Source: an uncultured bacterium
GTDB lineage: Bacteria > Fidelibacterota > Marinisomatia > Marinisomatales > JAHJCW01
Length of the DNA stretch: 64,000 nucleotides
Assembly (NCBI GenBank): GCA_965369995.1
Contig: CBDURO010000001.1
Coordinates: forward strand, 10,260 to 74,259
Direction of reading: 5' to 3'
In this document: in pieces, positions 1-64,000 of the stretch
Layout of the letters: each line of letters opens with the position of its first letter
Position numbering within the stretch: the first letter of the stretch is position 1
Notes under the pieces: model-generated
Told to the model about the DNA's origin: nothing
Seen by the model: only the letters and a program-made list of their open reading frames with translations
Database searches by the model: none
Program-made: the position numbers and the translations under genes

Positions 1-2723
1 AAGTATTTAATAGCGTTTAGTACATCGCCTTTCGTGGTGATTATTCTACCTATTTTATTGCGTGCTTCATCAGATTCAATAGTTTTAGAGAAATTTTCAA
101 TTATATATTGATAATTCGATTTTGCAGAATCCATCTTATCCAATTTTTCTTGAGCTTTTCCTATACCCAAATATGCGGCGGCAGTTTCCTGTGAATTAGG
201 ATAATTTCTAATTGCTTTTCGAAAAGTTGCTTCTGCTTTACTATATTCATTTTGTAATGAATATATTTCACCAAGTTTAACAAGAGTATATGGAGCAATC
301 TGACTTTTTGGATAGTTCACATTAATTTTTTCATAATAAGAAATTGCATTACTTGTATTACCTTTCATAAGGTAAGCGTCGCCAAGTCCGAGAAAAGCAT
401 TTGCTGCAAGAGGATCATTAGAATAATTATTTACTATAATATTAAATTGATTAATAGCTTTGTCAGGTTGTTCCTTTACTAAGTATGAATCAGCATTTTT
501 CAGTAGCAATTCAACAGAAAATTTACTTTGTGGATTTTGGTTTACATAATTTTCAACCACTGAATTGGCTTCATCAATTTTACCAAGAATCAAATAGGAA
601 TCTTGAACACCTGTTACAGCATCGCCAATCACAGGACTATTTGGAAAATATGAAATGATATAATTATAATTTTTTATGGCATCTTCATAATTTTGCAAAT
701 TATAGTAGGCATTCCCCATATCAATATATGCATTATCAAGATGGTTACTATTTGGATAATTGTTTATCAATTGTCGATATAAAGTAATAGCATTTTCAGG
801 TTTATTCAATTGTCGCAAATTTAGCGATGCTACCTCAAATATTGCATCATCAGCAAATTCGTTTGACGGATAATTCTCGTAAATTGATTCAAATTCTTTA
901 ATCGCATTGTTACGACGATCCAGGTTTGATAAAGTACGAGCGATTTGAAAGGATGTTCTTATTTTCATTGCCTCATTCGGCTGATCACGTCTAAGAATTT
1001 GCTGAGCTGATTTATATGAAGATAGTGCGTTTTTGAAATCCTTTAAGATGAAATAACAATTTCCTGACTGATATGTTGCATCAAATTTATGCGGGCTATT
1101 TGGATATTGATTGAGTAATGCTGTAAAATCTTTACGGGCTGCTTCATAATCTTTTTGCGCGTACTTGGAATAGGCTCGTGCGTAAATTGCATCCATTCGT
1201 TTGGATGAACCGCTGTAATTTCGTAATAATTGTGTAAATGTATTTTCCGAATTTTTGTATTCCTTATCCTCATATTGACACTCTCCGAGCCAATATAGTG
1301 CTAAATCAACTAATTTGTGTTTAGGATTTGCATCAATAAAATTTTGGAATGTTACTTTAGCGGCATCTCTGTTACCCGATTTATACTGGCTCCACCCAAG
1401 TCGATATTTACTTTCCACAGCAAGCTCCGGATTGGAAGAATTAGTTATCATTTTTGCGTAAACTGCCTCGGCATCACTATAGCGTTCTAACTCTAATAAA
1501 CATTCGCCGGACATTTTAAGTGCTTGATCAAATACATCACTATTGGAATAAGACTTAGTTACTGACGCAAATTTTTGATAGGCAACTTGATAATTTTCTC
1601 TATCAAAATAGCCAAGACCAAGTTCATACAATGCATTATCGGCAAATTGGCTCTCAGACGCCACTGTTGCTAATTCTTCTAAAGTTATATCACCACGTTC
1701 GGGATGACCGGAATTTTTAAGAGATATTCCTAAAAGATATTTAGACTGATTCTGTAACTCGCCGGGACCAGTGTTTTGAACTAAGTTATCATAAATAATT
1801 ACTGCATCAGCAAATCGTTTCTCTTTTAAATATATCCAACCGAGTCCAATTCGTGCTTCGTTAACAAAGTCACTCTGCGGAAAATTTGAAATTACTGTTT
1901 GGAATTCGTTTATCGCTTGATTTAAGCGATGAGTTTCGTAATATGAATCGCCAAGAAAATAATGACCTGAGGATTGATACTGTTCACTCTCTTCTGACAT
2001 ATCTATTGAAGAGAGAATATCAATTGTAGCTTGATATTCCTTGTTTCTCCAATAACATTCACCTATTTTAAATTTAGCATCTGATATCAATTCGCTTTCC
2101 GGAAATAAATCTATTAGTGACTGAAATGCAGATATTGCTTTAGAGTAATTCTTATTCAATAAATTTGACCAACCGATCGAATAATAGGCATAATCTTTCA
2201 GGTCATCTTCGTTCGAATTAATCACTTGCGAGTAGTAATAAGCAGCATTATCGTAATCGGGGATTTCAAAATAACTTTCACCTGCCCAATAATTTGCCTT
2301 ATTTACCAACTCACTTTTTGGAAAATCATCGGCAATCTTTGTGAATTGTCCAGCTGCGTTAACAAAATTGTTCTCCTCGTAATAACTTTCCCCAACTAGA
2401 AAAACAGCATCATCAACCAAGGTGCTGAAAGGAAACTGCACCATGAATTCCTTTAAAATATTACGAACTTCCGGATATTTTTTGAGATAAAACTGACTTT
2501 TCCCTAATAAATAGTAGGCAGATTCACGCCATTCACTCGTTGGATATTTATACAAAAAGTCTTGCAAACGCAGCTCAGTTGATTGGTAAAGTCCATCTTC
2601 GAATAAACCTAATGCTATGAGATAATCATTGCGTTCATTATTGGAAACACCTTGCGCAAAGCTAGAGGACATCGTAAATAATATTACCGTAAAAATAGAT
2701 ATTAGATATTTATTAAACTTCAT
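1..2723 (-). CDS. Large TPR-repeat protein with N-terminal signal peptide (partial; 3' end runs off the left edge)
   Basis: Absent from the supplied ORF track because it has no in-window stop. My own reverse-complement reading puts the ATG at the complement of 2721-2723. The N-terminus MKFNKYLISIFTVILFTMSSSFAQG looks like a signal peptide. The frame appears open down to base 3, spot-checked at 1257-1379 (SGNRDAAKVTFQNFIDANPKHKLVDLALYWLGECQYEDKEY) and at 3-29 (GDVLNAIKY). The sequence is a long series of TPR-type A/Y/G/W-patterned repeats. Confidence 0.75.
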   Translation of the reverse strand, partial: MKFNKYLISIFTVILFTMSSSFAQGVSNNERNDYLIALGLFEDGLYQSTELRLQDFLYKYPTSEWRESAYYLLGKSQFYLKKYPEVRNILKEFMVQFPFSTLVDDAVFLVGESYYEENNFVNAAGQFTKIADDFPKSELVNKANYWAGESYFEIPDYDNAAYYYSQVINSNEDDLKDYAYYSIGWSNLLNKNYSKAISAFQSLIDLFPESELISDAKFKIGECYWRNKEYQATIDILSSIDMSEESEQYQSSGHYFLGDSYYETHRLNQAINEFQTVISNFPQSDFVNEARIGLGWIYLKEKRFADAVIIYDNLVQNTGPGELQNQSKYLLGISLKNSGHPERGDITLEELATVASESQFADNALYELGLGYFDRENYQVAYQKFASVTKSYSNSDVFDQALKMSGECLLELERYSDAEAVYAKMITNSSNPELAVESKYRLGWSQYKSGNRDAAKVTFQNFIDANPKHKLVDLALYWLGECQYEDKEYKNSENTFTQLLRNYSGSSKRMDAIYARAYSKYAQKDYEAARKDFTALLNQYPNSPHKFDATYQSGNCYFILKDFKNALSSYKSAQQILRRDQPNEAMKIRTSFQIARTLSNLDRRNNAIKEFESIYENYPSNEFADDAIFEVASLNLRQLNKPENAITLYRQLINNYPNSNHLDNAYIDMGNAYYNLQNYEDAIKNYNYIISYFPNSPVIGDAVTGVQDSYLILGKIDEANSVVENYVNQNPQSKFSVELLLKNADSYLVKEQPDKAINQFNIIVNNYSNDPLAANAFLGLGDAYLMKGNTSNAISYYEKINVNYPKSQIAPYTLVKLGEIYSLQNEYSKAEATFRKAIRNYPNSQETAAAYLGIGKAQEKLDKMDSAKSNYQYIIENFSKTIESDEARNKIGRIITTKGDVLNAIKY

Positions 2724-2835
2724 CTTGATAGGATTTTCTTTTTACAATGTGGTAATTTAAGAAAATATTTGATAATTCGGGTTCATTTTATGTGTTATTT
2801 CACGATAACAAAATGGGAAAGTTTCATTATAAAGA

Positions 2836-2985
2836 GGGATCAGGGGTCAGAGGTTGGGGAGCAGTAGCAGTAGCATCTTTAATTGATAGTCAATCGATAA
2901 TAGTAAATAGTCAATAATCAATTTCTCCGTGTCCTCTGCCTGTCCGCCGTAGCCTTGGCGTAGGAGGGTGGCAATTCAACTTTAA
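2836..2985 (+). repeat. Related repeat modules in the divergent TPR / porX-like spacer
   Basis: GGGATCAGGGGTCAGAGGTTGGGGAGCAGTAGCAGTAGCA is followed by six heptamers, AATTGAT AGTCAAT CGATAAT AGTAAAT AGTCAAT AATCAAT (2881-2922), and then a GC-rich tract with CGTAGC-type words (2923-2980). Confidence 0.45.
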
Positions 2986-3028
2986 TCAGACTAAATTCCG
3001 CTGCAATAAATATGAATAAATTTATAAA

Positions 3029-4585
3029 TTGAACAAAACACGCGGAAATATAATTTGGGTTGATGATGAAATAGATCATCTAAAACCGCATATAATATCT
3101 TTAGAGGATAAGGGGTATAAAGTTACACCAATATCCAACGGATGGGATGCTATAACAGCAGTGAAAACACATTCTTATGATTTGGTTCTTATGGATCATT
3201 TTATGCCCGGTATAGATGGTATTGAAACAGTGCGCCGAATAAAGGAAATTAAACCTGAATTACCTGTTATAATGATCACAAAAAGTGAAGAAGAATGGCT
3301 CATGGATGAAGCCATCTCTGAGCAAGTTGCTGAATATCTAATCAAACCGGTAAATCCTTCACAGATTTTTAGCGCATGTAAACGTGTCCTTGAAAAATCT
3401 CGTATTATTGATGAGAAAACGACGAGTGATTATTTAAAGGAATTTAGAGAAATCGAATCGAGAATTCAAGAATCCATGACAATCGATGATTGGTGGAATC
3501 TGTATAATAAATTAGTCGGTTGGCAGTTAAAATTTGATGCAAAACGTAAGTCTGAATTAACGGGAATATTGGATGAACAGATTCAATCTTGTAATCGTGA
3601 ATTTATTCATTTTATTGATAATGAGTATACTGGATGGTTGAAAAATGATGATCGTCCACCACTTTCTCCTGATATTTTACCGAGATTTTGTCTCCCAAAA
3701 CTTGAAAACAAAGAAAAGGTCTGTTTATTTGTTGTTGATTGTTTGCGATATGATCATTTAATGGCAATATTGCCACAAATTTCTCAGTATTTCGATATTC
3801 AAATGGATTATGCCGTTTCCATTTTACCAACTGCCACACCATTTGCAAGGAACGCTATATTTAGCGGTTTATACCCCGATGAAATGTTCACAAAATATCC
3901 TGAACAGAAAAAATTGATTGCGAATCACGAAGCACACCAAAATAAATTTGAAGCCGAATTTCTCCAGGATTTATTAAAACGCAATGGCTTAACAAATATT
4001 AGTTCTCATTATCACAAAATTTGGAAAGCCGAAGAAGGGCAGAGGTTTAATAATCGCTTAAGCGACTACATGAATCACGATTTGATAGCCGTTGTGATTA
4101 ATTTTATTGATTTACTGGCACACAAAAGATCTGAATCCAATATTATAAAAGAAATGGTACCGGATGAAACCGGCTATCGCCAAGCAGTACGAAATTGGTT
4201 TGAAAATTCATGGTTTTTTGAAAGCTTAATTCAACTCGCCGAGAGTGATTATCATGTAATTATTACAAGTGATCATGGTAGTGTTAGGGTGCAAAAGGGA
4301 GTGATGGTTGCTGCTGACAAAGAGGCATCATCAGGTGTTCGTTATAAATATGGTAGGAATCTTAATAGCAAAGATAAAAACGCCTTAGTTATTAAAAAAC
4401 CAAGTTTGTATCGGCTTCCTGATATTGGTTCGCAGTCGAGTTATTTAATCGCTAAAGGCGATGCATATTTTCTTTATCCAACGCAGCTTCATCAATACCA
4501 AACTGTTTTCAAGGATAGTTTCCAACATGGTGGCATTTCAATGGAAGAAATGTTAATTCCGGTTGCCACATTAAAAGGTAAATAA
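3029..4585 (+). CDS. PorX-like response regulator: CheY receiver fused to a PglZ / alkaline-phosphatase-superfamily domain
   Basis: 518 aa. Receiver motifs IIWVDDE, DLVLMDHFMPGIDGIE, ITKSEE and LIKP. C-terminal PglZ-type motifs FVVDCLRYDH, LPTATPFARNAIFSG and ITSDHGS. TTG start as in the ORF track. No adjacent histidine kinase. Confidence 0.8.
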   Translation: MNKTRGNIIWVDDEIDHLKPHIISLEDKGYKVTPISNGWDAITAVKTHSYDLVLMDHFMPGIDGIETVRRIKEIKPELPVIMITKSEEEWLMDEAISEQVAEYLIKPVNPSQIFSACKRVLEKSRIIDEKTTSDYLKEFREIESRIQESMTIDDWWNLYNKLVGWQLKFDAKRKSELTGILDEQIQSCNREFIHFIDNEYTGWLKNDDRPPLSPDILPRFCLPKLENKEKVCLFVVDCLRYDHLMAILPQISQYFDIQMDYAVSILPTATPFARNAIFSGLYPDEMFTKYPEQKKLIANHEAHQNKFEAEFLQDLLKRNGLTNISSHYHKIWKAEEGQRFNNRLSDYMNHDLIAVVINFIDLLAHKRSESNIIKEMVPDETGYRQAVRNWFENSWFFESLIQLAESDYHVIITSDHGSVRVQKGVMVAADKEASSGVRYKYGRNLNSKDKNALVIKKPSLYRLPDIGSQSSYLIAKGDAYFLYPTQLHQYQTVFKDSFQHGGISMEEMLIPVATLKGK

Positions 4586-5010
4586 TGTTGGGTACATTTA
4601 TAACTAAATCTCTGGAGGAAACAAAAAAATTAGCTGCAAAAATCGCAAATGAAGTTGCGATAGGTAATGTGACTGCCTTGATTGGTGATTTAGGTACAGG
4701 GAAAACAGTTTTTGCGCAAGGTTTCGCTAAAGCGATGGGTATTAAGGAAACGGTGGGGTCTCCTACATTTAAACTTATTAGTGAATATGAGGGTAAAAAA
4801 TCTTGGTTATATCATATTGATTGTTACAGACTAAAAAATGCACAACAATTTATAAATATAGGTGGGGAAGAATATTTAGCGCCTGACAAAGGTATTACTT
4901 TAATAGAATGGGCGGATATTATTAACGAAATCTTACCAAAAGGTGCAATTATAATTAAATTTAAACGAATATCCGGCAAGCCTAATCACCGAGAAATAAT
5001 TATAAGCTGA
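4585..5010 (+). CDS. tsaE: tRNA t6A37 biosynthesis ATPase TsaE
   Basis: 141 aa. Walker A GDLGTGKT, plus HIDCYRL and IEWAD motifs. TAATG overlap with the upstream stop. Confidence 0.9.
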   Translation: MLGTFITKSLEETKKLAAKIANEVAIGNVTALIGDLGTGKTVFAQGFAKAMGIKETVGSPTFKLISEYEGKKSWLYHIDCYRLKNAQQFINIGGEEYLAPDKGITLIEWADIINEILPKGAIIIKFKRISGKPNHREIIIS

Positions 5011-5015
5011 TTTCC

Positions 5016-5723
5016 ATGAAATTAATTGCGATAGAAACATCAACCGATATATGTAGCATTGCCTATATTCATAATGGAGCGTGTGAAAATATTATTGAAG
5101 AAAAAATTCCAAGGCAACATGCAGAGAAATTACCATTGTTTTACGATGAATTAGTAAAACTGACCGGATTGAGATTATCTGAAATAGATGCAATTGCTGT
5201 GTCAATTGGTCCGGGTTCTTTCACCGGATTAAGAATTGGTTTAAGTTATGCAAAAGGATTAGCTTGTGGTTACAAAAAACCGATTGTGCCGGTTCCAACA
5301 ATGCAATCTCTATTACATGGAAGTGGGATTGAAGTTGGAAATGTTGCGGTAGTAATGCGTTCGCATGGGGATAAGTATTTTGTCTGGAATCAGGTGTCAG
5401 GGATCATTGGTCAGGGTTCAGGAGGCAGTAGCAGTAAATATTCACGTATTCACGTGTTAACGTGCGAAAGTGTTAATGATTTAGGAATTGATTTGCCCAA
5501 TACCAAAATTATTTACTGGAACTGTGAAAAATTGTTTGGTGAAGTTGAAAAAATGCAAAATGTTATGCCCGTAAAACCTTCAGCTAAGTGGATAGGAGAG
5601 TTAGCCTATCAAAATTATAACAAATGGGTAGTTGAAAACCCATACAAATTGGTACCGGATTATGTATCGCCTTTTAAAATCGGAAATCTGAAATCTGAAA
5701 GAAGATTTATGAGAAGATGTTAA
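5016..5723 (+). CDS. tsaB: tRNA t6A37 biosynthesis protein TsaB (YeaZ family)
   Basis: 235 aa. N-terminal KLIAIETST and GPGSFTGLRIG motifs. The central variable region and the last ~14 codons are encoded by repeat-family-like DNA (see findings). Confidence 0.85.
   Translation: MKLIAIETSTDICSIAYIHNGACENIIEEKIPRQHAEKLPLFYDELVKLTGLRLSEIDAIAVSIGPGSFTGLRIGLSYAKGLACGYKKPIVPVPTMQSLLHGSGIEVGNVAVVMRSHGDKYFVWNQVSGIIGQGSGGSSSKYSRIHVLTCESVNDLGIDLPNTKIIYWNCEKLFGEVEKMQNVMPVKPSAKWIGELAYQNYNKWVVENPYKLVPDYVSPFKIGNLKSERRFMRRC
5388..5483 (+). repeat. Repeat-family-like module set inside the tsaB coding sequence
   Basis: ATCAGGTGTCAGGG...GCAGTAGCAGTA (5389-5436) parallels ATCAGGGGTCAGAGG...GCAGTAGCAGTA (2839-2872). 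It is followed by ATTCACGT ATTCACGT GTTAACGTG, which resembles the GTTAACGTG core. The reading frame is maintained throughout. Confidence 0.5.
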
Positions 5724-5935
5724 TGTATTCAGGTGTTAATTAGTTTAAGAATGGTTCTGTGAATGACGACTAATGACTACTTAATAATCATCAATGACAG
5801 CGCAGCGTATCCATTTTTACAACTTAACTCTTTTAACTTGGGACTTAAAACTTCTAAATAAATTTGTATATTCCCGGTCAATAAAAATTATAAAATATCA
5901 ATATTCAATAGTAAATAGACAATAGAAAATATTCA
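5682..5935 (+). repeat. Degenerate short-unit repeat modules at the tsaB 3' end and tsaB-accD spacer
   Basis: GGAAATCTGAAATCTGAAAG resembles AGAAATCAGAAATCTGAG of copy 1. AATGAC-type units lie at 5761-5800. A heptamer array CAATATT CAATAGT AAATAGA CAATAGA AAATATT lies at 5899-5933, and it shares AATAGTAAATAG with 2899-2910. Confidence 0.45.
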
Positions 5936-5942
5936 AATACAA

Positions 5943-6779
5943 ATGGCATGGTTTCACAGAAAAGACGAAAAATTTAAAGATTCACAAAAGAAATCTATTC
6001 CGGATGACTTATGGGTAAAATGTCCATCTTGTTCGGAAATATTATATAAACCGGAGTTGAAGAAAAATCATTCGGTTTGTCGTCATTGTAAACACCATTT
6101 CAGGATAAATTCAACCGAATATATTAAATTGATATTAGATGATGGAACAGAAAAGGAGGTTTTTGGTAATATCACTTCCGTAGATAAATTAAAGTTCAAA
6201 TCGGAAAGGAAATATACCGATCAGTTAAAAATAGCGAAAAATAAAACAAATGATTTAGAAGCAATCCGTTGTTTTGAAGGTAATATTAGTAAGATGCCCA
6301 TAATACTAGGTGTGATGAATTTTGAATTTATCGGTGGAAGCATGGGCTCTGTTGTAGGAGAAAAAGTTTCTCGCGCAATTAAGCTTGCTGATAAAAAGAA
6401 AGTACCTCTGATAATTGTATGTGCTTCCGGTGGTGCACGTATGCAGGAAGGAGTATTATCGCTGATGCAATTAGCGAAAACAAGTGCCAATCTTGCTAAA
6501 TTTATGGACAATGGTGGATTGTATATACCGTTATTAACTAATCCTACAACCGGTGGTGTGACAGCAAGTTACGGGATGTTAGGTGACATTAATCTCGCAG
6601 AACCAAAAGCTTTAATTGGATTTGCCGGACCAAGAGTTATTAAACAAACGATTAGTCAAGATTTACCTGAAGGATTCCAACGATCAGAATTTTTATTAGA
6701 AAAAGGATTTATTGATCTAATAGTACCACGTTCCGAATTAAAAGATACTTTAACAACTGTATTAAATACATTATTATGA
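5943..6779 (+). CDS. accD: Acetyl-CoA carboxylase carboxyltransferase beta subunit
   Basis: 278 aa. N-terminal C4 zinc ribbon CPSC...CRHC, plus GGSMG and SGGARMQEG carboxyltransferase motifs. Confidence 0.93.
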   Translation: MAWFHRKDEKFKDSQKKSIPDDLWVKCPSCSEILYKPELKKNHSVCRHCKHHFRINSTEYIKLILDDGTEKEVFGNITSVDKLKFKSERKYTDQLKIAKNKTNDLEAIRCFEGNISKMPIILGVMNFEFIGGSMGSVVGEKVSRAIKLADKKKVPLIIVCASGGARMQEGVLSLMQLAKTSANLAKFMDNGGLYIPLLTNPTTGGVTASYGMLGDINLAEPKALIGFAGPRVIKQTISQDLPEGFQRSEFLLEKGFIDLIVPRSELKDTLTTVLNTLL

Positions 6780-7537
6780 ACAAACGCCCAAATATACTTG
6801 TCACGAACGATGATGGAATTTTTGCACCCGGTATTTATGCTCTGTGGGAGGCAATGCAAGAAATCGGTGATGTAACAGTAGTAGCACCCGACACAGAAAA
6901 AAGCGCCGTAGGACATGCAATTACCATAACAGATCCGATAAGAGTGGAACAAATTCATAGAAAGAATGGATTTGAAGGATTTGCAGTTAAAGGTACACCG
7001 GCAGATTGTGTAAAAATTGCGGGTCGATCATTAATGAAAACACCTCCTGATATTGTAGTCTCGGGAATTAATTCAGGTGCAAATGTCGGAAGTAATATTA
7101 TTTACTCAGGAACAGTATCGGCTGCAACAGAAGGAACAATACTTGGCATTCCCTCAATAGCGATTAGTTTAAATTCCATAAGGGGTGGCGATATGACTGC
7201 ATCGCAAAAAGTTGCGAAAATTGTAGTCAAAAAGGTACTTGAAAATGGATTGCCCATGGGAGTTTTACTAAACGTGAACGTACCTAATATTCCAGAAGAA
7301 TCCATCAAAGGATATCGTATTACGAAACAAGGGAAATTAGTTTTTAAGGATCAATTTGAAAAACGCGAAGACCCACGTGGAAAGTTTTACTATTGGATGA
7401 AGGGTGAAAATGTTAATGATACTAACAACGATACTGACGGATATGCTATTCAAAACGATTTTGTGAGTATAACACCAATACATTATCAGCTAACTAATGA
7501 ATCGTTTTTAAAGACACTTAAAAGTTGGGAATTTTAG
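6776..7537 (+). CDS. surE: 5'/3'-nucleotidase SurE
   Basis: 253 aa. ILVTNDDGI and SGINSGAN motifs. ATGA overlap with accD. Confidence 0.92.
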   Translation: MNKRPNILVTNDDGIFAPGIYALWEAMQEIGDVTVVAPDTEKSAVGHAITITDPIRVEQIHRKNGFEGFAVKGTPADCVKIAGRSLMKTPPDIVVSGINSGANVGSNIIYSGTVSAATEGTILGIPSIAISLNSIRGGDMTASQKVAKIVVKKVLENGLPMGVLLNVNVPNIPEESIKGYRITKQGKLVFKDQFEKREDPRGKFYYWMKGENVNDTNNDTDGYAIQNDFVSITPIHYQLTNESFLKTLKSWEF

Positions 7538-9093
7538 TGGATTCACACCATAATCAGGGGGTTGTAATACTTGATTTTGGTTCGCAATATACTCGGTTAA
7601 TTGCACGTCGGATACGTGAGCAAAATATTTTTTCTGAAATATTACCTTCGAATACTAGAAGTGATAAAATTCGCAGACATAATCCAAAAGCACTCATTTT
7701 GTCAGGTGGTCCTTCTAGTGTATATTCTAAATCTGCCCCAAAACATGATGAATCAATTTTCGATTTAGACATACCTATTCTCGGTATCTGTTATGGTTTA
7801 CATTTGCTAGTGCAGCATTATGGCGGAAAAATCGACACTTCTGATATTAAGGAATATGGATTTGATGAAATAAGAATTGGCATTAAATCTGATTTATTCG
7901 ATACTATTCCTAGTACAACTAAAGTATGGATGAGCCATGCCGATAAAGTATCTGAATTACCAAAAAATTGGGAAATAACCGCTGAATCATCTAATGGAAT
8001 TGTGGCAAGTTTAGAGAGTAAATCTGAAAAACGATATGCAACACAATTTCATCCGGAAGTGGATCACACAGAGAAAGGGAAAGAAATATTATCAAATTTT
8101 TTATTCAAAATAGCAAAATGTAATCCAACTTGGACACCCGATAATGTTATCAGTGAAAAAATCGCTGAAATACAACAAACCGTAGGCAAATCGGGGAAAG
8201 TGTTAACAGCTGTTAGTGGCGGTGTAGATTCATCGGTTGTTGCAGCACTATTAAATAAAGCTATTGGCAACAGAGCGATATCAGTAATCATAGATCATGG
8301 GATGCTAAGGAAAAATGAAGCCCAAAATTGTATAAAATCACTCAAAGAACACCTTGGTGTAAATATACAATTATTTGATGAATCGGAAATATTCTTAAAA
8401 CGTCTCAAAGGCGTTAAAAATCCTGAGAAGAAAAGAAAAATTATAGGTGAACAATTTATAAGATCCTTTGAAAAAATAGCTAAAAGAATTGGTCATACAG
8501 ATTATTTAGCTCAAGGAACTTTATATACAGATGTGATTGAAAGTGGTGGACTTGGGATCACAAATGCAGCACAAGTAATTAAAAGTCATCATAATGTTGG
8601 TGGGCTTCCTAAAAATATGGAATTAAAACTAATTGAACCTTTAAGAGAATTGTTCAAGGATGAAGTGAGAAAAATCGGTATAGAATTAGGATTGTCTGAT
8701 AAACTTTTAAAACGTCATCCATTTCCCGGACCCGGACTAGCGGTAAGAATTCTTGGTTCAATTACTCAAAAACGAGTAAAGATGTTACAGGAAGCTGATG
8801 ATATCTTTATTAGTATTTTACAGGAAGAAGGTATTTATGATGATATCTGGCAGGCTTTTGCGGTGCTAATACCGGTTAAAACAGTGGGAGTGATGGGAGA
8901 CAACAGAACGTATGAAAATCTCATAGGTTTGCGAGCAGTTACGAGTTTGGATGGTATGACCGCAGACTGGTCTCGGATACCGGACAAAATATTGTCAAAA
9001 ATTTCAAATAAGATAGTAAATTCTGTAAGCGGTATTAATCGCGTTGTATATGATATAACATCAAAACCGCCCGGAACTATCGAATGGGAATAA
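7525..9093 (+). CDS. guaA: GMP synthase (glutamine-hydrolysing)
   Basis: 522 aa. Glutamine amidotransferase motifs (LDFGSQYT, GICYG, HPE), ATP-pyrophosphatase P-loop SGGVDSSV, and C-terminal GTIEWE. The start is uncertain: TTG at 7525 or GTG at 7537, the latter overlapping the surE TAG. Confidence 0.93.
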   Translation: MGILVDSHHNQGVVILDFGSQYTRLIARRIREQNIFSEILPSNTRSDKIRRHNPKALILSGGPSSVYSKSAPKHDESIFDLDIPILGICYGLHLLVQHYGGKIDTSDIKEYGFDEIRIGIKSDLFDTIPSTTKVWMSHADKVSELPKNWEITAESSNGIVASLESKSEKRYATQFHPEVDHTEKGKEILSNFLFKIAKCNPTWTPDNVISEKIAEIQQTVGKSGKVLTAVSGGVDSSVVAALLNKAIGNRAISVIIDHGMLRKNEAQNCIKSLKEHLGVNIQLFDESEIFLKRLKGVKNPEKKRKIIGEQFIRSFEKIAKRIGHTDYLAQGTLYTDVIESGGLGITNAAQVIKSHHNVGGLPKNMELKLIEPLRELFKDEVRKIGIELGLSDKLLKRHPFPGPGLAVRILGSITQKRVKMLQEADDIFISILQEEGIYDDIWQAFAVLIPVKTVGVMGDNRTYENLIGLRAVTSLDGMTADWSRIPDKILSKISNKIVNSVSGINRVVYDITSKPPGTIEWE

Positions 9094-9109
9094 TTTATAA
9101 AGGAAATAT

Positions 9110-10954
9110 ATGTGTGGTATAGTTGGATATTGGGGTAATAAAAATTCCGTCCCAATCTTAATAAAAGGATTGAAACGTTTAGAATATCGCGGTTACGATT
9201 CCGCCGGGATAGCGGTGATTGATAATAACAATAATCTAAATTATTTAAAACGTTCAGGAAAAGTAAAAGTATTGGAAGATGCCATTGATGGTTCTGTTAT
9301 TAAAGGTAACATCGGTATTGCCCACACTAGATGGGCAACACACGGCATCCCTAATGATATTAATGCTCATCCTCAAATGGATGTAACCGAATCTATTGCT
9401 TTGATTCATAATGGAATAATCGAAAATCATTCAACTTTACGAGAAATATTAATAAATGAAGGTGTAAAATTTAAAAGTGAGACAGATACTGAGGTAGTTG
9501 TTCAATTGATCTCCTCAATTTATAATCATAACGGATTATCATTGGAAGAAGCGGTGAGGGCGGCACTTCAGAAAGTAGTTGGCGCATACGGTATAGTACT
9601 AATTAGCAAGGATGAACCTGATAAGTTAATTGCTGCAAAATTTGGTAGTCCTTTGGTTATTGGGATTGGAGAAAATGAATATTTTGTCGCAAGCGATGCA
9701 GCACCTATCATTGATTATACGCGAAAGGTTGTTTATCTTGATGAAGGTGAAATGGCTATTATTTCTGGTGGCGAGTTAACTATTAAAAAGATTTTTAATA
9801 ATAAATTAGTATCGAAGAAAATAACTAAGGTGGATTGGTCTGTTGAACAAATAGAAAAAGGTAATTATCCACATTACATGCTTAAAGAAATACATGAGCA
9901 GGAACGGACAGTGATAGACACAATGAGGGGTCGTTTAAGAGTTGAAGAAGGTACTGCATTCTTGGGTGGGATACAGGACTTTCTACCAAGGATTGAGTCA
10001 GCTCGTCGATATTATATCACGGCTTGTGGAACATCATGGCATGCAGGAATGATTGGAAAATATCTGCTTGAGGAATTTGCCGGTATTCCCGTTCATGTAG
10101 AATATGCATCTGAATTTCGGTATCGTGAAACGATTGTTGGACCTGATACAGTGGTTATTGCCATTAGTCAATCCGGTGAAACTGCGGATACACTTGCTGC
10201 TATTCGTAAAGCCCGCGATAAAGGTGCCTTGACGATGGGTATTTGTAACGTTGTTGGTAGTTCCATCTCCCGTGAAACCGATTGTGGAGTTTATACTCAT
10301 GCCGGTCCTGAAATAGGTGTTGCTTCAACTAAGGCATTTACTGCTCAAGTTACAATATTGTCAATGTTTGCATTAATGTTGGGGAGACGTAAGGGTAGAT
10401 TGTCAAAATCACAGGGACAAGAAATAACCAGATCAATGAATAAGTTAGGACAATACATCAAAGAAGTCTTGGCAGATGATGAGCAATTGAAAGTAGTTGC
10501 CAAAGATACTCAAAATGTAAACAACTATCTCTATCTAGGTCGTGGATTAAATTATCCGGTTGCTCTTGAGGGTGCATTAAAATTAAAGGAAATTTCTTAT
10601 ATCCATGCAGAAGGCTACCCTGCAGCAGAAATGAAACATGGACCGATTGCACTCATTGACGAGAATATGCCGGTAGTATTTATAGCTCCTCAAGACAAAA
10701 CATATGAGAAGATTTTATCAAATATTGAACAAGTTAAGGCTAGAAAAGGTATTACAATAGTTATTACGGATAAGCATTCAAAAGAAATAGAAAAATTGTC
10801 TGATTATTTGATTGTTATTCCGAGTACTCATGCCTATATATTTCCAATCCTAGTTTCAATACCATTACAATTGTTAGCTTACCATTTGGCTGTTTTAAGA
10901 GGATGTAATATTGACCAACCGCGCAACTTGGCCAAAAGCGTTACCGTTGAATAA
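9110..10954 (+). CDS. glmS: Glutamine--fructose-6-phosphate aminotransferase
   Basis: 614 aa. N-terminal MCGIVGY (Ntn cysteine), two SIS domains, C-terminal KSVTVE. Confidence 0.96.
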   Translation: MCGIVGYWGNKNSVPILIKGLKRLEYRGYDSAGIAVIDNNNNLNYLKRSGKVKVLEDAIDGSVIKGNIGIAHTRWATHGIPNDINAHPQMDVTESIALIHNGIIENHSTLREILINEGVKFKSETDTEVVVQLISSIYNHNGLSLEEAVRAALQKVVGAYGIVLISKDEPDKLIAAKFGSPLVIGIGENEYFVASDAAPIIDYTRKVVYLDEGEMAIISGGELTIKKIFNNKLVSKKITKVDWSVEQIEKGNYPHYMLKEIHEQERTVIDTMRGRLRVEEGTAFLGGIQDFLPRIESARRYYITACGTSWHAGMIGKYLLEEFAGIPVHVEYASEFRYRETIVGPDTVVIAISQSGETADTLAAIRKARDKGALTMGICNVVGSSISRETDCGVYTHAGPEIGVASTKAFTAQVTILSMFALMLGRRKGRLSKSQGQEITRSMNKLGQYIKEVLADDEQLKVVAKDTQNVNNYLYLGRGLNYPVALEGALKLKEISYIHAEGYPAAEMKHGPIALIDENMPVVFIAPQDKTYEKILSNIEQVKARKGITIVITDKHSKEIEKLSDYLIVIPSTHAYIFPILVSIPLQLLAYHLAVLRGCNIDQPRNLAKSVTVE

Positions 10955-12806
10955 TTTGCTGAAATATTTTCTAATTTTCCTGATAACTTTTCCAATATTT
11001 GGACAAGTAAGTGATAAAACCTATTCGCGTTCTAATTCTACATTTAAAAGTGCAGTAGAGCAATACAATAAAGGTAATTATAAAGATGCAGAACTAATCC
11101 TTGAAAAGATATCTCCTGTCGAAAAAGGTTATTTTAGTGAGGAACTCGCTTTTTTTTCGATGCGGGTTAAATACCGTTTGAATGATTATTTTGCATGTAG
11201 AGAAATTGGTAAGTCGTTATTGAGTGAACATCCAAATAGTGTATATATACCCAATATTTTAATTGTTTTTGGTGATATTTTTATCGCTGAAGGATTGTAT
11301 GAAGCAGCATTTCGTACTTACCTTAAAGCATTTAGGACTAATGATGATAAGCATTATCAAACTAATATAGTAAAACGTATTTTTCTATCGTTGCAATTTG
11401 GAATATCTCCAAATATTCCTGAAGAATTATTATCCATCGAAATTGACCAAGATTTGATCCAGATATTATTGTTATCTAAGGTACATACTGAATTATTTGC
11501 CGGTCAACAATCAAAAGCTGCAACTACACTATCTCAAATAGATTTTAAAGAATTATCAGAAATAAATCATGATTATTATTCAAAACTAAAGGATAAATTG
11601 TCTGACAATTTAACAGGTTATGCAATAGTTGGTGTTGTTTTACCTCTCACTGGTAAAGATGCAAAAATTGGAAGGGAATTTCTTGATGGACTAAAGTATG
11701 CCGAAGCAAACAATTATTCGAATGATATAGGATTATCTTTTATAGTTTATGACAATATGGGAGATCAGTTAAAAACATTAGAAGCATTTCTAGCTATAAC
11801 TAATAACCCAAACGTTGTGGCTGCAATCGGACCGATTTCTACAGATAATTCTATAATTGCAGGAAGCATCGCTGAAACTAGCGGAATACCATTGATTATA
11901 CCAACGACTGCTATTAACGGTTTATCGGAAATTTCCGATAATATATTCATGATGAATTCTGATTTAAAAATACGCGGGGAATTAGCAGGACAAATTATCG
12001 CCGAAATGCTTGAAGTGAAGAATATCGCAGTTCTTGCACCAGCAGATAAATTTGGCAAGAGTTTAGTTGACGCATTTACAAATAAATTAAAATCTTATAA
12101 TAAAGTGCCAAAAATAATTGAATGGTATTCCGGAATACCGATGAATTTAGACCGACAATTTAAGTCAATTAGAGCGACAGCTTGGGAATTGTCCGACACT
12201 ACTGATTATTGGAAATCGGCTGATACTACTGCTTCCTTGGATTTACTGAATACAACAATTGATTCCATATTTGCTGAACAGATATTCGAAGAAGAAGGAA
12301 TGACTGCGGACGATTCATCAAAAGTTATTCTTAATTCAATTGACGCAATTTATATGCCAATTCACCCCGATCATTTAGATTATGTTGGAGCACAATATCC
12401 AGCATATAATTTAGATGCTATAGTCGTTGGAAACGATAATTGGGCAGATTTGGAAATATTAAGGAAAGAAAATATTGGACCTCATTTTGCGGGATTAGTT
12501 GTGATATCAAATTATAATAACCATCAAATAGATTTACTGAACAATAATTTTGATAATAAACATACCGGTTATTTTTATCAAGCAATTGATTGCTATAACC
12601 TATTAACAAAATCATTAACAGAGGCAAGTGCTTCAAATAAATCTTTATTGCAAATATTATCAAATATAGATGATTTTAGCGGATTATTCGGTACATATAA
12701 TTTTACTGAACGTGGTAATCATGTTAATTCTACCTTAAACATTTTACAATTTGACGGATATAAATTTGATGAATATATTGATCCAAATCAACTTATTCAA
12801 TATTAA
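10911..12806 (+). CDS. TPR-like N-domain fused to a type-1 periplasmic-binding-fold domain (LpoA/LppC-like or Leu/Ile/Val-binding-like envelope protein)
   Basis: 631 aa. Hydrophobic N-terminal segment LLKYFLIFLITFPIFGQ, a helical-repeat N-half, then IVGVVLPLTGKDAKIGREFLDGLKYA and a PBP1-like remainder. The in-frame TTG at 10956, just after the glmS stop, is a likelier start than TTG at 10911. Confidence 0.55.
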   Translation: MTNRATWPKALPLNNLLKYFLIFLITFPIFGQVSDKTYSRSNSTFKSAVEQYNKGNYKDAELILEKISPVEKGYFSEELAFFSMRVKYRLNDYFACREIGKSLLSEHPNSVYIPNILIVFGDIFIAEGLYEAAFRTYLKAFRTNDDKHYQTNIVKRIFLSLQFGISPNIPEELLSIEIDQDLIQILLLSKVHTELFAGQQSKAATTLSQIDFKELSEINHDYYSKLKDKLSDNLTGYAIVGVVLPLTGKDAKIGREFLDGLKYAEANNYSNDIGLSFIVYDNMGDQLKTLEAFLAITNNPNVVAAIGPISTDNSIIAGSIAETSGIPLIIPTTAINGLSEISDNIFMMNSDLKIRGELAGQIIAEMLEVKNIAVLAPADKFGKSLVDAFTNKLKSYNKVPKIIEWYSGIPMNLDRQFKSIRATAWELSDTTDYWKSADTTASLDLLNTTIDSIFAEQIFEEEGMTADDSSKVILNSIDAIYMPIHPDHLDYVGAQYPAYNLDAIVVGNDNWADLEILRKENIGPHFAGLVVISNYNNHQIDLLNNNFDNKHTGYFYQAIDCYNLLTKSLTEASASNKSLLQILSNIDDFSGLFGTYNFTERGNHVNSTLNILQFDGYKFDEYIDPNQLIQY

Positions 12807-12808
12807 TA

Positions 12809-13507
12809 ATGTTAATAAATTTGTGGTCTGATTACTCACCTAAATTTTCAGAAAAATTTATAATAGCCGGTTTGACAAATCAGTATTATCCTTTTTCATC
12901 TGAAAATGATAGAGTAGAATTCGCTAAAATATTAAAGTTAGATTATAGAAATATTGTTATTCCTGAGCAGCTCCATTCTAACAATGTGGTTTGCTGTACT
13001 AAAGCTGGAAATATTATTGGTACTGATGGAATAGTTACAAATAAGAAAGATTTAATATTATCAATTCAGGTAGCGGATTGTATTCCTATTTATCTTTTTG
13101 ATAAACAAAATTATAATATCGGCTTAATACATGCCGGGTGGCGTGGGGTAATAGCCGGTATTATTGAAAACAGTATAAAACAAATGAAAGAGTTGGATTC
13201 AAAACCAATTGATATAGAAGTTTTGCTTGGTCCATCTATTAGACAATGTTGTTTTGAAGTTGGTTCCGAGGTTGGAAAATTATTTAATGGTAAATTTAAA
13301 AAAATCGGCAAAAGTGATAGAACGCATTTAGACTTGCAAAGTGCTGTTATTGACAAATTAATAAATATGAATATTCAATATAAAAATATTATTGATATCA
13401 AAGAATGTACAAGTTGCTCAGCTCAATATCACTCCTTTCGAAGAGACGGTGACAAAGCCGGTAGAATGATTGCTATGATGGGGTGGCGCCAGAAATCAGA
13501 AATCTGA
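12809..13507 (+). CDS. pgeF: PgeF/YfiH family (DUF152) purine-nucleoside phosphorylase / peptidoglycan editing factor
   Basis: 232 aa. QLHSNNVV, VADCIPI and HAGWRG motifs typical of the family. The stop codon lies inside repeat copy 1. Confidence 0.8.
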   Translation: MLINLWSDYSPKFSEKFIIAGLTNQYYPFSSENDRVEFAKILKLDYRNIVIPEQLHSNNVVCCTKAGNIIGTDGIVTNKKDLILSIQVADCIPIYLFDKQNYNIGLIHAGWRGVIAGIIENSIKQMKELDSKPIDIEVLLGPSIRQCCFEVGSEVGKLFNGKFKKIGKSDRTHLDLQSAVIDKLINMNIQYKNIIDIKECTSCSAQYHSFRRDGDKAGRMIAMMGWRQKSEI

Positions 13508-13680
13508 GATTAGAAATTAGGGATTGAAAATATCAGTGGTAGTTGCAGGATTTTAAGAGGGAGAAAAGGTGAGAGGGAGCATTGGGGAATTGGATTAATG
13601 GAGTTAATGGGTTAACGTGTTCACAACTCACGTTTTTTCAATTAATGACAATTAATGACCACTAATAAGTACCAATAACA
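13491..13680 (+). repeat. Mosaic intergenic repeat element, copy 1 (unclassified family)
   Basis: Collinear with 39323-39480. Shared blocks are GATTAGAAATTAG, ATTGGGGAATTG, TAATGGAGTT, the exact 31-mer ATGGGTTAACGTGTTCACAACTCACGTTTTT (13607-13637 = 39417-39447) and CAATTAATGACA. The core forms the hairpin AACGTG-N9-CACGTT followed by a T-run. Confidence 0.85.
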
Positions 13681-13753
13681 CCAGATATATTAACCTTTAA
13701 TCTTCAAAAACACATAAAATCCATATAAATTTCATTCAAATTAAACAGTAAAT

Positions 13754-14518
13754 ATGACAATTTTTGAAGCAGCACTATTAGGAATAATACAAGGACTCAC
13801 TGAGTTTTTGCCAATCAGTAGTTCCGGTCATCTTGTGATTGGACAGAAAATGCTCGGCATATTCGTAGCGGGAAATGTATTTGAAGTTGTCGTTCATTTG
13901 GGAACACTTGGCAGTGTTTTAATTGTATTTTGGTCTGACATTATGCAATTAATTAAATCACTTAAATCTGCAACTACTCAAAAGTATATTATCGCCATAG
14001 CGATTGGTACACTACCGGCTGTTATAATTGGATTATTATTCAAAGATATTATATCAGAAGCATTTGAAAATATCAGGGTCGTGGCAATAACATTAATGAT
14101 TACAGGAATAATTTTGCTGACCACAAGATTTATTAAAACAAAACTGAAGGACATATCAATTAGTCGTGGTTTGCTAATTGGTATCGCTCAAGCGATGGCG
14201 ATTGCACCGGGCATTTCTAGATCCGGCATTACAATTAGTTTAGGAATGCATCTCGGTATAGCACCGGATAAGGCTGCCAAATTTTCATTCTTACTTGCAG
14301 TTCCGGCAATTGCCGGAGCCGGATTATTGACAGGATTAGATTTAATTGAATCAAGTGAACCAACATTACCGTGGTCTGTTCTTATTGTTGGATTTTTAAG
14401 TTCCTTGCTAGTAGGTTGGATTTCCTTAAAGTGGTTACTTGGGTTAATTAGATCAGGTAAATTTCACTGGTTTGGAGTTTATTGTATATTCGTGGGAATA
14501 CTAAGTTGGATAATCTAG
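13754..14518 (+). CDS. uppP: Undecaprenyl-diphosphate phosphatase
   Basis: 254 aa polytopic membrane protein. GLTEFLPISSSGHL and PGISRSG motifs of BacA/UppP. Confidence 0.92.
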   Translation: MTIFEAALLGIIQGLTEFLPISSSGHLVIGQKMLGIFVAGNVFEVVVHLGTLGSVLIVFWSDIMQLIKSLKSATTQKYIIAIAIGTLPAVIIGLLFKDIISEAFENIRVVAITLMITGIILLTTRFIKTKLKDISISRGLLIGIAQAMAIAPGISRSGITISLGMHLGIAPDKAAKFSFLLAVPAIAGAGLLTGLDLIESSEPTLPWSVLIVGFLSSLLVGWISLKWLLGLIRSGKFHWFGVYCIFVGILSWII

Positions 14519-14519
14519 C

Positions 14520-15956
14520 ATGACTATAACCGGTATAGTATTTATTATATATCTTGCAATTCTGATTGGTGTTGGCATTGCTACTTTTCGATTTAATAAA
14601 ACTCAGGAAGATTATTTATTAGCAGGTCGCAAATTGGGACCGTGGGTTGTAGCATTTTCCGAGAGGGCATCTGGTGAATCTGCATGGTTGATATTGGCTT
14701 TACCGGGAGCAGCAATTGCAATCGGATTGGGTGAAATTTGGGCGGTTATTGGAATAATTAGTGGTATCATTTTATCATGGTTCATAATTGCAAATAGGTT
14801 ACGCCAAGAAACCGCTAAATATGATGCACTTACAATCCCTCAATATTTACATAGAAAATATCAAGATAAAACAAATATTATAAGATTGTTTTCGTCATTT
14901 ATTATAGTTTTCTTTTTTGCTTTTTATGTTTCCGCACAATTTCACGCATCCGGAAAAATTCTTAATTCGATATTTGGACTAAATCCAATAACCGGAATCA
15001 CAATTGGTGCTTTAATTATTGTTTTGTATACTTTGATGGGTGGGTTTTTTGCTGTAGCGTGGACTGATCTAATCCAAGGGATTATAATGATTTGCACACT
15101 TGTTCTTTTGCCAATTGTTGGATTTATTGAATTAAAAGAAGCGGGAATTTCAGTTACGCAAAGTGTAATTAATGCAAGCGGTAATCAATCATCACTTACA
15201 ATGGGCTTAACAGGTTGGGCGGCAGTTTCCTTAATAGTCGGAGGACTTAGTTGGGGACTGGGTTATTTTGGTCAACCGCATCTTATCATTCGATATATGT
15301 CGATTCGTAGTGCTGATGAGATCAAAACAGCACGAAAAATTGCCACAGCGTGGGCAATTCCGGGAGTAACTGGAGCCTTCTTAATAGGGATAGTCGCTTT
15401 GGCGATGTTTGGGGAGGGATTTTTTCCAGATGTCGAGCAAGCGATGCCGTATTTAGCGATGCATTTACTTCCTGGATGGATAGCGGGAATTATGATTTCC
15501 GGAGCAGTAGCAGCTATGATGTCCACCGCTGACAGCCAACTTTTAGTATCCACGTCGGCTATTACAGTTGATTTTTATAATCGATTCCTAAAGCGTAAAA
15601 TTGATGATAAATCAATGGTTCGTTTGAGCAGAGTAGTAACGATTGGATTTGGTGTATTTGCTTATTTAATTGCAATTATTTCTCAATTAACCGGTAAAAC
15701 GATTTTTGGTGTTGTAAGCTATGCCTGGAGTGGACTTGGTTCATCATTCGGACCTGCGCTAATTTTAACATTATGGTGGAAAGGAACAACAAGGCGTGGG
15801 GTTATTGCCGGTATTTTGATGGGTGCAATATCAACAATTATTTGGGCAAATATTAGTGTTTTACAGTCTGCCATTAGCGAGCGATTTGTCAGCTTTATTT
15901 TGGCATTTATGGCTGTTGTATTAGTTAGTTTATTAGATAAATCGAAATCTGAATGA
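14520..15956 (+). CDS. Sodium:solute symporter family transporter (PutP/PanF-like)
   Basis: 478 aa with about 13 predicted TM segments. SSS-type N-terminus (YLLAGRKLGPWV) and an AWTDLIQG motif. Confidence 0.8.
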   Translation: MTITGIVFIIYLAILIGVGIATFRFNKTQEDYLLAGRKLGPWVVAFSERASGESAWLILALPGAAIAIGLGEIWAVIGIISGIILSWFIIANRLRQETAKYDALTIPQYLHRKYQDKTNIIRLFSSFIIVFFFAFYVSAQFHASGKILNSIFGLNPITGITIGALIIVLYTLMGGFFAVAWTDLIQGIIMICTLVLLPIVGFIELKEAGISVTQSVINASGNQSSLTMGLTGWAAVSLIVGGLSWGLGYFGQPHLIIRYMSIRSADEIKTARKIATAWAIPGVTGAFLIGIVALAMFGEGFFPDVEQAMPYLAMHLLPGWIAGIMISGAVAAMMSTADSQLLVSTSAITVDFYNRFLKRKIDDKSMVRLSRVVTIGFGVFAYLIAIISQLTGKTIFGVVSYAWSGLGSSFGPALILTLWWKGTTRRGVIAGILMGAISTIIWANISVLQSAISERFVSFILAFMAVVLVSLLDKSKSE

Positions 15957-16942
15957 ATCCATCCATCACACAACTAATGAATTCTTTGAAAAACAGTGGA
16001 GTTGAACCTGTTTATTTATTACACGGAACAGATAAGTTTTTGCAACGATTCTTATCGGAAAAAATAGCTGATACATTTTTTCAAAATTCTAAATCAGATA
16101 AAACATTATTAATACCGGATGATATGAAAGGTCCGGAAATAATTGAAAATATTACAGCTACCGATTTATTCAGCAGTAAAAAAATGTTCATTATGTTGGA
16201 ACCCCAAAAAATTAGCGGACAAAGCCGCAAAGAATTTTTGTCATATTGTGATAAGCCGATTCAATCAAATTGTTTGGTTATAGTTTTAGAGGAATTCGGT
16301 AAAAATGTTGCGATGGTAAGAGAATTAACTAATCGTTTTACAGCAATAAATGTTAGTTCTCCATTCGAAAATGATATGAAAAAATGGGCTCAATACTTCT
16401 TAAGAGAGAAAGATATAAAAGCGAATACGGGAATATTAAACACGATTGTAGAAATGGCCGGCGACTCAGTTGGACATATAGCCAATGAGATTGATAAAAT
16501 AAGCATATTATTGGATGAGGGTCAGGAATTAACCGACGATTTAGTTCTACAATTTTCAGGATGGAAAAGGCAACATCAACGTTGGGAATTTTTCAAATAT
16601 TTAGGGAATAAGGATTTAGAGAAGTCATTAAAAATTGGTTTATCACTTATCACCCAAAATGAAACGATGCTGACATTAATTTATCCTCTGACTGCTTTCT
16701 TTCAAGAATTGTTATTTGCTAAGATATCACCGGAGGTAGTCCCGGGTCGAGGAGGATATGTACCCTTATCAAATAGTATTGTGAAAAATCTACCCAATTA
16801 CGTTAAAAGATACTCAAGAAAAGAGGTAGAGTTAGCATTAAAATTACTTGGTGAAATTGATGTTAGAAGTAAAACAACAACTGTTTCTGATGAATCAGAA
16901 ATGACTAAATTCCTCTTTAATTTATTAGACAATAATGATTAA
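15953..16942 (+). CDS. holA: DNA polymerase III delta subunit
   Basis: 329 aa. N-terminal VYLLHGTDKFL pattern and the overall size and helical C-half of HolA. ATGA overlap with the upstream gene. Sequence conservation in this family is weak. Confidence 0.6.
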   Translation: MNPSITQLMNSLKNSGVEPVYLLHGTDKFLQRFLSEKIADTFFQNSKSDKTLLIPDDMKGPEIIENITATDLFSSKKMFIMLEPQKISGQSRKEFLSYCDKPIQSNCLVIVLEEFGKNVAMVRELTNRFTAINVSSPFENDMKKWAQYFLREKDIKANTGILNTIVEMAGDSVGHIANEIDKISILLDEGQELTDDLVLQFSGWKRQHQRWEFFKYLGNKDLEKSLKIGLSLITQNETMLTLIYPLTAFFQELLFAKISPEVVPGRGGYVPLSNSIVKNLPNYVKRYSRKEVELALKLLGEIDVRSKTTTVSDESEMTKFLFNLLDNND

Positions 16943-17507
16943 TAAATACCGCTATACTGATGAAGAACTCATCGCCCGTTTCCAAAAGGGCGACGAAAAT
17001 GCCTACACGGAACTCGTTAATCGTTACCGGGATAGATTGATGACTTTTGTCTATCGTTTTGTTAATGATATGGAACAAGCGGAAGATATTGTTCAGGATG
17101 CGTTAGTAAAAGTATATACACATAAACATTATTATAAAGAAGTTGCCAAATTTTCTACTTGGGTTTATACAATTGCAGGGAACTTAGCAAAGACCGAATT
17201 ACGTAAAAGAAAACGAAGACAAACTTCGTCTTTGAGTACATTAGGATTGGATGATAAGGATTATGAATTACCGTCGGTTGAATTAGAAACAGGCGAGTAT
17301 ATTCAGGGGGAATACACCGAAAAAAAAATACAAGAAGCCATACAATCTTTACCGCTACATTTTAGGACTGTAATAATTTTACGTGATATTCAGGAACTTT
17401 CTTATGAGGAAATTAGTAATATCGTTAGTGTCCCTCTGGGAACGGTGAAATCTAGAATAAATCGTGCGAGATTGCAATTGCAAGAAGCACTTAAGGAGTA
17501 TAAATAG
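16935..17507 (+). CDS. ECF-type RNA polymerase sigma-70 family factor
   Basis: 190 aa. Region 2 (DIVQDALVKVY, FSTWVYTIAGN) and region 4 HTH (LSYEEISNIVSVPLGTVKSRINRARLQL). Confidence 0.9.
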   Translation: MINKYRYTDEELIARFQKGDENAYTELVNRYRDRLMTFVYRFVNDMEQAEDIVQDALVKVYTHKHYYKEVAKFSTWVYTIAGNLAKTELRKRKRRQTSSLSTLGLDDKDYELPSVELETGEYIQGEYTEKKIQEAIQSLPLHFRTVIILRDIQELSYEEISNIVSVPLGTVKSRINRARLQLQEALKEYK

Positions 17508-17522
17508 GAGCGTAGCCTATCG

Positions 17523-18074
17523 ATGGATCGTTATCAGTTAGAAGGTTATATATCAGATTATATTGAAAATAGTTTAAGTATCGCTAAACGTAAAGAATTT
17601 GAACAGTATTTAGCGAAACATCCCGAATCGAAAGAGCAAGTAGAAGCAGTTCGTTCAACAATATTACATTTAAAGAATTTACCTGGGGTAAAAACACCCA
17701 ATGATTTTATGGTAAAATTGCAGCAGCGCGTTGCTAAACAACGCGACGTAGTTCCGGTTGCACAAAAAAGACGTAAGCCATTGATCTTCGGTTTCACACC
17801 GCTAACTGCCGGTATGATGTCACTTGTGGTTTTGGCAATTGTATTTGTTGGCTACGAATTAATGCCAAGTGGAACGTCTAGTCCTATCGCAATTCCGCCG
17901 CAAATAACCACAAATAATGTAATGTCCGTTCCTGTGAATCCCACTCCTATGACACCGATAAATACCGAATCGGCAATTGCCGAAGTGGAGGAAGACAGCT
18001 CTATAATTGAAAAAGATTTGCAGCAAATTAGTCCTGAACTTGAGGATAAAATAAACTATGTGAGAACACAGTAA
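17523..18074 (+). CDS. Putative anti-sigma factor (single-pass membrane protein)
   Basis: 183 aa directly downstream of the ECF sigma gene. Helical N-terminal domain, one TM segment (LTAGMMSLVVLAIVFVGY) and a Pro/Thr-rich exterior tail. The call rests on position and architecture only. Confidence 0.5.
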   Translation: MDRYQLEGYISDYIENSLSIAKRKEFEQYLAKHPESKEQVEAVRSTILHLKNLPGVKTPNDFMVKLQQRVAKQRDVVPVAQKRRKPLIFGFTPLTAGMMSLVVLAIVFVGYELMPSGTSSPIAIPPQITTNNVMSVPVNPTPMTPINTESAIAEVEEDSSIIEKDLQQISPELEDKINYVRTQ

Positions 18075-18097
18075 GTTTTACAATCTATCTTTGATTA

Positions 18098-18133
18098 TCC
18101 CTGTTGTTTATGTAAGTTTGAATAACAGGGATT
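18098..18133 (+). promoter_or_regulatory. Perfect 9-bp stem-loop between the anti-sigma and GGDEF genes
   Basis: ATCCCTGTT (18098-18106) pairs with AACAGGGAT (18125-18133) around an 18-nt loop. No T-run follows, so it could be an atypical terminator or a regulatory hairpin. Confidence 0.35.
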
Positions 18134-18145
18134 TCCACATCTAAA

Positions 18146-19825
18146 ATGCGTTTAATTAATAAAAATATAAGATTAATATTCATACTGCTAATCTTAGCTA
18201 TTGTATTATTTTGTTTGCTATTTTTTAAGATCGGAGTTGGAATAGTATTTATTAATTTAATAATAGCCGGAATTATTACCGTTTTAGTATTTTTATTATG
18301 GGGATTGTTCAATAAAGAAAAAGTAAAAAAAATAAAACTGAGCTTAGATTTACCGAACTCAAAATTAAACGAAAACCCCAGAATTCCCTTCAATAAAACT
18401 TTAAAGTTAATTGGTGAACAGTTAAATACATTTAAACCGTCATTTAAGTTTGCAATATATCTAGTTGACCCTGAAAGCAATGGTTTTGTCTTACAAGATA
18501 ATTCGGTTGAATATTTTTCCAATTTAATAAATATTAAAAATAAAATTTTCCATAAGATCTTTAGCGAAGATCAAACTTTGTTAGTTAAACCGAATGAATA
18601 TCAAGATGAATGGACAGAGCTTTTTGCGGATATTGAAACTAATGAATCAAATTGTCTGTTAGGTTCAAAAATCAGTTATAAAAAATCCCCGATTGGCTGC
18701 TTATTTGCTTTTATTGATGATGTTAGAAGAGTTGATTCTAACGACCAAATAATTGTCCGACAATTTGCCGATCAAGTCACGCTGTCATTATCATTGATTG
18801 ATAATATTGAATCTCTTCAGAAACATCACACCATACAGGAAAAAATAAATTCATTAGTTAACACTGCAAATATTTCAGAAAATAAATCAGTTATTTATGA
18901 AAAAGCGGTGGAAATTTGCCAATCTATATTTAAATACGATAAATTGACAATTATGGTCAGCTATCAAGATATTGATCATGCACGAATTGATTTTGTTGAT
19001 GGATATTCGCTTGATATCAGTAGGGATGAAGTATTTTCGCTCAAGAATTCGATTTTTACAAATGTGATACAGGATAATCAAATTATTAATTCTAAAGATA
19101 TTAATAAAGATTTTGGTAAACGATATAGATTTTATGAAGATGAAAAAACTAAACGGAGTATCTCATCGGTACTTGCTGTTCCAATTATTATCAATCAAGA
19201 TGTTTCAGGTTGTATTGCATTAGAAAGATTTGAGGAAAAGGAATATTCTGCGATAAATCTTTTTTATCTTGAAAAGATTGCACAAATGCTAAATGTTTTA
19301 CTGCAATGGCAATCAGAATACCATAAGATGTATTTAAATACTACCCATGATAATCTTACAGGGTTATTAAATTATCGAGCATTTTTAGATCGCTTAGACG
19401 TTGAAATAAATCGTGCTTTGAGAACTGATCAATCTTTAGTGATAATTATCGTGGATGTTGATAAATTTAAAAGAATCAATGATACTTTTGGCCATCCAAT
19501 TGGCAATATTGCTTTAAGGAAAATAGCTGATTTAATTTCTTCAAGTGTAAGAAATATTGATGTCGTAGCACGGTACGGTGGAGAAGAATTTATTATTGCT
19601 GTTTCTAATTCCCAAAAAACCAGCGCTGAACAAATTGTAGAACGTATCGTTAGCAATGTTGCAAATAATATTTTTATTTTCAACGATCAAAGAATAAAAA
19701 TTACTGTGAGCGCAGGAATGGCAGAATTTCCTAAGGATTCTGACCAAGTACAAAAACTTATTGAGGCTGCCGATAAAGCTATGTACGCAGCTAAGAAACA
19801 TGGTGGTAACACATTTAGTATTTAA
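18146..19825 (+). CDS. Membrane-anchored GAF-GGDEF diguanylate cyclase
   Basis: 559 aa. Two N-terminal TM helices and GAF-like central regions. C-terminal GGDEF domain with DVDKFKRINDTFGH and an intact RYGGEEF active site. Confidence 0.88.
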   Translation: MRLINKNIRLIFILLILAIVLFCLLFFKIGVGIVFINLIIAGIITVLVFLLWGLFNKEKVKKIKLSLDLPNSKLNENPRIPFNKTLKLIGEQLNTFKPSFKFAIYLVDPESNGFVLQDNSVEYFSNLINIKNKIFHKIFSEDQTLLVKPNEYQDEWTELFADIETNESNCLLGSKISYKKSPIGCLFAFIDDVRRVDSNDQIIVRQFADQVTLSLSLIDNIESLQKHHTIQEKINSLVNTANISENKSVIYEKAVEICQSIFKYDKLTIMVSYQDIDHARIDFVDGYSLDISRDEVFSLKNSIFTNVIQDNQIINSKDINKDFGKRYRFYEDEKTKRSISSVLAVPIIINQDVSGCIALERFEEKEYSAINLFYLEKIAQMLNVLLQWQSEYHKMYLNTTHDNLTGLLNYRAFLDRLDVEINRALRTDQSLVIIIVDVDKFKRINDTFGHPIGNIALRKIADLISSSVRNIDVVARYGGEEFIIAVSNSQKTSAEQIVERIVSNVANNIFIFNDQRIKITVSAGMAEFPKDSDQVQKLIEAADKAMYAAKKHGGNTFSI

Positions 19826-19855
19826 ATATTAATTTAACAGATAGGAAAATTCAGA

Positions 19856-21487
19856 TTGAAAAGATACAATAAAAGCACAGGATACATTTTTTGGATATTA
19901 TTTATAAATATAATATTTATATTTAATTGTAGTCAATTACCGACTGTACAGCAAGATAATTCTCGGAATATGGTAAATGAAACTAATTCAGAATTCAGTG
20001 GATTGGGGCAAATCAATACTGAAGCTTTACAGCATATCATGGATGGTCAATTATATTTAGATCAAGGTGATTTTGCGATGGCTATTGTTGAATTGCAAGA
20101 AGCTCAACGATTAGAGACGAATGTAAGTTCTATCTATGTTTTATTGGCGGAATGTTATTGGAATTTGAATAAACCGGAAAGATCTATGGAATATTTGGAA
20201 ACCGCAATAGAAATTGATCCAAATGATACTGACGTCCGGGAAGTAATAGCCGAACAGCATTTTCGACTTCAGGATTTTTCAAAATCAGAGCAACAATATA
20301 AATTATTATTAGAATTAAATCCCGAAAGTGAAGACTATTTATTCGCACTCGGTGATCTTGCAAAAATTCAAAAAAAGCATGATCAAGCAATTGATTACTA
20401 CAAAAATGTTTATGAGATAAATAATAATACTATCCAAGCTTTAGAATTGGCAGCTGATTTATCACATCGCTTGGGAAAGTTTAATGAAGCCGATATATTA
20501 TATCGAAAATTATTAAAAGCAGATAGCTTAAATGTAAATTATTTAGGTGCTTATGCTGATATAAACGTTCAATTAAATAATCCTAAAGAAGCTATCGAGT
20601 TAGTCAAAACGATTATTGCCATTGAGGGTTCATCTATAGACAATTTAATTCAATTAGGAGTTTTGTATAACGAGCTTGAAAAATATGATGAGGCAATAGA
20701 AATTTTTCAGGAAATATTGCAAGAAGACAGCACTAACACTACCGGTTTACATTTTTTGTCAACAATACATCGTGAAAACAAGGAATATAAAAAAGCTCAA
20801 TTGTACGCCGATAAAATGATAATTGCTTTTCCGGAAAATCCGCAGGGCATTATAAATAGTGTACTAATAGCGCTTGATCAGGATGACAGCGAAAAAGCTA
20901 TAACAATATTGTCTCCCGCCGCTGCCGATTTCCCTGACGAATATTCTATTCATTATTTGCTTGGTATGAGTTATAATCTTGCGGAGAATTATAAAATGGC
21001 AGCAGTTTTCCTTGATAATGCCCGGCAAATTGCTCCTAATTCACGGAATACTTTGCATTTGTTGGCAATCGTTAACGATAATCTTAATAATTGGACTATC
21101 TCAGATGGAATATATCAACAACTAATTCAAACCGATAGCACTGATGCACAAGCTTTTAATAATTACGCTTATAGTTTAATTGAAAGGGGTGATAAAATTG
21201 AATTATCCAAAAAATATTCCCGCCGCGCGATTGAATTAGCACCGAATCAAGCAGCCTATCTTGATACTTATGGCTGGATATTATTCAAAACTGGGAATAC
21301 CAAAGAAGCTCATAAATATATTGAGAAATCGTTGAAAATTGATAATGAAAATGCAGAAGTATTAGAGCATATGGGTGATATATTAATTAAGATGAAAAAG
21401 AAGACCGAAGCGAAAGAATTTTATCAAAAAGCATTATCATTTGACCCGAAAAACCAACAACTCATTGAAAAATTAAGTGATTTTTAG
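19856..21487 (+). CDS. TPR-repeat lipoprotein
   Basis: 543 aa. Signal peptide ending in a lipobox-like FIFNCS, then TPR repeats throughout. TTG start. Confidence 0.8.
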   Translation: MKRYNKSTGYIFWILFINIIFIFNCSQLPTVQQDNSRNMVNETNSEFSGLGQINTEALQHIMDGQLYLDQGDFAMAIVELQEAQRLETNVSSIYVLLAECYWNLNKPERSMEYLETAIEIDPNDTDVREVIAEQHFRLQDFSKSEQQYKLLLELNPESEDYLFALGDLAKIQKKHDQAIDYYKNVYEINNNTIQALELAADLSHRLGKFNEADILYRKLLKADSLNVNYLGAYADINVQLNNPKEAIELVKTIIAIEGSSIDNLIQLGVLYNELEKYDEAIEIFQEILQEDSTNTTGLHFLSTIHRENKEYKKAQLYADKMIIAFPENPQGIINSVLIALDQDDSEKAITILSPAAADFPDEYSIHYLLGMSYNLAENYKMAAVFLDNARQIAPNSRNTLHLLAIVNDNLNNWTISDGIYQQLIQTDSTDAQAFNNYAYSLIERGDKIELSKKYSRRAIELAPNQAAYLDTYGWILFKTGNTKEAHKYIEKSLKIDNENAEVLEHMGDILIKMKKKTEAKEFYQKALSFDPKNQQLIEKLSDF

Positions 21488-22097
21488 ATTATCAATTTTA
21501 CTGATTGCAAACATACTCGTTGTTATCAGTTGTAGTCAAGCACCTGAAATTGTAATTGATGAAATAGTTGATTTGTCCTATGATGAATTAAAACAACAAT
21601 ACATTACTTGTAAAGGCAAGGGAGTAATGACTGCTCAAGGAAAACTGCCATGGAAATTAAATTATTCTTTCACAACTCAAAACGATAGTTCCTTCATTCA
21701 ATTTAGAGACATTTTCAGCAGAAGAGTACTTTTTGTTCAAGCTTTGCCAAGTGAAATAACAATTTGGGATATGCAGAAAAACCTTCAATATGATTCTGAT
21801 ATTGGCAATGTGATACCAATTTTTAATATTTTGAAATCTTATGACATTGCTCAAATATTATGGGGAGAAATTCCGAAAAGATATCATATATCAAATAAAG
21901 AATCAGGTTTTGAAAGGGATTTAAACTTAGTAAATTTTGAATCAACTGTAACACAATTAGGAATGGTATTGGATAAGGTAATATTTAAGTTAGATTCTAT
22001 TGATACAAAAGTCGAATTCAAAATATTTGGAAGAGATTATGGTGAAGCAAATCTTGATTTATCGAAGGGAATCCCTAAACAAGTGCCATTAAATTAA
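21477..22097 (+). CDS. LolB-like / DUF4292-type outer-membrane lipoprotein
   Basis: 206 aa. Lipoprotein signal LVVISCSQ. Its size and its position after a TPR protein match what is common in Bacteroidota. No catalytic motifs seen. Confidence 0.45.
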   Translation: MIFRLSILLIANILVVISCSQAPEIVIDEIVDLSYDELKQQYITCKGKGVMTAQGKLPWKLNYSFTTQNDSSFIQFRDIFSRRVLFVQALPSEITIWDMQKNLQYDSDIGNVIPIFNILKSYDIAQILWGEIPKRYHISNKESGFERDLNLVNFESTVTQLGMVLDKVIFKLDSIDTKVEFKIFGRDYGEANLDLSKGIPKQVPLN

Positions 22098-22098
22098 T

Positions 22099-23031
22099 AT
22101 GAATAAATCTTTATCAGTTGTAATCCCAACCTATAATGAGCTAGAATCACTTACTGAATTAATTACAGCTTTAAAAGATGTACTAAAATCACATAATAAA
22201 TGGGAAGTATTATTCATAGATGACGGTTCAACTGATGATTCGATAGGATTTCTTACAGAAATTGTTACTAGTGAATCAAATTTCAAATTAATTCAATTAC
22301 ATCGTAATTATGGTAAATCGGCTGCCTTGGCGGAAGGATTCAAAGTGGCTACAGGAGATTATATTATTACAATGGATGCAGATTTACAAGATGATCCGAA
22401 AGAAATACCCAATCTAATTTCCAAGTTGGAGGAAGGATATGATTTGGTTACCGGTTGGAAAAAAACTCGAAAGGACCCTTGGACTAAACGGTTTCCATCA
22501 AAAATTGCTAATTTCGTAACAGGATTAATCACTGGTGTAAAAGTTCATGATATGAATTGTGGCTTGAAAATATATCGTCGAGCTGTAGTAAAATCAATAG
22601 ATATTTATGGAGGACGACATCGGTATATACCTGCTTTAGCCGGGCAAAAAAGATTTCGGATTGCTGAAATTCCCGTACAACATCATAAAAGACAATATGG
22701 TGTAACAAAATATGGCGGATCGCGTCTTTTTCATGGATTTTTTGATCTAATTACAATTCTCTTTTTGAATCGCTACACACAAAAACCTTTACATTTATTT
22801 GGCTTGTTTGGTTTATCCTGCCTTGCACTATCATTTATTAGTGAATTATATGTAGTTTTTTTAAAGATATTTTATAGTCATCCATTTCAAAAACATTTTG
22901 CGATGATGTTATTTGGCGTTATGTTATTCGTATTAGGATTATGGTTTTTCTCAATTGGATTAATCGGGGAGATGGTTGCTCAAACAACTCAAGATCGCGA
23001 AGACCGCGTGAAGCAAATACTTGGTAGTTAG
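22099..23031 (+). CDS. GT2 polyprenol-phosphate glycosyltransferase (GtrB/CsbB/ArnC/DPM1-like)
   Basis: 310 aa. SVVIPTYNE, FIDDGSTDDS and MDADLQDDP motifs, plus two C-terminal TM helices (LHLFGLFGLSCLALSF; MMLFGVMLFVLGLWFFSIGLIGE). That combination is typical of lipid-carrier-charging GT2 enzymes. Confidence 0.8.
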   Translation: MNKSLSVVIPTYNELESLTELITALKDVLKSHNKWEVLFIDDGSTDDSIGFLTEIVTSESNFKLIQLHRNYGKSAALAEGFKVATGDYIITMDADLQDDPKEIPNLISKLEEGYDLVTGWKKTRKDPWTKRFPSKIANFVTGLITGVKVHDMNCGLKIYRRAVVKSIDIYGGRHRYIPALAGQKRFRIAEIPVQHHKRQYGVTKYGGSRLFHGFFDLITILFLNRYTQKPLHLFGLFGLSCLALSFISELYVVFLKIFYSHPFQKHFAMMLFGVMLFVLGLWFFSIGLIGEMVAQTTQDREDRVKQILGS

Positions 23032-23058
23032 TTTTTTCCAGAATCCGATTTTAAATCG

Positions 23059-24177
23059 ATGCGTATAACACTTATAGGACCTTTTCCGCCATTCCGCGGC
23101 GGAATTTCCGATTTTAACTCAGCACTATTTAATGAATTGAATAAAACACATAGTTTACAGATAATTAATTATTCTACACAGTATCTAAAAATTCTTTTCC
23201 CCGGGAAAACACAATACAAAGATAATGTTGATGAGTCTCATAAAAGTGAACGAATATTAAGTTCAATCAATCCGTTTACATGGAGTAAAACTGCTAATAA
23301 AATTATCGAATTCCAACCTAACATTGTTGTTGTTCATTATTGGATGCCGTTTTTTGCACCTGCACTTCGAAAAATTGCTGTATCATTAAAGAAAAAAATA
23401 GATGCCAAAATAATAGCAATTTGTCACAATCTAATTCCGCATGAAAACCATTTTTTTTATCAACATTTCACAAAAACTTTTTTATATAAAATTGATCGAT
23501 TTGTAGTAATGTCAGAATCCGTTAAATCGGATTTATTAAAAATCATACCGAATGCAAAATTTAGATTAACACCGCATCCTATTTATAATATTTTTGGAAA
23601 TACTATTGATAAGAAAATTGCGAGACAAAATCTTGATATTAAAGCTAAGAATGTGATCTTATATTTTGGCTTGATTCGTGAATATAAAGGATTAGATATT
23701 TTATTAAATAGTATTCCAAAAATCAAACAGGAACTCAATGATTTTATTGTAATTGTAGTAGGTGAATGTTACGAGAAAACAGAAAAATATTATGATATTA
23801 TTGAAAATTTAAAAATACAAGATTCAGTTGATTTAAGATTAAAATTCATTCCTGATAATGAAATTTTGGAATATTTTTCAGCAGCTGATGTTGTGGCATT
23901 ACCATATCGCACTGCAACACAAAGTGGAATAACACAAATTGCTTATAATTTTAACAGACCTGTGATAGTTAGCGATGTTGGCGGATTGGCAGAAATTGTG
24001 CCAAATGGAAAAACCGGTTATGTCGTAAAACCTGACTCAAATGAATTCGCAAAAGCGATTATCAACTATTTTAAAGATAATAAATTTGAAGAATTTTCTA
24101 AAAATATTAAGGTTCATAAGCAATTATTTTCATGGGAAAAATTTGTAGATAACTTAATGGAATTAGCATCGGAATGA
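23059..24177 (+). CDS. Glycosyltransferase family 4 (GT-B)
   Basis: 372 aa. C-terminal GT1/GT4 signature region ADVVALPYRTATQSGITQIAYNFNRPVIVSDVGGLAEIV. Confidence 0.8.
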   Translation: MRITLIGPFPPFRGGISDFNSALFNELNKTHSLQIINYSTQYLKILFPGKTQYKDNVDESHKSERILSSINPFTWSKTANKIIEFQPNIVVVHYWMPFFAPALRKIAVSLKKKIDAKIIAICHNLIPHENHFFYQHFTKTFLYKIDRFVVMSESVKSDLLKIIPNAKFRLTPHPIYNIFGNTIDKKIARQNLDIKAKNVILYFGLIREYKGLDILLNSIPKIKQELNDFIVIVVGECYEKTEKYYDIIENLKIQDSVDLRLKFIPDNEILEYFSAADVVALPYRTATQSGITQIAYNFNRPVIVSDVGGLAEIVPNGKTGYVVKPDSNEFAKAIINYFKDNKFEEFSKNIKVHKQLFSWEKFVDNLMELASE

Positions 24178-25010
24178 ATCCTTTAGTTTATATAATTATT
24201 CTGAATTGGAATGGCAAGGATCTCACGATGGATTGCTTAAAATCATTAACGAAAGTTCAATATGATAATTATAAAATATTGGTTGTGGATAACGGATCAA
24301 ACGATAATTCAGTAGATATAATTAAGAAAGAATATCCCAATGTAGAAATTCTACAGTTAGATTATAATATTGGTTATGCGGCTGGCAACAATGCGGGATT
24401 TGATTTCCTAAAAAGTCAGAAACCTGATTATATAATATTTTTGAATAATGATACAATTGTTGATAAAAACTTTATTGAACCGCTTGTTAAGCCATTAGTT
24501 GATAATTCTGAGATAGGTCAAACAGTGCCTAAAATATTCTATGCGAAAGACCAAAACAGAATTTGGTATGCCGGTGGAAAGGTTAATTTATGGTTAGGCC
24601 AAATTTATCATAGTGGAATAAGGAAAAACGATAGTAGTAGATATTCCAAATCCCAATATACTGATTATGCAACCGGTTGTTGTTTTTGTATGCGCTATGG
24701 TGATTATTATGAACTTGGCGGATTTGACACATCATTTCCAATGTACTGTGAAGATGTAGATTTGTCGTTAAGAATTCGAGCTAGAGGAAAAAATATTTCA
24801 TACGTACCAAATTCAAATATTTGGCATAAAATTTCTGCTTCTATTGGTGGAGAATTGTCAAATATGAAACTTAAAAGGAAGTTACGTGGGTTTAAAATAT
24901 TATTTGGTAAGCATGCAAATTTTCTGCAGAAGATTACAATTATATTGTCTCGGATTATATCAATTCCGTATCGATTATTAAAATTTATTTATTTAATCAT
25001 AAAGAAATAA
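24174..25010 (+). CDS. Glycosyltransferase family 2
   Basis: 278 aa. IIILNWNG, VVDNGSNDNS, FLNNDT and CEDVDLSLR motifs. ATGA overlap with the upstream gene. Confidence 0.85.
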   Translation: MNPLVYIIILNWNGKDLTMDCLKSLTKVQYDNYKILVVDNGSNDNSVDIIKKEYPNVEILQLDYNIGYAAGNNAGFDFLKSQKPDYIIFLNNDTIVDKNFIEPLVKPLVDNSEIGQTVPKIFYAKDQNRIWYAGGKVNLWLGQIYHSGIRKNDSSRYSKSQYTDYATGCCFCMRYGDYYELGGFDTSFPMYCEDVDLSLRIRARGKNISYVPNSNIWHKISASIGGELSNMKLKRKLRGFKILFGKHANFLQKITIILSRIISIPYRLLKFIYLIIKK

Positions 25011-25011
25011 A

Positions 25012-25914
25012 ATGATTCAACTAATAAAAAATCGATTACAAAGAATTAAAGTAAATTTTAAACGTTTTGGATTGCTTAACACTGTAAAATATTTGATACA
25101 AAACGCAATTATAAAACGACCTGTTAATCAAATCAATTATTATCTAAAAAGGAAACAATATCCGCAGAATATAATTTTTATTACATCACTACCAAAAAGT
25201 GGATCAACGTGGTTATCAAATATGTGTTCAGGTTTATATGGATTTGATTTGTTTGCCCCGATCAAATGGAATACATATATTGCGAAAGAATGGGATGATT
25301 CACGTTGGGATTTAGAAACAGATATTTTTAAAGAATTCAGAAATAAGTTAGTGGTTATTCGTGGTCACACTTGGGCGATACCTAAAAATTTAAATGTATT
25401 AAAGAAATCTAATCTAAAATATATCATTGGCGTACGCGATCCTCGCGATAAATTAATTTCCGAATATTGGCATAGTAGGAATTTCCCAAAACATTGGGCG
25501 CATGACCAGGCACAAAAGCTTTCAATAAATGAATTTATTACGTATAAATTGGAATCCGGTGAATTTGAAAAAGAAACCTTAAACTGGATTAGAAATTGGT
25601 TGAAAAATCGTGATTTAACAAAATCAATAATTATTCGATATGAAGATATGTTAAATAATCCAAATACAGTTCTTGAAAAAATATTTAACTTTTTAGGTTT
25701 CAAAATTGAGCAGAAGAAAATAGAAAATATTATTGAAATAAATAGTTTTGATAAAATTACAGGTCGTAAACGTGGTAAAAACGATGATACAAAATTCGTT
25801 CGTAAGGGTGTGTCGGGTGAATGGGAAACTGCTTTTAGCAAGGAACAAAAGTCGTTTTTCAGTAAAATTGGTGAAGATGTAATTGAAAAACTGGGATACA
25901 CGCCTACAATCTAA
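25012..25914 (+). CDS. PAPS-dependent sulfotransferase (Sulfotransfer_1-like)
   Basis: 300 aa. 5'-phosphosulfate-binding loop PKSGSTW, 3'-phosphate-binding RDPRDKLISEYWH, and C-terminal RKGVSGEWETAF (the RKGxxGxW motif). Confidence 0.8.
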   Translation: MIQLIKNRLQRIKVNFKRFGLLNTVKYLIQNAIIKRPVNQINYYLKRKQYPQNIIFITSLPKSGSTWLSNMCSGLYGFDLFAPIKWNTYIAKEWDDSRWDLETDIFKEFRNKLVVIRGHTWAIPKNLNVLKKSNLKYIIGVRDPRDKLISEYWHSRNFPKHWAHDQAQKLSINEFITYKLESGEFEKETLNWIRNWLKNRDLTKSIIIRYEDMLNNPNTVLEKIFNFLGFKIEQKKIENIIEINSFDKITGRKRGKNDDTKFVRKGVSGEWETAFSKEQKSFFSKIGEDVIEKLGYTPTI

Positions 25915-25915
25915 T

Positions 25916-27445
25916 ATGAGTAATAAAAACTTTACCCCTGCTCAAAAAATTGCCAAGGAATCTACAATCTCATTTGTAGGATTGGGTTACGGTCAGTTTG
26001 TTAGATACTTATTTACTGCATTACTGGCTCGCTTGGTCGGGGTACAATATCTTGGTATTTATTCGTTAGGTAATTCCATAACCAATATAGCCGGTGTAAT
26101 CAGTAAAGCAGGTACCGATGTCGGATTAATGCGTTATATCAGTAGGCGCGATATTATAAAAGATCGAGAATCGATAAAAAATGATATTAAATCAGCATTG
26201 AAAATGGGACTCGTTTTCTCGATTATAATCATGTTAGCTCAAATAATGTTATCAAGATGGTTGGTAGAAAATGTGTTTGAAGCATCATCGTTATTGAGAA
26301 TTGTGTTAATAATTTATGCTGTGTCGATACCGTTTACGGCTCTAATGACGATAGCGACATTTGCCACACAAGGATTCCAATTACTTAAATATAAAGTCTT
26401 TGTGGAATACATTCTAAATCCAACAGTATTAATAGTTTCTATGATATTTATGTATTTTGCTTTTTCAAGTGAATTGGCAATAATTCTGCCAACATTATTG
26501 ACTGGAATCGCCGGCTTTACGGTTGCGAATTATTTCCTTAAGAAAATTGCAGGCGTCAATATTCTAAATATCGGGAATATCAATTTCAATAAAAAGATAC
26601 TTACTTATTCTTTACCAATAATGTTTACTATGATATTAGGTTCGCTTTTACATTGGATGGACATATTGATGTTGGGATATTTTACTAATACCGAGACTGT
26701 TGGATTATATCACCCGGCAGTAAGAACAGCCGGGTTACAGCAATCAATTTTAATTGCATTTGCAGGAATTTTTGCTCCGATGTTTTCAAAATATTTTGCT
26801 CAAGATAATTTTACCGGCATGCACCATATTTATAAATTAGTAACGAGATGGATACTTACTTTAGTGATTCCTGTTTTTATTTTAATTATTCTTTTTTCTA
26901 CAAAAATTATGCTTCTTTTTGGAGCAGATTTTATACAATCATCAGAGGCACTGATAATTTTATCGATTGGCACATCAATTTTTGCAATATTCGGAGTTAG
27001 CAGCACGGCATTGGTTGTATCGGGTTATCAAAAATTAAATTTAGTTAATGCTTTATCAGCGACAATTCTGAATATTTGTCTGAATATAATTTTAATACCA
27101 AAATATGGAATTATGGGTGCAGCGTGGGCAACCTTATCATCAATGACGTTTATTGCTATGGTACGCATAATAGAGACTCGAATTTTTCTAAAAATTAATC
27201 CATTTAATGTAAAAGTATTAAAACCAATCCTGGCTGGAATTATTACCTATGGAATTTTACAATACATTAAACCGAATTTAATGGTGTATCATACAGTCAT
27301 AACTTTGATATTATCGATTATAATAATTTTTGCTGTTTATGGTGTACTGTTATTACTATTTAAATTTGATAAAGATGACAAAGATTTTCTACGCTCACTA
27401 AATTTTCTTAAAAACATGGTAATAAAACCAACTGTTCGGAAATAA
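25916..27445 (+). CDS. Wzx-type polysaccharide flippase (MOP superfamily)
   Basis: About 509 aa with 12-14 TM segments. Typical polysaccharide-biosynthesis-protein organisation. I prefer the ATG at 25916, just after the sulfotransferase stop, over the track's TTG at 25883. Confidence 0.7.
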   Translation: MSNKNFTPAQKIAKESTISFVGLGYGQFVRYLFTALLARLVGVQYLGIYSLGNSITNIAGVISKAGTDVGLMRYISRRDIIKDRESIKNDIKSALKMGLVFSIIIMLAQIMLSRWLVENVFEASSLLRIVLIIYAVSIPFTALMTIATFATQGFQLLKYKVFVEYILNPTVLIVSMIFMYFAFSSELAIILPTLLTGIAGFTVANYFLKKIAGVNILNIGNINFNKKILTYSLPIMFTMILGSLLHWMDILMLGYFTNTETVGLYHPAVRTAGLQQSILIAFAGIFAPMFSKYFAQDNFTGMHHIYKLVTRWILTLVIPVFILIILFSTKIMLLFGADFIQSSEALIILSIGTSIFAIFGVSSTALVVSGYQKLNLVNALSATILNICLNIILIPKYGIMGAAWATLSSMTFIAMVRIIETRIFLKINPFNVKVLKPILAGIITYGILQYIKPNLMVYHTVITLILSIIIIFAVYGVLLLLFKFDKDDKDFLRSLNFLKNMVIKPTVRK

Positions 27446-27446
27446 T

Positions 27447-29801
27447 ATGTTATCAAAAAAACAATTAATTACAGTTCCCATTTTATTAGTGTTATTGTGC
27501 ATCATTTTTTATCCGGTAATTTTCCAAGGAAAAATATTTAGCTCGCCTGATTCACTAAATCCAAAAGCTGCTGCAATCATTTTAAGTGAAACACAAAAGG
27601 AAATTGGCGAGTATCCTCTTTGGCAACCTTGGATTTTTAGCGGCATGCCGACAGCCGAGTCATTCACAAACACAAGCAACTTATATTTTTTACAATACGT
27701 TTTCCAATTACTGCATATTCCTACGATCATTATACATTTATTACATTTTTTATTTGCCGGTTTAGGAATGTATATATTATTGCGCTACCTTAAAATATCG
27801 CAAATTGTTGCGATAATTAGTGGAGCTGGCTTTATGTTGATGCCATATTTGGTAACAATGGAAGTATTTGGTCATGGCAGCCAAGCGATGACAGCAGCAT
27901 ACATACCTTGGGCGTTTTGGGCAGCTCTCAAATTATTTGATAAACAAAGGATTTTGGATGCCGGAATGTTGGCAATCATTCTTGGTCTGCAACTTCAGCG
28001 AGCTCATGTGCAAATTGCTTATTACACATGGATGTTAATAGGAGCTTTATTCTTATTTAAATTAATATTGTATCTTATAGACAAAGAACTTCGCAATAAA
28101 GCGATTAAAGGAAGCGTTCTATTCGTTGTCGCTATTATTTTAGCACTTGGTATTGCTGCATTAGTCTATTTACCGAGTTTACAGTATTCCTCTGAATCAA
28201 TTAGGTCAGTTGGCCAACCCGGTTCAGCAAGCTATGATTATGCTACAAGTTGGTCATTTCATCCCAAGGAAATTCTTACATTTTTCATTCCATCTGCATA
28301 TGGTTTTGGAGGTCAAACATATTGGGGCAAAATGCCTTTTACCGATTATCCGAATTATATGGGTATAGTTTTTTTATTATTAGCTGTGTTTGCTATAATA
28401 AAAAAACGAAATGCTGTTGTATGGTTTTTAGCAGGAACAACCCTAATTGCTCTGCTAATTTCATTTGGACGACATTTTGGTATTGTATATAATTTATTTT
28501 ACGATTTTATTCCATACTTCAGCAAATTTCGGATACCAAGTATGATATTAATTATCGTTCAGTTCAATACCGTAATATTAGCTTGCTTCGGATTAGAACA
28601 ACTTGTTGAACGTAATTGGAAAGACATACCAAAATGGTTTTGGTGGATTGCAGGTAGCGCAGGTTTTATTATATTGATGCTACTTTTTGGCAGCGGTTGG
28701 TTAAAAGAAATAGTCTCAAACGGTTTCACACAGCCTCGTACACAAGATTCACGTTTTGTTGAAGTGATAAATAATTTAAGATGGAAAATGTGGATTAAAG
28801 ATGCTTGGTTAATGATATTATTTACCATAGGGTTGCTTGCTGCTTTTTTCCTTTTTATGAAAGATAATATTTCTAAAGTTATATTCATTGTAATAATTGG
28901 CGCATTAGCGCTTATTGATTTAGGAATAGTCAATTATAAAATAGTACAACCCGAACCAAATTCTGGAAGAGTTTCCCAACTTGTTAGTAAAAAAGCTATT
29001 GAGAGATACTTTCAACACGATAAAATAACCAAGTTCTTAACTGAAGATGAAACAGCTTACCGAGTTTACCCCATTGGTACCCTATTTGGTGAATCAAGAT
29101 TACAAGCCTTTGGAATTCAATCGGTAGGTGGTTATCATCCGGCAAAATTGGCTATCTACAATAGATTCTTATCTAAAACAAATAATATAAGTACATTGCC
29201 GCTAATGCGAATGATGAATATCCGTTATATACTTAGTCCACAAGTGGTAAATCATCCCGATTTAGAGAAAGTATTTATTGACAAAATGCAAACCGGTTCA
29301 GGTAAAATTACGATATGGGTTTATCGCATTTCACACAGTATCCCGCGTGCTTGGTTCGTCGATAAAGTTGAAGTTGTTAACGAAAACGATTTATGGCAAA
29401 ATCTATTAAATGAATCGTTTGATCCTGCACAAATTGCGTTTATTAATGAACCGCTTACTGAAGTAATCACCAAAGGCGATAAAATCTTGGAATATGAATC
29501 ATCAATTCATCATATTAAGCTGAAAACCACCTCTCAAAATGCAGGATTTCTTGCAATAAGTGAAGTTCACTATCCATTAAGATGGAAAGCAAAGATTGAT
29601 GGTAAACCGATCAAAACATATGAAACAAATGGTATAATTCGCGGAATAGAAGTTCCTGTTGGAGAACATATAATTGAATTTGAGTATGATAAATCAGTGT
29701 TTCATAAAGGAATATTAATATCAATTTCATCATTTATCTTAGCAATTGGTATTATAGCATTTGGACTGATTAGGAATAAAAAGACTAATGAACTGGTATA
29801 A
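27447..29801 (+). CDS. YfhO-family polytopic membrane protein (GT-C-type glycosyltransferase candidate)
   Basis: 784 aa. Many N-terminal TM helices, a large C-terminal extracytoplasmic domain and a final TM anchor, which is the size and topology of YfhO proteins. Confidence 0.55.
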   Translation: MLSKKQLITVPILLVLLCIIFYPVIFQGKIFSSPDSLNPKAAAIILSETQKEIGEYPLWQPWIFSGMPTAESFTNTSNLYFLQYVFQLLHIPTIIIHLLHFLFAGLGMYILLRYLKISQIVAIISGAGFMLMPYLVTMEVFGHGSQAMTAAYIPWAFWAALKLFDKQRILDAGMLAIILGLQLQRAHVQIAYYTWMLIGALFLFKLILYLIDKELRNKAIKGSVLFVVAIILALGIAALVYLPSLQYSSESIRSVGQPGSASYDYATSWSFHPKEILTFFIPSAYGFGGQTYWGKMPFTDYPNYMGIVFLLLAVFAIIKKRNAVVWFLAGTTLIALLISFGRHFGIVYNLFYDFIPYFSKFRIPSMILIIVQFNTVILACFGLEQLVERNWKDIPKWFWWIAGSAGFIILMLLFGSGWLKEIVSNGFTQPRTQDSRFVEVINNLRWKMWIKDAWLMILFTIGLLAAFFLFMKDNISKVIFIVIIGALALIDLGIVNYKIVQPEPNSGRVSQLVSKKAIERYFQHDKITKFLTEDETAYRVYPIGTLFGESRLQAFGIQSVGGYHPAKLAIYNRFLSKTNNISTLPLMRMMNIRYILSPQVVNHPDLEKVFIDKMQTGSGKITIWVYRISHSIPRAWFVDKVEVVNENDLWQNLLNESFDPAQIAFINEPLTEVITKGDKILEYESSIHHIKLKTTSQNAGFLAISEVHYPLRWKAKIDGKPIKTYETNGIIRGIEVPVGEHIIEFEYDKSVFHKGILISISSFILAIGIIAFGLIRNKKTNELV

Positions 29802-30951
29802 ATATTCAGTAAATATAAAAGCCGGGTTATTTATTCTTGGAATATTTCTTGTTTCTGCATTTGTACTTTTTACACAGAAGATCGTAAGAGATCTACGAGA
29901 TGATAATCGAGAAATTGTGCAGTTATATGCTGAAATAATAGCCGGAGTTGCAACAAGCGAAAATGATGAAAATTTAAATTTCATATTTGAAAATATCATT
30001 CAAAAAGTACAATTTCCACTAATTCAATCTGATGCGGAAATGAAGCCGATATCTTGGAGAAATTTACCGGATAATGTCAATTCTGAAGCCGGAGCTTTAC
30101 GGTATCAAAAAACCATGGATCACCAAAATGATCCTATTCCACTTGTTTATAAAAATCCTGATTCGAATGAAACAATTATATTCGGTTATCTGCATTTTGG
30201 AGATTCACGACTAATCAATCGATTGATATGGTTACCTTATTTGCAAATCGGATTAGTTGGTTTATTTATATTATTGGGATTTATCGGTTTTTCGGTAATT
30301 AGGAATAGCGAGAAAAGACATATTTGGGCGGGAATGGCACGTGAAACGGCACATCAATTGGGTACGCCTGTATCAGCTTTATTAGGCTGGGTTGACTTAT
30401 TGAAAACTAATCCGAATCGTTCAAAATCTATAGTGAAAGATATGGACATGGATTTAGCTCGCTTGCAGGAGATAAGTAGTCGCTTTAGCGATATGGGTAC
30501 CGCACCTAAATTTGAAAAATTAGATTTAGTTGAATTAATACAATCAATAATAAAATATCTGCAACATCGAGTTTCTGGAGTTGAAATCCGATTGACTTTT
30601 GATGATTCAGTGCAATATACAGTTAACGGTAATAAAAAATTATTAAGTTGGGCGATTGAGAATCTTGTGAAAAACGGAATTGATGCATCAAAGAATGTTG
30701 GGGGGAAAATCAATATAAATTTAAAAAAAGAGAAAAACCGATTTATTATAGATATAATAGATTTTGGTATGGGGATTCCTAAGAGAGATTGGAAGAATAT
30801 TTTTAGACCAGGATTCAGTACAAAAAAATACGGTTGGGGGTTAGGGTTATCTTTGACAAAAAGAATTGTTATGGATTTCCATAAAGGTAAGATTTTTGTT
30901 AAAGAATCTGTGATTGATTCCGGTACAACGATAAGTATAATCCTTAGATAA
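29788..30951 (+). CDS. Sensor histidine kinase (two TM segments, HisKA + HATPase_c)
   Basis: 387 aa. H-box ARETAHQLGTPVSALLGW, N-box ENLVKNGIDA, and G-boxes DFGMGI and GWGLGL. The start overlaps the yfhO-like stop by 14 nt. Confidence 0.85.
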   Translation: MNWYKYSVNIKAGLFILGIFLVSAFVLFTQKIVRDLRDDNREIVQLYAEIIAGVATSENDENLNFIFENIIQKVQFPLIQSDAEMKPISWRNLPDNVNSEAGALRYQKTMDHQNDPIPLVYKNPDSNETIIFGYLHFGDSRLINRLIWLPYLQIGLVGLFILLGFIGFSVIRNSEKRHIWAGMARETAHQLGTPVSALLGWVDLLKTNPNRSKSIVKDMDMDLARLQEISSRFSDMGTAPKFEKLDLVELIQSIIKYLQHRVSGVEIRLTFDDSVQYTVNGNKKLLSWAIENLVKNGIDASKNVGGKININLKKEKNRFIIDIIDFGMGIPKRDWKNIFRPGFSTKKYGWGLGLSLTKRIVMDFHKGKIFVKESVIDSGTTISIILR

Positions 30952-30975
30952 GATTGTAGAATTACATCTTATCTA
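30945..30975. promoter_or_regulatory. Perfect 10-bp AT-rich palindrome spanning the kinase stop codon
   Basis: TAGATAAGAT (30945-30954) pairs with ATCTTATCTA (30966-30975) around an 11-nt loop. No T-run follows, so terminator function is doubtful. Confidence 0.3.
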
Positions 30976-31028
30976 ATCGTAAATTCCGCGCTAAATTTTA
31001 ACTAATATATACTAAATAGGATAATTAT

Positions 31029-32741
31029 ATGACAACTTCATTGATAGAACCACACGGTGGCGAATTATGTAATTTATTTGTTTCTGAGGAACGTCAAAAA
31101 GAGCTGAAGAGTTTATTAATTAATGACGAATCATGGACTCTGACAGATAGACAAGTTTGCGATTTAGAATTAATTCTAAATGGTGGTTTTTCTCCGTTGA
31201 AAGGATTTTTTAATAAAAAAGACTATGATTCTGTAGTAAAAAATATGCGTTTGGCTGATGAAACTTTGTGGCCAATGCCAATTACACTTGATATAACCCA
31301 AGAGATTTCTGATAAACTTTCGCAAGGCGATAAGTTAGTACTGCGTGATAAAGAAGGATTTCCATTAGCAATTTTGCATATTGAAGATATTTGGAAACCG
31401 GATTTAAAAGCAGAAGCTCAATCTGTTTTTGGTACAGTTGATGATACACATCCGGCAGTAAATTATCTTTTGAATTTTACTAACCCTGTATATGTTGGTG
31501 GCACTTTAGAAGGCATGACATCCCCAAAGCATTATGATTATCAAGGACTTAGGCATACACCATCGGAGTTGCGTGAACAATTTTCAAAACGTGGTTGGGA
31601 AAATATTGTAGCGTTTCAAACTAGAAATCCAATGCATCGTGCTCATGTTGAATTAACGATGCGCGCTGCCAATGAAATTGGTGCTAATGTGTTAATTCAT
31701 CCGGTTGTCGGTTTAACTAAACCTGGAGATGTTGATCATTATACTCGGGTTAGATGTTATGAAAAAGTACTGCCAAAATATCCGCATGGAACAGTATTAT
31801 TAAGCTTGCTTCCTTTAGCAATGAGGATGGGCGGTCCGAGAGAAGCATTATGGCATGCAATTATCCGTAAAAATTATGGCTGTAATTTCTTAATTGTTGG
31901 ACGTGACCATGCCGGTCCCGGAAATGATAAGGACGGAAACCCATTTTATGGTCCATATGATGCACAAGATTTGTTAAAAGAGCATGAGAATGAACTCGGA
32001 ATAAAAATGGTTCCATTTAAATTGATGGTTTATATGGTGGATCGTGCGGAATATCGTCCTAATGATGAAGTACCGGAAGACGCAAAAATTCTAAGTATAT
32101 CCGGTACAGAATTACGACGCAGATTAGATAAAGGTTTAGAGATTCCGGAATGGTTTTCATATCCGGAAGTTGTTGAAGAGCTTAGAGTAACTAGACCTTC
32201 ACTAAATAAACGGGGTTTCTCAGTCTTTTTTACCGGACTTTCCGGTTCCGGAAAGTCAACATTGGCAAATGGATTGATGGTAAAACTATTAGAAGATGGT
32301 AGACGACCGGTAACGTTATTGGATGGTGATATCGTTCGTACCCATCTATCTAGCGAGCTTGGCTTTTCAAAAGAACATCGTTCAATTAATATACAAAGGA
32401 TTGGTTATGTTGCGAGTGAAATAACCAAAAATTTTGGTATAGCAATCTGTGCTCCTATTGCTCCGTACAAAGCTGATCGACAAGTAGTAAGAAAAATTAT
32501 TTCACATTATGGTGGATTTATTGAAGTGTACGTAAATACATCTTTAGAAGTATGTGAAAGACGTGATGTAAAAGGGTTGTATGCCAAAGCACGTCAGGGT
32601 ATTGTGAAAGAGTTTACCGGAATCAGTGATCCATATGAAAAGCCGGAGAATGCCGAAATTGTTATTAATTCAGAGGATACTGATCCCGAAATATTAGTAC
32701 AGGATATTTTACTTAAAATTGAACAATTAGGTTATATCTAA
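31029..32741 (+). CDS. sat/cysC: Bifunctional sulfate adenylyltransferase / adenylylsulfate kinase (PAPS synthase; Sat N-terminal, CysC C-terminal)
   Basis: 570 aa. ATP-sulfurylase motifs QTRNPMHRAHVEL and VGRDHAGPG. The APS-kinase domain has an intact P-loop GLSGSGKST and LDGDIVR. Confidence 0.92.
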   Translation: MTTSLIEPHGGELCNLFVSEERQKELKSLLINDESWTLTDRQVCDLELILNGGFSPLKGFFNKKDYDSVVKNMRLADETLWPMPITLDITQEISDKLSQGDKLVLRDKEGFPLAILHIEDIWKPDLKAEAQSVFGTVDDTHPAVNYLLNFTNPVYVGGTLEGMTSPKHYDYQGLRHTPSELREQFSKRGWENIVAFQTRNPMHRAHVELTMRAANEIGANVLIHPVVGLTKPGDVDHYTRVRCYEKVLPKYPHGTVLLSLLPLAMRMGGPREALWHAIIRKNYGCNFLIVGRDHAGPGNDKDGNPFYGPYDAQDLLKEHENELGIKMVPFKLMVYMVDRAEYRPNDEVPEDAKILSISGTELRRRLDKGLEIPEWFSYPEVVEELRVTRPSLNKRGFSVFFTGLSGSGKSTLANGLMVKLLEDGRRPVTLLDGDIVRTHLSSELGFSKEHRSINIQRIGYVASEITKNFGIAICAPIAPYKADRQVVRKIISHYGGFIEVYVNTSLEVCERRDVKGLYAKARQGIVKEFTGISDPYEKPENAEIVINSEDTDPEILVQDILLKIEQLGYI

Positions 32742-32748
32742 AAGTATG

Positions 32749-32784
32749 AAAAACCCTCAAGGTTTAACAAACCTTGAGGGTTTT
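32749..32784. terminator. Bidirectional rho-independent terminator between convergent sat/cysC and mpg
   Basis: A-run, then CCCTCAAGG (32754-32762), a 9-nt loop, CCTTGAGGG (32772-32780) and a T-run. The last codons and stop of the minus-strand mpg gene lie inside the hairpin. Confidence 0.8.
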
Positions 32785-33458
32785 GTTATAATACAATAAT
32801 TTATTTCCGATTGATTCTTTCTTACTGTTAATGGATTGTTAGTACAATATTTAACATAATCGAAATCGATAAATCGATATAATAAATGTTCGTCGCGACC
32901 TGTTGGAATACCAAGTCTTTTAGCGTTAATGATTTTATTAGGTCGAATACTAACATCTTCAATGAAAAATTGATTTAAATCAAATTGTTTTTGATCCCAT
33001 TCTTTCACGGTTATACCTAACGATCTACAAAGCAATGTTTGTCCCGAACATAGCTTCATCGGTGAGCGAGGAGATCTTTCACTATTTGTCGGATTGTTTG
33101 ATTGCATAATTTTTGTCATATTTTCAGGACTCATGTTATCAAGATAAGGAATCCCTGATTTTATCAGAACGGCATTTCCTTTTCCTTTGCATGAAATATT
33201 TAATGAATCTTTCCCACGGGCATAGTACATATAAATTGTTCCAGGTGGCATAAATAATGCTCTTCGTTTGTGTGTGTATCCTAATGAAGCATGACTACCT
33301 TTTTCATTAATATAATATGCTTCAGTTTCAATTATTTGTGCTGAGAGCCAATTTTCACCGAATTTATTTCGGATGATTTTTCCTAACAAACTTTCTGCAA
33401 CTTTACTCGCATCACGATTAAAGAATGAAGTTTGTAATATATTTTGTTTCTTTGTCAT
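32757..33458 (-). CDS. mpg: DNA-3-methyladenine glycosylase (MPG/AAG family)
   Basis: 233 aa. IIETEAY, SHA, MPPGTIYMYYARG and LNISC motifs of the family. Confidence 0.85.
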   Translation of the reverse strand: MTKKQNILQTSFFNRDASKVAESLLGKIIRNKFGENWLSAQIIETEAYYINEKGSHASLGYTHKRRALFMPPGTIYMYYARGKDSLNISCKGKGNAVLIKSGIPYLDNMSPENMTKIMQSNNPTNSERSPRSPMKLCSGQTLLCRSLGITVKEWDQKQFDLNQFFIEDVSIRPNKIINAKRLGIPTGRDEHLLYRFIDFDYVKYCTNNPLTVRKNQSEINYCIITKPSRFVKP

Positions 33459-33539
33459 AAAAACAACATCTAATAATGTTGCCTTTGAGATTAAACTAAA
33501 AACAGGGTAATTTTCAATATTAATAAAAAGGAGAATAAC

Positions 33540-33875
33540 TTGGATATTATTTATGCATCAACTCAAGGAAATGGCGGTAGCGGAGGAATGCTTTCAATAT
33601 TGCCTTTTGTCTTGATAATGTTGATTTTATATTTTTTAATGATACGTCCGCAAGCCAAACGGCAAAAAGAAAAGAGGACAATGATGGAAGCCCTTAAAAA
33701 AGGAGATCGCATTGTAACGATTGGAGGTGTACACGGAACAGTTGTAGGATTAAAAAATCAAGGTAAAATCGTTGTAATAAAGGTTGACAAAAATACAAAT
33801 TTAACTGTTATTAAAAGTTCAATTGCTGGTTTAGCCGAATCAGTTACCGAAGAAGATACAAAGATTGAAGCTTAA
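33540..33875 (+). CDS. yajC: Preprotein translocase subunit YajC
   Basis: 111 aa. One TM segment (LPFVLIMLILYFLMIRPQAKRQKE) followed by KKGDRIVTIGGVHGTV. An AAGGAG sequence lies 6 nt upstream of the TTG start. Confidence 0.88.
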   Translation: MDIIYASTQGNGGSGGMLSILPFVLIMLILYFLMIRPQAKRQKEKRTMMEALKKGDRIVTIGGVHGTVVGLKNQGKIVVIKVDKNTNLTVIKSSIAGLAESVTEEDTKIEA

Positions 33876-33879
33876 ATAA

Positions 33880-34431
33880 ATGTCAATTTTTGAAATTGTA
33901 AAATATGGTGATCCGCGGTTGCGAAAAGTATGCAAAACAGTAAAAGATTTTTCTGTATTAACAGACATTGTCACCAATATGTACGATTCCATGTATGAAG
34001 CTGAAGGAATCGGTTTGGCGGCTAACCAAATTGGTATCGATCTAAATTTATTTATCATTGATATTACACACGCGGATGAGGTTACCAAATCAGCCGAATT
34101 TGTAAACGGTAAAATCGTTGATTCACATGGGGAATCAACAATTTCAGAAGGTTGTTTATCTATTCCAGGGGTGGAATTTGAAATTAAACGTCCGGAATTC
34201 ATTATTTTGCAATATCAAAAAATTGATGGTTCGAAACATGAGCAAGAATTTGACGGTTTATATGCAAGAGTTATTCAACATGAAATAGATCATCTAAATG
34301 GAAAATTGATTATTGACCATGTAAGTTCAATCGCGAAATTACGTTATAAGTCTCAGTTGAAAGAAATAAAGGAGAATGCGGATTATCACTATTCTGATCT
34401 ATTAGAACGTAGCGGTGCAACCCTATTATAA
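33880..34431 (+). CDS. def: Peptide deformylase
   Basis: 183 aa. GIGLAANQIG, EGCLSIPG and HEIDHLNG motifs. Confidence 0.96.
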   Translation: MSIFEIVKYGDPRLRKVCKTVKDFSVLTDIVTNMYDSMYEAEGIGLAANQIGIDLNLFIIDITHADEVTKSAEFVNGKIVDSHGESTISEGCLSIPGVEFEIKRPEFIILQYQKIDGSKHEQEFDGLYARVIQHEIDHLNGKLIIDHVSSIAKLRYKSQLKEIKENADYHYSDLLERSGATLL

Positions 34432-34467
34432 AATATTTTTATAGTGAGTTTTAAGGTTAGTTAAATC

Positions 34468-35400
34468 ATGCGTATTATTTTTATGGGTAATCCGGATTTT
34501 GCAGTACCAAGTCTGCAGCGTATTTCTAAATCGTCACATAAAATAATCGCTGTTGTTTCAAATCTGCCTAAACGGATTGGTCGAGGAAATAAAATAAAAG
34601 AAACTGTTGTCGGTATTGCCGCTAAAGCGATGGAGATCCCGTTGCTCCAACCTCCCAAATTAAATGATAAACAGTTCTTACAATACTTATCGTGGATGAA
34701 ACCGGATATTTTTGTGGTAGTTGCCTATAAAATATTATCTGACAGATTGCTTTCTATACCAAAATATGGGGCAATTAACTTACATCCATCACTATTACCA
34801 AAATATCGTGGTGCTGCACCGATTCAATGGTCACTTATTAACGGTGACTTACAGACTGCCGTAACAACAATTTTGCTATCTAAACAAATTGATTCCGGTG
34901 AAATATTATTGCAAGAAATTGTTGATATTGGTGATGAAGATAATTACGGAACGCTCGCTAGTCGGTTAAGTGAAATTGGAGCTGACTTAGTTATCAAAAC
35001 ACTTAATGGAATTGAAGAAGGTAATTTAAAAGGAACTTCTCAGGACGAATCTAAAGTTACCTTAGCACCTAAGATTAAATCTGATGATTATAAAATTAAT
35101 TGGACAAAACCGGCATTTGAAATTCACAATTTAATCCGAGCGTTTTCTCCAGCTCCGGGTGCCTTTACAACATTTAATAGTAAACGTATTAAGATTTTTT
35201 CCTCGTCAATGTTAAATAAATCATCAGATAATAACAAATGTGGAGAAATTGTAATTTATAGTAAAAATCAACTTGTAATACAAACCGGTAAAGGTTTGTT
35301 AGAAATTGGAGAAGTGCAACTTGAGGGTAAGAAACGAATGAAAGTTGAAGAATTTTTACGCGGTACAAAGTTACAATTCAAAATGATGCTTGGAGATTAA
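34468..35400 (+). CDS. fmt: Methionyl-tRNA formyltransferase
   Basis: 310 aa. MRIIFMG, INLHPSLLPKYRGAAPIQW, and the C-terminal beta-barrel domain. Confidence 0.95.
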   Translation: MRIIFMGNPDFAVPSLQRISKSSHKIIAVVSNLPKRIGRGNKIKETVVGIAAKAMEIPLLQPPKLNDKQFLQYLSWMKPDIFVVVAYKILSDRLLSIPKYGAINLHPSLLPKYRGAAPIQWSLINGDLQTAVTTILLSKQIDSGEILLQEIVDIGDEDNYGTLASRLSEIGADLVIKTLNGIEEGNLKGTSQDESKVTLAPKIKSDDYKINWTKPAFEIHNLIRAFSPAPGAFTTFNSKRIKIFSSSMLNKSSDNNKCGEIVIYSKNQLVIQTGKGLLEIGEVQLEGKKRMKVEEFLRGTKLQFKMMLGD

Positions 35401-36713
35401 TGAAATCTGTACGCGAGCAAGTTGTAGAAATAATCGATATATTTTATAATACAACTCTCGATTTAAAAACGATTCACAATAATTATTTTAAACAAAATAA
35501 TGTTAACACATTAGATCGAAATCGTATAGTTGTATTGTCGAAAGAAATACTACGCTGGAAAGGAAGAATAGATTTCTTTTTAAAAAATCATCTCGATCAT
35601 CCAATTAATAAACTTCAACCACAATTATTGGTTATTCTGGAACTCGCAACCTATGAATTGATATTTGATAGCAAGGTTCCTGATTATGCTGCAATTAATA
35701 GTGCGGTCGATTTAACAAAACAGAAATTAAATAAGAAGACTAGCGGTTTAGTGAATGCAGTATTAAGAAAAATTAATTCTGCTGATACCAATACAAAACC
35801 TAAACAAATAAAAGATTTTGAATGGTATTCATTTCCCAATTGGTTATTTGAAAAATGGCTAAAACAATTTGGTGAAACTCGTACTCATCAATTATGTGAT
35901 TACTTTAATTCTCCTGTTCCTCTTACAATTAGAAGAAATGCTTTTAAAATTAATCATGACAGTTTTATTGAAAAAATCGAAGATGATGCTATCAAACTGT
36001 CCCAGACTGAGAGCTCCGATTGTTTCTACAATGTTAAATCAGGTGGAACACGATTATTAAATCATCCACTTTTTCTAAAAGGTCTTTTCTCTTTTCAAGA
36101 TAGAGGTGCCGGTGCTATTGTGGAAGTTTTGGACCCACAACCAAATGAAGTAATATTGGATGTATGTTGCGCTCCCGGAACCAAGACAAATTATATTAGT
36201 GAACTTATGCAAAATACAAGGAAAATATACGCAAGTGATATTAATATAGATCGAATCGATGTTGCAAAAAAAGATGAAGTTCGGTTAAAAAATAAAAATA
36301 TCATTTGGGAACAAAAGGATGCTACGAAAGATACATTTCCCATGGCTGATAGAGTTTTAGTTGATGCACCTTGTACCGGAACAGGTGTCATTGGGCGCAG
36401 ACCGGACATTAAATGGAGACGTAAACTGAAGCATCTAAAAAGAGTGGTTGAATTACAAATATCAATACTAAATCATGTATATAAATTTGTTAAGCAAGGC
36501 GGAGTCTTGGTGTATGCAACATGTTCGTTGGAAGAGGAAGAAAATTGGCAAGTTGTGGAAGCGTTTCTTAAATTACTAGATGATTTCAAAGTTGTATCAA
36601 TTGAAAATCCCCGATTAACAAATTTAATTGATGAAAAAGGTGCACTTAAAATATTTCCTTCGGAGAATCAAATGGACGGGATGTTTGCCGTAAAAATGAT
36701 TAGAGAAAGATGA
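35400..36713 (+). CDS. rsmB: 16S rRNA (cytosine967-C5)-methyltransferase RsmB/Sun
   Basis: 437 aa. NusB-like N-domain, SAM-binding site DVCCAPGTKT, and catalytic DAPCTGTG and YATCS motifs. TAATG overlap with fmt. Confidence 0.88.
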   Translation: MKSVREQVVEIIDIFYNTTLDLKTIHNNYFKQNNVNTLDRNRIVVLSKEILRWKGRIDFFLKNHLDHPINKLQPQLLVILELATYELIFDSKVPDYAAINSAVDLTKQKLNKKTSGLVNAVLRKINSADTNTKPKQIKDFEWYSFPNWLFEKWLKQFGETRTHQLCDYFNSPVPLTIRRNAFKINHDSFIEKIEDDAIKLSQTESSDCFYNVKSGGTRLLNHPLFLKGLFSFQDRGAGAIVEVLDPQPNEVILDVCCAPGTKTNYISELMQNTRKIYASDINIDRIDVAKKDEVRLKNKNIIWEQKDATKDTFPMADRVLVDAPCTGTGVIGRRPDIKWRRKLKHLKRVVELQISILNHVYKFVKQGGVLVYATCSLEEEENWQVVEAFLKLLDDFKVVSIENPRLTNLIDEKGALKIFPSENQMDGMFAVKMIRER

Positions 36714-37465
36714 AAAAAATATTAAAACACATTATAGCAATTGGTATTATCACAGTTATAATAATCATTTTATTTGAATTAATTATTATGCCGTTTTATG
36801 TTCGTCATGGTAAGAGCAAAGAATTGATTGACGTTACGTCCATGGATATAAAATCTGCTATGATAATGATTAGAACTTCCGGATTTAAAGGCGTAGTAAC
36901 TGATACTATTTATACTAGTGAAGTTAAGCCAAATATCGTGTTAGATCAACATCCTAAGCCGGGCGCTGTTGTAAAAAAGGGTAGAACAGTAAGACTTAAA
37001 ATATCGCTATCCGAAAAATTAGTATTAGTACCAAATATCGTAGGGCAATCGCAGCGAAGCGCGGAATTATTATTAAATAAGGTTGGTTTAAAGGTTGGGG
37101 CTATTTCAAAAGAATATAGTGTAACCCATCCAAATGGTGTAGTAGTTAACCAAATGCCCGATAGCACCGAAACACTTCCAAGAGGATATAGTGTAAGAGT
37201 GATAATCAGCAAGGGACGATCTCCCAATGATATACAAGTTCCAAGTTTGTTTGGTTTAAGTAAGGTAGCCGCAGAATTAGAGTTGCGAAAAATCGGTTTG
37301 AGAATCGGTAAAGTGCATTATAAACAAAATGAAGATTTGATTCCATATACCGTTCTTGATCAATCTATCAAGGCAGGTACTATTTTAGAAAATTCTCAAA
37401 GTATTGATATAACGGTGAGTGTACTTGACTTACAGGATATATTCGAACAAATGATAGATAAATAA
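36710..37465 (+). CDS. Membrane-anchored protein with three PASTA domains and no kinase or PBP domain
   Basis: 251 aa. N-terminal TM helix followed by three repeats of about 65 aa of the PASTA pattern (for example VPNIVGQSQRSAELLLNKVGLKVG and VPSLFGLSKVAAELELRKIGLRIG). Confidence 0.7.
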   Translation: MKKILKHIIAIGIITVIIIILFELIIMPFYVRHGKSKELIDVTSMDIKSAMIMIRTSGFKGVVTDTIYTSEVKPNIVLDQHPKPGAVVKKGRTVRLKISLSEKLVLVPNIVGQSQRSAELLLNKVGLKVGAISKEYSVTHPNGVVVNQMPDSTETLPRGYSVRVIISKGRSPNDIQVPSLFGLSKVAAELELRKIGLRIGKVHYKQNEDLIPYTVLDQSIKAGTILENSQSIDITVSVLDLQDIFEQMIDK

Positions 37466-37471
37466 CGCTTT

Positions 37472-38056
37472 ATGCGACAAGAATTATTACGGAAAACTAT
37501 TCATTTAAGTGCTAATTCCTTAATTCCATTAGCATATCTGTTTTTAAATATTCCAAAAATTTGGATGGCTATATTAATTGGTATTGCTTCAGTCGTGTTT
37601 GTCATGATTGATATTAGACGAACCCGGAATAGTTGGCTATCAAAGATATTTGCAAAATTATTTAACAGCATGCTTAGATCACACGAGCTTGAAGGGAAAT
37701 TAACCGGTGCAAGTTACGTTTTAATCGGGTCTTTTATTTCAATTGCAATTTTTCCGAAAGAGATTGCGGTCTTGGCATTATTATTTACCGCTATTGGCGA
37801 TACTGCCGCAGCATTATATGGCAGAAAATTTGGTAAGCTTAGAATTTGGAACAAAACATTGGAAGGTTCTATAGCCGGTTTAATTGCATGTACAATAATT
37901 GCATTATTTTTTCCTCAGATTCCGAATATTATAAAATTCAGCGGAGCATTTGCAGCAATGTTCATTGAACTGTTACCAATTAATATAGATGATAATTTGC
38001 GAATCCCACTTTTTTCGGGAATAGTTATGTATATTATATCTAATTTGATTATATGA
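37472..38056 (+). CDS. Polyprenol/diacylglycerol kinase-type CTP-dependent membrane enzyme (SEC59/DGK1/VTE5-CdsA superfamily)
   Basis: 194 aa with 5-6 TM segments. GDTAAALYGRKFGK motif. Confidence 0.55.
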   Translation: MRQELLRKTIHLSANSLIPLAYLFLNIPKIWMAILIGIASVVFVMIDIRRTRNSWLSKIFAKLFNSMLRSHELEGKLTGASYVLIGSFISIAIFPKEIAVLALLFTAIGDTAAALYGRKFGKLRIWNKTLEGSIAGLIACTIIALFFPQIPNIIKFSGAFAAMFIELLPINIDDNLRIPLFSGIVMYIISNLII

Positions 38057-39330
38057 TTGATCGACAAGGATCAAATAAGGTAGAACGCGCTATATTGGTT
38101 GGAGTTATTCATGGCAAACTTGATGAACTCATTATAGATGAACATCTTGATGAAATGGAATTGCTTGCTGATACCGCTGGAGCTGATGTTGTTGGACGTG
38201 TTACACAGCGCTTAAATAAAATTAATCCCGCCTATTTTGTTGGCAAAGGCAAAGCCGAACAAATTATGAATCAAGCCAAAGAGTTGGGGGTTTCCCTAGT
38301 CATTTTTGATGAGGACTTAAGTCCGGCTCAAACTAAGAATTTCCAATCGCTTAGCGAAAATATAAAAGTTATCGATCGCAGCGCCTTAATTTTGGACATA
38401 TTTCAAAAACATGCCAAAACTAAAGAAGCAAAAACTCAAGTAGAATTAGCGCATTTACAGTATTTATTACCGCGTCTTACAAGAATGTGGACGCATTTGG
38501 AACGGCAAATGGGAGGAATCGGAACAAGAGCAGGAGCAGGGGAAAAACAGATTGAAGTTGACCGCAGATTAATTGGACAAAGGATTGCTAAGCTGAAAAA
38601 AGAGTTAACCAAAATTGAAAAGGAAAGGAAAACACAAAGTCAGCGGCGAAAAGATCAATTTCGTGTATCATTAGTTGGTTATACAAATGCCGGTAAATCA
38701 ACATTAATGAACGCCATCACCGGGGCTAATATGTATATCCGTGATCAATTATTTGCTACCCTCGATACAACTATACGGTCGACAGTGATAGATAGTGAAC
38801 ATGAGATTTTATTAAGTGATACAGTCGGATTCATCCGCAAACTTCCACATCATTTAGTTGCAAGTTTCAGAAGTACCTTACAAGAAGTGTTGGAAGCCGA
38901 TTTAATTTTAATTGTATTGGATGTATCATCTCCACAGGTATTAGAACATCTTAATACAATTACCGAAGTATTAACAGAGCTTGGAGCTGACAAGAATACA
39001 TCGCTAATCGTATTAAACAAAATTGACACTATTGAAGAGGATGGCAGGATAGCCTATTTAAAACGAAAATTTCCAAATGGTATATTAATTTCAGCAAAAA
39101 ATCATTTGCGAATTGATAATTTGCTTGAATCAATTAAAAAAATAATTGATCGAGGATTTACTACAACCGATGTCCATTTTTCCTTTGAACAAGCTAAAGA
39201 AACAGCCGAAGCCCAGAAAGGTGTAACTATTTTAGAACGTGAGTATGATGAGAATGGTGTACATTTAAAAATTCGTGGACCTGTTAAACGTATCAATCAA
39301 ATTTTAAGAAAGCAAGGGAGTAGGGATTAG
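38053..39330 (+). CDS. hflX: GTPase HflX
   Basis: 425 aa. HflX N-domain, then G1 GYTNAGKST, G3 DTVGF and G4 NKID. The stop codon lies inside repeat copy 2. Confidence 0.95.
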   Translation: MIDRQGSNKVERAILVGVIHGKLDELIIDEHLDEMELLADTAGADVVGRVTQRLNKINPAYFVGKGKAEQIMNQAKELGVSLVIFDEDLSPAQTKNFQSLSENIKVIDRSALILDIFQKHAKTKEAKTQVELAHLQYLLPRLTRMWTHLERQMGGIGTRAGAGEKQIEVDRRLIGQRIAKLKKELTKIEKERKTQSQRRKDQFRVSLVGYTNAGKSTLMNAITGANMYIRDQLFATLDTTIRSTVIDSEHEILLSDTVGFIRKLPHHLVASFRSTLQEVLEADLILIVLDVSSPQVLEHLNTITEVLTELGADKNTSLIVLNKIDTIEEDGRIAYLKRKFPNGILISAKNHLRIDNLLESIKKIIDRGFTTTDVHFSFEQAKETAEAQKGVTILEREYDENGVHLKIRGPVKRINQILRKQGSRD

Positions 39331-39510
39331 AAATTAGTGGCAGATTGCAGGAGCTTGAAAAGGAGAAGAGGTGATGGGGAGTATTGGGGAATTGAAGTGT
39401 TAGAGTAATGGAGTTGATGGGTTAACGTGTTCACAACTCACGTTTTTACAATTAATGACAACCTAATAACTACTTAATGACTGTTATTTACTGCGTAGCG
39501 AATGACACTA
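39323..39510 (+). repeat. Mosaic intergenic repeat element, copy 2
   Basis: See copy 1. It begins at GGGATTAG, which contains the hflX TAG stop. It also shares the exact 20-mer TTTTTACAATTAATGACAAC (39443-39462) with 47087-47106. Confidence 0.85.
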
Positions 39511-39638
39511 ATTTTAAGAATGGTAGAAAGATTGAATGATTGGTTGAAAAAAAGCATATTCTACGTTTTAAATATTTGCGTTTCACACATCACTGATATT
39601 CCATCATCCATAAACCCTCAACCACCAAACATAATTTA

Positions 39639-39796
39639 TCCGTACCAGGCGTTTTTCAGGACCGCTAATGATTAACGGTGGACGCCTCCCGATTGCAGCA
39701 AACTTCCCTGACGAGAGGGCATGTTTTTTGTAAGCGAAGTACAGCTTCCTATTGATTATTACTTGTAGATCCTAAAAAAACTAATCCTGGTACGGA
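39639..39796. other. 158-bp element bounded by inverted repeats between convergent genes (candidate structured sRNA or MITE)
   Basis: Perfect 11-bp inverted repeat TCCGTACCAGG (39639-39649) / CCTGGTACGGA (39786-39796). It can be extended by GTTTTT/AAAAAC (39651-56 / 39776-81) and AGGA/TCCT (39658-61 / 39770-73). Internal hairpins are AGGCGT...ACGCCT (39647-52 / 39682-87) and ACCG-N11-CGGT. The element is visibly more GC-rich than its flanks, has no ORF, and matches no RNA family that I recognise. Confidence 0.4.
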
Positions 39797-39867
39797 AATT
39801 GTTAAAAAGCTTAACAAAAATTAGTACAAAAAGTGAGACAAATCAATTCTAATCGAATTATTCATTG

Positions 39868-41097
39868 CTATTTTTGGTTTGGATACAAATTTTTCTCACC
39901 CTCACTCTTGGCAACTACAACTGCCCCAATGCTGTCACTTGTGATGTTAACAACTGTGCGGTACATATCAAGCGGGCGGTCAACAGCAAGCATTGTACCG
40001 ACTATTATTGCCGCACCGGGGTGGTTGCCTAAACCAACAGCATCTAAAACAATGAATATCATTACCAATCCGGCTGATGGAATCGCTGCTGCGCCAACAG
40101 AAGCCAAAAAAGCGACTATGACAATAATGAATTGCTGTGTGAAAGATAGATCAAATCCGAGAGCTTGCGATATGAATAGCACTCCGGCGCATTCATAAAG
40201 AGCAGTACCATCCATATTAATTGTAGCTCCAAGCGGCAACACAAAACTTGATATTTTATTGGAAACACCGGCGTTTGTCTCAACACAATTCATGGTGACA
40301 GGCAAAGTGGCTCCTGAGGAACTTGTAGAGAAAGCGGTTGCCATCGCAGATGCGATGGCACGATAATGTTTTATTGGATTTATTCGTGTAAACAATAAGA
40401 AAATAATGGGGAGCACAACAAATGCATGTAATGTTAATCCAACAGCAATTGTGACAATGTACCAGGCGACACCTTTAAATAATTCAAAACCGGTTGTTGC
40501 TACTGCGGTGCTGATCAATCCAAAAACGCCAATCGGCAGGAATTTGATAACCGCTTGTGTTAATAGCATCATGGCTTGGAAGCCGGCATTAAAAAATTGT
40601 TTAAGGAAACTGCGCTGTTTATCAGGCAATCTTGGAATGACGCTGCCAAAAACAATGCACCAAAATATAACTCCCAAAATATCGCCGTTAACTGCGGCGG
40701 CGAAAGGATTTAATGGGATCATCCGTATAATAATTTCTAATGGAGAACTTGGTGTTGATAGCGATTCCGGATCAAATTCTGTGGCAACCGCGCCAAGATC
40801 AATTCCAACTCCGGGTTTAATTAAATTTGCAAGTGTAAGTCCAATTACTATCGCTAAAAGCGATGTGAGCAAGTAATATCCAAAAGTTTTTGCACCAACT
40901 CTGCCAATATTTTTACCGAGATTTATTACACCGGTTGTTATTGAGAATATTATTAGGGGAACAATAATCATTCTTAATAGCCGCATGAATATTGTACCGA
41001 GTGGTTTTGCGATTAATGCTTGTTCTTTGAAAATCAACGCCAAAACGATACCAAGTACCATTGCGATTAGAACTTGCCAGTAGAGTTTTATTTTCAT
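39868..41097 (-). CDS. Dicarboxylate/amino acid:cation symporter (DAACS, GltP/DctA-like)
   Basis: About 409 aa. SSSGATLP and NMDGTALY motifs. I prefer the ATG at 41097 (MKIKLYWQVLIAMVLG...) over the track's TTG at 41136. Confidence 0.88.
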   Translation of the reverse strand: MKIKLYWQVLIAMVLGIVLALIFKEQALIAKPLGTIFMRLLRMIIVPLIIFSITTGVINLGKNIGRVGAKTFGYYLLTSLLAIVIGLTLANLIKPGVGIDLGAVATEFDPESLSTPSSPLEIIIRMIPLNPFAAAVNGDILGVIFWCIVFGSVIPRLPDKQRSFLKQFFNAGFQAMMLLTQAVIKFLPIGVFGLISTAVATTGFELFKGVAWYIVTIAVGLTLHAFVVLPIIFLLFTRINPIKHYRAIASAMATAFSTSSSGATLPVTMNCVETNAGVSNKISSFVLPLGATINMDGTALYECAGVLFISQALGFDLSFTQQFIIVIVAFLASVGAAAIPSAGLVMIFIVLDAVGLGNHPGAAIIVGTMLAVDRPLDMYRTVVNITSDSIGAVVVAKSEGEKNLYPNQK

Positions 41098-41199
41098 AGA
41101 AAAAAAATTAGCCACGAAAAGGCATAAAAGACACAAAAATCTATAAAAAGAAATAGTCTTTTCCAGCTAACTTTAAATTATTCAGATTAATTTCTACAA

Positions 41200-41239
41200 C
41201 CCCTCTTTCCCCTCCTAATTTAGGAGGGGATGAAAGGGG
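41200..41239. promoter_or_regulatory. Two-tier GC-rich palindrome in the divergent DAACS / SSS promoter region
   Basis: CCCCT (41200-04) cttt CCCCTCCT (41209-16) aattt AGGAGGGG (41222-29) atgaa AGGGG (41235-39). The inner stem is 8 bp and perfect, and the outer stem is 5 bp. Confidence 0.5.
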
Positions 41240-41299
41240 ATGTATGAGATGATTTTTATTGGTATGGATGACTAAATTCACATTATTTATGAGGAAGCA

Positions 41300-42730
41300 A
41301 TGGCATATATTTATGTAATCGGAATTTATTTAGCGATATTGGTAGGAGTAAGTTTTTATAAAAGCCGCTCGGTAAAAACTCAAGAAGATTTTATGGTAGC
41401 AGGCAGAGTTGTTCCCTGGTATCTGTTGGTTGGTACTCTAGTGTGTACGTGGATCGGATCAGGTAGTTTATTCGGTGGAGCAGGTCGTGCTTACCGTGAA
41501 GGTTTTTCTGCGTTATGGATGAGTGCCGGTGCTTGGGTTGGTATCGCAATAGTTTACTTTTTAGCAGGTAAAGTACGTAAAATTGCCCAATTCACGGTTC
41601 CCGATATCCTTGAAAAGCGTTATCATCCATCGGCACGGTTGCTTGGCACCATCGCAATAATTATTGCGTATTTAACAATTGCAAGTTATCAATTCATCGG
41701 TGGTGGCCGATTATTAAATTTACTATTTCCTGATTTGGACCCCGTGTACGCAAAAGCGATTATCGCCGGATTGGTTGTCCTATACACTGTAATGGCGGGC
41801 ATGATGTCCATTGTTGCGATTGATATAGTAAATGGATTAATGATAATAATAAGTATGTTAATTGCCGCACCGCTTGCACTAAAGGGAGCCGGAGGTTGGG
41901 CTGAACTAACTGCAACTTTACCTTCCACTCATTTTGATGTTTTTGGCCGATTAGGATTACTGCCTGCTTTAGGATTGTTTTTTCCCACCTTTTTTCTATT
42001 ATTAGGTGAAAGCAGTATTTATCAAAAATTCTTTTCCGCGAAGGATGCAAAATCCGCTCGGAAAGCAGTAATTGGGATGATAGTCGGAGTACTTATCATA
42101 GAAACTTTAATGGCAGCCACAGCAATTTTTGGTAGTGGTATTTATTGGAATGATCCAAGTTTTGTGGGTAATGGAGAGACAATTTTATTACAAATTGCAC
42201 GATATAATCTACCAATGGTAGCGGGATTATTATTGTTAACAGGCGCTGTTGCAATAATCTTTTCAACGGCTAATACATTTTTAATGGTACCATCTACTAA
42301 TTTAGCTCGTGACGTATATCAACGATTCATTAATCCCAATATTAGTGAAAAGGGAATAATACGATTCCAGCGTATAATGATAGTTTTATTAGCGTTGGTC
42401 GCTTATATTGTGTCATCCTTTTTTACCAGTATTTTGGATATGGCATTATACGCTTATACAATGGTTGGAGCAGCAGTAACGCCGGCATTATTAGCTGCTT
42501 TTTTATGGAAAAGAGTTACCGTTGCGGGAGGTGTTTCGTCAATTGCAGCCGGTATGATTGTAACATTAGTTTTTGGAATTTTAAATTCAGCTGGTATATC
42601 AAATCTTAGTTATGATTATATTATTTATCCGGCTGCCGGAGCATCTATTTTCATCCTGATAGTTGTAAGTCTATTAACACTTCATTCACCGGAAGAAAAA
42701 TGGAAGCCATTTATGGAGAGTGGAGATTAA
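41300..42730 (+). CDS. Sodium:solute symporter family transporter (second paralogue)
   Basis: 476 aa with about 13 TM segments. SSS N-terminal pattern FMVAGRVVPWYLLVGTL. Confidence 0.8.
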   Translation: MAYIYVIGIYLAILVGVSFYKSRSVKTQEDFMVAGRVVPWYLLVGTLVCTWIGSGSLFGGAGRAYREGFSALWMSAGAWVGIAIVYFLAGKVRKIAQFTVPDILEKRYHPSARLLGTIAIIIAYLTIASYQFIGGGRLLNLLFPDLDPVYAKAIIAGLVVLYTVMAGMMSIVAIDIVNGLMIIISMLIAAPLALKGAGGWAELTATLPSTHFDVFGRLGLLPALGLFFPTFFLLLGESSIYQKFFSAKDAKSARKAVIGMIVGVLIIETLMAATAIFGSGIYWNDPSFVGNGETILLQIARYNLPMVAGLLLLTGAVAIIFSTANTFLMVPSTNLARDVYQRFINPNISEKGIIRFQRIMIVLLALVAYIVSSFFTSILDMALYAYTMVGAAVTPALLAAFLWKRVTVAGGVSSIAAGMIVTLVFGILNSAGISNLSYDYIIYPAAGASIFILIVVSLLTLHSPEEKWKPFMESGD

Positions 42731-42864
42731 TAAATCAAAAATATTAAATATTATTAAGATAATATAGTCCTATTTCATTTTTATTTGTTTATTTATCACC
42801 GTAATTTTAATTATTGCAAGGATATTAAAAACGACATTTTCGGACAATCAAGACAGTTAATCAA

Positions 42865-44181
42865 GTGAAATTCCCCACGTTCAAAAGCGGTATTCATCCT
42901 ATAGATTTTAAGTATTATACCGAATCACTTAAAATTGAATCATTACCAATTCCAACGGAAGTTTTTATCCCGTTACAACAACACATTGGTGCTCCATGCA
43001 AAGCTGTTGTAGAAATTGGTGAGGAAGTGCGGATCGGACAAGTTATTGGCACTGTGGATGCCTATGTTTCAAGTCCGGTACATGCTACAATTAGCGGTAA
43101 AGTAAAGGCAATTGGTAAATTTGCTTATCCTACCGGAGGTCGAACAGAGATGGTGCATATAATAGCATCTGATGAGGAAGAACCCAATGGAGTTTATACT
43201 GAAGTTGATTGGATAAATTTGCCAATTGATGAAATAAAAAGTAGAATTAAGAATGCCGGTATTGTTGGACTTGGCGGTGCGGCGTTTCCAACTCATGTAA
43301 AATTAAGCCCACCGGAAGATAAACCAATCGACACCTTTATTTTAAATGGTTGCGAATGCGAACCATTTCTGACAGCCGACCATAGATTGATGTTGGAAAC
43401 ACCCGATGAAATTCTAAAAGGTATGGCTATAATAATGAAGGTCCTTGGAGTTAAGAAAGGATATGTCGGAATTGAATCTAATAAGCCCGATGCTATTGAA
43501 TCAATGCAAAAAGCAGTTAGCAAATACGGATTTGAAATAGTAACTGTAAAAACAAAATATCCGCAAGGTGCTGAGAAAATGCTGATTAGAGCAATCAAGA
43601 AACGAAAAGTACCAACAGGTGGCTTGCCTATGGATGTGGGCGTTGTAGTACAAAATGTTGGCACTGCTGCTGCAGTCGCAAATGCGGTATCTTACGAAAA
43701 ACCATTAACTCAAAGAATAGTAACGGTTACAGGAAATGGAATAAAAGAACCAAAAAATTTATTAGTAACAATTGGAACAAGATTTAGCGATGTTATAGAA
43801 TATTGCGGCGGTCTTGTTGATGAAACCGCCCAAGTGTTTATGGGTGGCCCTATGATGGGCATTGCCCAATATGATCTATCTGTACCGGTAATAAAAGCAA
43901 CAAGTGGAATTGTTTGTACCACGGATTATAAACAAATCGAGCCGATAGCTTGTATTGGGTGTGGGAGTTGTGTAAAATCTTGTCCAATGTTTTTAATGCC
44001 TACCCGATTAGCGCATTTATCGTTAATGCGACATTGGTCAAATGCTGACAAGATGGGAATTATGAATTGCATCGAATGTGGTTCCTGTGCTTATGTATGT
44101 CCTTCTTCCATTCCTTTAGTGCAGTGGATTAGAGTAGGTAAACAAAAAGTTTATGAAATACAATGTGATTTGGTGGTTTAA
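42865..44181 (+). CDS. rnfC: Rnf electron-transport complex subunit C
   Basis: 438 aa. GLGGAAFPTHVKL, NGCECEP, and two 4Fe-4S motifs CIGCGSCVKSCP and CIECGSCAYVCP. GTG start. Confidence 0.93.
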   Translation: MKFPTFKSGIHPIDFKYYTESLKIESLPIPTEVFIPLQQHIGAPCKAVVEIGEEVRIGQVIGTVDAYVSSPVHATISGKVKAIGKFAYPTGGRTEMVHIIASDEEEPNGVYTEVDWINLPIDEIKSRIKNAGIVGLGGAAFPTHVKLSPPEDKPIDTFILNGCECEPFLTADHRLMLETPDEILKGMAIIMKVLGVKKGYVGIESNKPDAIESMQKAVSKYGFEIVTVKTKYPQGAEKMLIRAIKKRKVPTGGLPMDVGVVVQNVGTAAAVANAVSYEKPLTQRIVTVTGNGIKEPKNLLVTIGTRFSDVIEYCGGLVDETAQVFMGGPMMGIAQYDLSVPVIKATSGIVCTTDYKQIEPIACIGCGSCVKSCPMFLMPTRLAHLSLMRHWSNADKMGIMNCIECGSCAYVCPSSIPLVQWIRVGKQKVYEIQCDLVV

Positions 44182-44183
44182 TT

Positions 44184-45233
44184 GTGAATGATAAAATAAA
44201 AGAACACGAAAACACAATAACTGAAAAAAAGGTTATTCCTAAAAAGAAACCTGACCCGCGTAGCAAGTTAGCAAAACCGGAACGTATGCTCATTCTCAAT
44301 TCGAGTCCGCATTTACATACTACTAAATCTGTAAATAAAATTATGTGGTCTGTTATAATTGCATTAATTCCCGCAATGGCGATGTCGTTTTACTACTTTG
44401 GAATTCGTACAGCGTGGATGATATTAACCTGTGTAGTGGCTTCATTGATTACAGAAATTGTAATGAATTTAATGAAGCGTGAAAAAGTTACAATTTTTGA
44501 TGGTAGTGCAATAATAACCGGTATTTTATTAGCTTTGACTTTGCCACCTTCATTTAGATTATCAAGCGCAGCTTTGGGGGCTATTGTAGCAATATCTCTT
44601 GGGAAACATATTTTTGGTGGTTTAGGGTATAATATTTTTAATCCGGCTCTATTAGGTCGCGCATTCTTACAAGCGAGTTTTCCGGTAGCTATTACAACAT
44701 GGTCTAATCCAATTACAGTAAAATATTCTACTATTGATGCAGTATCTACCGCTACACCGTTGGGAGCATTTAAATTTGAAAAAATCTTAACTGACTATTC
44801 AGATTTGTTTACTGGAAATATTAGTGGAAGTTTAGGTGAAACTTCTGCAATTGCCATTTTATTAGGTGGTATATTTCTACTAATATTAAAAAATGCTGAT
44901 TGGAGAATCCCACTTAGCTTCCTCGGAAGTGTAGCCGTTTTTAGCGGAATATTTTGGTTGATTGATCCTTTGCAATATCCGGATCCATTATTCCATCTGT
45001 TATCAGGTGGATTGATGTTAGGTGCATTTTTTATGGCAACTGATATGGTTACGTCACCAATCACGCCAAAAGGTTCGTGGATATTTGGCGCGGGTGCAGG
45101 ATTCTTGCTAGTAATAATTCGCTTATTTGGAGGCTTGCCGGAGGGAGTAATGTATTCAATATTATTGATGAATGGTGTTACTCCTTTGATAAATCGCTAT
45201 ACGCGTCCAAAAATATTTGGAGAACCGCGTTAA
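44184..45233 (+). CDS. rnfD: Rnf complex subunit D
   Basis: 349 aa polytopic membrane protein. NQR2/RnfD signature GGLMLGAFFMATDMVTSP (flavinylated Thr region). Confidence 0.93.
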   Translation: MNDKIKEHENTITEKKVIPKKKPDPRSKLAKPERMLILNSSPHLHTTKSVNKIMWSVIIALIPAMAMSFYYFGIRTAWMILTCVVASLITEIVMNLMKREKVTIFDGSAIITGILLALTLPPSFRLSSAALGAIVAISLGKHIFGGLGYNIFNPALLGRAFLQASFPVAITTWSNPITVKYSTIDAVSTATPLGAFKFEKILTDYSDLFTGNISGSLGETSAIAILLGGIFLLILKNADWRIPLSFLGSVAVFSGIFWLIDPLQYPDPLFHLLSGGLMLGAFFMATDMVTSPITPKGSWIFGAGAGFLLVIIRLFGGLPEGVMYSILLMNGVTPLINRYTRPKIFGEPR

Positions 45234-45820
45234 TGAATAAAACTGCTAAAATGGTCATCGTTTTAACGGTAATAACAGCTTTGTCAGGTGCGATTTTATC
45301 TACTTGGGATGGAGTTACAAAGCCGAAGATTGAATACCATAAGTTACAAGCATTGAAAGCGGCAATATCTGATGTGTTACCTCCCTATGATAATTATGAA
45401 GAGAAGGATATTAACGGATATAAAGTTTATATAGGAAAAATTGATGACAGTACGCAACCTGTAGGAATAGCTTTTAAAGTTGAAGGAAGCGGATTTCAGG
45501 GGAATATTTCAATAATGGTAGGGGTTGATCCAAGTTTTACATCAATAACAGGCATTAAGGTTCTTGAACAAATCGAAACTCCCGGATTAGGAACTAAAAT
45601 AGTAGAAGATCCATCCAATAAATCAAATATATTTTGGTTTCCCGAACAGTTTACTGATGTAGTTATTGAACCGGAAATTGTAGTGTTAAAAAACAAAATA
45701 CCACAAAAACCTAATGAAGTTCAGGCAATATCCGGTGCAACAATTTCTTCGAAAGCTGTAGTAAGAATTCTAAATGATAATATTCAAAATCTTAAAGAAT
45801 CATATAAATCTGTAAACTAG
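45233..45820 (+). CDS. rnfG: Rnf complex subunit G (FMN-binding)
   Basis: About 195 aa starting MNKTAKMVIVLTVITALSGAILS. FMN-attachment motif ISGATISSKAV. The ATG at 45233 overlaps the rnfD stop (TAATG). The track's upstream extension from 45077 lies inside rnfD and is rejected. Confidence 0.9.
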   Translation: MNKTAKMVIVLTVITALSGAILSTWDGVTKPKIEYHKLQALKAAISDVLPPYDNYEEKDINGYKVYIGKIDDSTQPVGIAFKVEGSGFQGNISIMVGVDPSFTSITGIKVLEQIETPGLGTKIVEDPSNKSNIFWFPEQFTDVVIEPEIVVLKNKIPQKPNEVQAISGATISSKAVVRILNDNIQNLKESYKSVN

Positions 45821-45822
45821 AT

Positions 45823-46437
45823 ATGGCTAAAAAATCAATATCATTAAGTAAAGAATTTTTAAAGGGCTTATGGGATGAAAACCCTGTCCTGCGGATGCTT
45901 TTGGGACTTTGTCCAACGTTGGCTGTTACAAATTCTGCAATCAATGGATTAGCGATGGGGCTTGCTACAACCTTTGTATTGTTAAGCTCGAGCGTTATTA
46001 TATCACTTTTGCGAAAAGTGATTCCACATCAAGTAAGAATTGCCGGCTACATTGTAATTATCGCAACATTTGTAACTGTAGCGGATAGATATATGGCGGC
46101 ATTTTTACCGGAAATAAGTAAGGCATTGGGTCCTTATGTGCCATTAATTGTTGTCAACTGCGTTATATTGGGAAGGCAAGAGGCATTTGCCTCTAAAAAT
46201 GGTGTTGGGCGTTCAATAATTGATGCACTAGGGATGGGATCAGGATTTATTTTAGTACTGTTAGTATTGGGAAGTATTCGTGAATTATTAGGCTCAGCTA
46301 CTATTTTTAATTTACAGATTTTAGGTGATTGGTTTAATCCATGGATGATCATGATATTACCACCAGGAGCGTTTTTAACTTTAGGTTTATTAATTGGATT
46401 AGGTAATTGGTTGAATGAAAGGAAGGTTAAAATATGA
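45823..46437 (+). CDS. rnfE: Rnf complex subunit E
   Basis: 204 aa. NPVLRMLLGLCPTLAVT motif. Polytopic. Confidence 0.92.
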   Translation: MAKKSISLSKEFLKGLWDENPVLRMLLGLCPTLAVTNSAINGLAMGLATTFVLLSSSVIISLLRKVIPHQVRIAGYIVIIATFVTVADRYMAAFLPEISKALGPYVPLIVVNCVILGRQEAFASKNGVGRSIIDALGMGSGFILVLLVLGSIRELLGSATIFNLQILGDWFNPWMIMILPPGAFLTLGLLIGLGNWLNERKVKI

Positions 46438-47012
46438 ACCTATTACTATTATTCATCTCAGCAGCAATCGTAAATAATTTTGTTCTTACATATTTTTTAG
46501 GAATCTGCCCATTTGTTGGGGTTTCCAAAAGAGTTTCATCGGCGGTAAGTATGGGTTTGGCTGTAATGTTTGTAATGACAATAACAGCTGCAGTGACATG
46601 GTTGATTTACCATTTATTACTTGTACCATATCACATCGAAATTCTAGAATACGTATCTTTTATTTTAGTGATTGCCTCCCTTGTTCAATTAGTAGAAATG
46701 TTTATTAAGAAGGTCAGCAAACCGTTATATGATACATTAGGTATTTATTTACCGCTAATCACAACTAATTGTGCGATACTTGGGTTGGCATTATTCTCAG
46801 TTCTAAGAGATTACAGTTTCGCTGAAAGCATGGTTTTCGGTGTTGGCGCCGGTGCCGGATTTACTTTAGCATTGGTGATTATGGCAGGAATCCGTGAAGA
46901 GTTAGAACTCTCAAATATTCCTAAACCTTTTAAAGGAGCAGGAATAACAATGATAGTGGCAGGAAGTTTAGCATTGGCATTTATGGGATTTGCCGGATTG
47001 ATTTCAATGTGA
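46434..47012 (+). CDS. rnfA: Rnf complex subunit A
   Basis: 192 aa. FLGICPFVGVS motif. Polytopic. ATGA overlap with rnfE. Confidence 0.92.
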   Translation: MNLLLLFISAAIVNNFVLTYFLGICPFVGVSKRVSSAVSMGLAVMFVMTITAAVTWLIYHLLLVPYHIEILEYVSFILVIASLVQLVEMFIKKVSKPLYDTLGIYLPLITTNCAILGLALFSVLRDYSFAESMVFGVGAGAGFTLALVIMAGIREELELSNIPKPFKGAGITMIVAGSLALAFMGFAGLISM

Positions 47013-47106
47013 CCTAAGTTGATGAGTTTATGAGTATAATAGTTTATGAGTCGGACAATTGGAGTTGTGGATAAATCGAGAAGTATATTTTTACAATTAA
47101 TGACAA
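47013..47106 (+). repeat. Partial or divergent copy of the same repeat family in the rnfA-rnfB spacer
   Basis: GGAGTTGTGG resembles GGAGTTGATGG of copy 2, and the exact 20-mer TTTTTACAATTAATGACAAC is present. A different 17-nt centre replaces the hairpin core. An internal GTTTATGAGT duplication is also present. Confidence 0.6.
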
Positions 47107-47174
47107 CACAATGTTTTATTTTAAAAAAAATAGATTTTTTCAGTGTAATCTGTGAAATTTATGGTTAAACAATA

Positions 47175-48017
47175 ATGGAAATAAATACATTAATAATTGC
47201 AATCGCAAGTATGGGCGGGTTGGGGTTGCTATTTTCTGCGGGATTATCTCTTGCAGAAAAGAAATTTTATGTCGAAGAAGACCCGCGCATCGAAAAAATT
47301 CTCAATGAGTTACCTGGAGCAAATTGTGGTGGATGTGGATTCCCTGGTTGTGCTAAGTTTGCTGAGGTTATTGTAGCCGGTGAAGCGGAAATTAATGGAT
47401 GTCCCGTTAGCGATGATGAAGTAAGGATAGCCATAGGAGAAGTTTTAGGTGTGGATGTGGATTCCGGCGAAAAACAAATCGCTCGCTTGATGTGCCAGGG
47501 TGGTAATTACGAAACTGCCAAAAAAGCGGAATACGCAGGAATAAAATCGTGTTTAGGTGCCTCTTACTTTGGTGGTGGTGAAAAAATGTGTGAATACGCC
47601 TGCTTGGGTTTTGGTGAATGTGTGGATGCCTGTAGTTTTGATGCAATGTACATGAACGAAAATGGTTTACCGGTTATAATTGATGATAAGTGTACCGGCT
47701 GCGGAAAATGTGCGGAAGTTTGTCCACAAAATATAATTGAGATGCATCCGGAAAGTCATAAATTATTTGTATTTTGTAAGAATCTTGATGGAGCCAAAAC
47801 AGCTCGGAAAGTATGTACTAAAGCCTGCATCGCTTGTGGAATTTGTGTACGAAATGTTGAAGAAGGACAGATGTTGATGGAAGATAATTTAGCTCATGTC
47901 AATTATGAGATTTTCGGCAAGGAAGCAAAACTGCCAACTGATAAATGCCCCACTGATTGTTTAGCTATAATTGGTCAACCGGTTATAGATGAACCGGCAG
48001 AAAAAGTAGAAGCCTAA
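47175..48017 (+). CDS. rnfB: Rnf complex subunit B (polyferredoxin type)
   Basis: 280 aa. N-terminal TM helix, CGGCGFPGC cluster motif, and several CxxCxxCxxxCP ferredoxin motifs. Confidence 0.9.
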   Translation: MEINTLIIAIASMGGLGLLFSAGLSLAEKKFYVEEDPRIEKILNELPGANCGGCGFPGCAKFAEVIVAGEAEINGCPVSDDEVRIAIGEVLGVDVDSGEKQIARLMCQGGNYETAKKAEYAGIKSCLGASYFGGGEKMCEYACLGFGECVDACSFDAMYMNENGLPVIIDDKCTGCGKCAEVCPQNIIEMHPESHKLFVFCKNLDGAKTARKVCTKACIACGICVRNVEEGQMLMEDNLAHVNYEIFGKEAKLPTDKCPTDCLAIIGQPVIDEPAEKVEA

Positions 48018-48018
48018 T

Positions 48019-48447
48019 TTGTCCAATCAAGTATCTGACACCGGGATAATCACTAAAATTGATGGCAATTATGCTACAATTATTATAGAGGTAACTGATA
48101 GCTGTAAAGACTGCGGAATCCGATTTCTATGTTCTCCCGGATCTGATAAAGAAAAAACGATTACATTAGAAAATATAATTAATGCAATAATTGGAGATAG
48201 AGTAGCAATTACCGAAACATCCAATATTTTATTAAAATTATCATTTTTGCAATATGGTTTACCATTGATTGGATTTCTACTTGGAATAATAATTGCTACA
48301 CAATTCAATATTAATTTACAACCTGTTGAATTGTATCAATTTTTATGTGGATTGATCGGGCTAGGAATAGCCGGAGTGATATCTTATTTGATTATTAAAG
48401 GGATGGCGAAGAAACCGGGTAAGTTTTTTGCGTTTAAGAAAATTTGA
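48019..48447 (+). CDS. RseC/MucC-family (SoxR-reducing-system-type) membrane protein
   Basis: 142 aa. Soluble N-domain with a CKDC...C Cys cluster and two C-terminal TM helices. It sits immediately after rnfB. TTG start. Confidence 0.6.
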   Translation: MSNQVSDTGIITKIDGNYATIIIEVTDSCKDCGIRFLCSPGSDKEKTITLENIINAIIGDRVAITETSNILLKLSFLQYGLPLIGFLLGIIIATQFNINLQPVELYQFLCGLIGLGIAGVISYLIIKGMAKKPGKFFAFKKI

Positions 48448-48450
48448 TAA

Positions 48451-49068
48451 TTAAACTGTATCTGCATGAGGTGGAGTAGATATATTAGAAGCGGTTTCAT
48501 TGGGACGTAATTCGCGTCTATAATATTCAAAAATCCTTCCCGAATTTTGCCAATTTTCTATCCGACTTATAATCTTGATATTAGGAGAATAAAGGGAATT
48601 TGATCCAACCTGAACATGTCCTGTTATAAAGCGGATGGACCCTCGTTTTTTTGCCCAATTTAAATATACTCTTTTCAGCATTTTAGCGTAACCGTTCCCT
48701 TTATATTGTGCCATTATTACGAAGGCGTAGGTATAGAGTGTGTTATATTTCCCGAAATTTTCGTCCATTCTCGCCCATGGTTCTGAACTGAGTTCTTCTA
48801 TCGGTACGCCAACGATGTAGCCAATAATGTCACCGCGGTAGCGAGCAATGAACGGCAAAGAACTCTTCTTATTAAAATATTTGTGGATTGTTGCCTTAGT
48901 AAGGATGGCTTTTTCACCATATTCTTGAGCTAAATGCTTGGAAATTTCGATTAGAGTAGAGAAATCATTTTCTCCAACGTGTTCCAATAGTTCAATTTGG
49001 AAAACACCGCTAGAAGCGATTACCCGTGTAATTGAGTCTTTTTTTGATGCAAATTCGAGCTGTTCCAT
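48451..49068 (-). CDS. GNAT-family N-acetyltransferase
   Basis: 205 aa. Acetyl-CoA-binding-type segment FVIMAQYKGNGYAKMLKRVYLNWAKKRG. Confidence 0.6.
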   Translation of the reverse strand: MEQLEFASKKDSITRVIASSGVFQIELLEHVGENDFSTLIEISKHLAQEYGEKAILTKATIHKYFNKKSSLPFIARYRGDIIGYIVGVPIEELSSEPWARMDENFGKYNTLYTYAFVIMAQYKGNGYAKMLKRVYLNWAKKRGSIRFITGHVQVGSNSLYSPNIKIISRIENWQNSGRIFEYYRRELRPNETASNISTPPHADTV

Positions 49069-49164
49069 CCGGTAAAGTTACAAATTACATTATAAATAAT
49101 TATATTGATATTCGCACTAAGTTGCACTTTGTGGTAAAATATTGAAGAAGTAAATTCTGTGCTT

Positions 49165-49971
49165 ATGAAATCGTTTACAACGCACTTATCCGAACAAATC
49201 ACAAAGAAAAAGTCCCATCTCTGTGTTGGATTGGATATTAGTCCTGAGGGACTTGGAAATAAAAATGCAAAGATAGCCGATCTAATTAATCATTCCCTAA
49301 AAGTTATTGATGCTACGATTGATCTTGCTGTATGCTATAAACCGAATTTAGCATTTTTTGAGCGATGGGGTGCCGATGGTTTTAAATGGTTAGAGAAGAT
49401 TATTGGATATATCGGAAATAACAGCATAATTATTGCCGACGGTAAACGTGGAGATATAGGAAATACTGCCAAACAATATGCAATTAGTATATTTGATTAT
49501 TTCGGATTTGATGCTGTTACTATAAATCCTTATATGGGTAGCGACAGTATCAAACCTTTTATAGAAAATCCTGAAAAGGGTATTTTTATTTTATGCCGTA
49601 CTTCAAATCCATCTGCAAAAGATATACAGGATTTAAGAATTGGTAAACAGGAAGTATATGAAAAAGTTGCAAAATTAGCTGTTAAACTAAATAAAAATAA
49701 TAATATTGGATTAGTAGTTGGCGCTACCATTCCATCGGAAATCTGTAAAATTCGCAAAATTACTCCCAAATTACCATTTTTAATTCCCGGTATTGGTGCA
49801 CAAGGTGGCGATTTAGAAAAAAGTATGCAATACGGAAATGATAATGGAGTTGCCATTATTAATATATCAAGAGGAATTAGTTTTACGGGAAACATGAGTC
49901 TTAAAGCAATCAAAGCTGCTGCACAAAATTACGTAGAAAAAATGCGGGGAATAGTAAATGGACAAAAATGA
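49165..49971 (+). CDS. pyrF: Orotidine-5'-phosphate decarboxylase (type 2)
   Basis: About 268 aa. [16 protein letters not shown] and PGIGAQGG motifs. I prefer the ATG at 49165 to the GTG at 49159. Confidence 0.88.
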
Positions 49972-50533
49972 TATTTTAGAAATATTTCGTTCCACAGGAG
50001 CATTATTGGAAGGACATTTTGTGCTTACATCGGGAAGGCACAGTGAAACATATTTCCAATGTGCTAAAGTTTTGCAATATCCGGAATATTTAACTTTATT
50101 CGGCAGGATCATAGCTGATCATTTTGAAGATGATAAAATTGATGTCGTTATTTCTCCTGCTATTGGTGGAATTGTTATTGGAACAGATGTCGGTCGCCAA
50201 TTAGGCGTGAAGACAATTTTTACTGAAAGGAAAGATGGCACAATGAAATTACGTAGGGGTTTTACTATTGAAAAAGGGGAGCGGGTTTTAGTAGTAGAAG
50301 ATGTGCTCACTACCGGCGGTTCCATAAATGAAGTAATCGAGATTGTAAAAGAAAATAAAGGGAAAATTGCCGGAGTGGGAGTAGTTGTGGATCGCAGTGG
50401 CGGAAATATTAAATTACATAAAGATCAAGTGGCAGTTTTGGAACATAAAACTATCAGTTTTGCTGAGAGCGACATTCCGGGACATCTTGCTGAAATTCCC
50501 GTTCAAAAACCCGGAAGTAGAAATATTTGTTAA
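49958..50533 (+). CDS. pyrE: Orotate phosphoribosyltransferase
   Basis: 191 aa. [11 protein letters not shown] and the PRPP-binding site [13 protein letters not shown]. Confidence 0.92.
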
Positions 50534-50549
50534 TATATTAAGAAATTAG

Positions 50550-51458
50550 ATGTCAAAGTTAAAAATAGGATTAGCATTAGGTGGCGGTGGTGCACGTGGA
50601 GCAGCTCATATTGGAGTTCTGAAAGTTTTACATAATAACGGTATTATTCCCGATATTATCGGCGGCACAAGCGCCGGTGCTTTAATAGGTGCTATGTATG
50701 CCGCTACTCAAGATCCAGATTGGATTGATAAAAGATTCAAGGAGTTTTTGAGTAGCGATGTTTATGCAGAATTGGGTGTTGGTCGGCTACAATCAGATCA
50801 GAATCCTGAATCCGTAATTGGACAAGTAACAAAATTTGTTCAAGATAGATTGGTATTTGCGATGGCTTTAACTCGTACATCAATAATAAAAAAAGACCGT
50901 TTAGTAAAAGCTTTTAACTATTTAATACCGGTAAAAACATTTGAAGAACTGAAAATACCACTTGATGTATATGCAACTGATTTACAATCAGGTGAGACTA
51001 TTTGTTATAATTCCGGTGATTTAATAAATGCAGTAACTCAGAGTGGCTCAATACCTGGTTTTGTAGAACCCACCAAAAATAATGACAAATTAATTGTAGA
51101 TGCAGGTGTTAGCGCACCACTCCCTGTTCGTGAACTTAAAGAAAAAGCTAATTTTGTAATTGGTGTTGATATTTCTCGTGGTGCTCCTAAACAACCAATG
51201 AAAAAAGTAAATATTATTGAGATTATTACAAGAGCTGAACGTATTACATCGCAATACTATACTGATATGCTAGCGAAAGAATCTGATTTTTTGATCCGTC
51301 CGGATGTTCTTGGTTTGCATTGGTCTGCGTTTAGCAAATGCGATATATTAGTGGAAAATGGAATAGATGCAGCTAAGAAAAAAATTGTTGAATTGAAGGA
51401 AACGATTAAATATCGAAAAAGTTTGCGTTACCGATTGTTCCATTTGTCATCTAACTGA
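50550..51458 (+). CDS. Patatin-like phospholipase
   Basis: 302 aa. Oxyanion GGGGARG, nucleophile elbow GTSAGA, and catalytic Asp in DAGV. Confidence 0.85.
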   Translation: MSKLKIGLALGGGGARGAAHIGVLKVLHNNGIIPDIIGGTSAGALIGAMYAATQDPDWIDKRFKEFLSSDVYAELGVGRLQSDQNPESVIGQVTKFVQDRLVFAMALTRTSIIKKDRLVKAFNYLIPVKTFEELKIPLDVYATDLQSGETICYNSGDLINAVTQSGSIPGFVEPTKNNDKLIVDAGVSAPLPVRELKEKANFVIGVDISRGAPKQPMKKVNIIEIITRAERITSQYYTDMLAKESDFLIRPDVLGLHWSAFSKCDILVENGIDAAKKKIVELKETIKYRKSLRYRLFHLSSN

Positions 51459-51507
51459 CTATAATCTGTTACTTATATCTTTAATTTGTGAGTAATAAAA
51501 ATATATT

Positions 51508-53388
51508 ATGAGTATGAAAAAACTATTTATTGGGATATTATTATTGTCAACATCGCTCTTGTTTGGGCAGTTCGAAGACCCTGTATTAGTCTCGGCTTCG
51601 GTTAGAGAAAATGTCCGAGCTGGTGAAGTGATTGAGGTACAAGTCATATTTTCTATTGATAGAGGATGGCATATTTACGGAATGGAAGAGATTGAAAACG
51701 GTCCAATTCCTACTTCCGTTCAAATAGTTGGTAAGGCGATAGAAAGACAAGGAATTATTGTTGAACCGGAACCAATCGTGTCTTACGATGAAGGTTTTGA
51801 AATGGATATACCACATCATGAAGGCCGTACAATTTTTATTGTTCCAATTAAGCTGAAAGAAAATATTGAATCTGGAGAAATTTTACTAACAACTAAAACA
51901 ACCTATCAGTCTTGCAATAATACAATTTGTTATCCTCCAATTGATCAATCAGTTGAATTCGATGTAATCGTTGAACCGGGTGAACCTCGGTCAGACCGAT
52001 TGAATTTAGCGGAAGAATCAGAAATAGAAGTAAAAACGAATGAATTGACAACTTTAGATAATGCTATAGCAAAAGGATTTTGGTCATTTATATTATTGGC
52101 GGCATCTATGGGATTCTTAGCTTTGTTAACACCGTGCGTTTTTCCAATGATACCGATCACCGTTTCATTTTTTACTCAACAAGGTGAAACTTCTGGAAAG
52201 AAACCGATAAAAAATGCTTTAGTATATGCTCTCGGTATCATTACCACATTCACTTTATTAGGATTTTTATTAGCTGTGTTTTTGGGTGCCTCCGGTGCTA
52301 ATCAATTAGCTTCTAGTCCGTGGGTGAATTTATTTATTGGGGCTTTATTTGTATTTTTTGCTTTATCATTATTTGGTATGTATGAAATTCAAGTACCGGA
52401 AAAATTGCGCAGTTTTTCGATGCATCAGGAAAAACGTTCCGGCTATGTTGGCATACTATTTATGGCATTAACATTTACATTGGCATCTTTTACTTGTACT
52501 GTTCAATTCGTCGGATTATTATTAGTTGCAGCCGCGCAAGGACAGTGGTTTTGGCCAATGCTCGGTATGATAGTATTCAGCACAGCTTTTACCTTACCAT
52601 TTTTCTTTTTAGCGATGTTTCCGCAATATCTTGCAAAGTTACCAAAATCCGGAGGTTGGTTGAACGCTGTGAAGGTTGTTTTAGGATTCCTTGTATTTGC
52701 TGTGGCTTTCAAATTTCTTGGAAATGTTGATTTAGTGTGGGGCTGGGGAATATTTACTCACAATGTTGTTTTGGCTATTTGGACAGTTTCGATGATTTTC
52801 ACCGGAATTTATTTGTTAGGAAAAATAAGATTGCCACATGATTCTCCGATTGAATCAATAGGCGTAGGGCGGATGATACTCAGTTTATTTTTCATAGTGT
52901 TTGGATTATATCTTGGTAGCGGTTTGCTCGGTAGACCGATAAATGGAACAATTAAATCATATCTGCCGCCGAAAGTAGAATCAGAATCTGGTATTGTGAT
53001 GACCGGCAAGGACACCATCGTGGAGGCACATAAGTGGTTTTCTGAAATGGAAGATGCCATTGCCGAAGCAAAGCGGACCGGCAAACTGATTTTTCTCAGT
53101 TTTTCCGGTTATACGTGCACAAATTGTCATTGGATGGATGCGAATATTTTATCTCTACCGGAAGTGAGAAATTTATTGAAACAATTTGTTTTAGTAAAGT
53201 TATACACTGATGGTGGAAAAAACCATCGTGAAAAGCGGCAATATGAAATTGACCGATTTGGTACAGCCGCCCAACCATTTTATGTAATATTAGATGGAAC
53301 GGAATTAGAACTTGCATGTTTTCCTGGGATGACGCGCAATGTAAACGAATTTGTAGAATTTTTGAATAAAGGAATAAATAAAGGATAA
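51508..53388 (+). CDS. dsbD: Thiol:disulfide interchange protein DsbD (three-domain form)
   Basis: 626 aa. Signal peptide, nDsbD-like domain with CNNTICYPP, CcdA-type TM core with TPCVFPMIP and SFTCT, and a C-terminal thioredoxin domain with CTNC. Confidence 0.82.
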   Translation: MSMKKLFIGILLLSTSLLFGQFEDPVLVSASVRENVRAGEVIEVQVIFSIDRGWHIYGMEEIENGPIPTSVQIVGKAIERQGIIVEPEPIVSYDEGFEMDIPHHEGRTIFIVPIKLKENIESGEILLTTKTTYQSCNNTICYPPIDQSVEFDVIVEPGEPRSDRLNLAEESEIEVKTNELTTLDNAIAKGFWSFILLAASMGFLALLTPCVFPMIPITVSFFTQQGETSGKKPIKNALVYALGIITTFTLLGFLLAVFLGASGANQLASSPWVNLFIGALFVFFALSLFGMYEIQVPEKLRSFSMHQEKRSGYVGILFMALTFTLASFTCTVQFVGLLLVAAAQGQWFWPMLGMIVFSTAFTLPFFFLAMFPQYLAKLPKSGGWLNAVKVVLGFLVFAVAFKFLGNVDLVWGWGIFTHNVVLAIWTVSMIFTGIYLLGKIRLPHDSPIESIGVGRMILSLFFIVFGLYLGSGLLGRPINGTIKSYLPPKVESESGIVMTGKDTIVEAHKWFSEMEDAIAEAKRTGKLIFLSFSGYTCTNCHWMDANILSLPEVRNLLKQFVLVKLYTDGGKNHREKRQYEIDRFGTAAQPFYVILDGTELELACFPGMTRNVNEFVEFLNKGINKG

Positions 53389-53391
53389 AAT

Positions 53392-54024
53392 ATGCGTAAA
53401 TCATCATTAATATTATTTATAGGTAGTCTACTAATAATATCCGGATGTAGTGCTAAAGAAGATTTGAGAGAACAGAAATCGGAAATTGGCAACCAAAAAG
53501 TTAAAGAGGAAAATCTTGCAAGTACAAGTTTAACAGAGAAAGAATTGAAAACGGTAAATGCCACTAAAAAAAATCGTAGCAACGAAATAAAAGCCCCTGA
53601 TTTTAAATTAGCTACTATTAGTGGCGAAGAATTCTATCTGTCTGATTATAAAGGAAAAGTTGTAATGCTCAATTTTTGGGCTACTTGGTGTGCGCCTTGC
53701 CGGGAAGAAATACCAGACCTCGTAAACCTACAAGCAAAATATAATAAAGATGGTTTAGAAATTGTCGGAATTACACTTAATTCCGGTTCAGTTGCGAAAA
53801 TTCAAAAGTTCGTTGACAAAAAACAAATAAATTATACCATTTTAACTGGTTTTGGCAATAACGAAACACATGCAGTTAATAATTTGTATAGCCAAGCTGT
53901 TGGACAGCGATTATCTACTGTCCCCACAACGTTGCTTATTGATAGAGAAGGCTATATCGTTAAGGGGTATTTAGGAGCGCGTTCAGAAGAGGTGTTTTAT
54001 AACGATATAAAAGAATATTTATAA
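53392..54024 (+). CDS. TlpA/ResA-like periplasmic thioredoxin lipoprotein
   Basis: 210 aa. Lipobox IISGCS. Active site WATWCAPC. Confidence 0.85.
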   Translation: MRKSSLILFIGSLLIISGCSAKEDLREQKSEIGNQKVKEENLASTSLTEKELKTVNATKKNRSNEIKAPDFKLATISGEEFYLSDYKGKVVMLNFWATWCAPCREEIPDLVNLQAKYNKDGLEIVGITLNSGSVAKIQKFVDKKQINYTILTGFGNNETHAVNNLYSQAVGQRLSTVPTTLLIDREGYIVKGYLGARSEEVFYNDIKEYL

Positions 54025-54045
54025 GCTCAATTTTAATTGAAAATG

Positions 54046-54079
54046 AAAAAGCCCCCCCATGCATCAGGCGGGCCTTTTT
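54046..54079 (+). terminator. Rho-independent terminator after the tlpA-like gene
   Basis: A-run, GC-rich imperfect stem GCCCCCC / GGCGGGC (one mismatch) with a 9-nt loop, then TTTTT. Confidence 0.7.
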
Positions 54080-54140
54080 ATATTTGAAACTTTTATAAAT
54101 TATTAGCATAGAACTGTAAGAAATATCTAGGAGAGACTTA

Positions 54141-55532
54141 ATGCAAAGACGTTTATTTATATCAATAATTTTATTAATAGGATTATTATCAGCACAGAAT
54201 TCTATTGTTAAACAATTTAGTTCAGCTATTGCCGATGTCGTTGAAAAAGCTAATCCTGCTGTTGTAACAATTACAGCGGAAAAAGTAATAAAAATTGATG
54301 ATCAATTTCGACAATTTGGCGATTTTCCATTTTTTCATCCACAATTACCAGATCAAGAATATTCCAGTCAGGCGCTCGGTTCAGGAGTGATTGTAGATGC
54401 TAAAAAGGGTTATGTTCTCACAAACAATCATGTGGTTGAGAATGCCAAACAAATCAAAATCAAACTGATTGATAAACGTGTAATTCCAGCAAAAATTGTA
54501 GGTACGGATCCAAAGTCAGATATAGCAGTTTTGCAAATTGATGTTAATAACATCCAACAAATTCCTCTCGGTGATTCTGATAAATTGCGCGTAGGTGAAT
54601 GGGTGTTAGCAGTCGGTAGTCCTTTCTCTGCAAATTTAAGTCATACTGTTACAGCCGGAATTGTTAGTGCTTTAGGACGTAGTTATGTAATGCCAGGGAA
54701 TGGCGATCATTATGAAAATTTTATTCAAACAGATGCTGCAATCAATCCAGGAAATAGTGGTGGTGCCCTACTTAATCTTGACGGCGAATTAGTTGGAATT
54801 AATACCGCGATTGCTACGGGCGGAATGGAAAGATCTAATCGCGGCGTTGGATTTGCTATTCCATCTAATATGATAAAAAAGGTTATGAATGACTTAATCG
54901 AAAAAGGATATGTAGTACGCTCATGGCTTGGTGTTTACATTCAGCCTGTCGATGATAAGACTGCTCGTGCGTTAGATTTATCAAATCGCGATGGCGCTCT
55001 TGTAAGTGAGATTGTTCCGAACAGTCCGGCTGATAATGCAGGTATGCAAATTCAGGATGTAATCATAGAGTTTGATGGGGAAAAAATAACAAACCCATCA
55101 CACTTGAAAAATGTTGTATCATCAACACCTCCCGGGAAACGCAGCAAATTAATTATTGTTAGAGATGGTAATCGGAAGACGATCAATATTATTTTGGAAG
55201 AGCTTGAGCAAAAATCGCAAATATTTGCGACAAACAATAATACTAATATGAGTTTAGGGATTGAGGTTCGAAATATCTCTAGTTCATTAGCAGAAAGATA
55301 TGAAATCGATCCAGAGAGTACCGGTGTTTTGGTAACTGATATTGATAAAAAAAGTAATGCATATGAAGCAGGCATTAGAACTGGAGATATCATTACTCGC
55401 GTTGGTACAAAAAAGGTTACTTCTATCAAAATTTTTAGAAACCTTGTAGAAGATTTAAAGGAGCAAGATTCCTTGTTATTACTCATAAAACGAGGTGAAA
55501 GATCTAGTTATTTTGCATTTGAAATTGATTAA
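54141..55532 (+). CDS. htrA: HtrA/DegP/DegQ-family periplasmic serine protease with two PDZ domains
   Basis: 463 aa. Signal peptide, catalytic TNNHV...D...GNSGGAL, and two PDZ domains. Confidence 0.92.
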   Translation: MQRRLFISIILLIGLLSAQNSIVKQFSSAIADVVEKANPAVVTITAEKVIKIDDQFRQFGDFPFFHPQLPDQEYSSQALGSGVIVDAKKGYVLTNNHVVENAKQIKIKLIDKRVIPAKIVGTDPKSDIAVLQIDVNNIQQIPLGDSDKLRVGEWVLAVGSPFSANLSHTVTAGIVSALGRSYVMPGNGDHYENFIQTDAAINPGNSGGALLNLDGELVGINTAIATGGMERSNRGVGFAIPSNMIKKVMNDLIEKGYVVRSWLGVYIQPVDDKTARALDLSNRDGALVSEIVPNSPADNAGMQIQDVIIEFDGEKITNPSHLKNVVSSTPPGKRSKLIIVRDGNRKTINIILEELEQKSQIFATNNNTNMSLGIEVRNISSSLAERYEIDPESTGVLVTDIDKKSNAYEAGIRTGDIITRVGTKKVTSIKIFRNLVEDLKEQDSLLLLIKRGERSSYFAFEID

Positions 55533-55538
55533 TAATTA

Positions 55539-56393
55539 GGGTAAAGTCCCAGTTTAGCCACTAATGTTGATAAATTACACATATGAAAAAGCAGTTAAAG
55601 TGTTTACGTTGTGGTTGTCAAAAACTTTACTCTGTCCGAAGAGAAAAGAAGCGTTGCAGCAGTTGTGGTTACGAATGGAAACCGGACAAATTACCTTTGC
55701 ACTTAACCCGGAAAGAATGGTCCAGAATTTTACACTGGTTTTTAAGAGGTTTACCAGTGGTTGCGATCGCACAGGAAACAGGGATTGAACGTAAGCGGAT
55801 ATTACGCGCTTTAACCTATGTAAGAATGACATTTCAGAAAGATATTCCGGATGTTTTTTCAGGTACTGTTGAGGTTGATGAAACTTATATTGGAGGACAG
55901 TGGAAAAACAAAAGACACAGTGCAAAAGCAGGTGGCAGTAAGCGCGGTCGAGGGACTTCCAAGACACCTGTATTTGGTATTTTATGCCGTGGTGGAAAGG
56001 TATGGGCACAAGTAGTCCCTGATGTAGAAGCAAAGACATTATTACCTCTGATCTCCCGACGGGTAGAAAGGGGAAGCACGGTATGCTCTGACACATGGAA
56101 AAGTTATACCGGGGTAGCGGCTAATGGTTATGTTCACCGCTTGGTAAAACATAGTGAAGGTGAGTATAGTGATGGTAAAGGAAACCATATTAACGGCCTT
56201 GAAGGGTTCTGGGGATATCTTAAAAGAAGATTGGCTGCCAAAGGTGGAATCAGGAAGAAAAGATTGCCATTGTACTTGGCTGAATATGTTTGGAAGTATA
56301 ATCATAGAAATGATAGTATTCAATTACAGAAAAAACTCATTCTTAAACAACTTGAAAAGTAACATGTTTAGTGGCTCTTTTGGGACTTTACCC
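55539..56393 (+). mobile_element. IS1595-family insertion sequence (855 bp)
   Basis: Terminal inverted repeats GGGTAAAGTCCCAgtttAGCCACTAA (left, 55539-55564) and the complement of 56368-56393 match at 22 of 26 positions (13 + 9 exact). A 7-bp direct repeat ATAATTA flanks the element (55532-55538 and 56394-56400). It carries a single transposase ORF and is visibly more GC-rich than its surroundings. Confidence 0.85.
55583..56362 (+). CDS. IS1595/ISXO2-like DDE transposase with N-terminal zinc ribbon
   Basis: 259 aa. CLRCGC...CSSCG zinc ribbon, then VEVDETYIGG, VCSDTWKSY and NHINGLEGFWGYLKRRL, the DDE_Tnp_IS1595 pattern. Confidence 0.88.
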   Translation: MKKQLKCLRCGCQKLYSVRREKKRCSSCGYEWKPDKLPLHLTRKEWSRILHWFLRGLPVVAIAQETGIERKRILRALTYVRMTFQKDIPDVFSGTVEVDETYIGGQWKNKRHSAKAGGSKRGRGTSKTPVFGILCRGGKVWAQVVPDVEAKTLLPLISRRVERGSTVCSDTWKSYTGVAANGYVHRLVKHSEGEYSDGKGNHINGLEGFWGYLKRRLAAKGGIRKKRLPLYLAEYVWKYNHRNDSIQLQKKLILKQLEK

Positions 56394-56413
56394 ATAATTA
56401 ATTGATATGGAAT

Positions 56414-56444
56414 AAAAAACCCCCGTTATTTGCGGGGGTTTTTT
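56414..56444 (+). terminator. Rho-independent terminator, probably the original htrA terminator displaced by the IS
   Basis: A-run, CCCCCG (56420-25), 7-nt loop, CGGGGG (56433-38), then TTTTTT. Confidence 0.8.
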
Positions 56445-56544
56445 ATTAATAAACAAATTACTGTAATCGTTGGAAAAATTTTGTATTTGAACTAACTTCG
56501 ACGTCTAAAAAATTTAGAGAAAGATTCGACAAATTACATATTCA

Positions 56545-59500
56545 ATGGCAATAAAGAAGGTTAATGCAAAGGTTGATTTTATAGCTTTAGAGCATAAAAT
56601 CATGGAATTTTGGGAAACCAATAAAATTTTCCAAAAGCGCGTGAAATTAAATAAAGGTAAACCGCGTTGGAGTTTTATTGATGGTCCTATTACAGCTAAT
56701 AATCCAATGGGTGTTCATCATGCTTGGGGCAGAACATTGAAAGACCTATACCTTCGGTACAATGCCATGACCGGACATGAAGTACGCTATCAAAACGGAT
56801 TTGATTGTCAAGGATTGTGGGTTGAAATTGAAGTTGAAAGAGAACTTGGATTCAAATCAAAACGTGATGTTGAACGATACGGAATTGAGAAATTTGTGAA
56901 CCTTTGTAAAGAACGAGTTTATAAATACGCCGGAGTAATTGCAGAACAATCAAAACGACTGGGATATTGGATGGATTGGGAAAACTCTTATTTTACAATG
57001 TCCGATGAAAATAATTATACAATTTGGTCGTTTTTAAAAAAGCTGTTTGAGCAAGGTAAAATTTACCGTGGTAATGACGTAGTTCCATGGTCAGGTCGTT
57101 CAGGTACAGCTTATTCGCAGATGGAAATTATCGAGGGGCGTAAACTTGTCGCACACGATTCTGTTTTTGTTCGTTTTCCATTAAAAAATAGAGATAATGA
57201 ATATTTATTGATATGGACTACAACACCTTGGACTTTAACATCTAATGTTGCAGTTGCTGTAAATGTTAATCTGGATTATGTAAAATTACAGGCGGTAGAT
57301 GGTTCCATTTACTATTTTGCTGAAGATAACTTAGAATTCCAACGTCTTGAAAAACAATTTGGCGTTAAAAAACAATGGGTTGATGGTGTTCCTAAACTCA
57401 AGACCATAGATCAAATTTTTAAAGAGCGTGGTGGATATACTGTTTTAGATACGATTAAGGGATCAGAGATAATTGGATGGGAGTATGAAGGTCCATTCGA
57501 TTATCTGGAAGCTCAAAGCAAACCCGGCGGATTTCCAATTGTTAAAGATGAACTGAAAAATCAAGGTATCAATGGTCATAAGTGCCACAAAGTAATTGAT
57601 GGTGGTAAGGATGGAATCGGTAACGATATAGTGGTAGCGGGCGAAGGTACAGGTATTGTACACATCGCACCGGGGTGTGGTGACATTGACCATAAAATTG
57701 GTAAAAAGCTTGGTTTAGTTAATATTGCTCCTTTGAATGAGGAATCTAAATTCATTAATGGTTTTGGTTGGCTTTCCGGTTTGACGGCAACTGAACAGGA
57801 GACAACAGACAAAATAATATCAGATTTGCGGGATAGAAAAATACTAGTACATACTGAAAAATATCCTCATATATATCCGCATTGTTGGCGTTCAGGCGAC
57901 GAATTAGTTTTCCGTATTGTTGATGAATGGTACATTAATATGGATTGGCGGGATAATATCAAAAAGATTGTTGATAATATTAATTGGATTCCGGAGTGGG
58001 GAAAAGAGCGGGAACATGAATGGCTCGATAATATGGGCGATTGGATGATATCGAAACAACGTTTTTGGGGTCTTGCTTTACCAATCTGGACGTTTGAAGA
58101 TGATTCTTTTTATGTGGTCGGTTCCAAAGAAGAATTGCAAGAATTAGCAGTTGAAGGTTGGGATTATTTTGACGGGCATAGTCCGCATCGTCCTTGGATT
58201 GATAAAGTAAAAATTAAACATCCTGAAAGTGGATTAATCGGTACCCGAATTCTTGATGTAGGTAATCCATGGTTAGATGCCGGAATTGTTACATATTCAA
58301 CAATAAAATATAATGAAGACCGATCTTATTGGGAGAAATGGTTTCCAGCAGAATTTATCACCGAGTGCTTCCCTGGCCAATTCCGCAATTGGTTCTATTC
58401 GCTCTTGGCGATGTCGACAGTAATGGAGAATAAAGCGCCTTTCAAAACTTTGTTAGGTCATGCTCTTGTCAGAGATTCTAAGGGTAAAGAAATGCATAAA
58501 TCTGCTGGCAATGCTATTTGGTTTAATGATGCCGCTGATGAAATGGGTGTTGATGTTATGCGGTGGCTTTTTATTAATCATAATGTGGAAAATAATCTAA
58601 ATTTTGGTTATGAAGCTGGCAATGAAATAAGGAAAAAAATTATTACGTTGTGGAATTCTTATTCTTTCTTTGCTACTTACGCTGCAGTCGATGGATTTAA
58701 TCCTCTAAAATCTAAGATTGAAGAAAGTGATTTAACAATTATGGATCGTTGGATAAGAGCAAAATTACATCAACTTATCAAAGATATACGTTCATCGTTT
58801 GAAATATATAGACTGGATAAGTCAATGCGGAAAGTCGAGCTGTTTATAGAAGACTTGTCCAATTGGTATATTCGTAGAAATCGACGTCGTTTTTGGAAAA
58901 GTGAAGATGATTCTGACAAACAGGCTGCTTATCATACGCTATATGATGTCTTATTAACACTAACAAAATTGTTAGCTCCGGTAATGCCGTTCATAACCGA
59001 TGAAATGTATAAAAATTTAGTAGTCAATATTGATGATTCAACTCTGAAAAGTGTACACTTATGTGATTATCCGGAAGTTGTATCAAAGTATATTGATAAT
59101 GATTTGATTAAGCAAGTTGATGCGTTGAAAAAAGTTGTGGAATTAGGACGATCTGCCCGGAATAAAGCTGACCTGAAAATCAGACAACCATTACAAAGTT
59201 TGTTTTATGTTGTAAATGATGATAATTTATCCAAGTTTCTAAATGATAATAAGTCTGTTATTTTAGATGAATTAAATGTAAAAGAGATAATGCGCGTAAC
59301 TAATTCTGAAGAATTATTAACTCCTAGTGTAAAACCGAATCTTGCAATAGTAGGAAAAACATTTGGAAATGCGATACCATCAATACGAAAAGCACTTGGT
59401 GAAATGAATGTAAATGATATTATTAATCAGATACAAGGCAATGGAGAAATAGTGTTAAATACAGATTCCGGTGACATAACATTAAAACAAGAACATATTT

Positions 59501-59856
59501 TGATAGAAACATCATCAGCTGAAGGATTAATAACTGCGCAAGATGAAGGATTTACTGTTGCCTTATCTACCGTATTAAATGATGAACTAATTCAAGAAGG
59601 ACTTGTAAGAGATTTAATACGCCAAGTACAAATCATGAGGAAAAATGCTGATTTTGCTGTAGAGGATCGTATTAAAGTATATGGTGAATTTGATGGTAAA
59701 TTAGAAGAAGCACTAAACGCATATAAAGATTATTTTTGTAATGAAACATTAACAGTAAATATCGAACTAAATGGTTCGGAAATAGAATATTCTGATACAA
59801 TTAAAATTCAAGGTGAAAAAATTACTCTGGGTATATCCCGGACAATTAAAGATTAA
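56545..59856 (+). CDS. ileS: Isoleucine--tRNA ligase (long, type-2-like form)
   Basis: 1103 aa. HIGH-type MGVHHAWGRT, CP1 editing domain, KMSKS-type KMHKSAGN, and a long C-terminal extension. Confidence 0.96.
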   Translation: MAIKKVNAKVDFIALEHKIMEFWETNKIFQKRVKLNKGKPRWSFIDGPITANNPMGVHHAWGRTLKDLYLRYNAMTGHEVRYQNGFDCQGLWVEIEVERELGFKSKRDVERYGIEKFVNLCKERVYKYAGVIAEQSKRLGYWMDWENSYFTMSDENNYTIWSFLKKLFEQGKIYRGNDVVPWSGRSGTAYSQMEIIEGRKLVAHDSVFVRFPLKNRDNEYLLIWTTTPWTLTSNVAVAVNVNLDYVKLQAVDGSIYYFAEDNLEFQRLEKQFGVKKQWVDGVPKLKTIDQIFKERGGYTVLDTIKGSEIIGWEYEGPFDYLEAQSKPGGFPIVKDELKNQGINGHKCHKVIDGGKDGIGNDIVVAGEGTGIVHIAPGCGDIDHKIGKKLGLVNIAPLNEESKFINGFGWLSGLTATEQETTDKIISDLRDRKILVHTEKYPHIYPHCWRSGDELVFRIVDEWYINMDWRDNIKKIVDNINWIPEWGKEREHEWLDNMGDWMISKQRFWGLALPIWTFEDDSFYVVGSKEELQELAVEGWDYFDGHSPHRPWIDKVKIKHPESGLIGTRILDVGNPWLDAGIVTYSTIKYNEDRSYWEKWFPAEFITECFPGQFRNWFYSLLAMSTVMENKAPFKTLLGHALVRDSKGKEMHKSAGNAIWFNDAADEMGVDVMRWLFINHNVENNLNFGYEAGNEIRKKIITLWNSYSFFATYAAVDGFNPLKSKIEESDLTIMDRWIRAKLHQLIKDIRSSFEIYRLDKSMRKVELFIEDLSNWYIRRNRRRFWKSEDDSDKQAAYHTLYDVLLTLTKLLAPVMPFITDEMYKNLVVNIDDSTLKSVHLCDYPEVVSKYIDNDLIKQVDALKKVVELGRSARNKADLKIRQPLQSLFYVVNDDNLSKFLNDNKSVILDELNVKEIMRVTNSEELLTPSVKPNLAIVGKTFGNAIPSIRKALGEMNVNDIINQIQGNGEIVLNTDSGDITLKQEHILIETSSAEGLITAQDEGFTVALSTVLNDELIQEGLVRDLIRQVQIMRKNADFAVEDRIKVYGEFDGKLEEALNAYKDYFCNETLTVNIELNGSEIEYSDTIKIQGEKITLGISRTIKD

Positions 59857-59865
59857 GAGGAAGTT

Positions 59866-60294
59866 ATGACAACCCCTAAAAAATATACTAAATCTAAACT
59901 AAATAAATTTAGAAAATTAATCCAAAAAGAAATTGATATCGTCCACCAAGATATGGATGAATTAAAGGAAGGTGTTCTTGATAGCGGTAAGGCTAGTGAA
60001 AGCTATGTCCCGGATTCGGTTTACAGCGTACACATGGCAGATGCCGGAACTGATGCTCATGAAAAAGAGAAAAATTTCCAATTTATGGTACGTGAAAACA
60101 GTTATTATCAAAACTTGGTAAGCGCTTTAAAACGGATTGATAACGGTACATACGGAATTTGTAAGCAATGCGTAGAAGAACCGAAAAACTTGTGTTCTAC
60201 ATGCCCATTAATTCCTGAAGACCGCCTTATGGCGGTGCCGATTGCAACGATGTGTGTTGAGTGCAAAGAGAAGGAGAAAATGGGTCTGCTGTGA
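59866..60294 (+). CDS. TraR/DksA-family C4 zinc-finger protein
   Basis: 142 aa. Coiled-coil N-half and C-terminal CKQC...CVEC finger. The ileS-traR/dksA-lspA order is common in Bacteroidota. Confidence 0.72.
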   Translation: MTTPKKYTKSKLNKFRKLIQKEIDIVHQDMDELKEGVLDSGKASESYVPDSVYSVHMADAGTDAHEKEKNFQFMVRENSYYQNLVSALKRIDNGTYGICKQCVEEPKNLCSTCPLIPEDRLMAVPIATMCVECKEKEKMGLL

Positions 60295-60767
60295 TTGTTT
60301 TAACAATTAGTATTATAATAGTAATTATTGATCAGATTTCTAAATATTTAATTCGCTCTACGATGGAGTTACACGAGACGATTCCGGTAATCAGGGATTT
60401 TTTCTATTTAACTTATGTCTCTAATGATGGAATGGTATTTGGCATCAATTTCCCTTGGAGTATGTACTTTTTAGCTACCGCTTCCTTTCTGTTGACAATT
60501 TTTCTTATCGGTTACTTATGGTATGAACGGAAAGGACATATTCTTTTGCGAATTTCTCTATCACTCATTATCGCCGGAGCGATTGGTAACTTTATTGATC
60601 GCGTTATGTTTAAAGAAGTTGTAGATATGTTCGATTTCATTTTTTGGGGATACCATTGGTACATTTTTAATGTTGCAGATTCAGCTGTAACTGTCGGAAT
60701 GATTTTATATTTAACTTATTCATTCTTTTTACAACCAAAAAAACAGACCGCTAAATCAGTCATTTGA
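60261..60767 (+). CDS. lspA: Lipoprotein signal peptidase II
   Basis: 168 aa with four TM segments. IIDQISKYL, NFIDR and FNVADS motifs. The start is GTG at 60261 or GTG at 60291 (GTGA overlap with the upstream stop). Confidence 0.9.
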   Translation: MQREGENGSAVIVLTISIIIVIIDQISKYLIRSTMELHETIPVIRDFFYLTYVSNDGMVFGINFPWSMYFLATASFLLTIFLIGYLWYERKGHILLRISLSLIIAGAIGNFIDRVMFKEVVDMFDFIFWGYHWYIFNVADSAVTVGMILYLTYSFFLQPKKQTAKSVI

Positions 60768-61729
60768 AAAACGATATCGTAATCGTTGATAAATCCGGGA
60801 TTCGTCTCGATAAATTCTTGGCGGACAATATTGACGAATTTTCCCGTTCCCAATTACAAAAATATATAAAAAACGGTAATATTACTGTAAATGGAGAGAT
60901 TAAACCGGTAAAATATCGCTTAAACCTAGATGATAAGATTCATATTAATATTTCTGATGAGATTTACGACAATGATTTTGTAGAACCTCAAGATATCCCG
61001 ATTGATATTATTTTTGAAGATGATGATATTATTGTAATTAATAAACAATCCGGTATGATAGTGCATCCCGGGACGAGTAATAAAGACGGAACACTGGCTA
61101 ATGCTTTAGCATATTATTGTGCGCAATTATCTGATATCAATGGACCGATACGTCCGGGTATCGTTCATCGATTAGATAAAGGTACTTCAGGAATTATTGT
61201 TGTTGCCAAAACAAATTATGCCCACATGAAATTAGCGGAACAGTTTTCAAACAGACTTGTAAAAAAAGTATATTACGGTATTACTTGGGGAAATTGGAAA
61301 GAAGAAGAAGGATTGATAGATCAACCAATAGCAAGAAAACGGAATGATCCGACATCATTTATTGTTAATGTAACCGGTAAGGAAGCTCAAACTAATTATC
61401 AAGTCATAAAAGAATCGCAATATTTTAGTCATGTTAATTACTTTCCGAAAACAGGACGTACTCATCAGATACGAGTTCATTCAGCATTTGTGGGAAACCC
61501 GATTATCGGAGATACAAAATATGGTGGAGGATTGTCTCGCATTAAAGGGTACATACCTGAAATCTCAAAAAAAATGGAATTGTTATTTAAAATAGTGCAG
61601 CGCCATATTTTGCATGCACAAAAAATTTCCTTTATACATCCTCGTAATAAAAAGGAGATAAACTTTGAATCTGATTTGCCGGATGATATACAAAATATTA
61701 TTAATACAATTGACACGTTAAATGTCTGA
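60764..61729 (+). CDS. rluD: RluA-family 23S rRNA pseudouridine synthase (RluD-like)
   Basis: 321 aa. N-terminal S4 domain and catalytic HRLDKGTSG. Confidence 0.9.
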   Translation: MKNDIVIVDKSGIRLDKFLADNIDEFSRSQLQKYIKNGNITVNGEIKPVKYRLNLDDKIHINISDEIYDNDFVEPQDIPIDIIFEDDDIIVINKQSGMIVHPGTSNKDGTLANALAYYCAQLSDINGPIRPGIVHRLDKGTSGIIVVAKTNYAHMKLAEQFSNRLVKKVYYGITWGNWKEEEGLIDQPIARKRNDPTSFIVNVTGKEAQTNYQVIKESQYFSHVNYFPKTGRTHQIRVHSAFVGNPIIGDTKYGGGLSRIKGYIPEISKKMELLFKIVQRHILHAQKISFIHPRNKKEINFESDLPDDIQNIINTIDTLNV

Positions 61730-62636
61730 TAATTTTAAACAATATATTGATGATTTCCTTTCCTATTTGGAAAAGGAAAGAGGATATTCTTCGCATACTT
61801 GTGTTTCATATATTCATGATTTACATAGATTTAATGACTTTCTAATAGAATATACAGGATCCTCTGATATTTTAGCAGAGAGCATAGATAAACAAGCGAT
61901 CAGACATTTTTTAGGTAAGGAATTTGAAGAGGATTTCTCTTCTAAAACGGTTGGAAGAAGATTGGCATCAATTAAATCATTTTTTAAATATTTAGTAAAA
62001 GCAGAAGTTGTTAATAATAATCCTGCTCTATATGTCAAAACTCCAAAAACTTCAAAACCCCTTCCAAACTTTATTGATGAAAAAATGATTGATGAACTTA
62101 TGAACGCTCCTCCAAGAAATACTATTACAGGGCTTAGAGATAGAGCTATACTGGAATTATTTTATAGTACCGGGATACGCTTAAGTGAACTGATTAATAT
62201 TAATTTCAGAAATATAGATTTCAATAATAATCTTATAAGAGTTGTAGGGAAAGGGAATAAAGAAAGATTAATCCCCTTCGGTAATCGGGCAATGAAGGCA
62301 ATTGAAAATTATCTTGAAAAAAGTGGCAGATCATTAAAAACTACTGACATAGATATTCCTCTATTTGTAAATTCAAAAGGTGAACGCATATCACAAAGGA
62401 CAGTTCAACGTAGTGTAAGTATGTATTTACGTTTAGTAACAGAAGGGGAACATCTTGGTCCTCATACCTTACGTCATTCATTTGCAACCCATTTATTAGA
62501 TCGCGGAGCAGACTTACGAGCAGTTAAAGACTTATTAGGACACAGTAGTTTGTCATCAACACAGATCTATACCCATGTGCAACCGGAAAGGATGAAAAAA
62601 ATATATAAAAAAGCGCATCCTCATGGAGATAATTAA
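61722..62636 (+). CDS. XerC/XerD-type tyrosine recombinase
   Basis: 304 aa. SAM-like N-domain. Catalytic residues in ELFYSTGIRLSEL, HTLRHSFATHLL and GHSSLSSTQIYTH. Confidence 0.9.
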   Translation: MSDNFKQYIDDFLSYLEKERGYSSHTCVSYIHDLHRFNDFLIEYTGSSDILAESIDKQAIRHFLGKEFEEDFSSKTVGRRLASIKSFFKYLVKAEVVNNNPALYVKTPKTSKPLPNFIDEKMIDELMNAPPRNTITGLRDRAILELFYSTGIRLSELININFRNIDFNNNLIRVVGKGNKERLIPFGNRAMKAIENYLEKSGRSLKTTDIDIPLFVNSKGERISQRTVQRSVSMYLRLVTEGEHLGPHTLRHSFATHLLDRGADLRAVKDLLGHSSLSSTQIYTHVQPERMKKIYKKAHPHGDN

Positions 62637-62668
62637 ATCAATAAAATCAAAAAAATAAGGAGTTTAAA

Positions 62669-62959
62669 TTGAACATTGAATTTACCTCGCGTCATTTTAA
62701 AGCACCTGATAATTTAAAAAACTACGCTATTAGTGAAGTTCAAAAAATCATTAAAGTTTACGATAGAGCTATACGATGTCAAATTTTATTATTCCATGAG
62801 AATGATCAATATACTACTGAATTAAATTTATCTATACCAAGCCATAAGCTAAATGTAAAAGAATCAACCGATAACATCACTAAATCAATTGACCTTGCTG
62901 TTGCAAAAATGATTACCCGAGTAAAAAAAATAAAGGGTAAACAAAATAACCATCATTAA
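62669..62959 (+). CDS. hpf: Ribosome hibernation-promoting factor / RaiA family (short form)
   Basis: 96 aa. MNIEFTSRHFKAPDNLKNYAISEVQKI pattern. AAGGAG upstream of the TTG start. Confidence 0.7.
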   Translation: MNIEFTSRHFKAPDNLKNYAISEVQKIIKVYDRAIRCQILLFHENDQYTTELNLSIPSHKLNVKESTDNITKSIDLAVAKMITRVKKIKGKQNNHH

Positions 62960-62972
62960 AAATTAGAAAAAT

Positions 62973-63887
62973 TTGAAAGCAATCATTCCTGTAGCTGGGT
63001 ATGGCACCCGATTAAAACCGCATACGGAGCGGTATCAAAAAACTCTTTTACCATTAGCAGGTAAACCTGCTTTAGATTTTATACTGAAACCACTATTTGA
63101 TTCAGGGATTGATGAGTTGGTATTTATAGTAGGTCATCTGAAAGAACAAGTAATTGATCATATGAAAAAATATGATGGTAAATTTTCATTTATCGAACAA
63201 AAAAAACGATTAGGTTTAGGACATGCAATCTTAACTGGTCTAAAAAATACTAACGAACCGGTTTTAGTGCAACTTGGCGATACAATTTTCGATTTAGATT
63301 ATAACGAGTTTTGCTCTTCTACAGAAAATATTATTGGTGTTGATGAAGTTGATGATCCATCACGTTTTGGCATAGTGGAATTAAAAGATGGAAAAGTGGT
63401 TAATTTTTTTGAAAAACATCCGAATCCACCGAGTAATTTAGCTATTAGCGGATTATATTATTTCAATAATGAAGGAAAATTAAAATCGGCAATTGAAGAA
63501 TTAATAAAACGCAACATTAAAACTAACAATGAATACCAAATTACTGATGCTTTGCAGCTAATGGTTAAACAAGGTGAAAATTTCAGTGTATTCCCAACAC
63601 CGAACTATTATGATGTAGGTGTCCCTGAAGCTATCTTGTATTCCAATCGCAAATTGTTAAGTTCTAATCATCAGGATTTTCCATCATCAAAAATAATTGA
63701 ACCGGTATTCATTGGTAATAATTGTGAAATTGATAATTCCATAATTGGACCATATGTCACAATTATGAATAGTTGTAATATTTATAATTCTAAAATAGAG
63801 GATAGTATAATTTTAGAAGATTCAAATATTACTGATAGGCAAATTATCGGCAAGATTGCTGCTAAAGATGGTTTGGAAGCTTGTTAA
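62973..63887 (+). CDS. Sugar-phosphate nucleotidyltransferase with C-terminal left-handed beta-helix
   Basis: 304 aa. KAIIPVAGYGTRLKP (GxGTRxxP) and C-terminal hexapeptide-like repeats. The sugar specificity cannot be determined by eye. Confidence 0.78.
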   Translation: MKAIIPVAGYGTRLKPHTERYQKTLLPLAGKPALDFILKPLFDSGIDELVFIVGHLKEQVIDHMKKYDGKFSFIEQKKRLGLGHAILTGLKNTNEPVLVQLGDTIFDLDYNEFCSSTENIIGVDEVDDPSRFGIVELKDGKVVNFFEKHPNPPSNLAISGLYYFNNEGKLKSAIEELIKRNIKTNNEYQITDALQLMVKQGENFSVFPTPNYYDVGVPEAILYSNRKLLSSNHQDFPSSKIIEPVFIGNNCEIDNSIIGPYVTIMNSCNIYNSKIEDSIILEDSNITDRQIIGKIAAKDGLEAC

Positions 63888-63975
63888 TATTTTAAATATT
63901 AATTTTAATTATATGGTCTGATTTACCTTTTTTTGTAACTTAAAAGTTCGTTAACTTAATTATTATGGAGATTTT

Positions 63976-64000
63976 ATGAGTCGGTATTTATTTACATCTG
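63976..64000 (+). CDS. metK: Start of S-adenosylmethionine synthetase (partial, 8 codons)
   Basis: ATG preceded by GGAG. MSRYLFTS matches the conserved MetK N-terminus (xxLFTSESV...). Only 25 nt lie in the window. Confidence 0.4.

Follow-up and report, generated by a model that had tools for sequence, protein, structure and literature searches.

The window analysed here, 64,000 nucleotides of a Fidelibacterota (Marinimicrobia/SAR406) MAG with 34% GC, contains a recurrent element at the 3' ends of its genes that is, on balance, probably a lineage-specific family of small non-coding dispersed mosaic repeats confined to one narrow Fidelibacterota/Marinimicrobia clade. Bacteria of this group are abundant and almost wholly uncultured, and their genomes are regarded as compact; the family makes up most of the unusually long spacers of the window. 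An earlier, sequence-only reading had proposed such a mosaic, lineage-specific repeat from two copies in two spacers. The family is real and its copies follow further genes as well; the two original copies hold up, but at least four loci are occupied in the window, and both of those copies begin inside the upstream ORF.

Build of the repeat and its place at gene ends

The copies and modules identified in the window were as follows (copies in relatives are referred to by L numbers).

13487..13690 (bounds approximate), + strand: copy A, full length, between pgeF and uppP
13490-13520: heptamer array of copy A (CAGAAAT twice, CTGAGAT, TAGAAAT and so on), overlapping the last codons and the stop codon of pgeF
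~13534-13580: purine-rich block of copy A
~13581-13606: ATTGGGGAATTG / TAATGGAGTT of copy A
13607..13637, + strand: core of copy A, the exact 31-mer, containing AACGTG-N9-CACGTT as a weak inverted repeat, and a T6 run
13639-13666: decamer array of copy A, CAATTAATGA
39311..39510 (bounds approximate), + strand: copy B, full length, between hflX and a convergent 6S RNA candidate
39417..39447, + strand: core of copy B, a 31-mer identical to that of copy A, with a T5 run
39511..39638, no strand assigned: second filler module, separating copy B from the 3' end of the 6S candidate
47050..47112 (bounds approximate), + strand: copy C, partial and decayed, between rnfA (46434-47012) and rnfB (from 47175)
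5677..5810, + strand: copy D, short and degenerate, between tsaB and accD

Copies A and B follow PgeF (12809-13507) and HflX (38053-39330), as had been reported, and their flanking genes are unrelated. They also align block for block as described, being collinear, with GATTAGAAATTAG, AGTGG.AG.TTGCAGGA, the purine-rich block, ATTGGGGAATTG, TAATGGAGTT and CAATTAATGACA all found in place, and they share 80.1% identity over 156 nt (E 3e-34; mean column identity 79%). The 31-mer ATGGGTTAACGTGTTCACAACTCACGTTTTT is exact at 13607-13637 and 39417-39447; no third match was detected in the window at <=3 mismatches and none in 100 shuffles, in agreement with the earlier judgement that this identity is beyond chance. 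The filler module next to copy B is G-rich and then C-rich like the copies, and is missing at the empty site of L087, but showed no significant similarity to the repeat family.

The AT-rich, repetitive nature of the sequence and the many 11-mers that recur in the window by chance are in keeping with a trivial origin of the resemblance, in segmental duplication, chance low-complexity similarity or assembly artefact. The shuffles and the A-B alignment score speak against such an origin, as do the unrelated flanking genes and the recovery of the same copies in independent assemblies of different samples (ERZ25749332, ERZ25748748, SRR22936141 and ERZ23498652), copy A being the same in L001 and L101, which are independent assemblies; the probability of a trivial origin is close to negligible. 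Segmental duplication, which the sequence-only reading had itself set against its proposal, is ruled out by the unrelated flanking genes and by the additional copies in the window and in relatives.

Copy C matches copy B at 20 of 20 positions over TTTTTACAATTAATGACAAC, with GGAGTTGTGG before it (E 6.7e-5), and has lost the hairpin. Copy D consists, in order, of the heptamer array AAATCGGAAATCTGAAATCTGAAAG (within the 3' end of tsaB), AAGATTT, the degenerate core GTTAATGTATTCAGGTGTTAATTAG and a TAATGAC decamer array, and is orthologous to L102:20-130 (83.6% over 55 nt, E 5e-10), where the full core is kept. When searched alone against the A/B profile, C and D were not significant (E 3.2 and 6.9), and another search with C alone gave E 0.95; their membership in the family appears probable from the uninterrupted match to B, the orthology to clearer copies and the common order of modules.

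The element is non-coding, measures ~130-210 nt and is built of four modules: a heptamer array (GAAATCN)n, from which the upstream gene often takes its final codons and stop; a block rich in purines; an octamer-like array (NGTGTTAA) ending in the conserved core TTAAYGTGTTCAC..CACGTTTT; and ACAATTAATGAC followed by the decamer array. The core is the most conserved block among paralogs and orthologs (28 of the bases of the A/B 31-mer are identical in L084), and TTAAYGTGTTCA is common to all recognisable copies. Low-threshold TRF arrays of period 7-10 were present in each of these spacers (periods 7, 8 and 10 in copy A), with autocorrelation maxima at lags 7-10. Heptamer arrays were located at 13490-13517 and 5677-5700 in the window, at 8040-8075, 8290-8320 and 25-50 in L102, and at 2925-2970 in L105. 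GC skew ranged from +0.6 to +0.83 in the left halves of the copies and from -0.29 to -0.62 in the right halves of three of the four, the exception being copy C (+0.12).

The element has stop codons in all three frames within ~25 nt, and all copies run in the direction of the gene upstream of them, among them one on the minus strand that follows a minus-strand gene in L086. The family alters the C-termini of the housekeeping proteins PgeF, HflX and TsaB between strains: PgeF ends in ..WRQKSEI* in the window and in ..FGRGVEN* in L083, and HflX, whose last four codons and stop codon are provided by copy B, has 425 aa in the window, 421 aa in most relatives and 432 aa in L105, where its tail reads through the heptamers. 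Two small ORFs of copy A (33 codons on the minus strand, 26 codons on the plus strand) were discarded, as both are read as broken in B.

Occupancy and range among relatives

In addition to the 64 kb of the host genome, ~100 kb from close relatives was inspected. Among relatives 86-93% identical in hflX, occupancy varied, with empty sites, truncated forms or GC-rich hairpins instead of the element. At the hflX site, the window carries the element, L086 a shorter variant of it and L105 a heptamer array, whereas L087 and L088 have an empty site of 12 nt and L089 and L090 a GC-rich hairpin; this distribution conflicts with the hflX identity tree, so that at least two events are needed. The rnfA-rnfB spacer has 162 nt in the window, 92 nt in L089 (degenerate core) and 22 nt in L087 (empty site), and the pgeF-uppP spacer is 88.8% conserved in L084, short and unrelated (41%) in L083, and filled by two tandem copies in L102. 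Copies have thus been gained, lost, truncated and reshuffled among close relatives.

Copies in the relatives' independent assemblies were found at five loci, 3' of pgeF, tsaB, hflX, rnfA and a DNA-glycosylase gene. No family matches were obtained in the hflX loci of more distant Fidelibacterota (L002-L008) or in 1.15 Mb of fetched DNA. GTDB representative genomes gave 0 matches to the exact or degenerate core, and JGI metagenomes 0 matches to a 25-mer of the core; the degenerate core had seven JGI matches, among which only L094, the same organism as L089, was related, the others having unrelated flanks and being attributed to chance. The core had 0 matches in viral contigs, and blastn found no match in phage and plasmid records. 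The whole window had no Rfam 15 match at the gathering threshold, and the element regions yielded only snoRNA noise at E up to 10. The earlier statement that the repeat resembles no known family is supported to the extent that no Rfam, phage, plasmid, GTDB-representative or JGI match lies outside close relatives; literature searches retrieved no repeat family described in Fidelibacterota/Marinimicrobia (SAR406).

Contigs carrying the genes at the ends of the window added no new sequence beyond it. Several short-read contigs of relatives break within family sequence (both ends of L086 and the ends of L082 and L105), and the L103 contig ends in a GC-rich module adjoining a copy. These breaks are an indirect sign of high copy number, and they make the repeat relevant to MAG contiguity and strain typing.

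Copy A differs from its L084 ortholog by 6 mismatches in 139 nt (95.7% identical), compared with 60-81.5% identity at fourfold sites. This unexpectedly high conservation could mean function, not junk; however, identity along this locus ranges from 76% to 98% per 100 nt, so that a recombination mosaic could account for it equally well.

Core hairpin and RNA structure

The AACGTG-N9-CACGTT hairpin and its T-run had been described as a terminator-like structure set by every copy after a + strand gene. The hairpin does exist as sequence but is thermodynamically weak: in copy A its 6-bp stem and 9-nt loop reach -7.2 kcal/mol (z -1.2), compared with -23 kcal/mol (z -6) for true terminators in the same window, and it is not part of the minimum-energy fold of copy B. 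The U-run is present, but it is not directly preceded by the stable GC-rich stem-loop of an intrinsic terminator, and the core hairpin was not called by the terminator scan. It is degraded or missing in C, D, L089 and L102-A1, and the 3' half of the dyad is unconserved in L089, C and D, and the claim of a terminator-like hairpin in every copy is not supported. Copy B does lie after hflX, but it faces the convergent 6S RNA candidate and does not stand in front of a + strand gene.

These results bear on the possibility that the element is a functional 3'-end cassette, REP-like in function and selected at gene ends as an intrinsic terminator or a stabiliser of mRNA 3' ends. It would act through the core hairpin and T-run, or through a longer G.U-rich hairpin formed by the purine block and the 3' side of the core, with the U-run at its end. 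In keeping with this, A, B and L084 have the hairpin with a T5-6 run on the strand of the gene, canonical GC-rich hairpins occupy the same positions in relatives (L089 after hflX), and the window has a strong terminator where L086 carries the element. The core is conserved above its flanks, copy A shows the interspecies conservation given above, and a 19-pair long-range helix is preserved in the four long copies (A, A', B and L102-A1) with one compensatory change. The covariation of this helix was not significant, however, as it was reached by 148/500 shuffles, and the whole-element fold z-scores are inconsistent among copies (-3.3 in A, -0.4, +1.1 in B, -1.2 and +0.5). Besides the weakness and repeated loss of the core hairpin, copy C is situated within the rnf operon, in which termination would do harm, and the empty site of L087 shows that the element is dispensable. 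We therefore regard a selected 3'-end cassette as rather unlikely, if the most substantial of the functional alternatives. A long hairpin spanning the whole element was ruled out as a family feature, given that folds and z-scores vary by copy.

Even less probable is that the element is a structured small RNA or a cis-regulatory leader of the downstream gene, although the fold of copy A beats its shuffles and the purine-rich block holds Shine-Dalgarno-like and GGA motifs. GGA is not enriched beyond base composition, which also ruled out a CsrA-type GGA decoy. The element had no Rfam match even at the permissive E value, folds vary between copies, the minus-strand ORF of A is not kept in B, modules are gained and lost between copies, and the downstream contexts (uppP, the convergent 6S gene, rnfB and accD) are unrelated; we consider this alternative very unlikely. 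The shared 3'-UTR/sRNA module once suggested for the two spacers likewise found no backing, there being no consistent fold and no significant covariation. Overall, nothing convincing marks the element as a terminator or structured RNA.

Mobility and likeness to known repeats

No inverted-repeat pair joins the ends of A, B or D, and the element is bounded by tandem arrays of two kinds, of heptamers at its left end and of decamers at its right. A flanking direct repeat was significant only for copy B, where AATTTTAAGAA is repeated exactly over 11 nt at 39300 and 39510 (11/11, 0/1000 shuffles); those of A, C and D matched at 8-9/11, as did 23-84% of shuffles, and no target-site duplication of constant length was found among copies A-D. 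Since TTTAAGAATGGT recurs within copy D, the repeat flanking B may be a module or microhomology and not a duplication. The only transposase of the window belongs to the IS1595 family (55583-56362), and its ends, GGGTAAAGTCCCA, occur at that element only and are unrelated to the repeat; because the ends are not shared, the repeat was ruled out as a MITE of this resident element. Neither a Y1 transposase (RAYT) nor a candidate binding protein was found in the scanned ORFs of the window (all but ~23-27 kb and 60.3-62.9 kb) or in the Pfam listings of L001, L087 and L089, which comprise housekeeping genes and one IS1595 transposase. Searches with nhmmer and a covariance model revealed no inverted partner of the core on either strand, cores being single or, in L102, in direct tandem. 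The core has a 6-bp dyad as its short imperfect palindrome, and the family was seen at four loci in the 64-kb window besides the copies of relatives.

IHF sites occur in some BIMEs, and elements of Y1 transposases (RAYT / IS200-IS605) have recognition hairpins without inverted terminal repeats or target duplications. By analogy, the element could be an oriented DNA-level binding site for a nucleoid-associated protein, recombinase or regulator, in which the core (GTTAAC plus the AACGTG-N9-CACGTT dyad) and the 10-bp-phased AATTAAT tracts would form the putative site. The high conservation of the core, its dyad symmetry, the 10-nt periodicity of the right arm and the uniform orientation of the copies agree with such a site, and the missing inverted terminal repeats and target duplications fit single-strand Y1 transposition, as in IS200/IS605 and REPINs (PMC3116915). 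Nevertheless, the scanned ORFs offer no Y1 transposase or candidate binding protein, the cores form no REPIN-like inverted doublets, and half of the dyad is unconserved in L089, C and D, so that a protein-binding site seems unlikely.

For a dispersed repeat family, the reading we prefer, the copies would behave as selfish or near-neutral DNA and might survive only where a very compact genome tolerates them, that is, at gene 3' ends. Their spread may be due to recombination or gene conversion from one flanking microsatellite-like array to another, or else to a putative enzyme acting in trans, and is probably not of the classical cut-and-paste type with its terminal inverted repeats and target duplications. 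The copies would belong to the 3' UTR of a shared transcript, and the core would have at best a weak, secondary activity as a terminator or RNA stabiliser.

Because of the 95.7% identity of copy A over 139 nt and the 19-pair helix of the four long copies, we keep in view, as an improbable pair of readings, that the element is either an oriented 3'-end cassette used or tolerated by the host as a unit, or a new kind of mobile DNA homing to the last codons of genes. In the first case it would cap the ORF with stops in three frames, after which the purine-rich arm would pair with the core and U-run, in the sense RNA only, as this pairing uses G.U pairs; in the second it might home via the heptamer array, without terminal inverted repeats or target duplications. 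If functional or moving by a new route, the family would add a type of element that targets gene 3' ends; as the evidence stands, it is one more lineage-specific intergenic repeat.

Such a repeat is best read as analogous to REP/BIME, MITEs or cyanobacterial STRRs. The last of these are tandem heptanucleotide arrays with nested small dispersed repeats. As in STRRs, tandem heptamers lie in intergenic DNA dispersed over several loci, accompanied by conserved non-tandem segments and restricted to one lineage. The unit GAAATCN differs, however, from CCCCAGT and similar units, which makes this likeness an analogy and not a homology; moreover, the modules have a fixed order with a conserved ~30-nt core, the repeat is strictly co-oriented with the upstream gene and overlaps its stop codon, and it resides in a Fidelibacterota genome of 34% GC. 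PMC2884548 mentions small dispersed repeats.

Like the REP/BIME and REPIN sequences of Proteobacteria, the repeat is short, extragenic and clustered at gene 3' ends, combines a small imperfect palindrome with other short motifs in a mosaic, varies in occupancy between strains and lacks terminal inverted repeats and target duplications. It departs from REP/BIME in that its palindrome has just 6 bp with a 9-nt loop, it consists largely of 7-10-nt tandem arrays, its left end invades the ORF and its host belongs to a different phylum. REPINs are REPs arranged as inverted doublets that form a hairpin (PMC3116915), whereas the cores of the repeat are not so arranged, and no RAYT accompanies it among the window ORFs scanned.

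With MITEs (such as Correia, RUP and Nezha) the repeat shares a non-coding length of 100-200 nt, dispersal, presence that varies among close relatives and the ability to supply stop codons to adjoining ORFs, but not terminal inverted repeats, a consistent target duplication or a tie to the IS1595-family element of the window. Rickettsia palindromic elements (RPE) are also small repeats able to join coding sequence; they insert in frame inside ORFs and have long palindromes, whereas the repeat replaces the last few codons only, with stops in three frames within ~25 nt.

Members of the family and their modular build

The 31-mer ATGGGTTAACGTGTTCACAACTCACGTTTTT was found exactly at 13607-13637 and 39417-39447, in the spacers that follow pgeF (copy A) and hflX (copy B), with no further match in the window at three or fewer mismatches and none in shuffles, which bears out the shared 31-mer of the sequence-only reading. 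The two spacers, described there as alike block for block, aligned collinearly with 80.1% identity over 156 nt (E 3e-34; MAFFT mean column identity of 79%), and all of the named blocks were recovered. On the 3' side of copy B lies a convergent minus-strand 6S RNA candidate, not a plus-strand gene.

12809-13507: PgeF, upstream of copy A, with uppP downstream of the copy
38053-39330: HflX, upstream of copy B
39633-39801, minus strand: candidate 6S (SsrS) RNA; RF00013 matched over the full model (E 5e-5) at 33.1 bits, short of the 46.4 gathering score

The 6S candidate sequence directly after hflX is also conserved in the loci L002, L003, L087, L089 and L091 of other assemblies; hflX and ssrS thus appear to stay linked throughout Fidelibacterota, a lineage that the Rfam 6S model under-scores.

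Relatives with clearer copies were reached through PgeF and HflX homologues. Contig L102 (PgeF 80% amino-acid identity) holds three copies: one after pgeF, a second in tandem about 230 nt further on, and one with a full core, TTAATGTGTTCACGATTCACGTTTTAACAATTAATG, in the tsaB-accD spacer, by which the orthologous spacer of the window was recognized as a fourth copy.

5677-5810: copy D, tsaB-accD spacer; ortholog of the L102 copy (83.6% over 55 nt, E 5e-10), core decayed
47050-47112: copy C, after rnfA; 20/20 match to copy B (E 6.7e-5)

Searched alone against a profile of A, its ortholog in L084 (A') and B, copies C (E 3.2) and D (E 6.9) were not significant, nor was C against the covariance model (E 0.95); their membership follows from the exact 20-mer, the orthology to clearer copies and the module order. 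The L089 spacer orthologous to copy C keeps a degenerate core (AAGTGTTAATGTGTTCACAATTTGGTTTTTAAT). The same core (..AAAGTGCTAATGTATTAACGTGTTCAT) terminates both ends of contig L086, one copy lying after hflX and the other following a DNA-glycosylase gene, with gene and copy both on the minus strand.

Multiple alignment resolved the following modules, in order: a heptamer array (GAAATCN)n; a purine-rich block, GATTRGAAATTA(R)GTGGCAG..GCAGGA..AGGGAGAA..GGTGA..GGAG, missing in short forms; a variable segment; an octamer-like array, NGTGTTAA, the end of which is the core TTAAYGTGTTCAC..CACGTTTT; and ACAATTAATGAC with a decamer array. The left halves are nearly C-free (4 C in ~110 nt, GC skew +0.82), and the right halves are G-poor in three of the four copies (skew -0.29 to -0.62; +0.12 in copy C). 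TRF at low threshold detected degenerate short tandem arrays, of period 7-10, in every unusually long spacer of the window.

13490-13517: array, unit CAGAAAT
13591-13615: array, unit TGGAGTTAA
13639-13666: array, unit CAATTAATGA
39452-39482: array
5677-5700: array, unit AAATCTG
5762-5781: array
47017-47051: array

All copies share the orientation of the upstream gene, the minus-strand copy of L086 included, and their left end falls within the upstream ORF. PgeF ends in ..MMGWRQKSEI* in the window versus ..MMGFGRGVEN* in L083; HflX has 425 aa in the window, 421 in most relatives and 432 in L105, where its tail (..RKSEI*) is encoded by heptamers. The heptamer array of copy D contains the TsaB end, and stop codons in all three frames can be read within TCTGAGATTAGAAATTAGGGATTGA.

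Terminator, structured RNA and coding readings

A terminator-like hairpin in each copy, as the sequence-only reading had it, is not supported as stated. With its flanks, the AACGTG-N9-CACGTT stem of A folds to -7.2 kcal/mol (z -1.2), against -23.9 and -22.6 kcal/mol (z about -6) for terminators at other sites in the window, and in B it lies outside the minimum-energy fold. A terminator scan made no call in either spacer. C, D and L089 lack the stem's 3' half, and copy C is positioned within the rnf operon.

Whole-element folds gave z-scores of -3.3 (A), +1.1 (B), -0.4 (L084), and -1.2 and +0.5 (L102), differed from copy to copy, and were no better on the minus strand. For the four long copies RNAalifold proposed that the purine block pairs with the 3' side of the core; all 19 pairs of this putative helix are kept, one of them through a compensatory change (C-G to A-U), but 148 of 500 shuffles scored as well. 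No Rfam family matched the element. Small ORFs in A were rejected as coding sequence, being broken in B, and GGA motifs were not enriched over base composition.

Turnover and constraint among close relatives

The hflX-6S spacer measures ~310 nt in the window and 12 nt, an empty site, in L087/L088 (hflX 90% nucleotide identity). An unrelated 85-nt GC-rich hairpin replaces the element in L089/L090 (86%); the site holds a shortened variant in L086 (93%) and a heptamer array in L105 (88%). Mapped on the identity tree, this occupancy requires two or more gains or losses. The rnfA-rnfB spacer also varies in length (window, 162 nt; L089, 92 nt; L087, 22 nt), and the DNA-glycosylase gene has a strong canonical terminator in the window where L086 has the element.

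The pgeF-uppP spacer is conserved in L084 (88.8%), seen in part in L082, and 471 nt long with two copies in L102; in L083, although the genes are ~88% identical, the spacer is unrelated (41%) and 147 nt long. This L083 spacer (3986-4133) keeps short family words in order (AAGAGGTGAGGTGCGAAC..TATTTTTCAATGG), has its own 9-bp hairpin (AAGAGGTGA/TCACCTCTT), and is possibly what is left of copy A after extensive deletion.

Copy A and its L084 ortholog differ at 6 of 139 nt (13508-13646), with one mismatch in the uppP-proximal 68 nt; fourfold-site identity is 81.5% in pgeF, 60% in uppP and, for five genes taken together, 69.5%. This conservation looks like purifying selection. A recombination mosaic could account for it equally well: identity per 100 nt along the locus ranges from 76% to 98%, as mosaics would give. 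At the hflX site, large rearrangements separate relatives that are closer still. PgeF itself shows 83-87% amino-acid versus 80-81.5% fourfold identity to L084 and L083, and its neighbours 85-97% and 54-72%, respectively; since its protein divergence is nearly as fast as that at silent sites, the pattern points either to a loosened constraint on PgeF or to recombination over a tract spanning pgeF and the spacer.

Short contigs of relatives stop inside family sequence in L086 (both ends), L082 and L105, and L103 ends in a GC-rich module adjoining a copy. Multi-copy repeats break de Bruijn assemblies, and these breaks point, indirectly, to such a repeat.

Host range, mode of spread and neighbouring repeats

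The window has 34% GC and carries 52 of its 56 called ORFs, most of them tightly packed, on the plus strand. It was assigned to an uncultured member of Fidelibacterota, the renamed Marinimicrobia/SAR406 (PMC11652737), because the GTDB representative genomes with the closest HflX (59-68% amino-acid identity) are MAGs of Fidelibacterota / Candidatus Neomarinimicrobiota. Recurrence in independent assemblies ruled out an assembly artefact: L001 (ERZ25749332) is identical to the window over 20.7 kb (100%), L101 (ERZ25748748) also holds its sequence, and L091 (SRR22936141) has copy B with 2 mismatches in 370 nt.

The core was absent from 185,579 GTDB representative genomes and from IMG/VR viral contigs, phage records and plasmid records, and in JGI metagenomes it was present solely in the L089 organism. 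HMM (nhmmer) and covariance-model searches matched only relatives whose PgeF is ~80% or more identical in amino-acid sequence; the loci L002-L008, from more distant Fidelibacterota, had no match. The family behaves like small dispersed repeats such as REP/BIME, MITEs and cyanobacterial STRRs, but it is without the inverted doublets of the first and the terminal inverted repeats or target duplications of the second, and its repeat units differ from those of the third. A literature search found no repeat family described for Fidelibacterota. The copies make up a genuine intergenic repeat family, modular, lineage-specific and sited at the 3' ends of genes.

No terminal inverted repeats were found in the family. 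A flanking direct repeat, AATTTTAAGAA, is significant in copy B (0/1000 shuffles), and those of A, C and D were not significant in the shuffle test. Because TTTAAGAATGGT is also found within copy D, the repeat of B may come from a module or from microhomology to the native end of hflX (..CAAATTTTAA..) and not from a target duplication. Two modes of spread are favoured: the family may be copied and pasted by recombination or gene conversion between array-bearing ends, or may be moved by an unseen trans-acting enzyme, e.g. a Y1 transposase.

55539-56393: IS1595-family IS, apparently intact, sole IS of the window; ORF 55583-56362 (PF12762, E 2.7e-35)

The terminal inverted repeats of this IS (GGGTAAAGTCCCA) are perfect over 13 bp, and a ~7-bp duplication (ATAATTA) flanks it; derivation of the repeat family from it was rejected, as the two have no ends in common. 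The IS separates a trypsin/PDZ (HtrA-like) protease gene from its strong terminator (~56418-56445).

A second short repeat, AGGGATCAGGGGTCAG..GCAGTAGCAGTA, occurs at 2835-2872, in the divergent spacer before a PglZ response-regulator gene, and at 5399-5436, within the tsaB ORF (residues ~128-140, GIIGQGSGGSSS), with 84.6% identity over 39 nt (E 1e-3). The tsaB-internal copy is followed by period-8 arrays, TATTCACG / ACGTGTTA (5439-5476), containing GTTAACGTG, and contig L101 starts at about window position 2862, within the other copy. GC-rich hairpin-forming filler (CCGCCGTAGCCTTGGCGTAGG; in L102, CCGCCAAGGCGG) adjoins AT-rich repeat modules at window 2925-2985, L102:8222-8290 and L102:10420-10590, and may represent a GC-rich repeat family of its own in the clade. 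The guaA-glmS spacer, 16 nt in the window, has 223 nt in L102, where ACGAAT-type units make up a long imperfect palindrome. The divergent spacer that separates a minus-strand GltP/DctA-type transporter gene from a plus-strand sodium:solute symporter gene holds another imperfect palindrome, CCCCTCTTTCCCCTCC..GGAGGGGATGAAAGGGG (41195-41244); with 82-86% conservation of this spacer in L087 and L089, a shared operator or bidirectional element is possible.

Follow-up and report, generated by a model that had tools for sequence, protein, structure and literature searches.

Does a string of glycan genes in an uncultured marine bacterium build a sulfated envelope glycan, and does it carry its own supply of PAPS? 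We addressed this question in a 64-kb stretch of DNA (hereafter the window) from an uncultured marine Marinimicrobia (Fidelibacterota, SAR406) bacterium, for which an earlier note had proposed a pathway of three glycosyltransferases, a sulfotransferase, a flippase, a GT-C enzyme, a histidine kinase and a dedicated PAPS synthase. All eight ORFs of 22099-32741 are present on the plus strand (Table 1), and HMM searches with Pfam and NCBIfam found in each the domain that had been assigned to it.

Table 1. Features of the glycan locus and its upstream neighbours, in window coordinates.
Feature	Position	Strand	Remarks
GAF-GGDEF diguanylate cyclase, membrane-anchored	18146..19825	+	conserved upstream neighbour of the glycan locus
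TPR-repeat protein	19856..21487	+	N-terminus resembles a signal or lipoprotein sequence; conserved just 5' of the GT genes
206-aa predicted lipoprotein, earlier labelled LolB-like	21477..22097	+	no fold assigned
GT2a	22099..23031	+	polyprenyl-phosphate glycosyltransferase (ArnC/GtrB/DPMS type), two C-terminal TM helices
GT4	23059..24177	+	soluble glycosyltransferase of GT-B fold; belongs to the conserved core
GT2b	24174..25010	+	soluble GT-A glycosyltransferase; also in the conserved core; bounds the variable slot on the left
Sulfotransferase (Sulfotransfer_1, PAPS-dependent)	25012..25914	+	alone in the variable cassette in this lineage
Wzx/MOP-family lipid-linked-glycan flippase	25916..27445	+	right border of the variable slot
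YfhO-type GT-C membrane glycosyltransferase, 784 aa	27447..29801	+	N-terminal multi-TM, periplasmic beta-rich domain, C-terminal TM helix
Orphan sensor histidine kinase	29788..30951	+	two TM helices flank a periplasmic domain of ~125 aa
Spacer between kinase and sat/cysC	30952..31028	+	77 bp
Sat-CysC, bifunctional ATP sulfurylase / APS kinase (PAPS synthase)	31029..32741	+	
Bidirectional intrinsic terminator	32750..32784	.	between convergent sat/cysC and MPG DNA glycosylase genes

The GT4 and GT2b genes overlap by 4 bp, the kinase start overlaps the GT-C stop by 14 bp, and the Wzx gene, listed as an ORF from a TTG at 25883, likely starts instead at the ATG at 25916, 1 bp past the sulfotransferase stop. 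The terminator beyond sat/cysC (16-bp stem, 6 GC pairs) is the only strong one across 15500-34000. With overlaps or 1-bp gaps and this single strong terminator at its end, the run of glycan genes through sat/cysC is operon-like, and sat/cysC is probably co-transcribed with it. The gene bounds, the kinase overlap, the gap before sat/cysC and the strong terminator all agree with the earlier note; the gap is moderately conserved in 8 relatives, shrinks to about 19 bp in one locus (L064), and matched no Rfam family at the gathering threshold.

The first glycosyltransferase, GT2a, matches the Pfam GT2 family (129 bits) and aligns over its full length with ArnC (2.7e-57, residues 3-301), GtrB sll0501 (3.8e-34) and DPMS (2.8e-22) in the PDB, scoring 208 bits against the NCBIfam ArnC model, under its equivalog cutoff of 529. 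It also has a DAD motif and, towards its C-terminus, TM segments spanning about 236-254 and 271-289, and so fits the GtrB-like polyprenol-phosphate enzyme that had been proposed. GT4 (Glycos_transf_1, 9e-24, 84 bits; Glyco_transf_4) and GT2b (Glycos_transf_2, 4e-22, 79 bits; best PDB match GalT1, 5e-11) have zero TM segments, and the flippase matches Polysacc_synt, Polysacc_synt_3 and MatE (61 bits) with about 10-12 hydrophobic segments. PF09586 covers only the C-terminal 70 residues of the YfhO-like protein (34.9 bits, cutoff 28.5). Its predicted AF2 structure (pLDDT 76, pTM 0.77) retrieved GT-C enzymes for all of the top 20 Foldseek matches in the PDB (AftD at 1.7e-6, STT3, AftA, AglB, PglB, EmbB and ALG9), and together with the YfhO architecture this predicted fold bears out the proposed YfhO-type GT-C candidate. 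A residue just past TM1, D35, is invariant. The protein has more than 1159 homologues, with source names such as Marinimicrobia, Fidelibacterota and "YfhO family". Family searches of the 64-kb window found no initiating phosphoglycosyltransferase (Bac_transf/WecA), Wzy, WaaL, Wzz/PCP or Wza/OPX gene.

Both sulfation genes appear sound. The sulfotransferase scored 101 bits against PF00685 (Sulfotransfer_1; cutoff 22), and its PKSGSTW, H119, RDPRDxxxS and RKGxxGEW motifs are invariant across 13 homologues of 36-80% identity; by HMM and motifs it is a bona fide PAPS-type enzyme, as had been claimed. Sat/CysC carries PUA_2, ATP-sulfurylase and APS_kinase domains in Pfam, scored 907 bits against the bifunctional NCBIfam model NF004040 (cutoff 669), and retains the QTRNPMHRAH, GRDHAG, P-loop GLSGSGKST and LDGD motifs, by which both domains are judged catalytically intact. 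An intact APS-kinase domain is required for PAPS and is dispensable for APS-reductase-type assimilation. The reported lack of cysH, cysI/J, cysD/N and sulfate permease genes in the window held up when all complete ORFs of 100 aa or more were scanned, short ORFs lying antisense within longer genes excepted.

Comparison with relatives shows that the locus extends well beyond this lineage. The order GGDEF, TPR, small lipoprotein, ArnC-like GT2, GT4, GT2, variable cassette, Wzx, YfhO-type GT-C and histidine kinase holds phylum-wide and reappears in dozens of independent loci from metagenomes and MAGs, whose proteins are 95% to about 36% identical, which is more than chance. GT2b is 41-75% identical across all related loci, and GT4 and GT2b stay together even in a deep related group (27-33% identity) that retains the cassette, Wzx and YfhO as well but has no GT2a nearby. 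What differs from lineage to lineage is the slot between GT2b and Wzx. A census of 94 slot ORFs includes 21 methyltransferases, 15 GT2, 12 CDP-OH_P_transf, 9 GT4 and 5 TagF-like proteins, along with radical SAM/SPASM enzymes and about 10 sulfotransferases, which belong to three Pfam families; here the slot holds a single Sulfotransfer_1 gene, with Sat/CysC 3' of the kinase. Because the sulfotransferase occupies this hypervariable decoration slot, sulfation is, as far as gene comparison can indicate, a lineage-specific add-on rather than the purpose of the whole operon. The gene set of the proposed pathway is real, but the locus is phylum-wide and housekeeping-embedded rather than a sulfation island complete in itself.

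Conserved synteny also backs the suggestion that the upstream genes belong to the same module. The GGDEF protein (Pfam GGDEF 1e-45 plus GAF, one N-terminal TM segment, GGEEF and RxxD motifs) is encoded at the same place in eight relatives and is missing from L064. Synteny of the TPR gene, whose product matches several TPR Pfam families and has an N-terminal hydrophobic segment followed by a Cys, extends to three loci with YfhO identity of only about 36-38%. The 206-aa lipoprotein, with a signal peptide ending VVISC, keeps its place in other Marinimicrobia loci, where its identity is 25-80%; it matched nothing in Pfam or NCBIfam, nor in a PDB profile search at E<=10, its 96 homologues are all metagenomic or Marinimicrobia-type, and its AF2 model reached a pLDDT of 45.6. 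Downstream, the kinase (HisKA and HATPase_c, TM segments 10-28 and 153-171, H-box AHQLGTP) comes after the GT-C gene in every Marinimicrobia-type locus and was not detected adjoining it in the deep group without GT2a.

Similar gene sets recur independently in other phyla, which lends the sulfation reading support. Sulfotransferase orthologues in other phyla (43-48% identity) sit in polysaccharide clusters, and Wzx immediately follows the orthologue in two Rhodothermales loci (L006 and L014) and an unclassified MAG (L007). L006 encodes an SLC13-like permease, Sat/CysC, two sulfotransferases, Wzx and Wzy; in L014 the sulfotransferase and Wzx lie a short way downstream of Sat/CysC; and a Chlamydiae MAG (L030) has a sulfotransferase-like ORF directly before Sat/CysC. 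The Rhodothermales orthologues lie between Sat/CysC and Wzx. The earlier statement that no such pathway is described in FCB-type organisms stands for the literature searched, but orthologous sulfotransferase/Sat-CysC/Wzx clusters do exist in these FCB-group Rhodothermales MAGs. The closest published analogue is an uncharacterised cluster with a very similar gene set in the sulfated-exopolymer producer Pontiella (PVC-group), which has GT2/GT4, a Wzx-type TuaB, a sulfotransferase, YfhO and an Und-P GT2 (PMC7356697).

Whether Sat/CysC is dedicated to the sulfotransferase depends on how tightly the two are linked. Sat/CysC occupies the same place, 3' of the kinase, in L001/L002, L010, L012, L018, L034, L036, L062 and L064, and is missing from all loci of the ~50%-identity clade whose sequence extends across its position. 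It is found there in seven distinct loci with an orthologous sulfotransferase and is missing from 12 sulfotransferase-free loci (Fisher p=0.011 for any sulfotransferase, p=1.3e-4 for the orthologue only, the loci being phylogenetically non-independent). Six other distinct relatives have it in synteny with the glycosyltransferase cluster, so the earlier note's refuting case, in which such synteny never occurs, does not apply. Five loci (L003, L037, L044, L051 and L105) have a sulfotransferase in the slot and no Sat/CysC at the locus, so PAPS there must come from a gene elsewhere, while L064 keeps Sat/CysC behind an empty slot. The linkage is enriched, not strict, and adjacency is neither necessary nor sufficient. 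These exceptions, together with the chance that the co-occurrence within Marinimicrobia goes back to no more than one or two gains, even a single insertion, would fit a general sulfate-activation enzyme that serves assimilation and all sulfation and lies beside the glycan locus by happenstance in this sub-lineage. We consider this somewhat unlikely, given the intact APS-kinase domain, the shared terminator, a window free of cysH, cysIJ/sir and sulfate permease genes, and the pairing of Sat/CysC with orthologous or similar sulfotransferases twice in Rhodothermales and in the Chlamydiae MAG; the claim of a dedicated PAPS synthase remains no more than plausible. The sulfotransferase might also act on a membrane lipid, small metabolite or peptide, its place in the operon being incidental, since the Sulfotransfer_1 family is broad, sequence does not reveal acceptor specificity, and the nearest proteins of solved structure are SULTs for steroids, bile salts and phenols (best PDB match SULT2A1, 2e-12) and antibiotic sulfotransferases. 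Such a role is improbable: wherever flanks were examined, in Marinimicrobia, Rhodothermales and other MAGs, orthologues of 43-81% identity lie within polysaccharide-biosynthesis clusters, Wzx directly follows in the Marinimicrobia sulfotransferase lineage as in L006, L007 and L014, and the slot is otherwise occupied by glycan-modifying enzymes.

The remaining alternatives concern the glycan itself. Characterised YfhO, GacL and ArnT-type enzymes all take polyprenyl-P-monosaccharide donors, and those of the YfhO type transfer single sugars, not oligosaccharides (PMC8035078), a point that we count against the explanation favoured below. The operon could accordingly house two pathways, with GT2a, Wzx and YfhO as a classical three-component system adding a single sugar from a polyprenyl-P-sugar to a periplasmic polymer, and GT4, GT2b and the sulfotransferase serving a separate Und-PP-linked glycan, for which the genes of the initiating transferase, polymerase and ligase would lie elsewhere. 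The full-length ArnC/GtrB homology of GT2a, the GT2a-like gene beside distant YfhO relatives in two loci, and the lack of PGT, Wzy and WaaL genes in the window are consistent with this arrangement. It is nevertheless unlikely, as two lipid-linked substrates would have to share the only encoded flippase, the deep group ties YfhO to the Wzx/GT4/GT2b module rather than to GT2a, and in all lineages the slot enzymes are flanked by GT2b and Wzx. A secreted exopolysaccharide of the classical Wzx/Wzy-dependent kind, comparable to synechan and under c-di-GMP control, with the YfhO-like protein as an unconventional polymerase and the TPR protein and lipoprotein as outer-membrane export parts, would explain the tight synteny of the GGDEF and TPR genes, the true Wzx/Wzy clusters around distant sulfotransferase orthologues, and a histidine kinase in the cluster, as in xss (PMC8205485). 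Yet Wzy_C, Wzz/PCP, Wza/OPX and Bac_transf/WecA families are unmatched in cluster and window, the predicted fold of the 784-aa protein matches GT-C glycosyltransferases rather than polymerases, and a core of only three glycosyltransferases suggests a short glycan, making this reading very doubtful.

We therefore favour, as reasonably probable, a Marinimicrobia operon for lipid-carrier-based assembly of an envelope glycan, of which this lineage's version makes a sulfated product. A GT2, a Wzx-type flippase and a GT-C enzyme are known to work together in GacI/GacK/GacL (PMC8035078). The family assignments, intact motifs, synteny, variable slot and partial linkage of sulfotransferase and Sat/CysC come from comparing sequences or predicted structures; from these we infer an order of steps in which carrier, sugars, acceptor and the arrival of sulfate on the glycan are likewise putative. 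GT2a would attach a sugar to polyprenyl phosphate on the inner membrane face, a role as initiator of the flipped glycan that is weakened by the deep group without GT2a, and the soluble GT4 and GT2b would build or lengthen a short lipid-linked oligosaccharide. The slot enzyme would then decorate this intermediate before flipping, because the slot enzyme classes all use cytoplasmic donors (SAM, PAPS, CDP-alcohols); in this lineage the decoration would be O-sulfation at the cytoplasmic face, with PAPS that the adjoining Sat/CysC may supply from sulfate and ATP. Wzx would carry the decorated intermediate to the periplasmic face, where the YfhO-type enzyme would move the glycan onto an envelope acceptor, a glycan being slightly favoured over a protein because of the periplasmic beta-sandwich domain in the modelled GT-C enzyme. 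As PGT, Wzy, WaaL, PCP and OPX genes are missing from the window, the genes present fit a P as well as a PP carrier and point to no one final destination of the glycan. Regulation presumably falls to the histidine kinase, whose gene overlaps that of the GT-C enzyme, and to the c-di-GMP cyclase encoded upstream. If this reading of the locus is true, the cell probably displays a sulfated surface glycan, one so far unobserved.

The open reading frame map of the window reproduced the coordinates that the earlier note had given for all eight genes of the glycan locus, and Pfam and NCBIfam domain matches backed the family labels it had attached to them. The Pfam scan took in all complete ORFs of at least 100 aa in the window, minus short ORFs nested antisense inside longer genes. 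GT4 and GT2b overlap by 4 bp and the GT-C and histidine kinase genes by 14 bp, and a 77-bp spacer separates the kinase from sat/cysC. The mechanical ORF of the Wzx flippase begins at a TTG at 25883, and its most plausible start is the ATG at 25916, 1 bp past the sulfotransferase stop. The terminator noticed after sat/cysC is a bidirectional hairpin and the sole strong terminator-like site within 15500-34000. The spacer between kinase and sat/cysC (30952-31028) is moderately conserved (TAAATTCC.CGCCAAATTTTAAC...TAAATAGGAT) against its equivalents in the related loci L001, L010, L012, L018, L034, L036 and L062 and matches no Rfam family; it could hold an internal promoter or a regulatory site. 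Rfam and tRNA scans of the window gave no matches, and a sigma-70 promoter scan was uninformative, with 105 sites versus 99 expected from shuffles and with FCB promoters outside its coverage.

Features of the glycan locus in the window, and sulfotransferase genes in the slots of related loci
Feature	Locus	Coordinates	Strand	Assignment or remark
GT2a	window	22099-23031	+	Pfam GT2, 129 bits; nearest ArnC and PgfS
GT4	window	23059-24177	+	Pfam GT4 match
GT2b	window	24174-25010	+	second GT2, Pfam match
Sulfotransferase	window	25012-25914	+	Sulfotransfer_1 (PF00685), 101.2 bits vs cutoff 22, residues 55-291
Wzx flippase	window	25916-27445	+	Polysacc_synt 60.8 bits, Polysacc_synt_3 55.5 bits, MatE
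YfhO-type GT-C	window	27447-29801	+	PF09586, 34.9 bits vs 28.5, last 70 residues only
Histidine kinase	window	29788-30951	+	HisKA + HATPase_c; two TM helices, H-box
Sat/CysC	window	31029-32741	+	PUA_2/ATP-sulfurylase/APS-kinase fusion; NF004040 906.9 bits vs equivalog cutoff 669
Bidirectional terminator hairpin	window	32750-32784	both	16-bp stem
Slot sulfotransferase	L037	5762-6592	-	
Slot sulfotransferase	L044	5323-6141	-	
Slot sulfotransferase	L044	6234-7229		
Slot sulfotransferase	L051	4745-6558	-	
Slot sulfotransferase	L055	3803-5604	-	locus ends before post-kinase position
Slot sulfotransferase	L105	2212-4985		same locus also with a 462-aa sulfatase-family protein
Second slot region	L105	7064-8452		

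We then mapped the window's proteins onto 112 fetched related loci (L001-L112, from metagenomes and MAGs) and found a conserved block in which holA, an ECF sigma factor, its anti-sigma partner, a GGDEF protein, a TPR protein and a lipoprotein of about 200 aa precede GT2a, GT4 and GT2b, and in which Wzx, YfhO (the GT-C gene) and the histidine kinase, followed by yajC, def, fmt and rsmB, lie on the far side of a variable slot. The block is kept across the phylum, at GT-C identities as low as about 36%, with change confined to the slot between GT2b and Wzx. The polyprenyl-phosphate GT2 (GT2a), Wzx and GT-C genes are co-located in one co-directional string, a combination kept across Marinimicrobia loci, and in all of these GT4, GT2b and the decoration slot sit between GT2a and Wzx. 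A horizontally acquired island was rejected as an account of the locus, since its GC content of 0.30-0.35 is unremarkable and all relatives share the setting from holA and the ECF sigma gene to yajC, def, fmt and rsmB. For three of the proteins, the sulfotransferase, the small lipoprotein and the GT-C, nearly all homologues are metagenomic, and the named ones belong to Candidatus Marinimicrobia, Neomarinimicrobiota or Fidelibacterota, a phylum within the FCB group, as the earlier note's "FCB-type organism" had it.

The slot (24174-27445 in the window, compared with L003, L011, L031, L032, L037-L059 and L105) spans 0 to about 8 kb between syntenic flanks. The 94 slot ORFs counted in 26 loci comprised 21 methyltransferases, 15 GT2 and 9 GT4 enzymes, 12 members of the CDP-alcohol phosphatidyltransferase family, 5 TagF-like glycerophosphotransferases and 2 sulfatase-family proteins, together with radical SAM/SPASM enzymes and about 10 sulfotransferases of three Pfam families (Sulfotransfer_1/3, Sulfotransfer_2/Gal-3-O-sulfotransferase-like). 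Sulfotransferases occur in about half of the informative loci. In the window's own lineage (GT-C identity at least about 64%) the slot holds exactly one gene, the Sulfotransfer_1 enzyme, and in the Marinimicrobia clade at about 50% identity, Sulfotransfer_2/Gal-3-O-sulfotransferase-like or Sulfotransfer_3 enzymes occupy the slots of L037, L044, L051, L055 and L105. Locus L064 (Ga0209457_1000002, 7568-15181), a close relative with a GT-C 70% identical, has an empty slot, only about 10 bp separating GT2b from Wzx. The GGDEF gene is missing there, but Sat/CysC is kept and starts about 19 bp past the kinase gene, so that the locus offers a natural control for asking if the PAPS synthase is dedicated. 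A deep group (L069-L106, GT-C 35-41% identical) carries GT4, GT2b, a methyltransferase, a second GT4, Wzx and YfhO, with neither an ArnC-like GT2 (GT2a) nor a histidine kinase near the cluster, and in L106 (4697-12370) the cluster lies between gatB, obg and GNAT genes (Pfam) and ORFs of ribosomal-protein-operon-like sizes. Of the outcomes of the analysis, the swappable architecture of the slot and how often sulfotransferases turn up across SAR406 loci are the more notable. The locus, read in the earlier note as a candidate sulfated-envelope-glycan pathway, is more than a sulfation cluster: the core of that reading, a candidate sulfated glycan with a local PAPS supply, stands, and its framing needs to be recast.

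Among the genes around the locus, the ECF sigma gene (16935-17507) is unusually strongly conserved, at 94% identity in relatives whose neighbouring genes reach only 60-72%, while identity is no more than 62-67% for its anti-sigma partner (17523-18074). On the same strand, a few kb upstream of the glycan locus, lie glmS (9110-10954, amino-sugar precursor supply), uppP/BacA (13754-14518, undecaprenyl-diphosphate phosphatase) and a SurE nucleotidase gene (6776-7537), which may be ordinary housekeeping neighbours. The two TM helices of the histidine kinase flank a periplasmic domain of about 125 residues, and no response regulator is encoded within the conserved gene block around it. The protein encoded at 3029-4585 joins a response-regulator receiver domain to a PglZ (alkaline-phosphatase-like) domain and is a possible partner of the orphan kinase. 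A long minus-strand ORF (1-2722, start codon near 2722) runs off the window start and, being truncated, falls outside the ORF list. Farther downstream, a complete Rnf-type RnfCDGEAB ion-translocating ferredoxin:NAD oxidoreductase operon (42865-48447) is followed by an RseC/MucC-family gene, and an IS1595-family (ISXO2-like) transposase gene (55583-56362, plus strand) lies between the gene for an HtrA-like protease and ileS, overlapped by an antisense ORF of 173 aa (55575-56096, minus strand) with no family match.

The enzyme in the window's slot is predicted to be a PAPS-dependent sulfotransferase, as the earlier note had proposed: its Sulfotransfer_1 match lies above the gathering threshold and its PAPS-binding motifs are intact. 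PKSGSTW (K62, G64, S65, W67; the 5'-phosphosulfate loop), RDPRDxxxS (R142-S150; the 3'-phosphate site), RKGxxGEW (R264-W271) and H119 do not vary among 13 homologues of 36-80% identity, and the motifs of the protein align with those of its best solved match, human SULT2A1 (2e-12). About 50 residues of basic character extend the N-terminus ahead of the catalytic domain, conceivably as a membrane-proximal amphipathic segment. The order of sulfotransferase directly followed by Wzx recurs in the Marinimicrobia sulfotransferase lineage, in both Rhodothermales loci (L006, L014) and in one unclassified MAG.

Sat/CysC retains the ATP-sulfurylase motifs QTRNPMHRAH and GRDHAG as well as the APS-kinase P-loop GLSGSGKST and LDGD, and because the APS-kinase motifs are intact, PAPS and not merely APS is its expected product. 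The window lacks an assimilatory context, as first noticed: none of its scanned ORFs is a cysH, cysIJ/sir, cysDN or recognisable sulfate permease gene, and no cysH, sulfite reductase or sulfate transporter gene was found in the 10-kb flanks on either side of 7 related loci. The expectation that sat/cysC would be syntenic with the GT cluster in relatives was borne out in L001/L002, L010, L012, L018, L034, L062 and L064. When only loci spanning both the slot and the post-kinase position were tabulated, 7 distinct loci (the window and all of these relatives except L064) combined the orthologous sulfotransferase with Sat/CysC, and one (L003) had the orthologue with no Sat/CysC after the kinase. 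Sulfotransferases of other families occurred without Sat/CysC in four loci (L037, L044, L051, L105) and with it in none; a locus with Sat/CysC and no sulfotransferase was found once (L064, empty slot), and 12 loci had neither. The association is nominally significant for any sulfotransferase (Fisher p=0.011) and for the orthologue only (p=1.3e-4), values to be read with the loci being phylogenetically nested and perhaps reflecting only one or two gain events. A simple orthologue-only co-occurrence (Fisher p=3.5e-5) was revised once other sulfotransferase families were found in the slots of loci without Sat/CysC.

Past the kinase, the gene order is kinase-yajC in the clade at about 50% identity, kinase-MPG-yajC in L003 and kinase-Sat/CysC-MPG-yajC in the window's lineage, which suggests that the sulfotransferase was gained first and sat/cysC recruited beside it later. 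Clusters of sulfated-polysaccharide type in other phyla lend the tie more independent support. In a Rhodocaloribacter MAG (L006, 5264-13880) an SLC13/CitMHS-type permease gene, a Sat/CysC gene (65% identical), two sulfotransferase genes (one 45% identical), Wzx and Wzy are adjacent; in a second Rhodothermales MAG (L014, 5544-10730) Sat/CysC has a sulfotransferase and Wzx close downstream; and in a Chlamydiae MAG (L030, 10001-12333) a sulfotransferase-like ORF is directly followed by Sat/CysC. Taken from gene content and order, it is very likely that sat/cysC feeds PAPS to the sulfotransferase and that their co-localisation has been selected for. Of the "dedicated PAPS synthase" proposed earlier, the part that holds is a candidate local supply, found with the orthologous sulfotransferase in 7 loci; exclusivity is unproven, given the loci where one gene occurs without the other (L003, L037, L044, L051, L105 and L064).

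GT2a aligns with solved structures of ArnC (2.7e-57, residues 3-301 of 310), GtrB (3.8e-34) and archaeal DPMS (2.8e-22). This full-length homology, together with an MDAD (DXD-type) motif and two C-terminal TM helices, marks it as a predicted polyprenyl-phosphate glycosyltransferase of the ArnC/GtrB/DPMS type. Orthology to the ArnC/ArnT pair was rejected: GT2a reaches 208 bits versus the NF007986 equivalog cutoff of 529, and the GT-C enzyme is of the YfhO and not the ArnT/PMT_2 type. Immediately before GT2a, the protein that had been labelled LolB-like (21477-22097) has an evident lipoprotein signal peptide, no Pfam, NCBIfam or PDB profile match, and a low-confidence AF2 model (pLDDT 45.6).

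The PF09586 match of the 784-aa GT-C protein covers profile positions 763-835 of 835, and its homologues carry precomputed PF09586 matches and "YfhO family protein" names. An AlphaFold (AF2) model built from 21 homologues (pLDDT 76, pTM 0.77) shows the YfhO architecture, in which an N-domain with multiple TM helices is followed by a beta-rich periplasmic domain and one last TM helix. In a Foldseek search of the PDB the top 20 matches were all GT-C enzymes (AftD, STT3, AftA, AglB, PglB, EmbB, ALG9), the top 13 at E≤6e-4; the TM-scores are modest (0.28-0.45) and therefore indicate the superfamily fold and not close kinship. D35 (in SPDSLNP), directly after TM1 (residues 7-25), is invariant in 21 GT-C sequences. 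Its family and the presence of GT2a and Wzx beside it suggest that the enzyme would use a polyprenyl-phosphate-linked sugar donor on the outer face of the membrane. Carbohydrate-binding domains have been noted in AftD and possibly in S. aureus YfhO (PMC8035078), and the periplasmic beta-sandwich domain of our model has weak local matches to carbohydrate-active-enzyme modules; on both counts we lean slightly towards a glycan as the acceptor.

The most economical reading of the locus is assembly, cytoplasmic decoration, Wzx flipping and GT-C transfer, in that order. GT2a, GT4 and GT2b would assemble a lipid-linked oligosaccharide at the cytoplasmic face, the slot enzyme would decorate it in the cytoplasm (by O-sulfation in the window's lineage), Wzx would flip the decorated intermediate, and the YfhO-type GT-C would move the glycan onto a periplasmic or outer-membrane acceptor. 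We place decoration before flipping because the slot classes use cytoplasmic donors (SAM, PAPS, CDP-alcohols, nucleotide sugars) and because the last conserved soluble GT precedes the slot and the flippase follows it. Wzy_C, Wzz, Poly_export, Bac_transf and Glycos_transf_4 had no match in any scanned ORF of the 64-kb window, which carries no gene for Wzy, PCP (Wzz/Wzc), OPX (Wza), WaaL or an initiating phosphoglycosyltransferase (PGT), although these may be encoded elsewhere in the genome. Membership in the classical Wzx/Wzy exopolysaccharide clusters was rejected, since Wzx is present but Wzy, PCP, OPX and PGT genes are not. Because of these absences, and because the core has only three GTs, we argue that the product would be a short surface glycan rather than a secreted high-molecular-weight exopolysaccharide.

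The main rival holds that one operon serves two pathways, GT2a, Wzx and YfhO adding a side-chain sugar while GT4, GT2b and the sulfotransferase serve a separate Und-PP glycan. Three weak points of the stepwise model of assembly, decoration, flipping and transfer have to be weighed beside it: characterised YfhO enzymes transfer monosaccharides, the deep group L069-L106 has no GT2a near the cluster, and the carrier could be Und-PP, given a PGT encoded elsewhere. The locus itself departs from the single sugar of three-component (GT2/flippase/GT-C) systems, as cytoplasmic GT4, GT2b and the slot intervene between GT2a and Wzx. In haloarchaea, an oligosaccharide linked to a lipid monophosphate (dolichyl phosphate) is sulfated before GT-C transfer by AglB/STT3 to protein asparagine. 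A bolder proposal, which we consider improbable, is that the locus encodes a bacterial counterpart of this sulfated Dol-P-oligosaccharide pathway: a phylum-wide general glycosylation system in which the YfhO-type GT-C would pass a polyprenyl-monophosphate-linked oligosaccharide en bloc, after its decoration in the cytoplasm (here sulfation), to envelope proteins or lipooligosaccharide, the slot giving strain-specific surface chemistry (sulfate, methyl, glycerophosphate).

The closest published analogue that we found, likened by its parts list and itself genetically and biochemically uncharacterised, is the putative sulfated-GAG-like cluster of Pontiella sulfatireligans F21 (Kiritimatiellae), a cultured organism that makes sulfated, mostly N-sulfated, exopolymers (PMC7356697). 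As presented in Fig. 5 of that paper, it unites GT4s, GT2s, a methyltransferase, a sulfotransferase, a Wzx-type TuaB, yfhO and an Und-P GT2 in one cluster, a nearly identical parts list. It differs in belonging to the PVC and not the FCB superphylum and in having more GTs, sugar-nucleotide genes and GtrA, and the figure legend names no Sat/CysC or histidine kinase (PMC7356697). Unlike the Marinimicrobia locus, the Pontiella cluster is not known as a phylum-wide one with a swappable slot.

Multi-component systems such as CsbB/GtcA/YfhO (GlcNAc on lipoteichoic or wall teichoic acid) and the GacI/GacJ/GacK/GacL system in Streptococcus pyogenes begin with a polyprenyl-P-sugar formed by a GT2 of the GtrB/ArnC type; a flippase (Wzx-type in Gac) then carries this sugar across the membrane, and a GT-C, of the YfhO family in the Bacillus, Staphylococcus and Listeria systems, transfers it on the outside (PMC8035078). 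GacI/GacK/GacL are thus precedent for the trio of GT2, Wzx-type flippase and GT-C seen here, although these systems are Gram-positive and add a single undecorated sugar to teichoic acids or rhamnan (PMC8035078), whereas the Marinimicrobia locus has a diderm FCB host, two extra soluble GTs and a cytoplasmic decoration slot between GT2 and flippase. The synechan (xss) cluster of Synechocystis PCC 6803 has been tied by experiment to a sulfated polysaccharide, and among bacterial systems for sulfated exopolysaccharides it is the only one that we found dissected genetically in the literature. It too has sulfotransferases among GTs and Wzx, and a sensor histidine kinase, but its pathway is of the complete Wzx/Wzy/PCP kind, its eight GTs are encoded on a megaplasmid, and a GT-C, a polyprenyl-P GT2 or an adjacent PAPS synthase is not reported there (PMC8205485). 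The ArnC/ArnT lipid A aminoarabinose pathway likewise has an Und-P-sugar synthase, a flippase and a GT-C acting on an outer-membrane glycolipid, and ArnC is the nearest solved structure to GT2a; no ArnA, ArnB, ArnD or ArnE/F genes are present in the window. Rhizobial Nod-factor sulfation couples the NodH sulfotransferase genetically to PAPS-synthesis genes of its own, NodPQ; these belong to the CysDN/CysC type instead of encoding a Sat-CysC fusion, and the sulfate goes to a soluble lipo-chitooligosaccharide. Between the NodH/NodPQ and haloarchaeal systems and the Marinimicrobia locus, the homology shown here stays at the superfamily level.

The literature that we searched yielded no relevant statement on Marinimicrobia sulfotransferases, sulfate assimilation, exopolysaccharides or this locus. 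The locus is not a new kind of system; what is new is an operon embedded among housekeeping genes throughout a diderm FCB phylum, the combination of a polyprenyl-P GT2 and a YfhO GT-C with additional cytoplasmic GTs, a modular decoration slot, and the recruitment of Sat/CysC to the operon end in one lineage. The sulfotransferase/PAPS-synthase pairs are candidates for engineering sulfated polysaccharides. If the proposed function is true, the known range of YfhO-type GT-C enzymes would widen to include diderm FCB bacteria and perhaps oligosaccharide donors that carry decorations. In the dark ocean, Marinimicrobia (SAR406) rank among the most abundant of all uncultured bacteria, and to our knowledge nothing is known about their cell surface. 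The frequency of sulfotransferases in their loci suggests that the sulfated glycans of marine organic matter come from bacteria as well as from algae. If the general-glycosylation proposal were true, the slot would make the strain-specific surface chemistry of one of the most abundant deep-ocean bacterial clades. The conserved operon with its hot-swappable slot offers a concrete genetic handle on SAR406 surface-glycan diversity, which bears on evasion of phages and grazers, particle attachment and metal binding.

Follow-up and report, generated by a model that had tools for sequence, protein, structure and literature searches.

A PAPS-dependent sulfotransferase gene in a conserved glycan locus of Marinimicrobia and its putative role in the sulfation of a lipid-linked oligosaccharide

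Our results show that a conserved glycan locus of Marinimicrobia (Fidelibacterota) carries, at the junction between its last cytoplasmic glycosyltransferase gene and its flippase gene, a gene that almost certainly encodes a working PAPS-dependent sulfotransferase, a well-understood kind of enzyme, as judged from its sequence and structural model. We consider it fairly probable that this enzyme is a cytoplasmic O-sulfotransferase, which sulfates a short oligosaccharide linked to undecaprenyl phosphate (Und-P) at the inner face of the cytoplasmic membrane. The family, fold and catalytic residues of the enzyme, the families and folds of the other components, and the conserved locus with its variable slot were all computed.

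The sulfotransferase gene and its product

The open reading frame at positions 25012–25914 lies on the forward strand of the window, the 64-kb stretch of DNA that was analysed, and encodes a Sulfotransfer_1-type protein of 300 amino acids, identified by Pfam, residue conservation, a structural model and alignments with cytosolic sulfotransferases (SULTs). Its ATG is located one base past the stop of the upstream GT2 gene. As the first-pass annotation had read it, a single base separates its TAA stop (25912–25914) from the ATG (25916) of a Wzx/MOP-family flippase gene, a start that is also used in the gene calls of relatives. Compared with an 82%-identical orthologous gene, the sulfotransferase gene differs at 47, 19 and 97 sites in codon positions 1, 2 and 3, respectively, which indicates purifying selection in this frame. 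The open reading frame is real, well outside what chance could yield, and under purifying selection. The same comparison with the relatives L004 and L005 was discarded, because an indel put the alignment out of register. In relative L002 the gene is split across reading frames, and the splits hit the neighbouring Wzx gene as well, which points to assembly indels. An antisense open reading frame of 178 amino acids (25365–25901) was dismissed as a chance occurrence; five stops interrupt its counterpart in relative L003. An equal number of stops in L004 was given no weight, since it was counted in the out-of-register stretch.

A profile search, intended as a check on the sulfotransferase call of the first-pass annotation, bore it out. 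The protein matched PF00685 with E = 8.4e-29 (101.2 bits against a cutoff of 22; residues 55–291 covering profile positions 4–251 of 255) and PF13469 with E = 9e-11, while PF09037, the Stf0 family, scored just E = 0.16. No family was matched in an NCBIfam scan. The three motifs of the PAPS-binding fold were all located in the order claimed from the sequence: the 5'-PSB loop PKSGSTW at residues 61–67 (nt 25192–25212), the 3'-PB motif RDPRDKLISEYWH at residues 142–154 (nt 25435–25473), and the C-terminal motif RKGVSGEWETAF at residues 264–275 (nt 25801–25836). The triplet R117-G118-H119 (nt 25360–25368) follows the strand 114–118 in the model, and distant homologs have KTH in the same alignment column. 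Among 31 homologs with identities down to 24%, K62, R142-D146, S150 and W271 are invariant, and H119, R264, K265, G266 and G269 are at least 90% conserved. In an alignment with a manually entered SULT1A1 sequence, K62 pairs with K48, while R142, S150 and R264-K265-G266 correspond to R130, S138 and R257-K258-G259; hhalign places H119 opposite H108 and R117 opposite K106 of this sequence. H119 was assigned as the catalytic histidine on the basis of the profile-profile alignment and the family conservation. HMMER pairwise alignments to SULT2A1 were rejected for this purpose, as they were offset by 2–3 residues.

The AlphaFold model is confident (pLDDT 95, pTM 0.91) and shows the alpha/beta fold of sulfotransferases. 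The top 50 PDB matches in Foldseek are sulfotransferases, all of them cytosolic SULTs, with E-values down to 2e-10 and probability 1.0; they include SULT7A1, SULT2A1 and SULT1A1, each at probability 1.0. The family profile matched cytosolic SULTs in the PDB at 1e-27, Teg12, Teg14 and StaL at 1e-14 to 1e-16 and the CurM sulfotransferase at 3e-10; heparan or GAG sulfotransferases were not among the PDB sequence matches of this profile.

The best PDB matches in both sequence and structure are thus SULT1, SULT2 and SULT7 enzymes (SULT2A1, PDB 4ifb/3f3y; SULT7A1, 5x2b), which have in common with our protein the PF00685 fold, the 5'-PSB lysine, the (K/R)xH triplet, the 3'-PB arginine and serine, and RKGxxGxW. 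The earlier description of the protein as 'cytosolic-SULT-like' therefore holds for fold and motifs, but identity to SULTs is low (~17–22%) and the KxxxTVxxxE (KTVE) dimer motif is not present. The protein reads GEWETAFSKEQK instead and its homologs GEWKxxFSxEQK, with TV and the final E unconserved. A further difference is an N-terminal helical hairpin of ~50 residues (1–49) without a SULT counterpart, which is family-specific and highly basic, with a conserved charge of +12. The idea that it forms an amphipathic membrane helix was rejected, as ~10% of shuffles reach its hydrophobic moment. Unlike the SULTs, moreover, the protein is bacterial and its gene is part of a glycan operon; its acceptor is presumably a lipid-linked carbohydrate. 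An exhaustive search yielded 31 representatives (at 50% identity) at E ≤ 1e-30 versus 5442 at E ≤ 1e-3, which marks a small separate subfamily; a scan of genome contigs gave two loci only, in one Marinimicrobia MAG and one other MAG.

Organization of the operon

The gene string, which runs on the forward strand, is headed by a GAF-GGDEF diguanylate cyclase (18146–19825), which possibly regulates the locus through c-di-GMP and is missing from relative L015. It is followed by genes for a TPR lipoprotein of 543 amino acids and a second lipoprotein of 206 amino acids (together 19856–22097), both with lipobox-like signals. The two genes stand immediately 5' of the first GT2 gene in all relatives examined, and Pfam and NCBIfam gave no family for the smaller protein, even with the threshold relaxed to E = 5.

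Three glycosyltransferase genes (GT2, GT4, GT2) precede the sulfotransferase gene, and not two as first counted. The first GT2 (22099–23031) is of the ArnC/PgfS/AglJ-like polyprenyl-phosphate type, with a PF00535 domain, the motif D93-A-D95 and two C-terminal TM helices. It matches ArnC (E = 1.6e-61), PgfS (3e-40) and AglJ (1e-21) over its full length, all under the equivalog cutoffs, and its sequence suggests that it is likely the initiator on Und-P. The second enzyme is a soluble GT4 (GT-B) glycosyltransferase (23059–24177), a putative cytoplasmic elongation step, and the third a soluble GT2 (GT-A; 24174–25010), which putatively adds the last sugar in the cytoplasm.

Downstream of the sulfotransferase gene lies the gene for the Wzx-type (MOP superfamily) lipid-linked glycan flippase (25916–27445), with matches to PF01943, PF13440 and MatE and ~12 TM segments. 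The next gene (27447–29801) encodes a YfhO-like glycosyltransferase of 784 amino acids with a GT-C fold, identified by PF09586, homolog names and a model. It has ~13 TM segments, a periplasmic beta-rich domain and a terminal TM segment, and 30 homologs all share D35 in the first external loop. Pfam YfhO matches just the C-terminal 70 residues. The model is of moderate confidence (pLDDT 77); its top 17 PDB matches in Foldseek are all GT-C enzymes (AftD, STT3, AftA, ArnT, PglB), at modest TM-scores of 0.33–0.51. A membrane sensor histidine kinase gene (29788–30951), the presumed regulator of the locus, shares 14 nt with the GT-C gene and keeps its position in all relatives examined.

The operon closes with a bifunctional ATP sulfurylase/APS kinase gene (31029–32741; NF004040, 907 bits against a cutoff of 669). 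This PAPS synthase gene, ~five kb 3' of the sulfotransferase gene, was not mentioned in the first-pass annotation. A hairpin with a 16-bp stem and T-runs (32750–32784) sits where the PAPS synthase gene and a DNA glycosylase gene converge. It likely marks the operon end and is the sole terminator-like site that stands out between 16.5 and 34 kb. A promoter scan of the same region gave 103 sites where 96 were expected.

A conserved locus with a variable slot

The core order GT2-GT4-GT2-[slot]-Wzx-YfhO-histidine kinase is conserved in Marinimicrobia (SAR406) relatives, down to ~50% identity of the YfhO-like protein, and the order around the sulfotransferase gene is the same in relatives with 79%, 67% and 52% identity. 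The slot is the exact junction of the last cytoplasmic glycosyltransferase and the flippase. In the Marinimicrobia genome analysed here it contains the sulfotransferase gene alone, whereas in relatives it holds a methyltransferase, a CDP-alcohol phosphotransferase, extra glycosyltransferases, a radical SAM protein or four other sulfotransferases, or is empty. The view of the region as a bacterial glycan cluster can thus be sharpened: the sulfotransferase occupies the variable tailoring slot of a phylum-wide locus, in an operon that ends with a PAPS synthase gene.

The PAPS synthase gene is found at the same position in L002–L005. Strict co-variation of synthase and sulfotransferase was rejected, because L015 has kept the synthase while its slot is empty and it has no sulfotransferase, and no synthase adjoins the sulfotransferases of L006 and L013. 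Homologs with 42–48% identity in other phyla are also located within glycan clusters, one of them adjoining a PAPS synthase and an anion transporter. The cluster is conserved across the phylum, yet unstudied: our literature search for Marinimicrobia with sulfotransferase returned incidental co-mentions only, and that for Marinimicrobia with glycosyltransferase or polysaccharide biosynthesis found nothing.

Proposed pathway

The gene content suggests a pathway that resembles an Und-P/GT-C system rather than a classical Wzx/Wzy system. This reading is based on a 64-kb window with neither a priming phosphoglycosyltransferase (PGT) nor Wzy. Among its open reading frames of at least 150 amino acids we found no priming PGT of the Bac_transf or WecA/MraY type, and the window gave no matches to Wzy (Wzy_C), PCP (Wzz) or OPX (Poly_export), whereas the flippase of a Wzx/Wzy system is present. 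PGT, Wzy, PCP and OPX were also lacking from the conserved loci of eight relatives. By comparison, two features of Und-P systems are present, namely the ArnC/GtrB/CsbB/GacI architecture of the first GT2 (GT-A, DAD at 93–95, membrane anchor) and a GT-C fold transferase with an acidic residue, D35, in its first external loop.

We propose a series of steps that would follow the gene order. The ArnC-like GT2 would place the first sugar on Und-P, a monophosphate carrier in our reading, and the soluble GT4 and the second GT2 would lengthen the chain. The sulfotransferase would then add sulfate to this presumed acceptor, using PAPS from the operon's own ATP sulfurylase/APS kinase. The sulfated lipid-linked glycan would be moved to the periplasmic face by the Wzx-type flippase, after which the YfhO-like GT-C enzyme would pass it to an acceptor in the envelope, the putative final destination. 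PAPS is cytoplasmic, and neither a signal peptide nor a TM segment is predicted from the sulfotransferase sequence; sulfation before flipping is therefore the only topologically simple option. Together with the slot position, this supports the earlier suggestion that a lipid-linked acceptor, which we infer, is sulfated on the cytoplasmic side before it is flipped. Alternatively, the ArnC-like GT2 could supply just a monosaccharide donor to the GT-C enzyme, instead of priming the oligosaccharide. For annotation, we would label the gene as a sulfotransferase that tailors a glycan and would avoid treating the cluster as a standard Wzx/Wzy O-antigen locus.

Whether the same scheme extends to the phylum is more tentative. 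It is possible, though we would not favour it, that Marinimicrobia/Fidelibacterota share a phylum-wide Und-P pathway for envelope glycans of which the tailoring cassette, set at a fixed junction, is the sole variable part; in this lineage the cassette would install sulfate, with the PAPS synthase encoded alongside in the operon.

Alternative explanations

An unlikely but serious alternative to sulfation of an Und-P-linked glycan is that the sulfotransferase acts on the Und-PP-linked repeat unit of a classical Wzx/Wzy pathway with its PGT encoded elsewhere. A PGT and polymerase could be encoded beyond the 64-kb window, in which case the carrier would be Und-PP, and priming enzymes are sometimes encoded apart from their clusters. 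The ArnC-like GT2 and YfhO-like enzyme would then add no more than a separate side-chain sugar, or the YfhO-like protein would replace the polymerase or ligase. Two of the 42–48% identical homologs (in L009 and L010) indeed lie in clusters with Wzx, Wzy_C and Bac_transf, and the characterised synechan xss cluster is also of the Wzx/Wzy type (PMC8205485). Against this, PGT, Wzy, PCP and OPX are missing not only from the window but also from the loci of the eight relatives, and a locus with one flippase and one periplasmic transferase fits a single pathway.

Our preferred reading, a lipid-linked glycan acceptor, also has to be weighed against explanations that concern the enzyme itself. The substrate might be a small metabolite, a nucleotide sugar or a membrane glycolipid, so that the position in a glycan locus would be incidental or merely regulatory. 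The closest solved relatives are small-molecule SULTs, followed by the bacterial natural-product enzymes Teg12, Teg14 and StaL, with heparan/GAG enzymes missing from the PDB sequence matches. Yet, natural-product genes were not found in the window, the family recurs in glycan clusters of unrelated phyla, and in relatives other glycan-tailoring enzymes occupy exactly this insertion point between the last glycosyltransferase and the flippase, which makes such a substrate improbable. It is far less credible still that the protein is a degenerate, non-catalytic homolog or the open reading frame is unexpressed. This could be read from the fact that no NCBIfam model names the protein and from the split gene of L002, but the latter splits extend into the adjacent Wzx gene and point to assembly indels. 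The invariant or at least 90% conserved catalytic and PAPS-binding residues, the excess of third-codon-position changes and the pLDDT of 95 likewise speak against degeneration.

Comparison with other systems

Bacterial glycan clusters with a sulfotransferase have been described before, for synechan, Vibrio and Pontiella. PAPS genes that accompany a sulfotransferase in one cluster have been regarded as a hallmark of the synthesis of sulfated polysaccharides (PMC11641403). The xss cluster of Synechocystis PCC 6803 produces the sulfated extracellular polysaccharide synechan, according to genetic evidence (PMC8205485). Like our locus, it has PAPS-type sulfotransferase genes among glycosyltransferases and Wzx, and a two-component regulator in the cluster (PMC8205485); the likeness to XssA and XssE is at the level of the cluster, from its description. 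However, xss has a priming glycosyltransferase, Wzy and PCP and is thus a full Wzx/Wzy system. Our locus lacks all three and contains an ArnC-like GT2 and a GT-C enzyme instead. The cluster of Pontiella sulfatireligans F21, which makes sulfated exopolymers, comprises GT2, GT4, TuaB/Wzx-type, sulfotransferase, yfhO and undecaprenyl-phosphate GT2 genes and was assigned to a putative sulfated glycosaminoglycan (PMC7356697, Fig. 5). This resemblance is one of gene lists. Pontiella belongs to the Kiritimatiellota, its sulfotransferases are reported as PF13469-type, its cluster has many extra genes, and no mechanism was proposed.

The architecture of our locus is closer to the Und-P systems GacI/J/K/L of group A Streptococcus, WpsA/B-WpsG-WpsJ of lactococci and CsbB/YfhO of Bacillus, in each of which a GT2 Und-P-sugar synthase is paired with a flippase and a GT-C transferase (PMC10821137, PMC8035078, PMC5836110). 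The flippases GacK and WpsG are Wzx-type, as in our locus, and the lactococcal PSP is built on C55-P and elongated by cytoplasmic glycosyltransferases; a Wzx-type protein then flips it and GT-C enzymes carry out the transfer (PMC10821137). These systems are Gram-positive, with teichoic acids or rhamnan as targets, and sulfation is not known from any of them. In contrast, our host is a diderm of the FCB group, with a sulfotransferase and PAPS synthase added. A precedent for the proposed order of events comes from the low-salt N-glycan pathway (Agl5–Agl15) of Haloferax volcanii, where Agl7 sulfates a DolP-linked hexose before translocation and sulfated DolP-glycans were seen by mass spectrometry (PMC3892788). 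Here, too, a sugar linked to a polyprenol monophosphate would be sulfated before translocation, a comparison with Agl7 by role; the Haloferax system is archaeal, its carrier is dolichol phosphate and its target an S-layer glycoprotein.

Other bacterial enzymes of the same superfamily, NodH, Stf0, Teg12/StaL and CurM-ST, are PAPS-dependent as well, with Nod factor, trehalose, glycopeptides and an ACP-bound polyketide as acceptors. NodH is of the PF13469 type (PMC11625862) and Stf0 belongs to PF09037, whereas our sulfotransferase scores far better on PF00685.

Implications

Sulfated polysaccharides have been reported from only about six bacterial genera, according to a 2024 review (PMC11625862). 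With its three glycosyltransferases, single sulfotransferase, flippase and GT-C enzyme, the present locus is a small system that lends itself to testing, and the relatives provide natural cassette variants that are sulfotransferase-free, methylated, phospho-alcohol-bearing or multi-sulfated. To our knowledge, the acceptor has been defined for hardly any carbohydrate sulfotransferase from bacteria. If the phylum-wide pathway holds, it would be the first bacterial example of a GT-C pathway in which an oligosaccharide is sulfated while linked to Und-P.

The Marinimicrobia (SAR406) form an abundant, uncultured group. If the phylum-wide pathway exists, these deep-ocean bacteria would present lineage-specific sulfated glycans on their surface and also shed them. 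A sulfated glycan at the cell surface would matter for the interactions of Marinimicrobia with phages and grazers, for metal binding and for the deep-ocean pool of sulfated, sulfatase-requiring organic matter.

Identity of the sulfotransferase

The 300-residue ORF at 25012–25914 (+) carries the three motifs that the first-pass annotation had placed in it, in the same order: PKSGSTW at residues 61–67, RDPRDKLISEYWH at residues 142–154 and RKGVSGEWETAF at residues 264–275. PF00685 matches residues 55–291 at E 8.4e-29 (101 bits; gathering score 22) and PF13469 matches at 9e-11, while the Stf0 match is weak (E 0.16) and no model in the NCBIfam scan names the protein. The AlphaFold model, with 31 homologs as input, has a pLDDT of 95 and a pTM of 0.91, and its best 50 Foldseek matches in the PDB are all sulfotransferases, headed by SULT7A1 (E 2e-10, probability 1.0). 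The protein is a sulfotransferase in both family and fold, and its annotation as such is correct.

The first-pass annotation also described the enzyme as cytosolic-SULT-like. This is fair for the fold and the motifs. In a single-sequence search of the PDB, human SULT2A1 and other cytosolic SULTs were the top matches (E about 1e-12), and with a family profile the cytosolic SULTs reached about 1e-27. Next in the profile search were the bacterial natural-product enzymes Teg14, Teg12 and StaL (1e-16 to 1e-14), the CurM ST (3e-10) and tyrosylprotein sulfotransferases (about 1e-4); no heparan/GAG sulfotransferase rose above threshold. However, the enzyme does not belong to the eukaryotic SULT family. 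It is only about 20% identical to these proteins, it lacks their KxxxTVxxxE dimer motif, and its first ~50 residues form a helical hairpin (helices 2–19 and 21–49) without a SULT counterpart. This hairpin is strongly basic (net charge +12, pI 11.2), with a charge of +4 to +14 in homologs at least 36% identical that is lost in more distant ones. Because the amphipathic moment of the segment was not significant, we claim only a conserved cationic surface, which would suit a phospholipid or polyprenyl-phosphate environment.

Residues K62, R142-D-P-R-D146, S150, W196 and W271 are invariant in 31 homologs down to 24% identity, and H119, R264, K265, G266 and G269 are at least 90% conserved in the same set. 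In a profile-profile alignment with human SULT1A1, whose residue numbers are provisional here, K62 pairs with K48, R117 with K106, H119 with H108, R142 with R130, S150 with S138, and R264-K265-G266 with R257-K258-G259. In HMMER pairwise alignments to SULT2A1, the histidines were offset by 2–3 residues beside an indel. We regard this register as shifted and retain H119, because it is conserved in the family, directly follows strand 114–118 of the model, and stands in a column that reads KTH in distant members of the 31-homolog alignment.

An exhaustive search of 1.84 billion cluster representatives returned 5442 relatives at E ≤ 1e-3 and only 31 at E ≤ 1e-30; judged from these counts, the enzyme belongs to a small subfamily within a very large superfamily. 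NCBI already gives homologs of the enzyme the label "sulfotransferase domain-containing protein". Compared with the orthologous gene in the related locus L003 (82% identical), differences at codon positions 1/2/3 numbered 47/19/97, a pattern indicative of purifying selection. The GC content of the gene is 30%, versus 34% for the window. An antisense ORF of 178 codons within it (25365–25901, –) was rejected as a chance ORF because it is not conserved: in L003 its frame contains 5 stops.

Gene string and surroundings

The sulfotransferase gene is part of a string of genes on the forward strand, most junctions of which are overlaps or 1-nt gaps. The string runs from a GAF-GGDEF diguanylate cyclase (18146–19825) through a TPR lipoprotein (19856–21487; best NCBIfam match PEP-CTERM-system PrsT, below cutoff), a 206-aa lipoprotein of no detectable family (21477–22097), an ArnC-like GT2 (22099–23031), a GT4 (23059–24177), a second GT2 (24174–25010), the sulfotransferase, a Wzx/MOP flippase (25916–27445), a 784-aa YfhO-like membrane protein (27447–29801) and a sensor histidine kinase (29788–30951) to a bifunctional ATP sulfurylase/APS kinase, or PAPS synthase (31029–32741; NF004040 907 bits, cutoff 669). 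A hairpin with a 16-bp stem (32750–32784) follows, ahead of a convergent gene. The two lipoprotein genes (19856–22097) always precede the GT2, and an ECF sigma factor and single-pass anti-sigma factor pair (16935–18074) lies directly upstream of the GGDEF gene, a position kept in relatives.

The ATG of the sulfotransferase lies 1 base past the stop of the upstream GT2 gene, and, as previously noted, its TAA is separated by a single base from the ATG of the Wzx-type gene. Three glycosyltransferase genes precede the ORF, rather than the two originally counted, and the PAPS synthase gene, five kb downstream in the same string, had gone unmentioned.

The rest of the window is housekeeping (GlmS, UppP, the Rnf complex, IleRS, LspA) plus an IS1595 transposase. 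BacA/UppP, an undecaprenyl-pyrophosphate phosphatase (13754–14518), and GlmS (9110–10954) are encoded on the same strand, a few kb upstream; both are probably housekeeping genes but bear on lipid-carrier and amino-sugar supply. The Rnf-type ion-translocating ferredoxin:NAD oxidoreductase operon is complete (RnfC, D, G, E, A, B; 42865–48017), and the gene at 3029–4585 joins a response-regulator receiver domain to a PglZ (alkaline-phosphatase-like) domain. The IS1595-family (ISXO2-like) transposase gene (55583–56362), overlapped by a 173-aa ORF on the opposite strand, is the sole mobile-element gene seen in the window.

A variable slot before the flippase

The closest genome match is an uncultured Candidatus Marinimicrobia MAG (87% identity), and homologs are recorded under Candidatus Neomarinimicrobiota or Marinimicrobia. 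Synteny extends from holA and the ECF sigma factor through def, fmt and rsmB, in relatives whose sulfotransferases are 79%, 67% and 52% identical. Homologs of the YfhO-like protein are far more numerous than those of the sulfotransferase (at least 1159 versus 112), and the loci found through them retain the core GT2-GT4-GT2 ... Wzx-YfhO-kinase while the interval between the second GT2 and Wzx varies.

In the window this slot holds the sulfotransferase only, and L003, L004 and L005 (YfhO 69–79% identical) also carry this sulfotransferase there; in all four a PAPS synthase follows the kinase. L006 (50%) combines the sulfotransferase with a CDP-alcohol phosphotransferase and a glycerophosphotransferase, L011 and L014 (both 51%) have a methyltransferase, a CDP-alcohol phosphotransferase and a GT4, in differing order, and L012 (49%) has a radical SAM/SPASM protein, a methyltransferase and two GT2 genes. 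In L013, a Fidelibacterota MAG (50%), the slot holds a CDP-alcohol phosphotransferase and four sulfotransferases of other Pfam families (L013:3523–8483, GCA_046861385.1: PF13469; PF03567/Gal-3-O-sulfotransferase; PF13469; faint PF00685 with PF13469), and a GT9 gene separates the first GT2 from the GT4. This gene content suggests that L013 makes the same core glycan with several sulfates. None of these last five loci has a PAPS synthase after the kinase. In L015 (JGI 3300005975; 70%) the slot is empty, with a 9-nt gap (second GT2/Wzx region 6622–8994), and tblastn detected no sulfotransferase across the locus; the PAPS synthase is present (12523–14235), and L015 also lacks the GGDEF gene.

The loci show the pattern of a core glycan that is conserved and a decoration that differs by lineage, the latter being applied between the last cytoplasmic sugar addition and flipping. 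This pattern provides the strongest evidence that the acceptor of the sulfotransferase is the product of this locus. The earlier proposal of a lipid-linked sugar acceptor modified on the cytoplasmic face thus gains support from the slot between the last GT2 and Wzx, although we infer the acceptor itself.

CDP-alcohol phosphotransferase genes recur in the slot (L006:8968–12249, L011:6621–7298, L014:226–903), and the L006 glycerophosphotransferase is of the teichoic-acid type, a hint that other lineages decorate the glycan with phospho-alcohols. In L002 (MAG MFD09964.bin.2.223; L002:10001–12442), the sulfotransferase and Wzx orthologs are broken over several frames, whereas at the level examined the neighbours are intact. 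The breaks are due either to assembly indels or to pseudogene formation. The Wzx of the window (25916–27445) shares only 54% identity with that of L003 (L003:10905–12434), versus 70–85% for flanking genes. The flippase may be evolving faster, or may have been exchanged.

PAPS supply

A PAPS synthase gene follows the kinase throughout the clade with sulfotransferases at least 67% identical. Its retention in L015, where the slot is empty, and the lack of an adjacent copy beside the sulfotransferases of L006 and L013 indicate that this adjacency is at least partly a clade trait, so that the link between the two genes is suggestive, not strict. Elsewhere, a Rhodocaloribacter MAG has a cluster with a sulfotransferase homolog adjoining a PAPS synthase and an anion transporter. 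The co-occurrence of PAPS genes and a sulfotransferase has been termed a hallmark of sulfated polysaccharide clusters (PMC11641403). Dedicated donor supply is a reasonable reading of the PAPS synthase, not proof.

Pathway type and alternatives

The first GT2 matches ArnC (E 1.6e-61), PgfS (3e-40) and AglJ (1e-21) over its full length, all below equivalog cutoffs; each of these enzymes loads a sugar onto a polyprenyl monophosphate. It has a D93-A-D95 motif and two C-terminal TM helices. The YfhO-like protein has about 13 TM segments, a beta-rich periplasmic domain, a terminal TM segment, a Pfam YfhO match at its C-terminus and an invariant Asp (D35) in the first external loop. The top 17 PDB matches of its model (pLDDT 77) are all GT-C enzymes with polyprenyl-phosphate donors (AftD, STT3, AftA, ArnT and PglB). 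The locus is probably not a classical Wzx/Wzy cluster.

Multi-component glycosylation systems are defined by the combination of a GT2 that makes Und-P-sugar with a flippase and a GT-C transferase. Both group A Streptococcus and lactococci use a Wzx-type flippase, as found at this locus, and in lactococci the C55-P-linked sugar is extended by cytoplasmic glycosyltransferases before flipping (PMC10821137). In Haloferax, a DolP-linked hexose is sulfated by Agl7 before translocation (PMC3892788). A Pontiella cluster unites a sulfotransferase, yfhO, an Und-P GT2 and a TuaB-type protein in a host that makes sulfated exopolymers (PMC7356697). These three precedents closely match the present locus.

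The best-supported reading is an Und-P scheme of six steps. The analysis establishes the families, the folds and the variable slot, whereas the acceptor, the carrier type, the order of steps and the final acceptor are our proposal. The ArnC-like GT2 would load Und-P, the GT4 and the second GT2 would extend the chain, and the sulfotransferase would then add sulfate. PAPS is cytoplasmic and the enzyme is soluble, with no predicted signal peptide or TM segment, which places sulfation ahead of export. Wzx would subsequently flip the lipid-linked glycan, and the GT-C enzyme would hand it to a presumed envelope acceptor. The kinase, and perhaps also the GGDEF protein, would regulate the locus.

The main rival explanation gives the enzyme the same role, but its substrate would be an Und-PP-linked repeat unit, and genes located elsewhere would encode the priming enzyme and the polymerase. 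In its favour, homologs 42–48% identical in other phyla occur in classical glycan clusters that contain Wzx, Wzy and Bac_transf, and many of these clusters have further sulfotransferases. Against it, the 64-kb window contains no phosphoglycosyltransferase, Wzy, PCP or OPX gene; the ArnC-like GT2 and the GT-C fold point to the Und-P route. The window has no cysH gene either. A non-glycan acceptor is unlikely, as is an inactive protein.

Implications

PF00685 proteins are numerous in bacteria. Sulfotransferases in glycan clusters have been documented for synechan (PMC8205485) and in Vibrio, Cobetia and Pontiella (Pontiella: PMC7356697), and our literature search found no paper on this Marinimicrobia locus. 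What the present analysis adds is the architecture of the locus, which combines a probable Und-P/GT-C route with a tailoring cassette that can be swapped, in a phylum that is abundant and uncultured.
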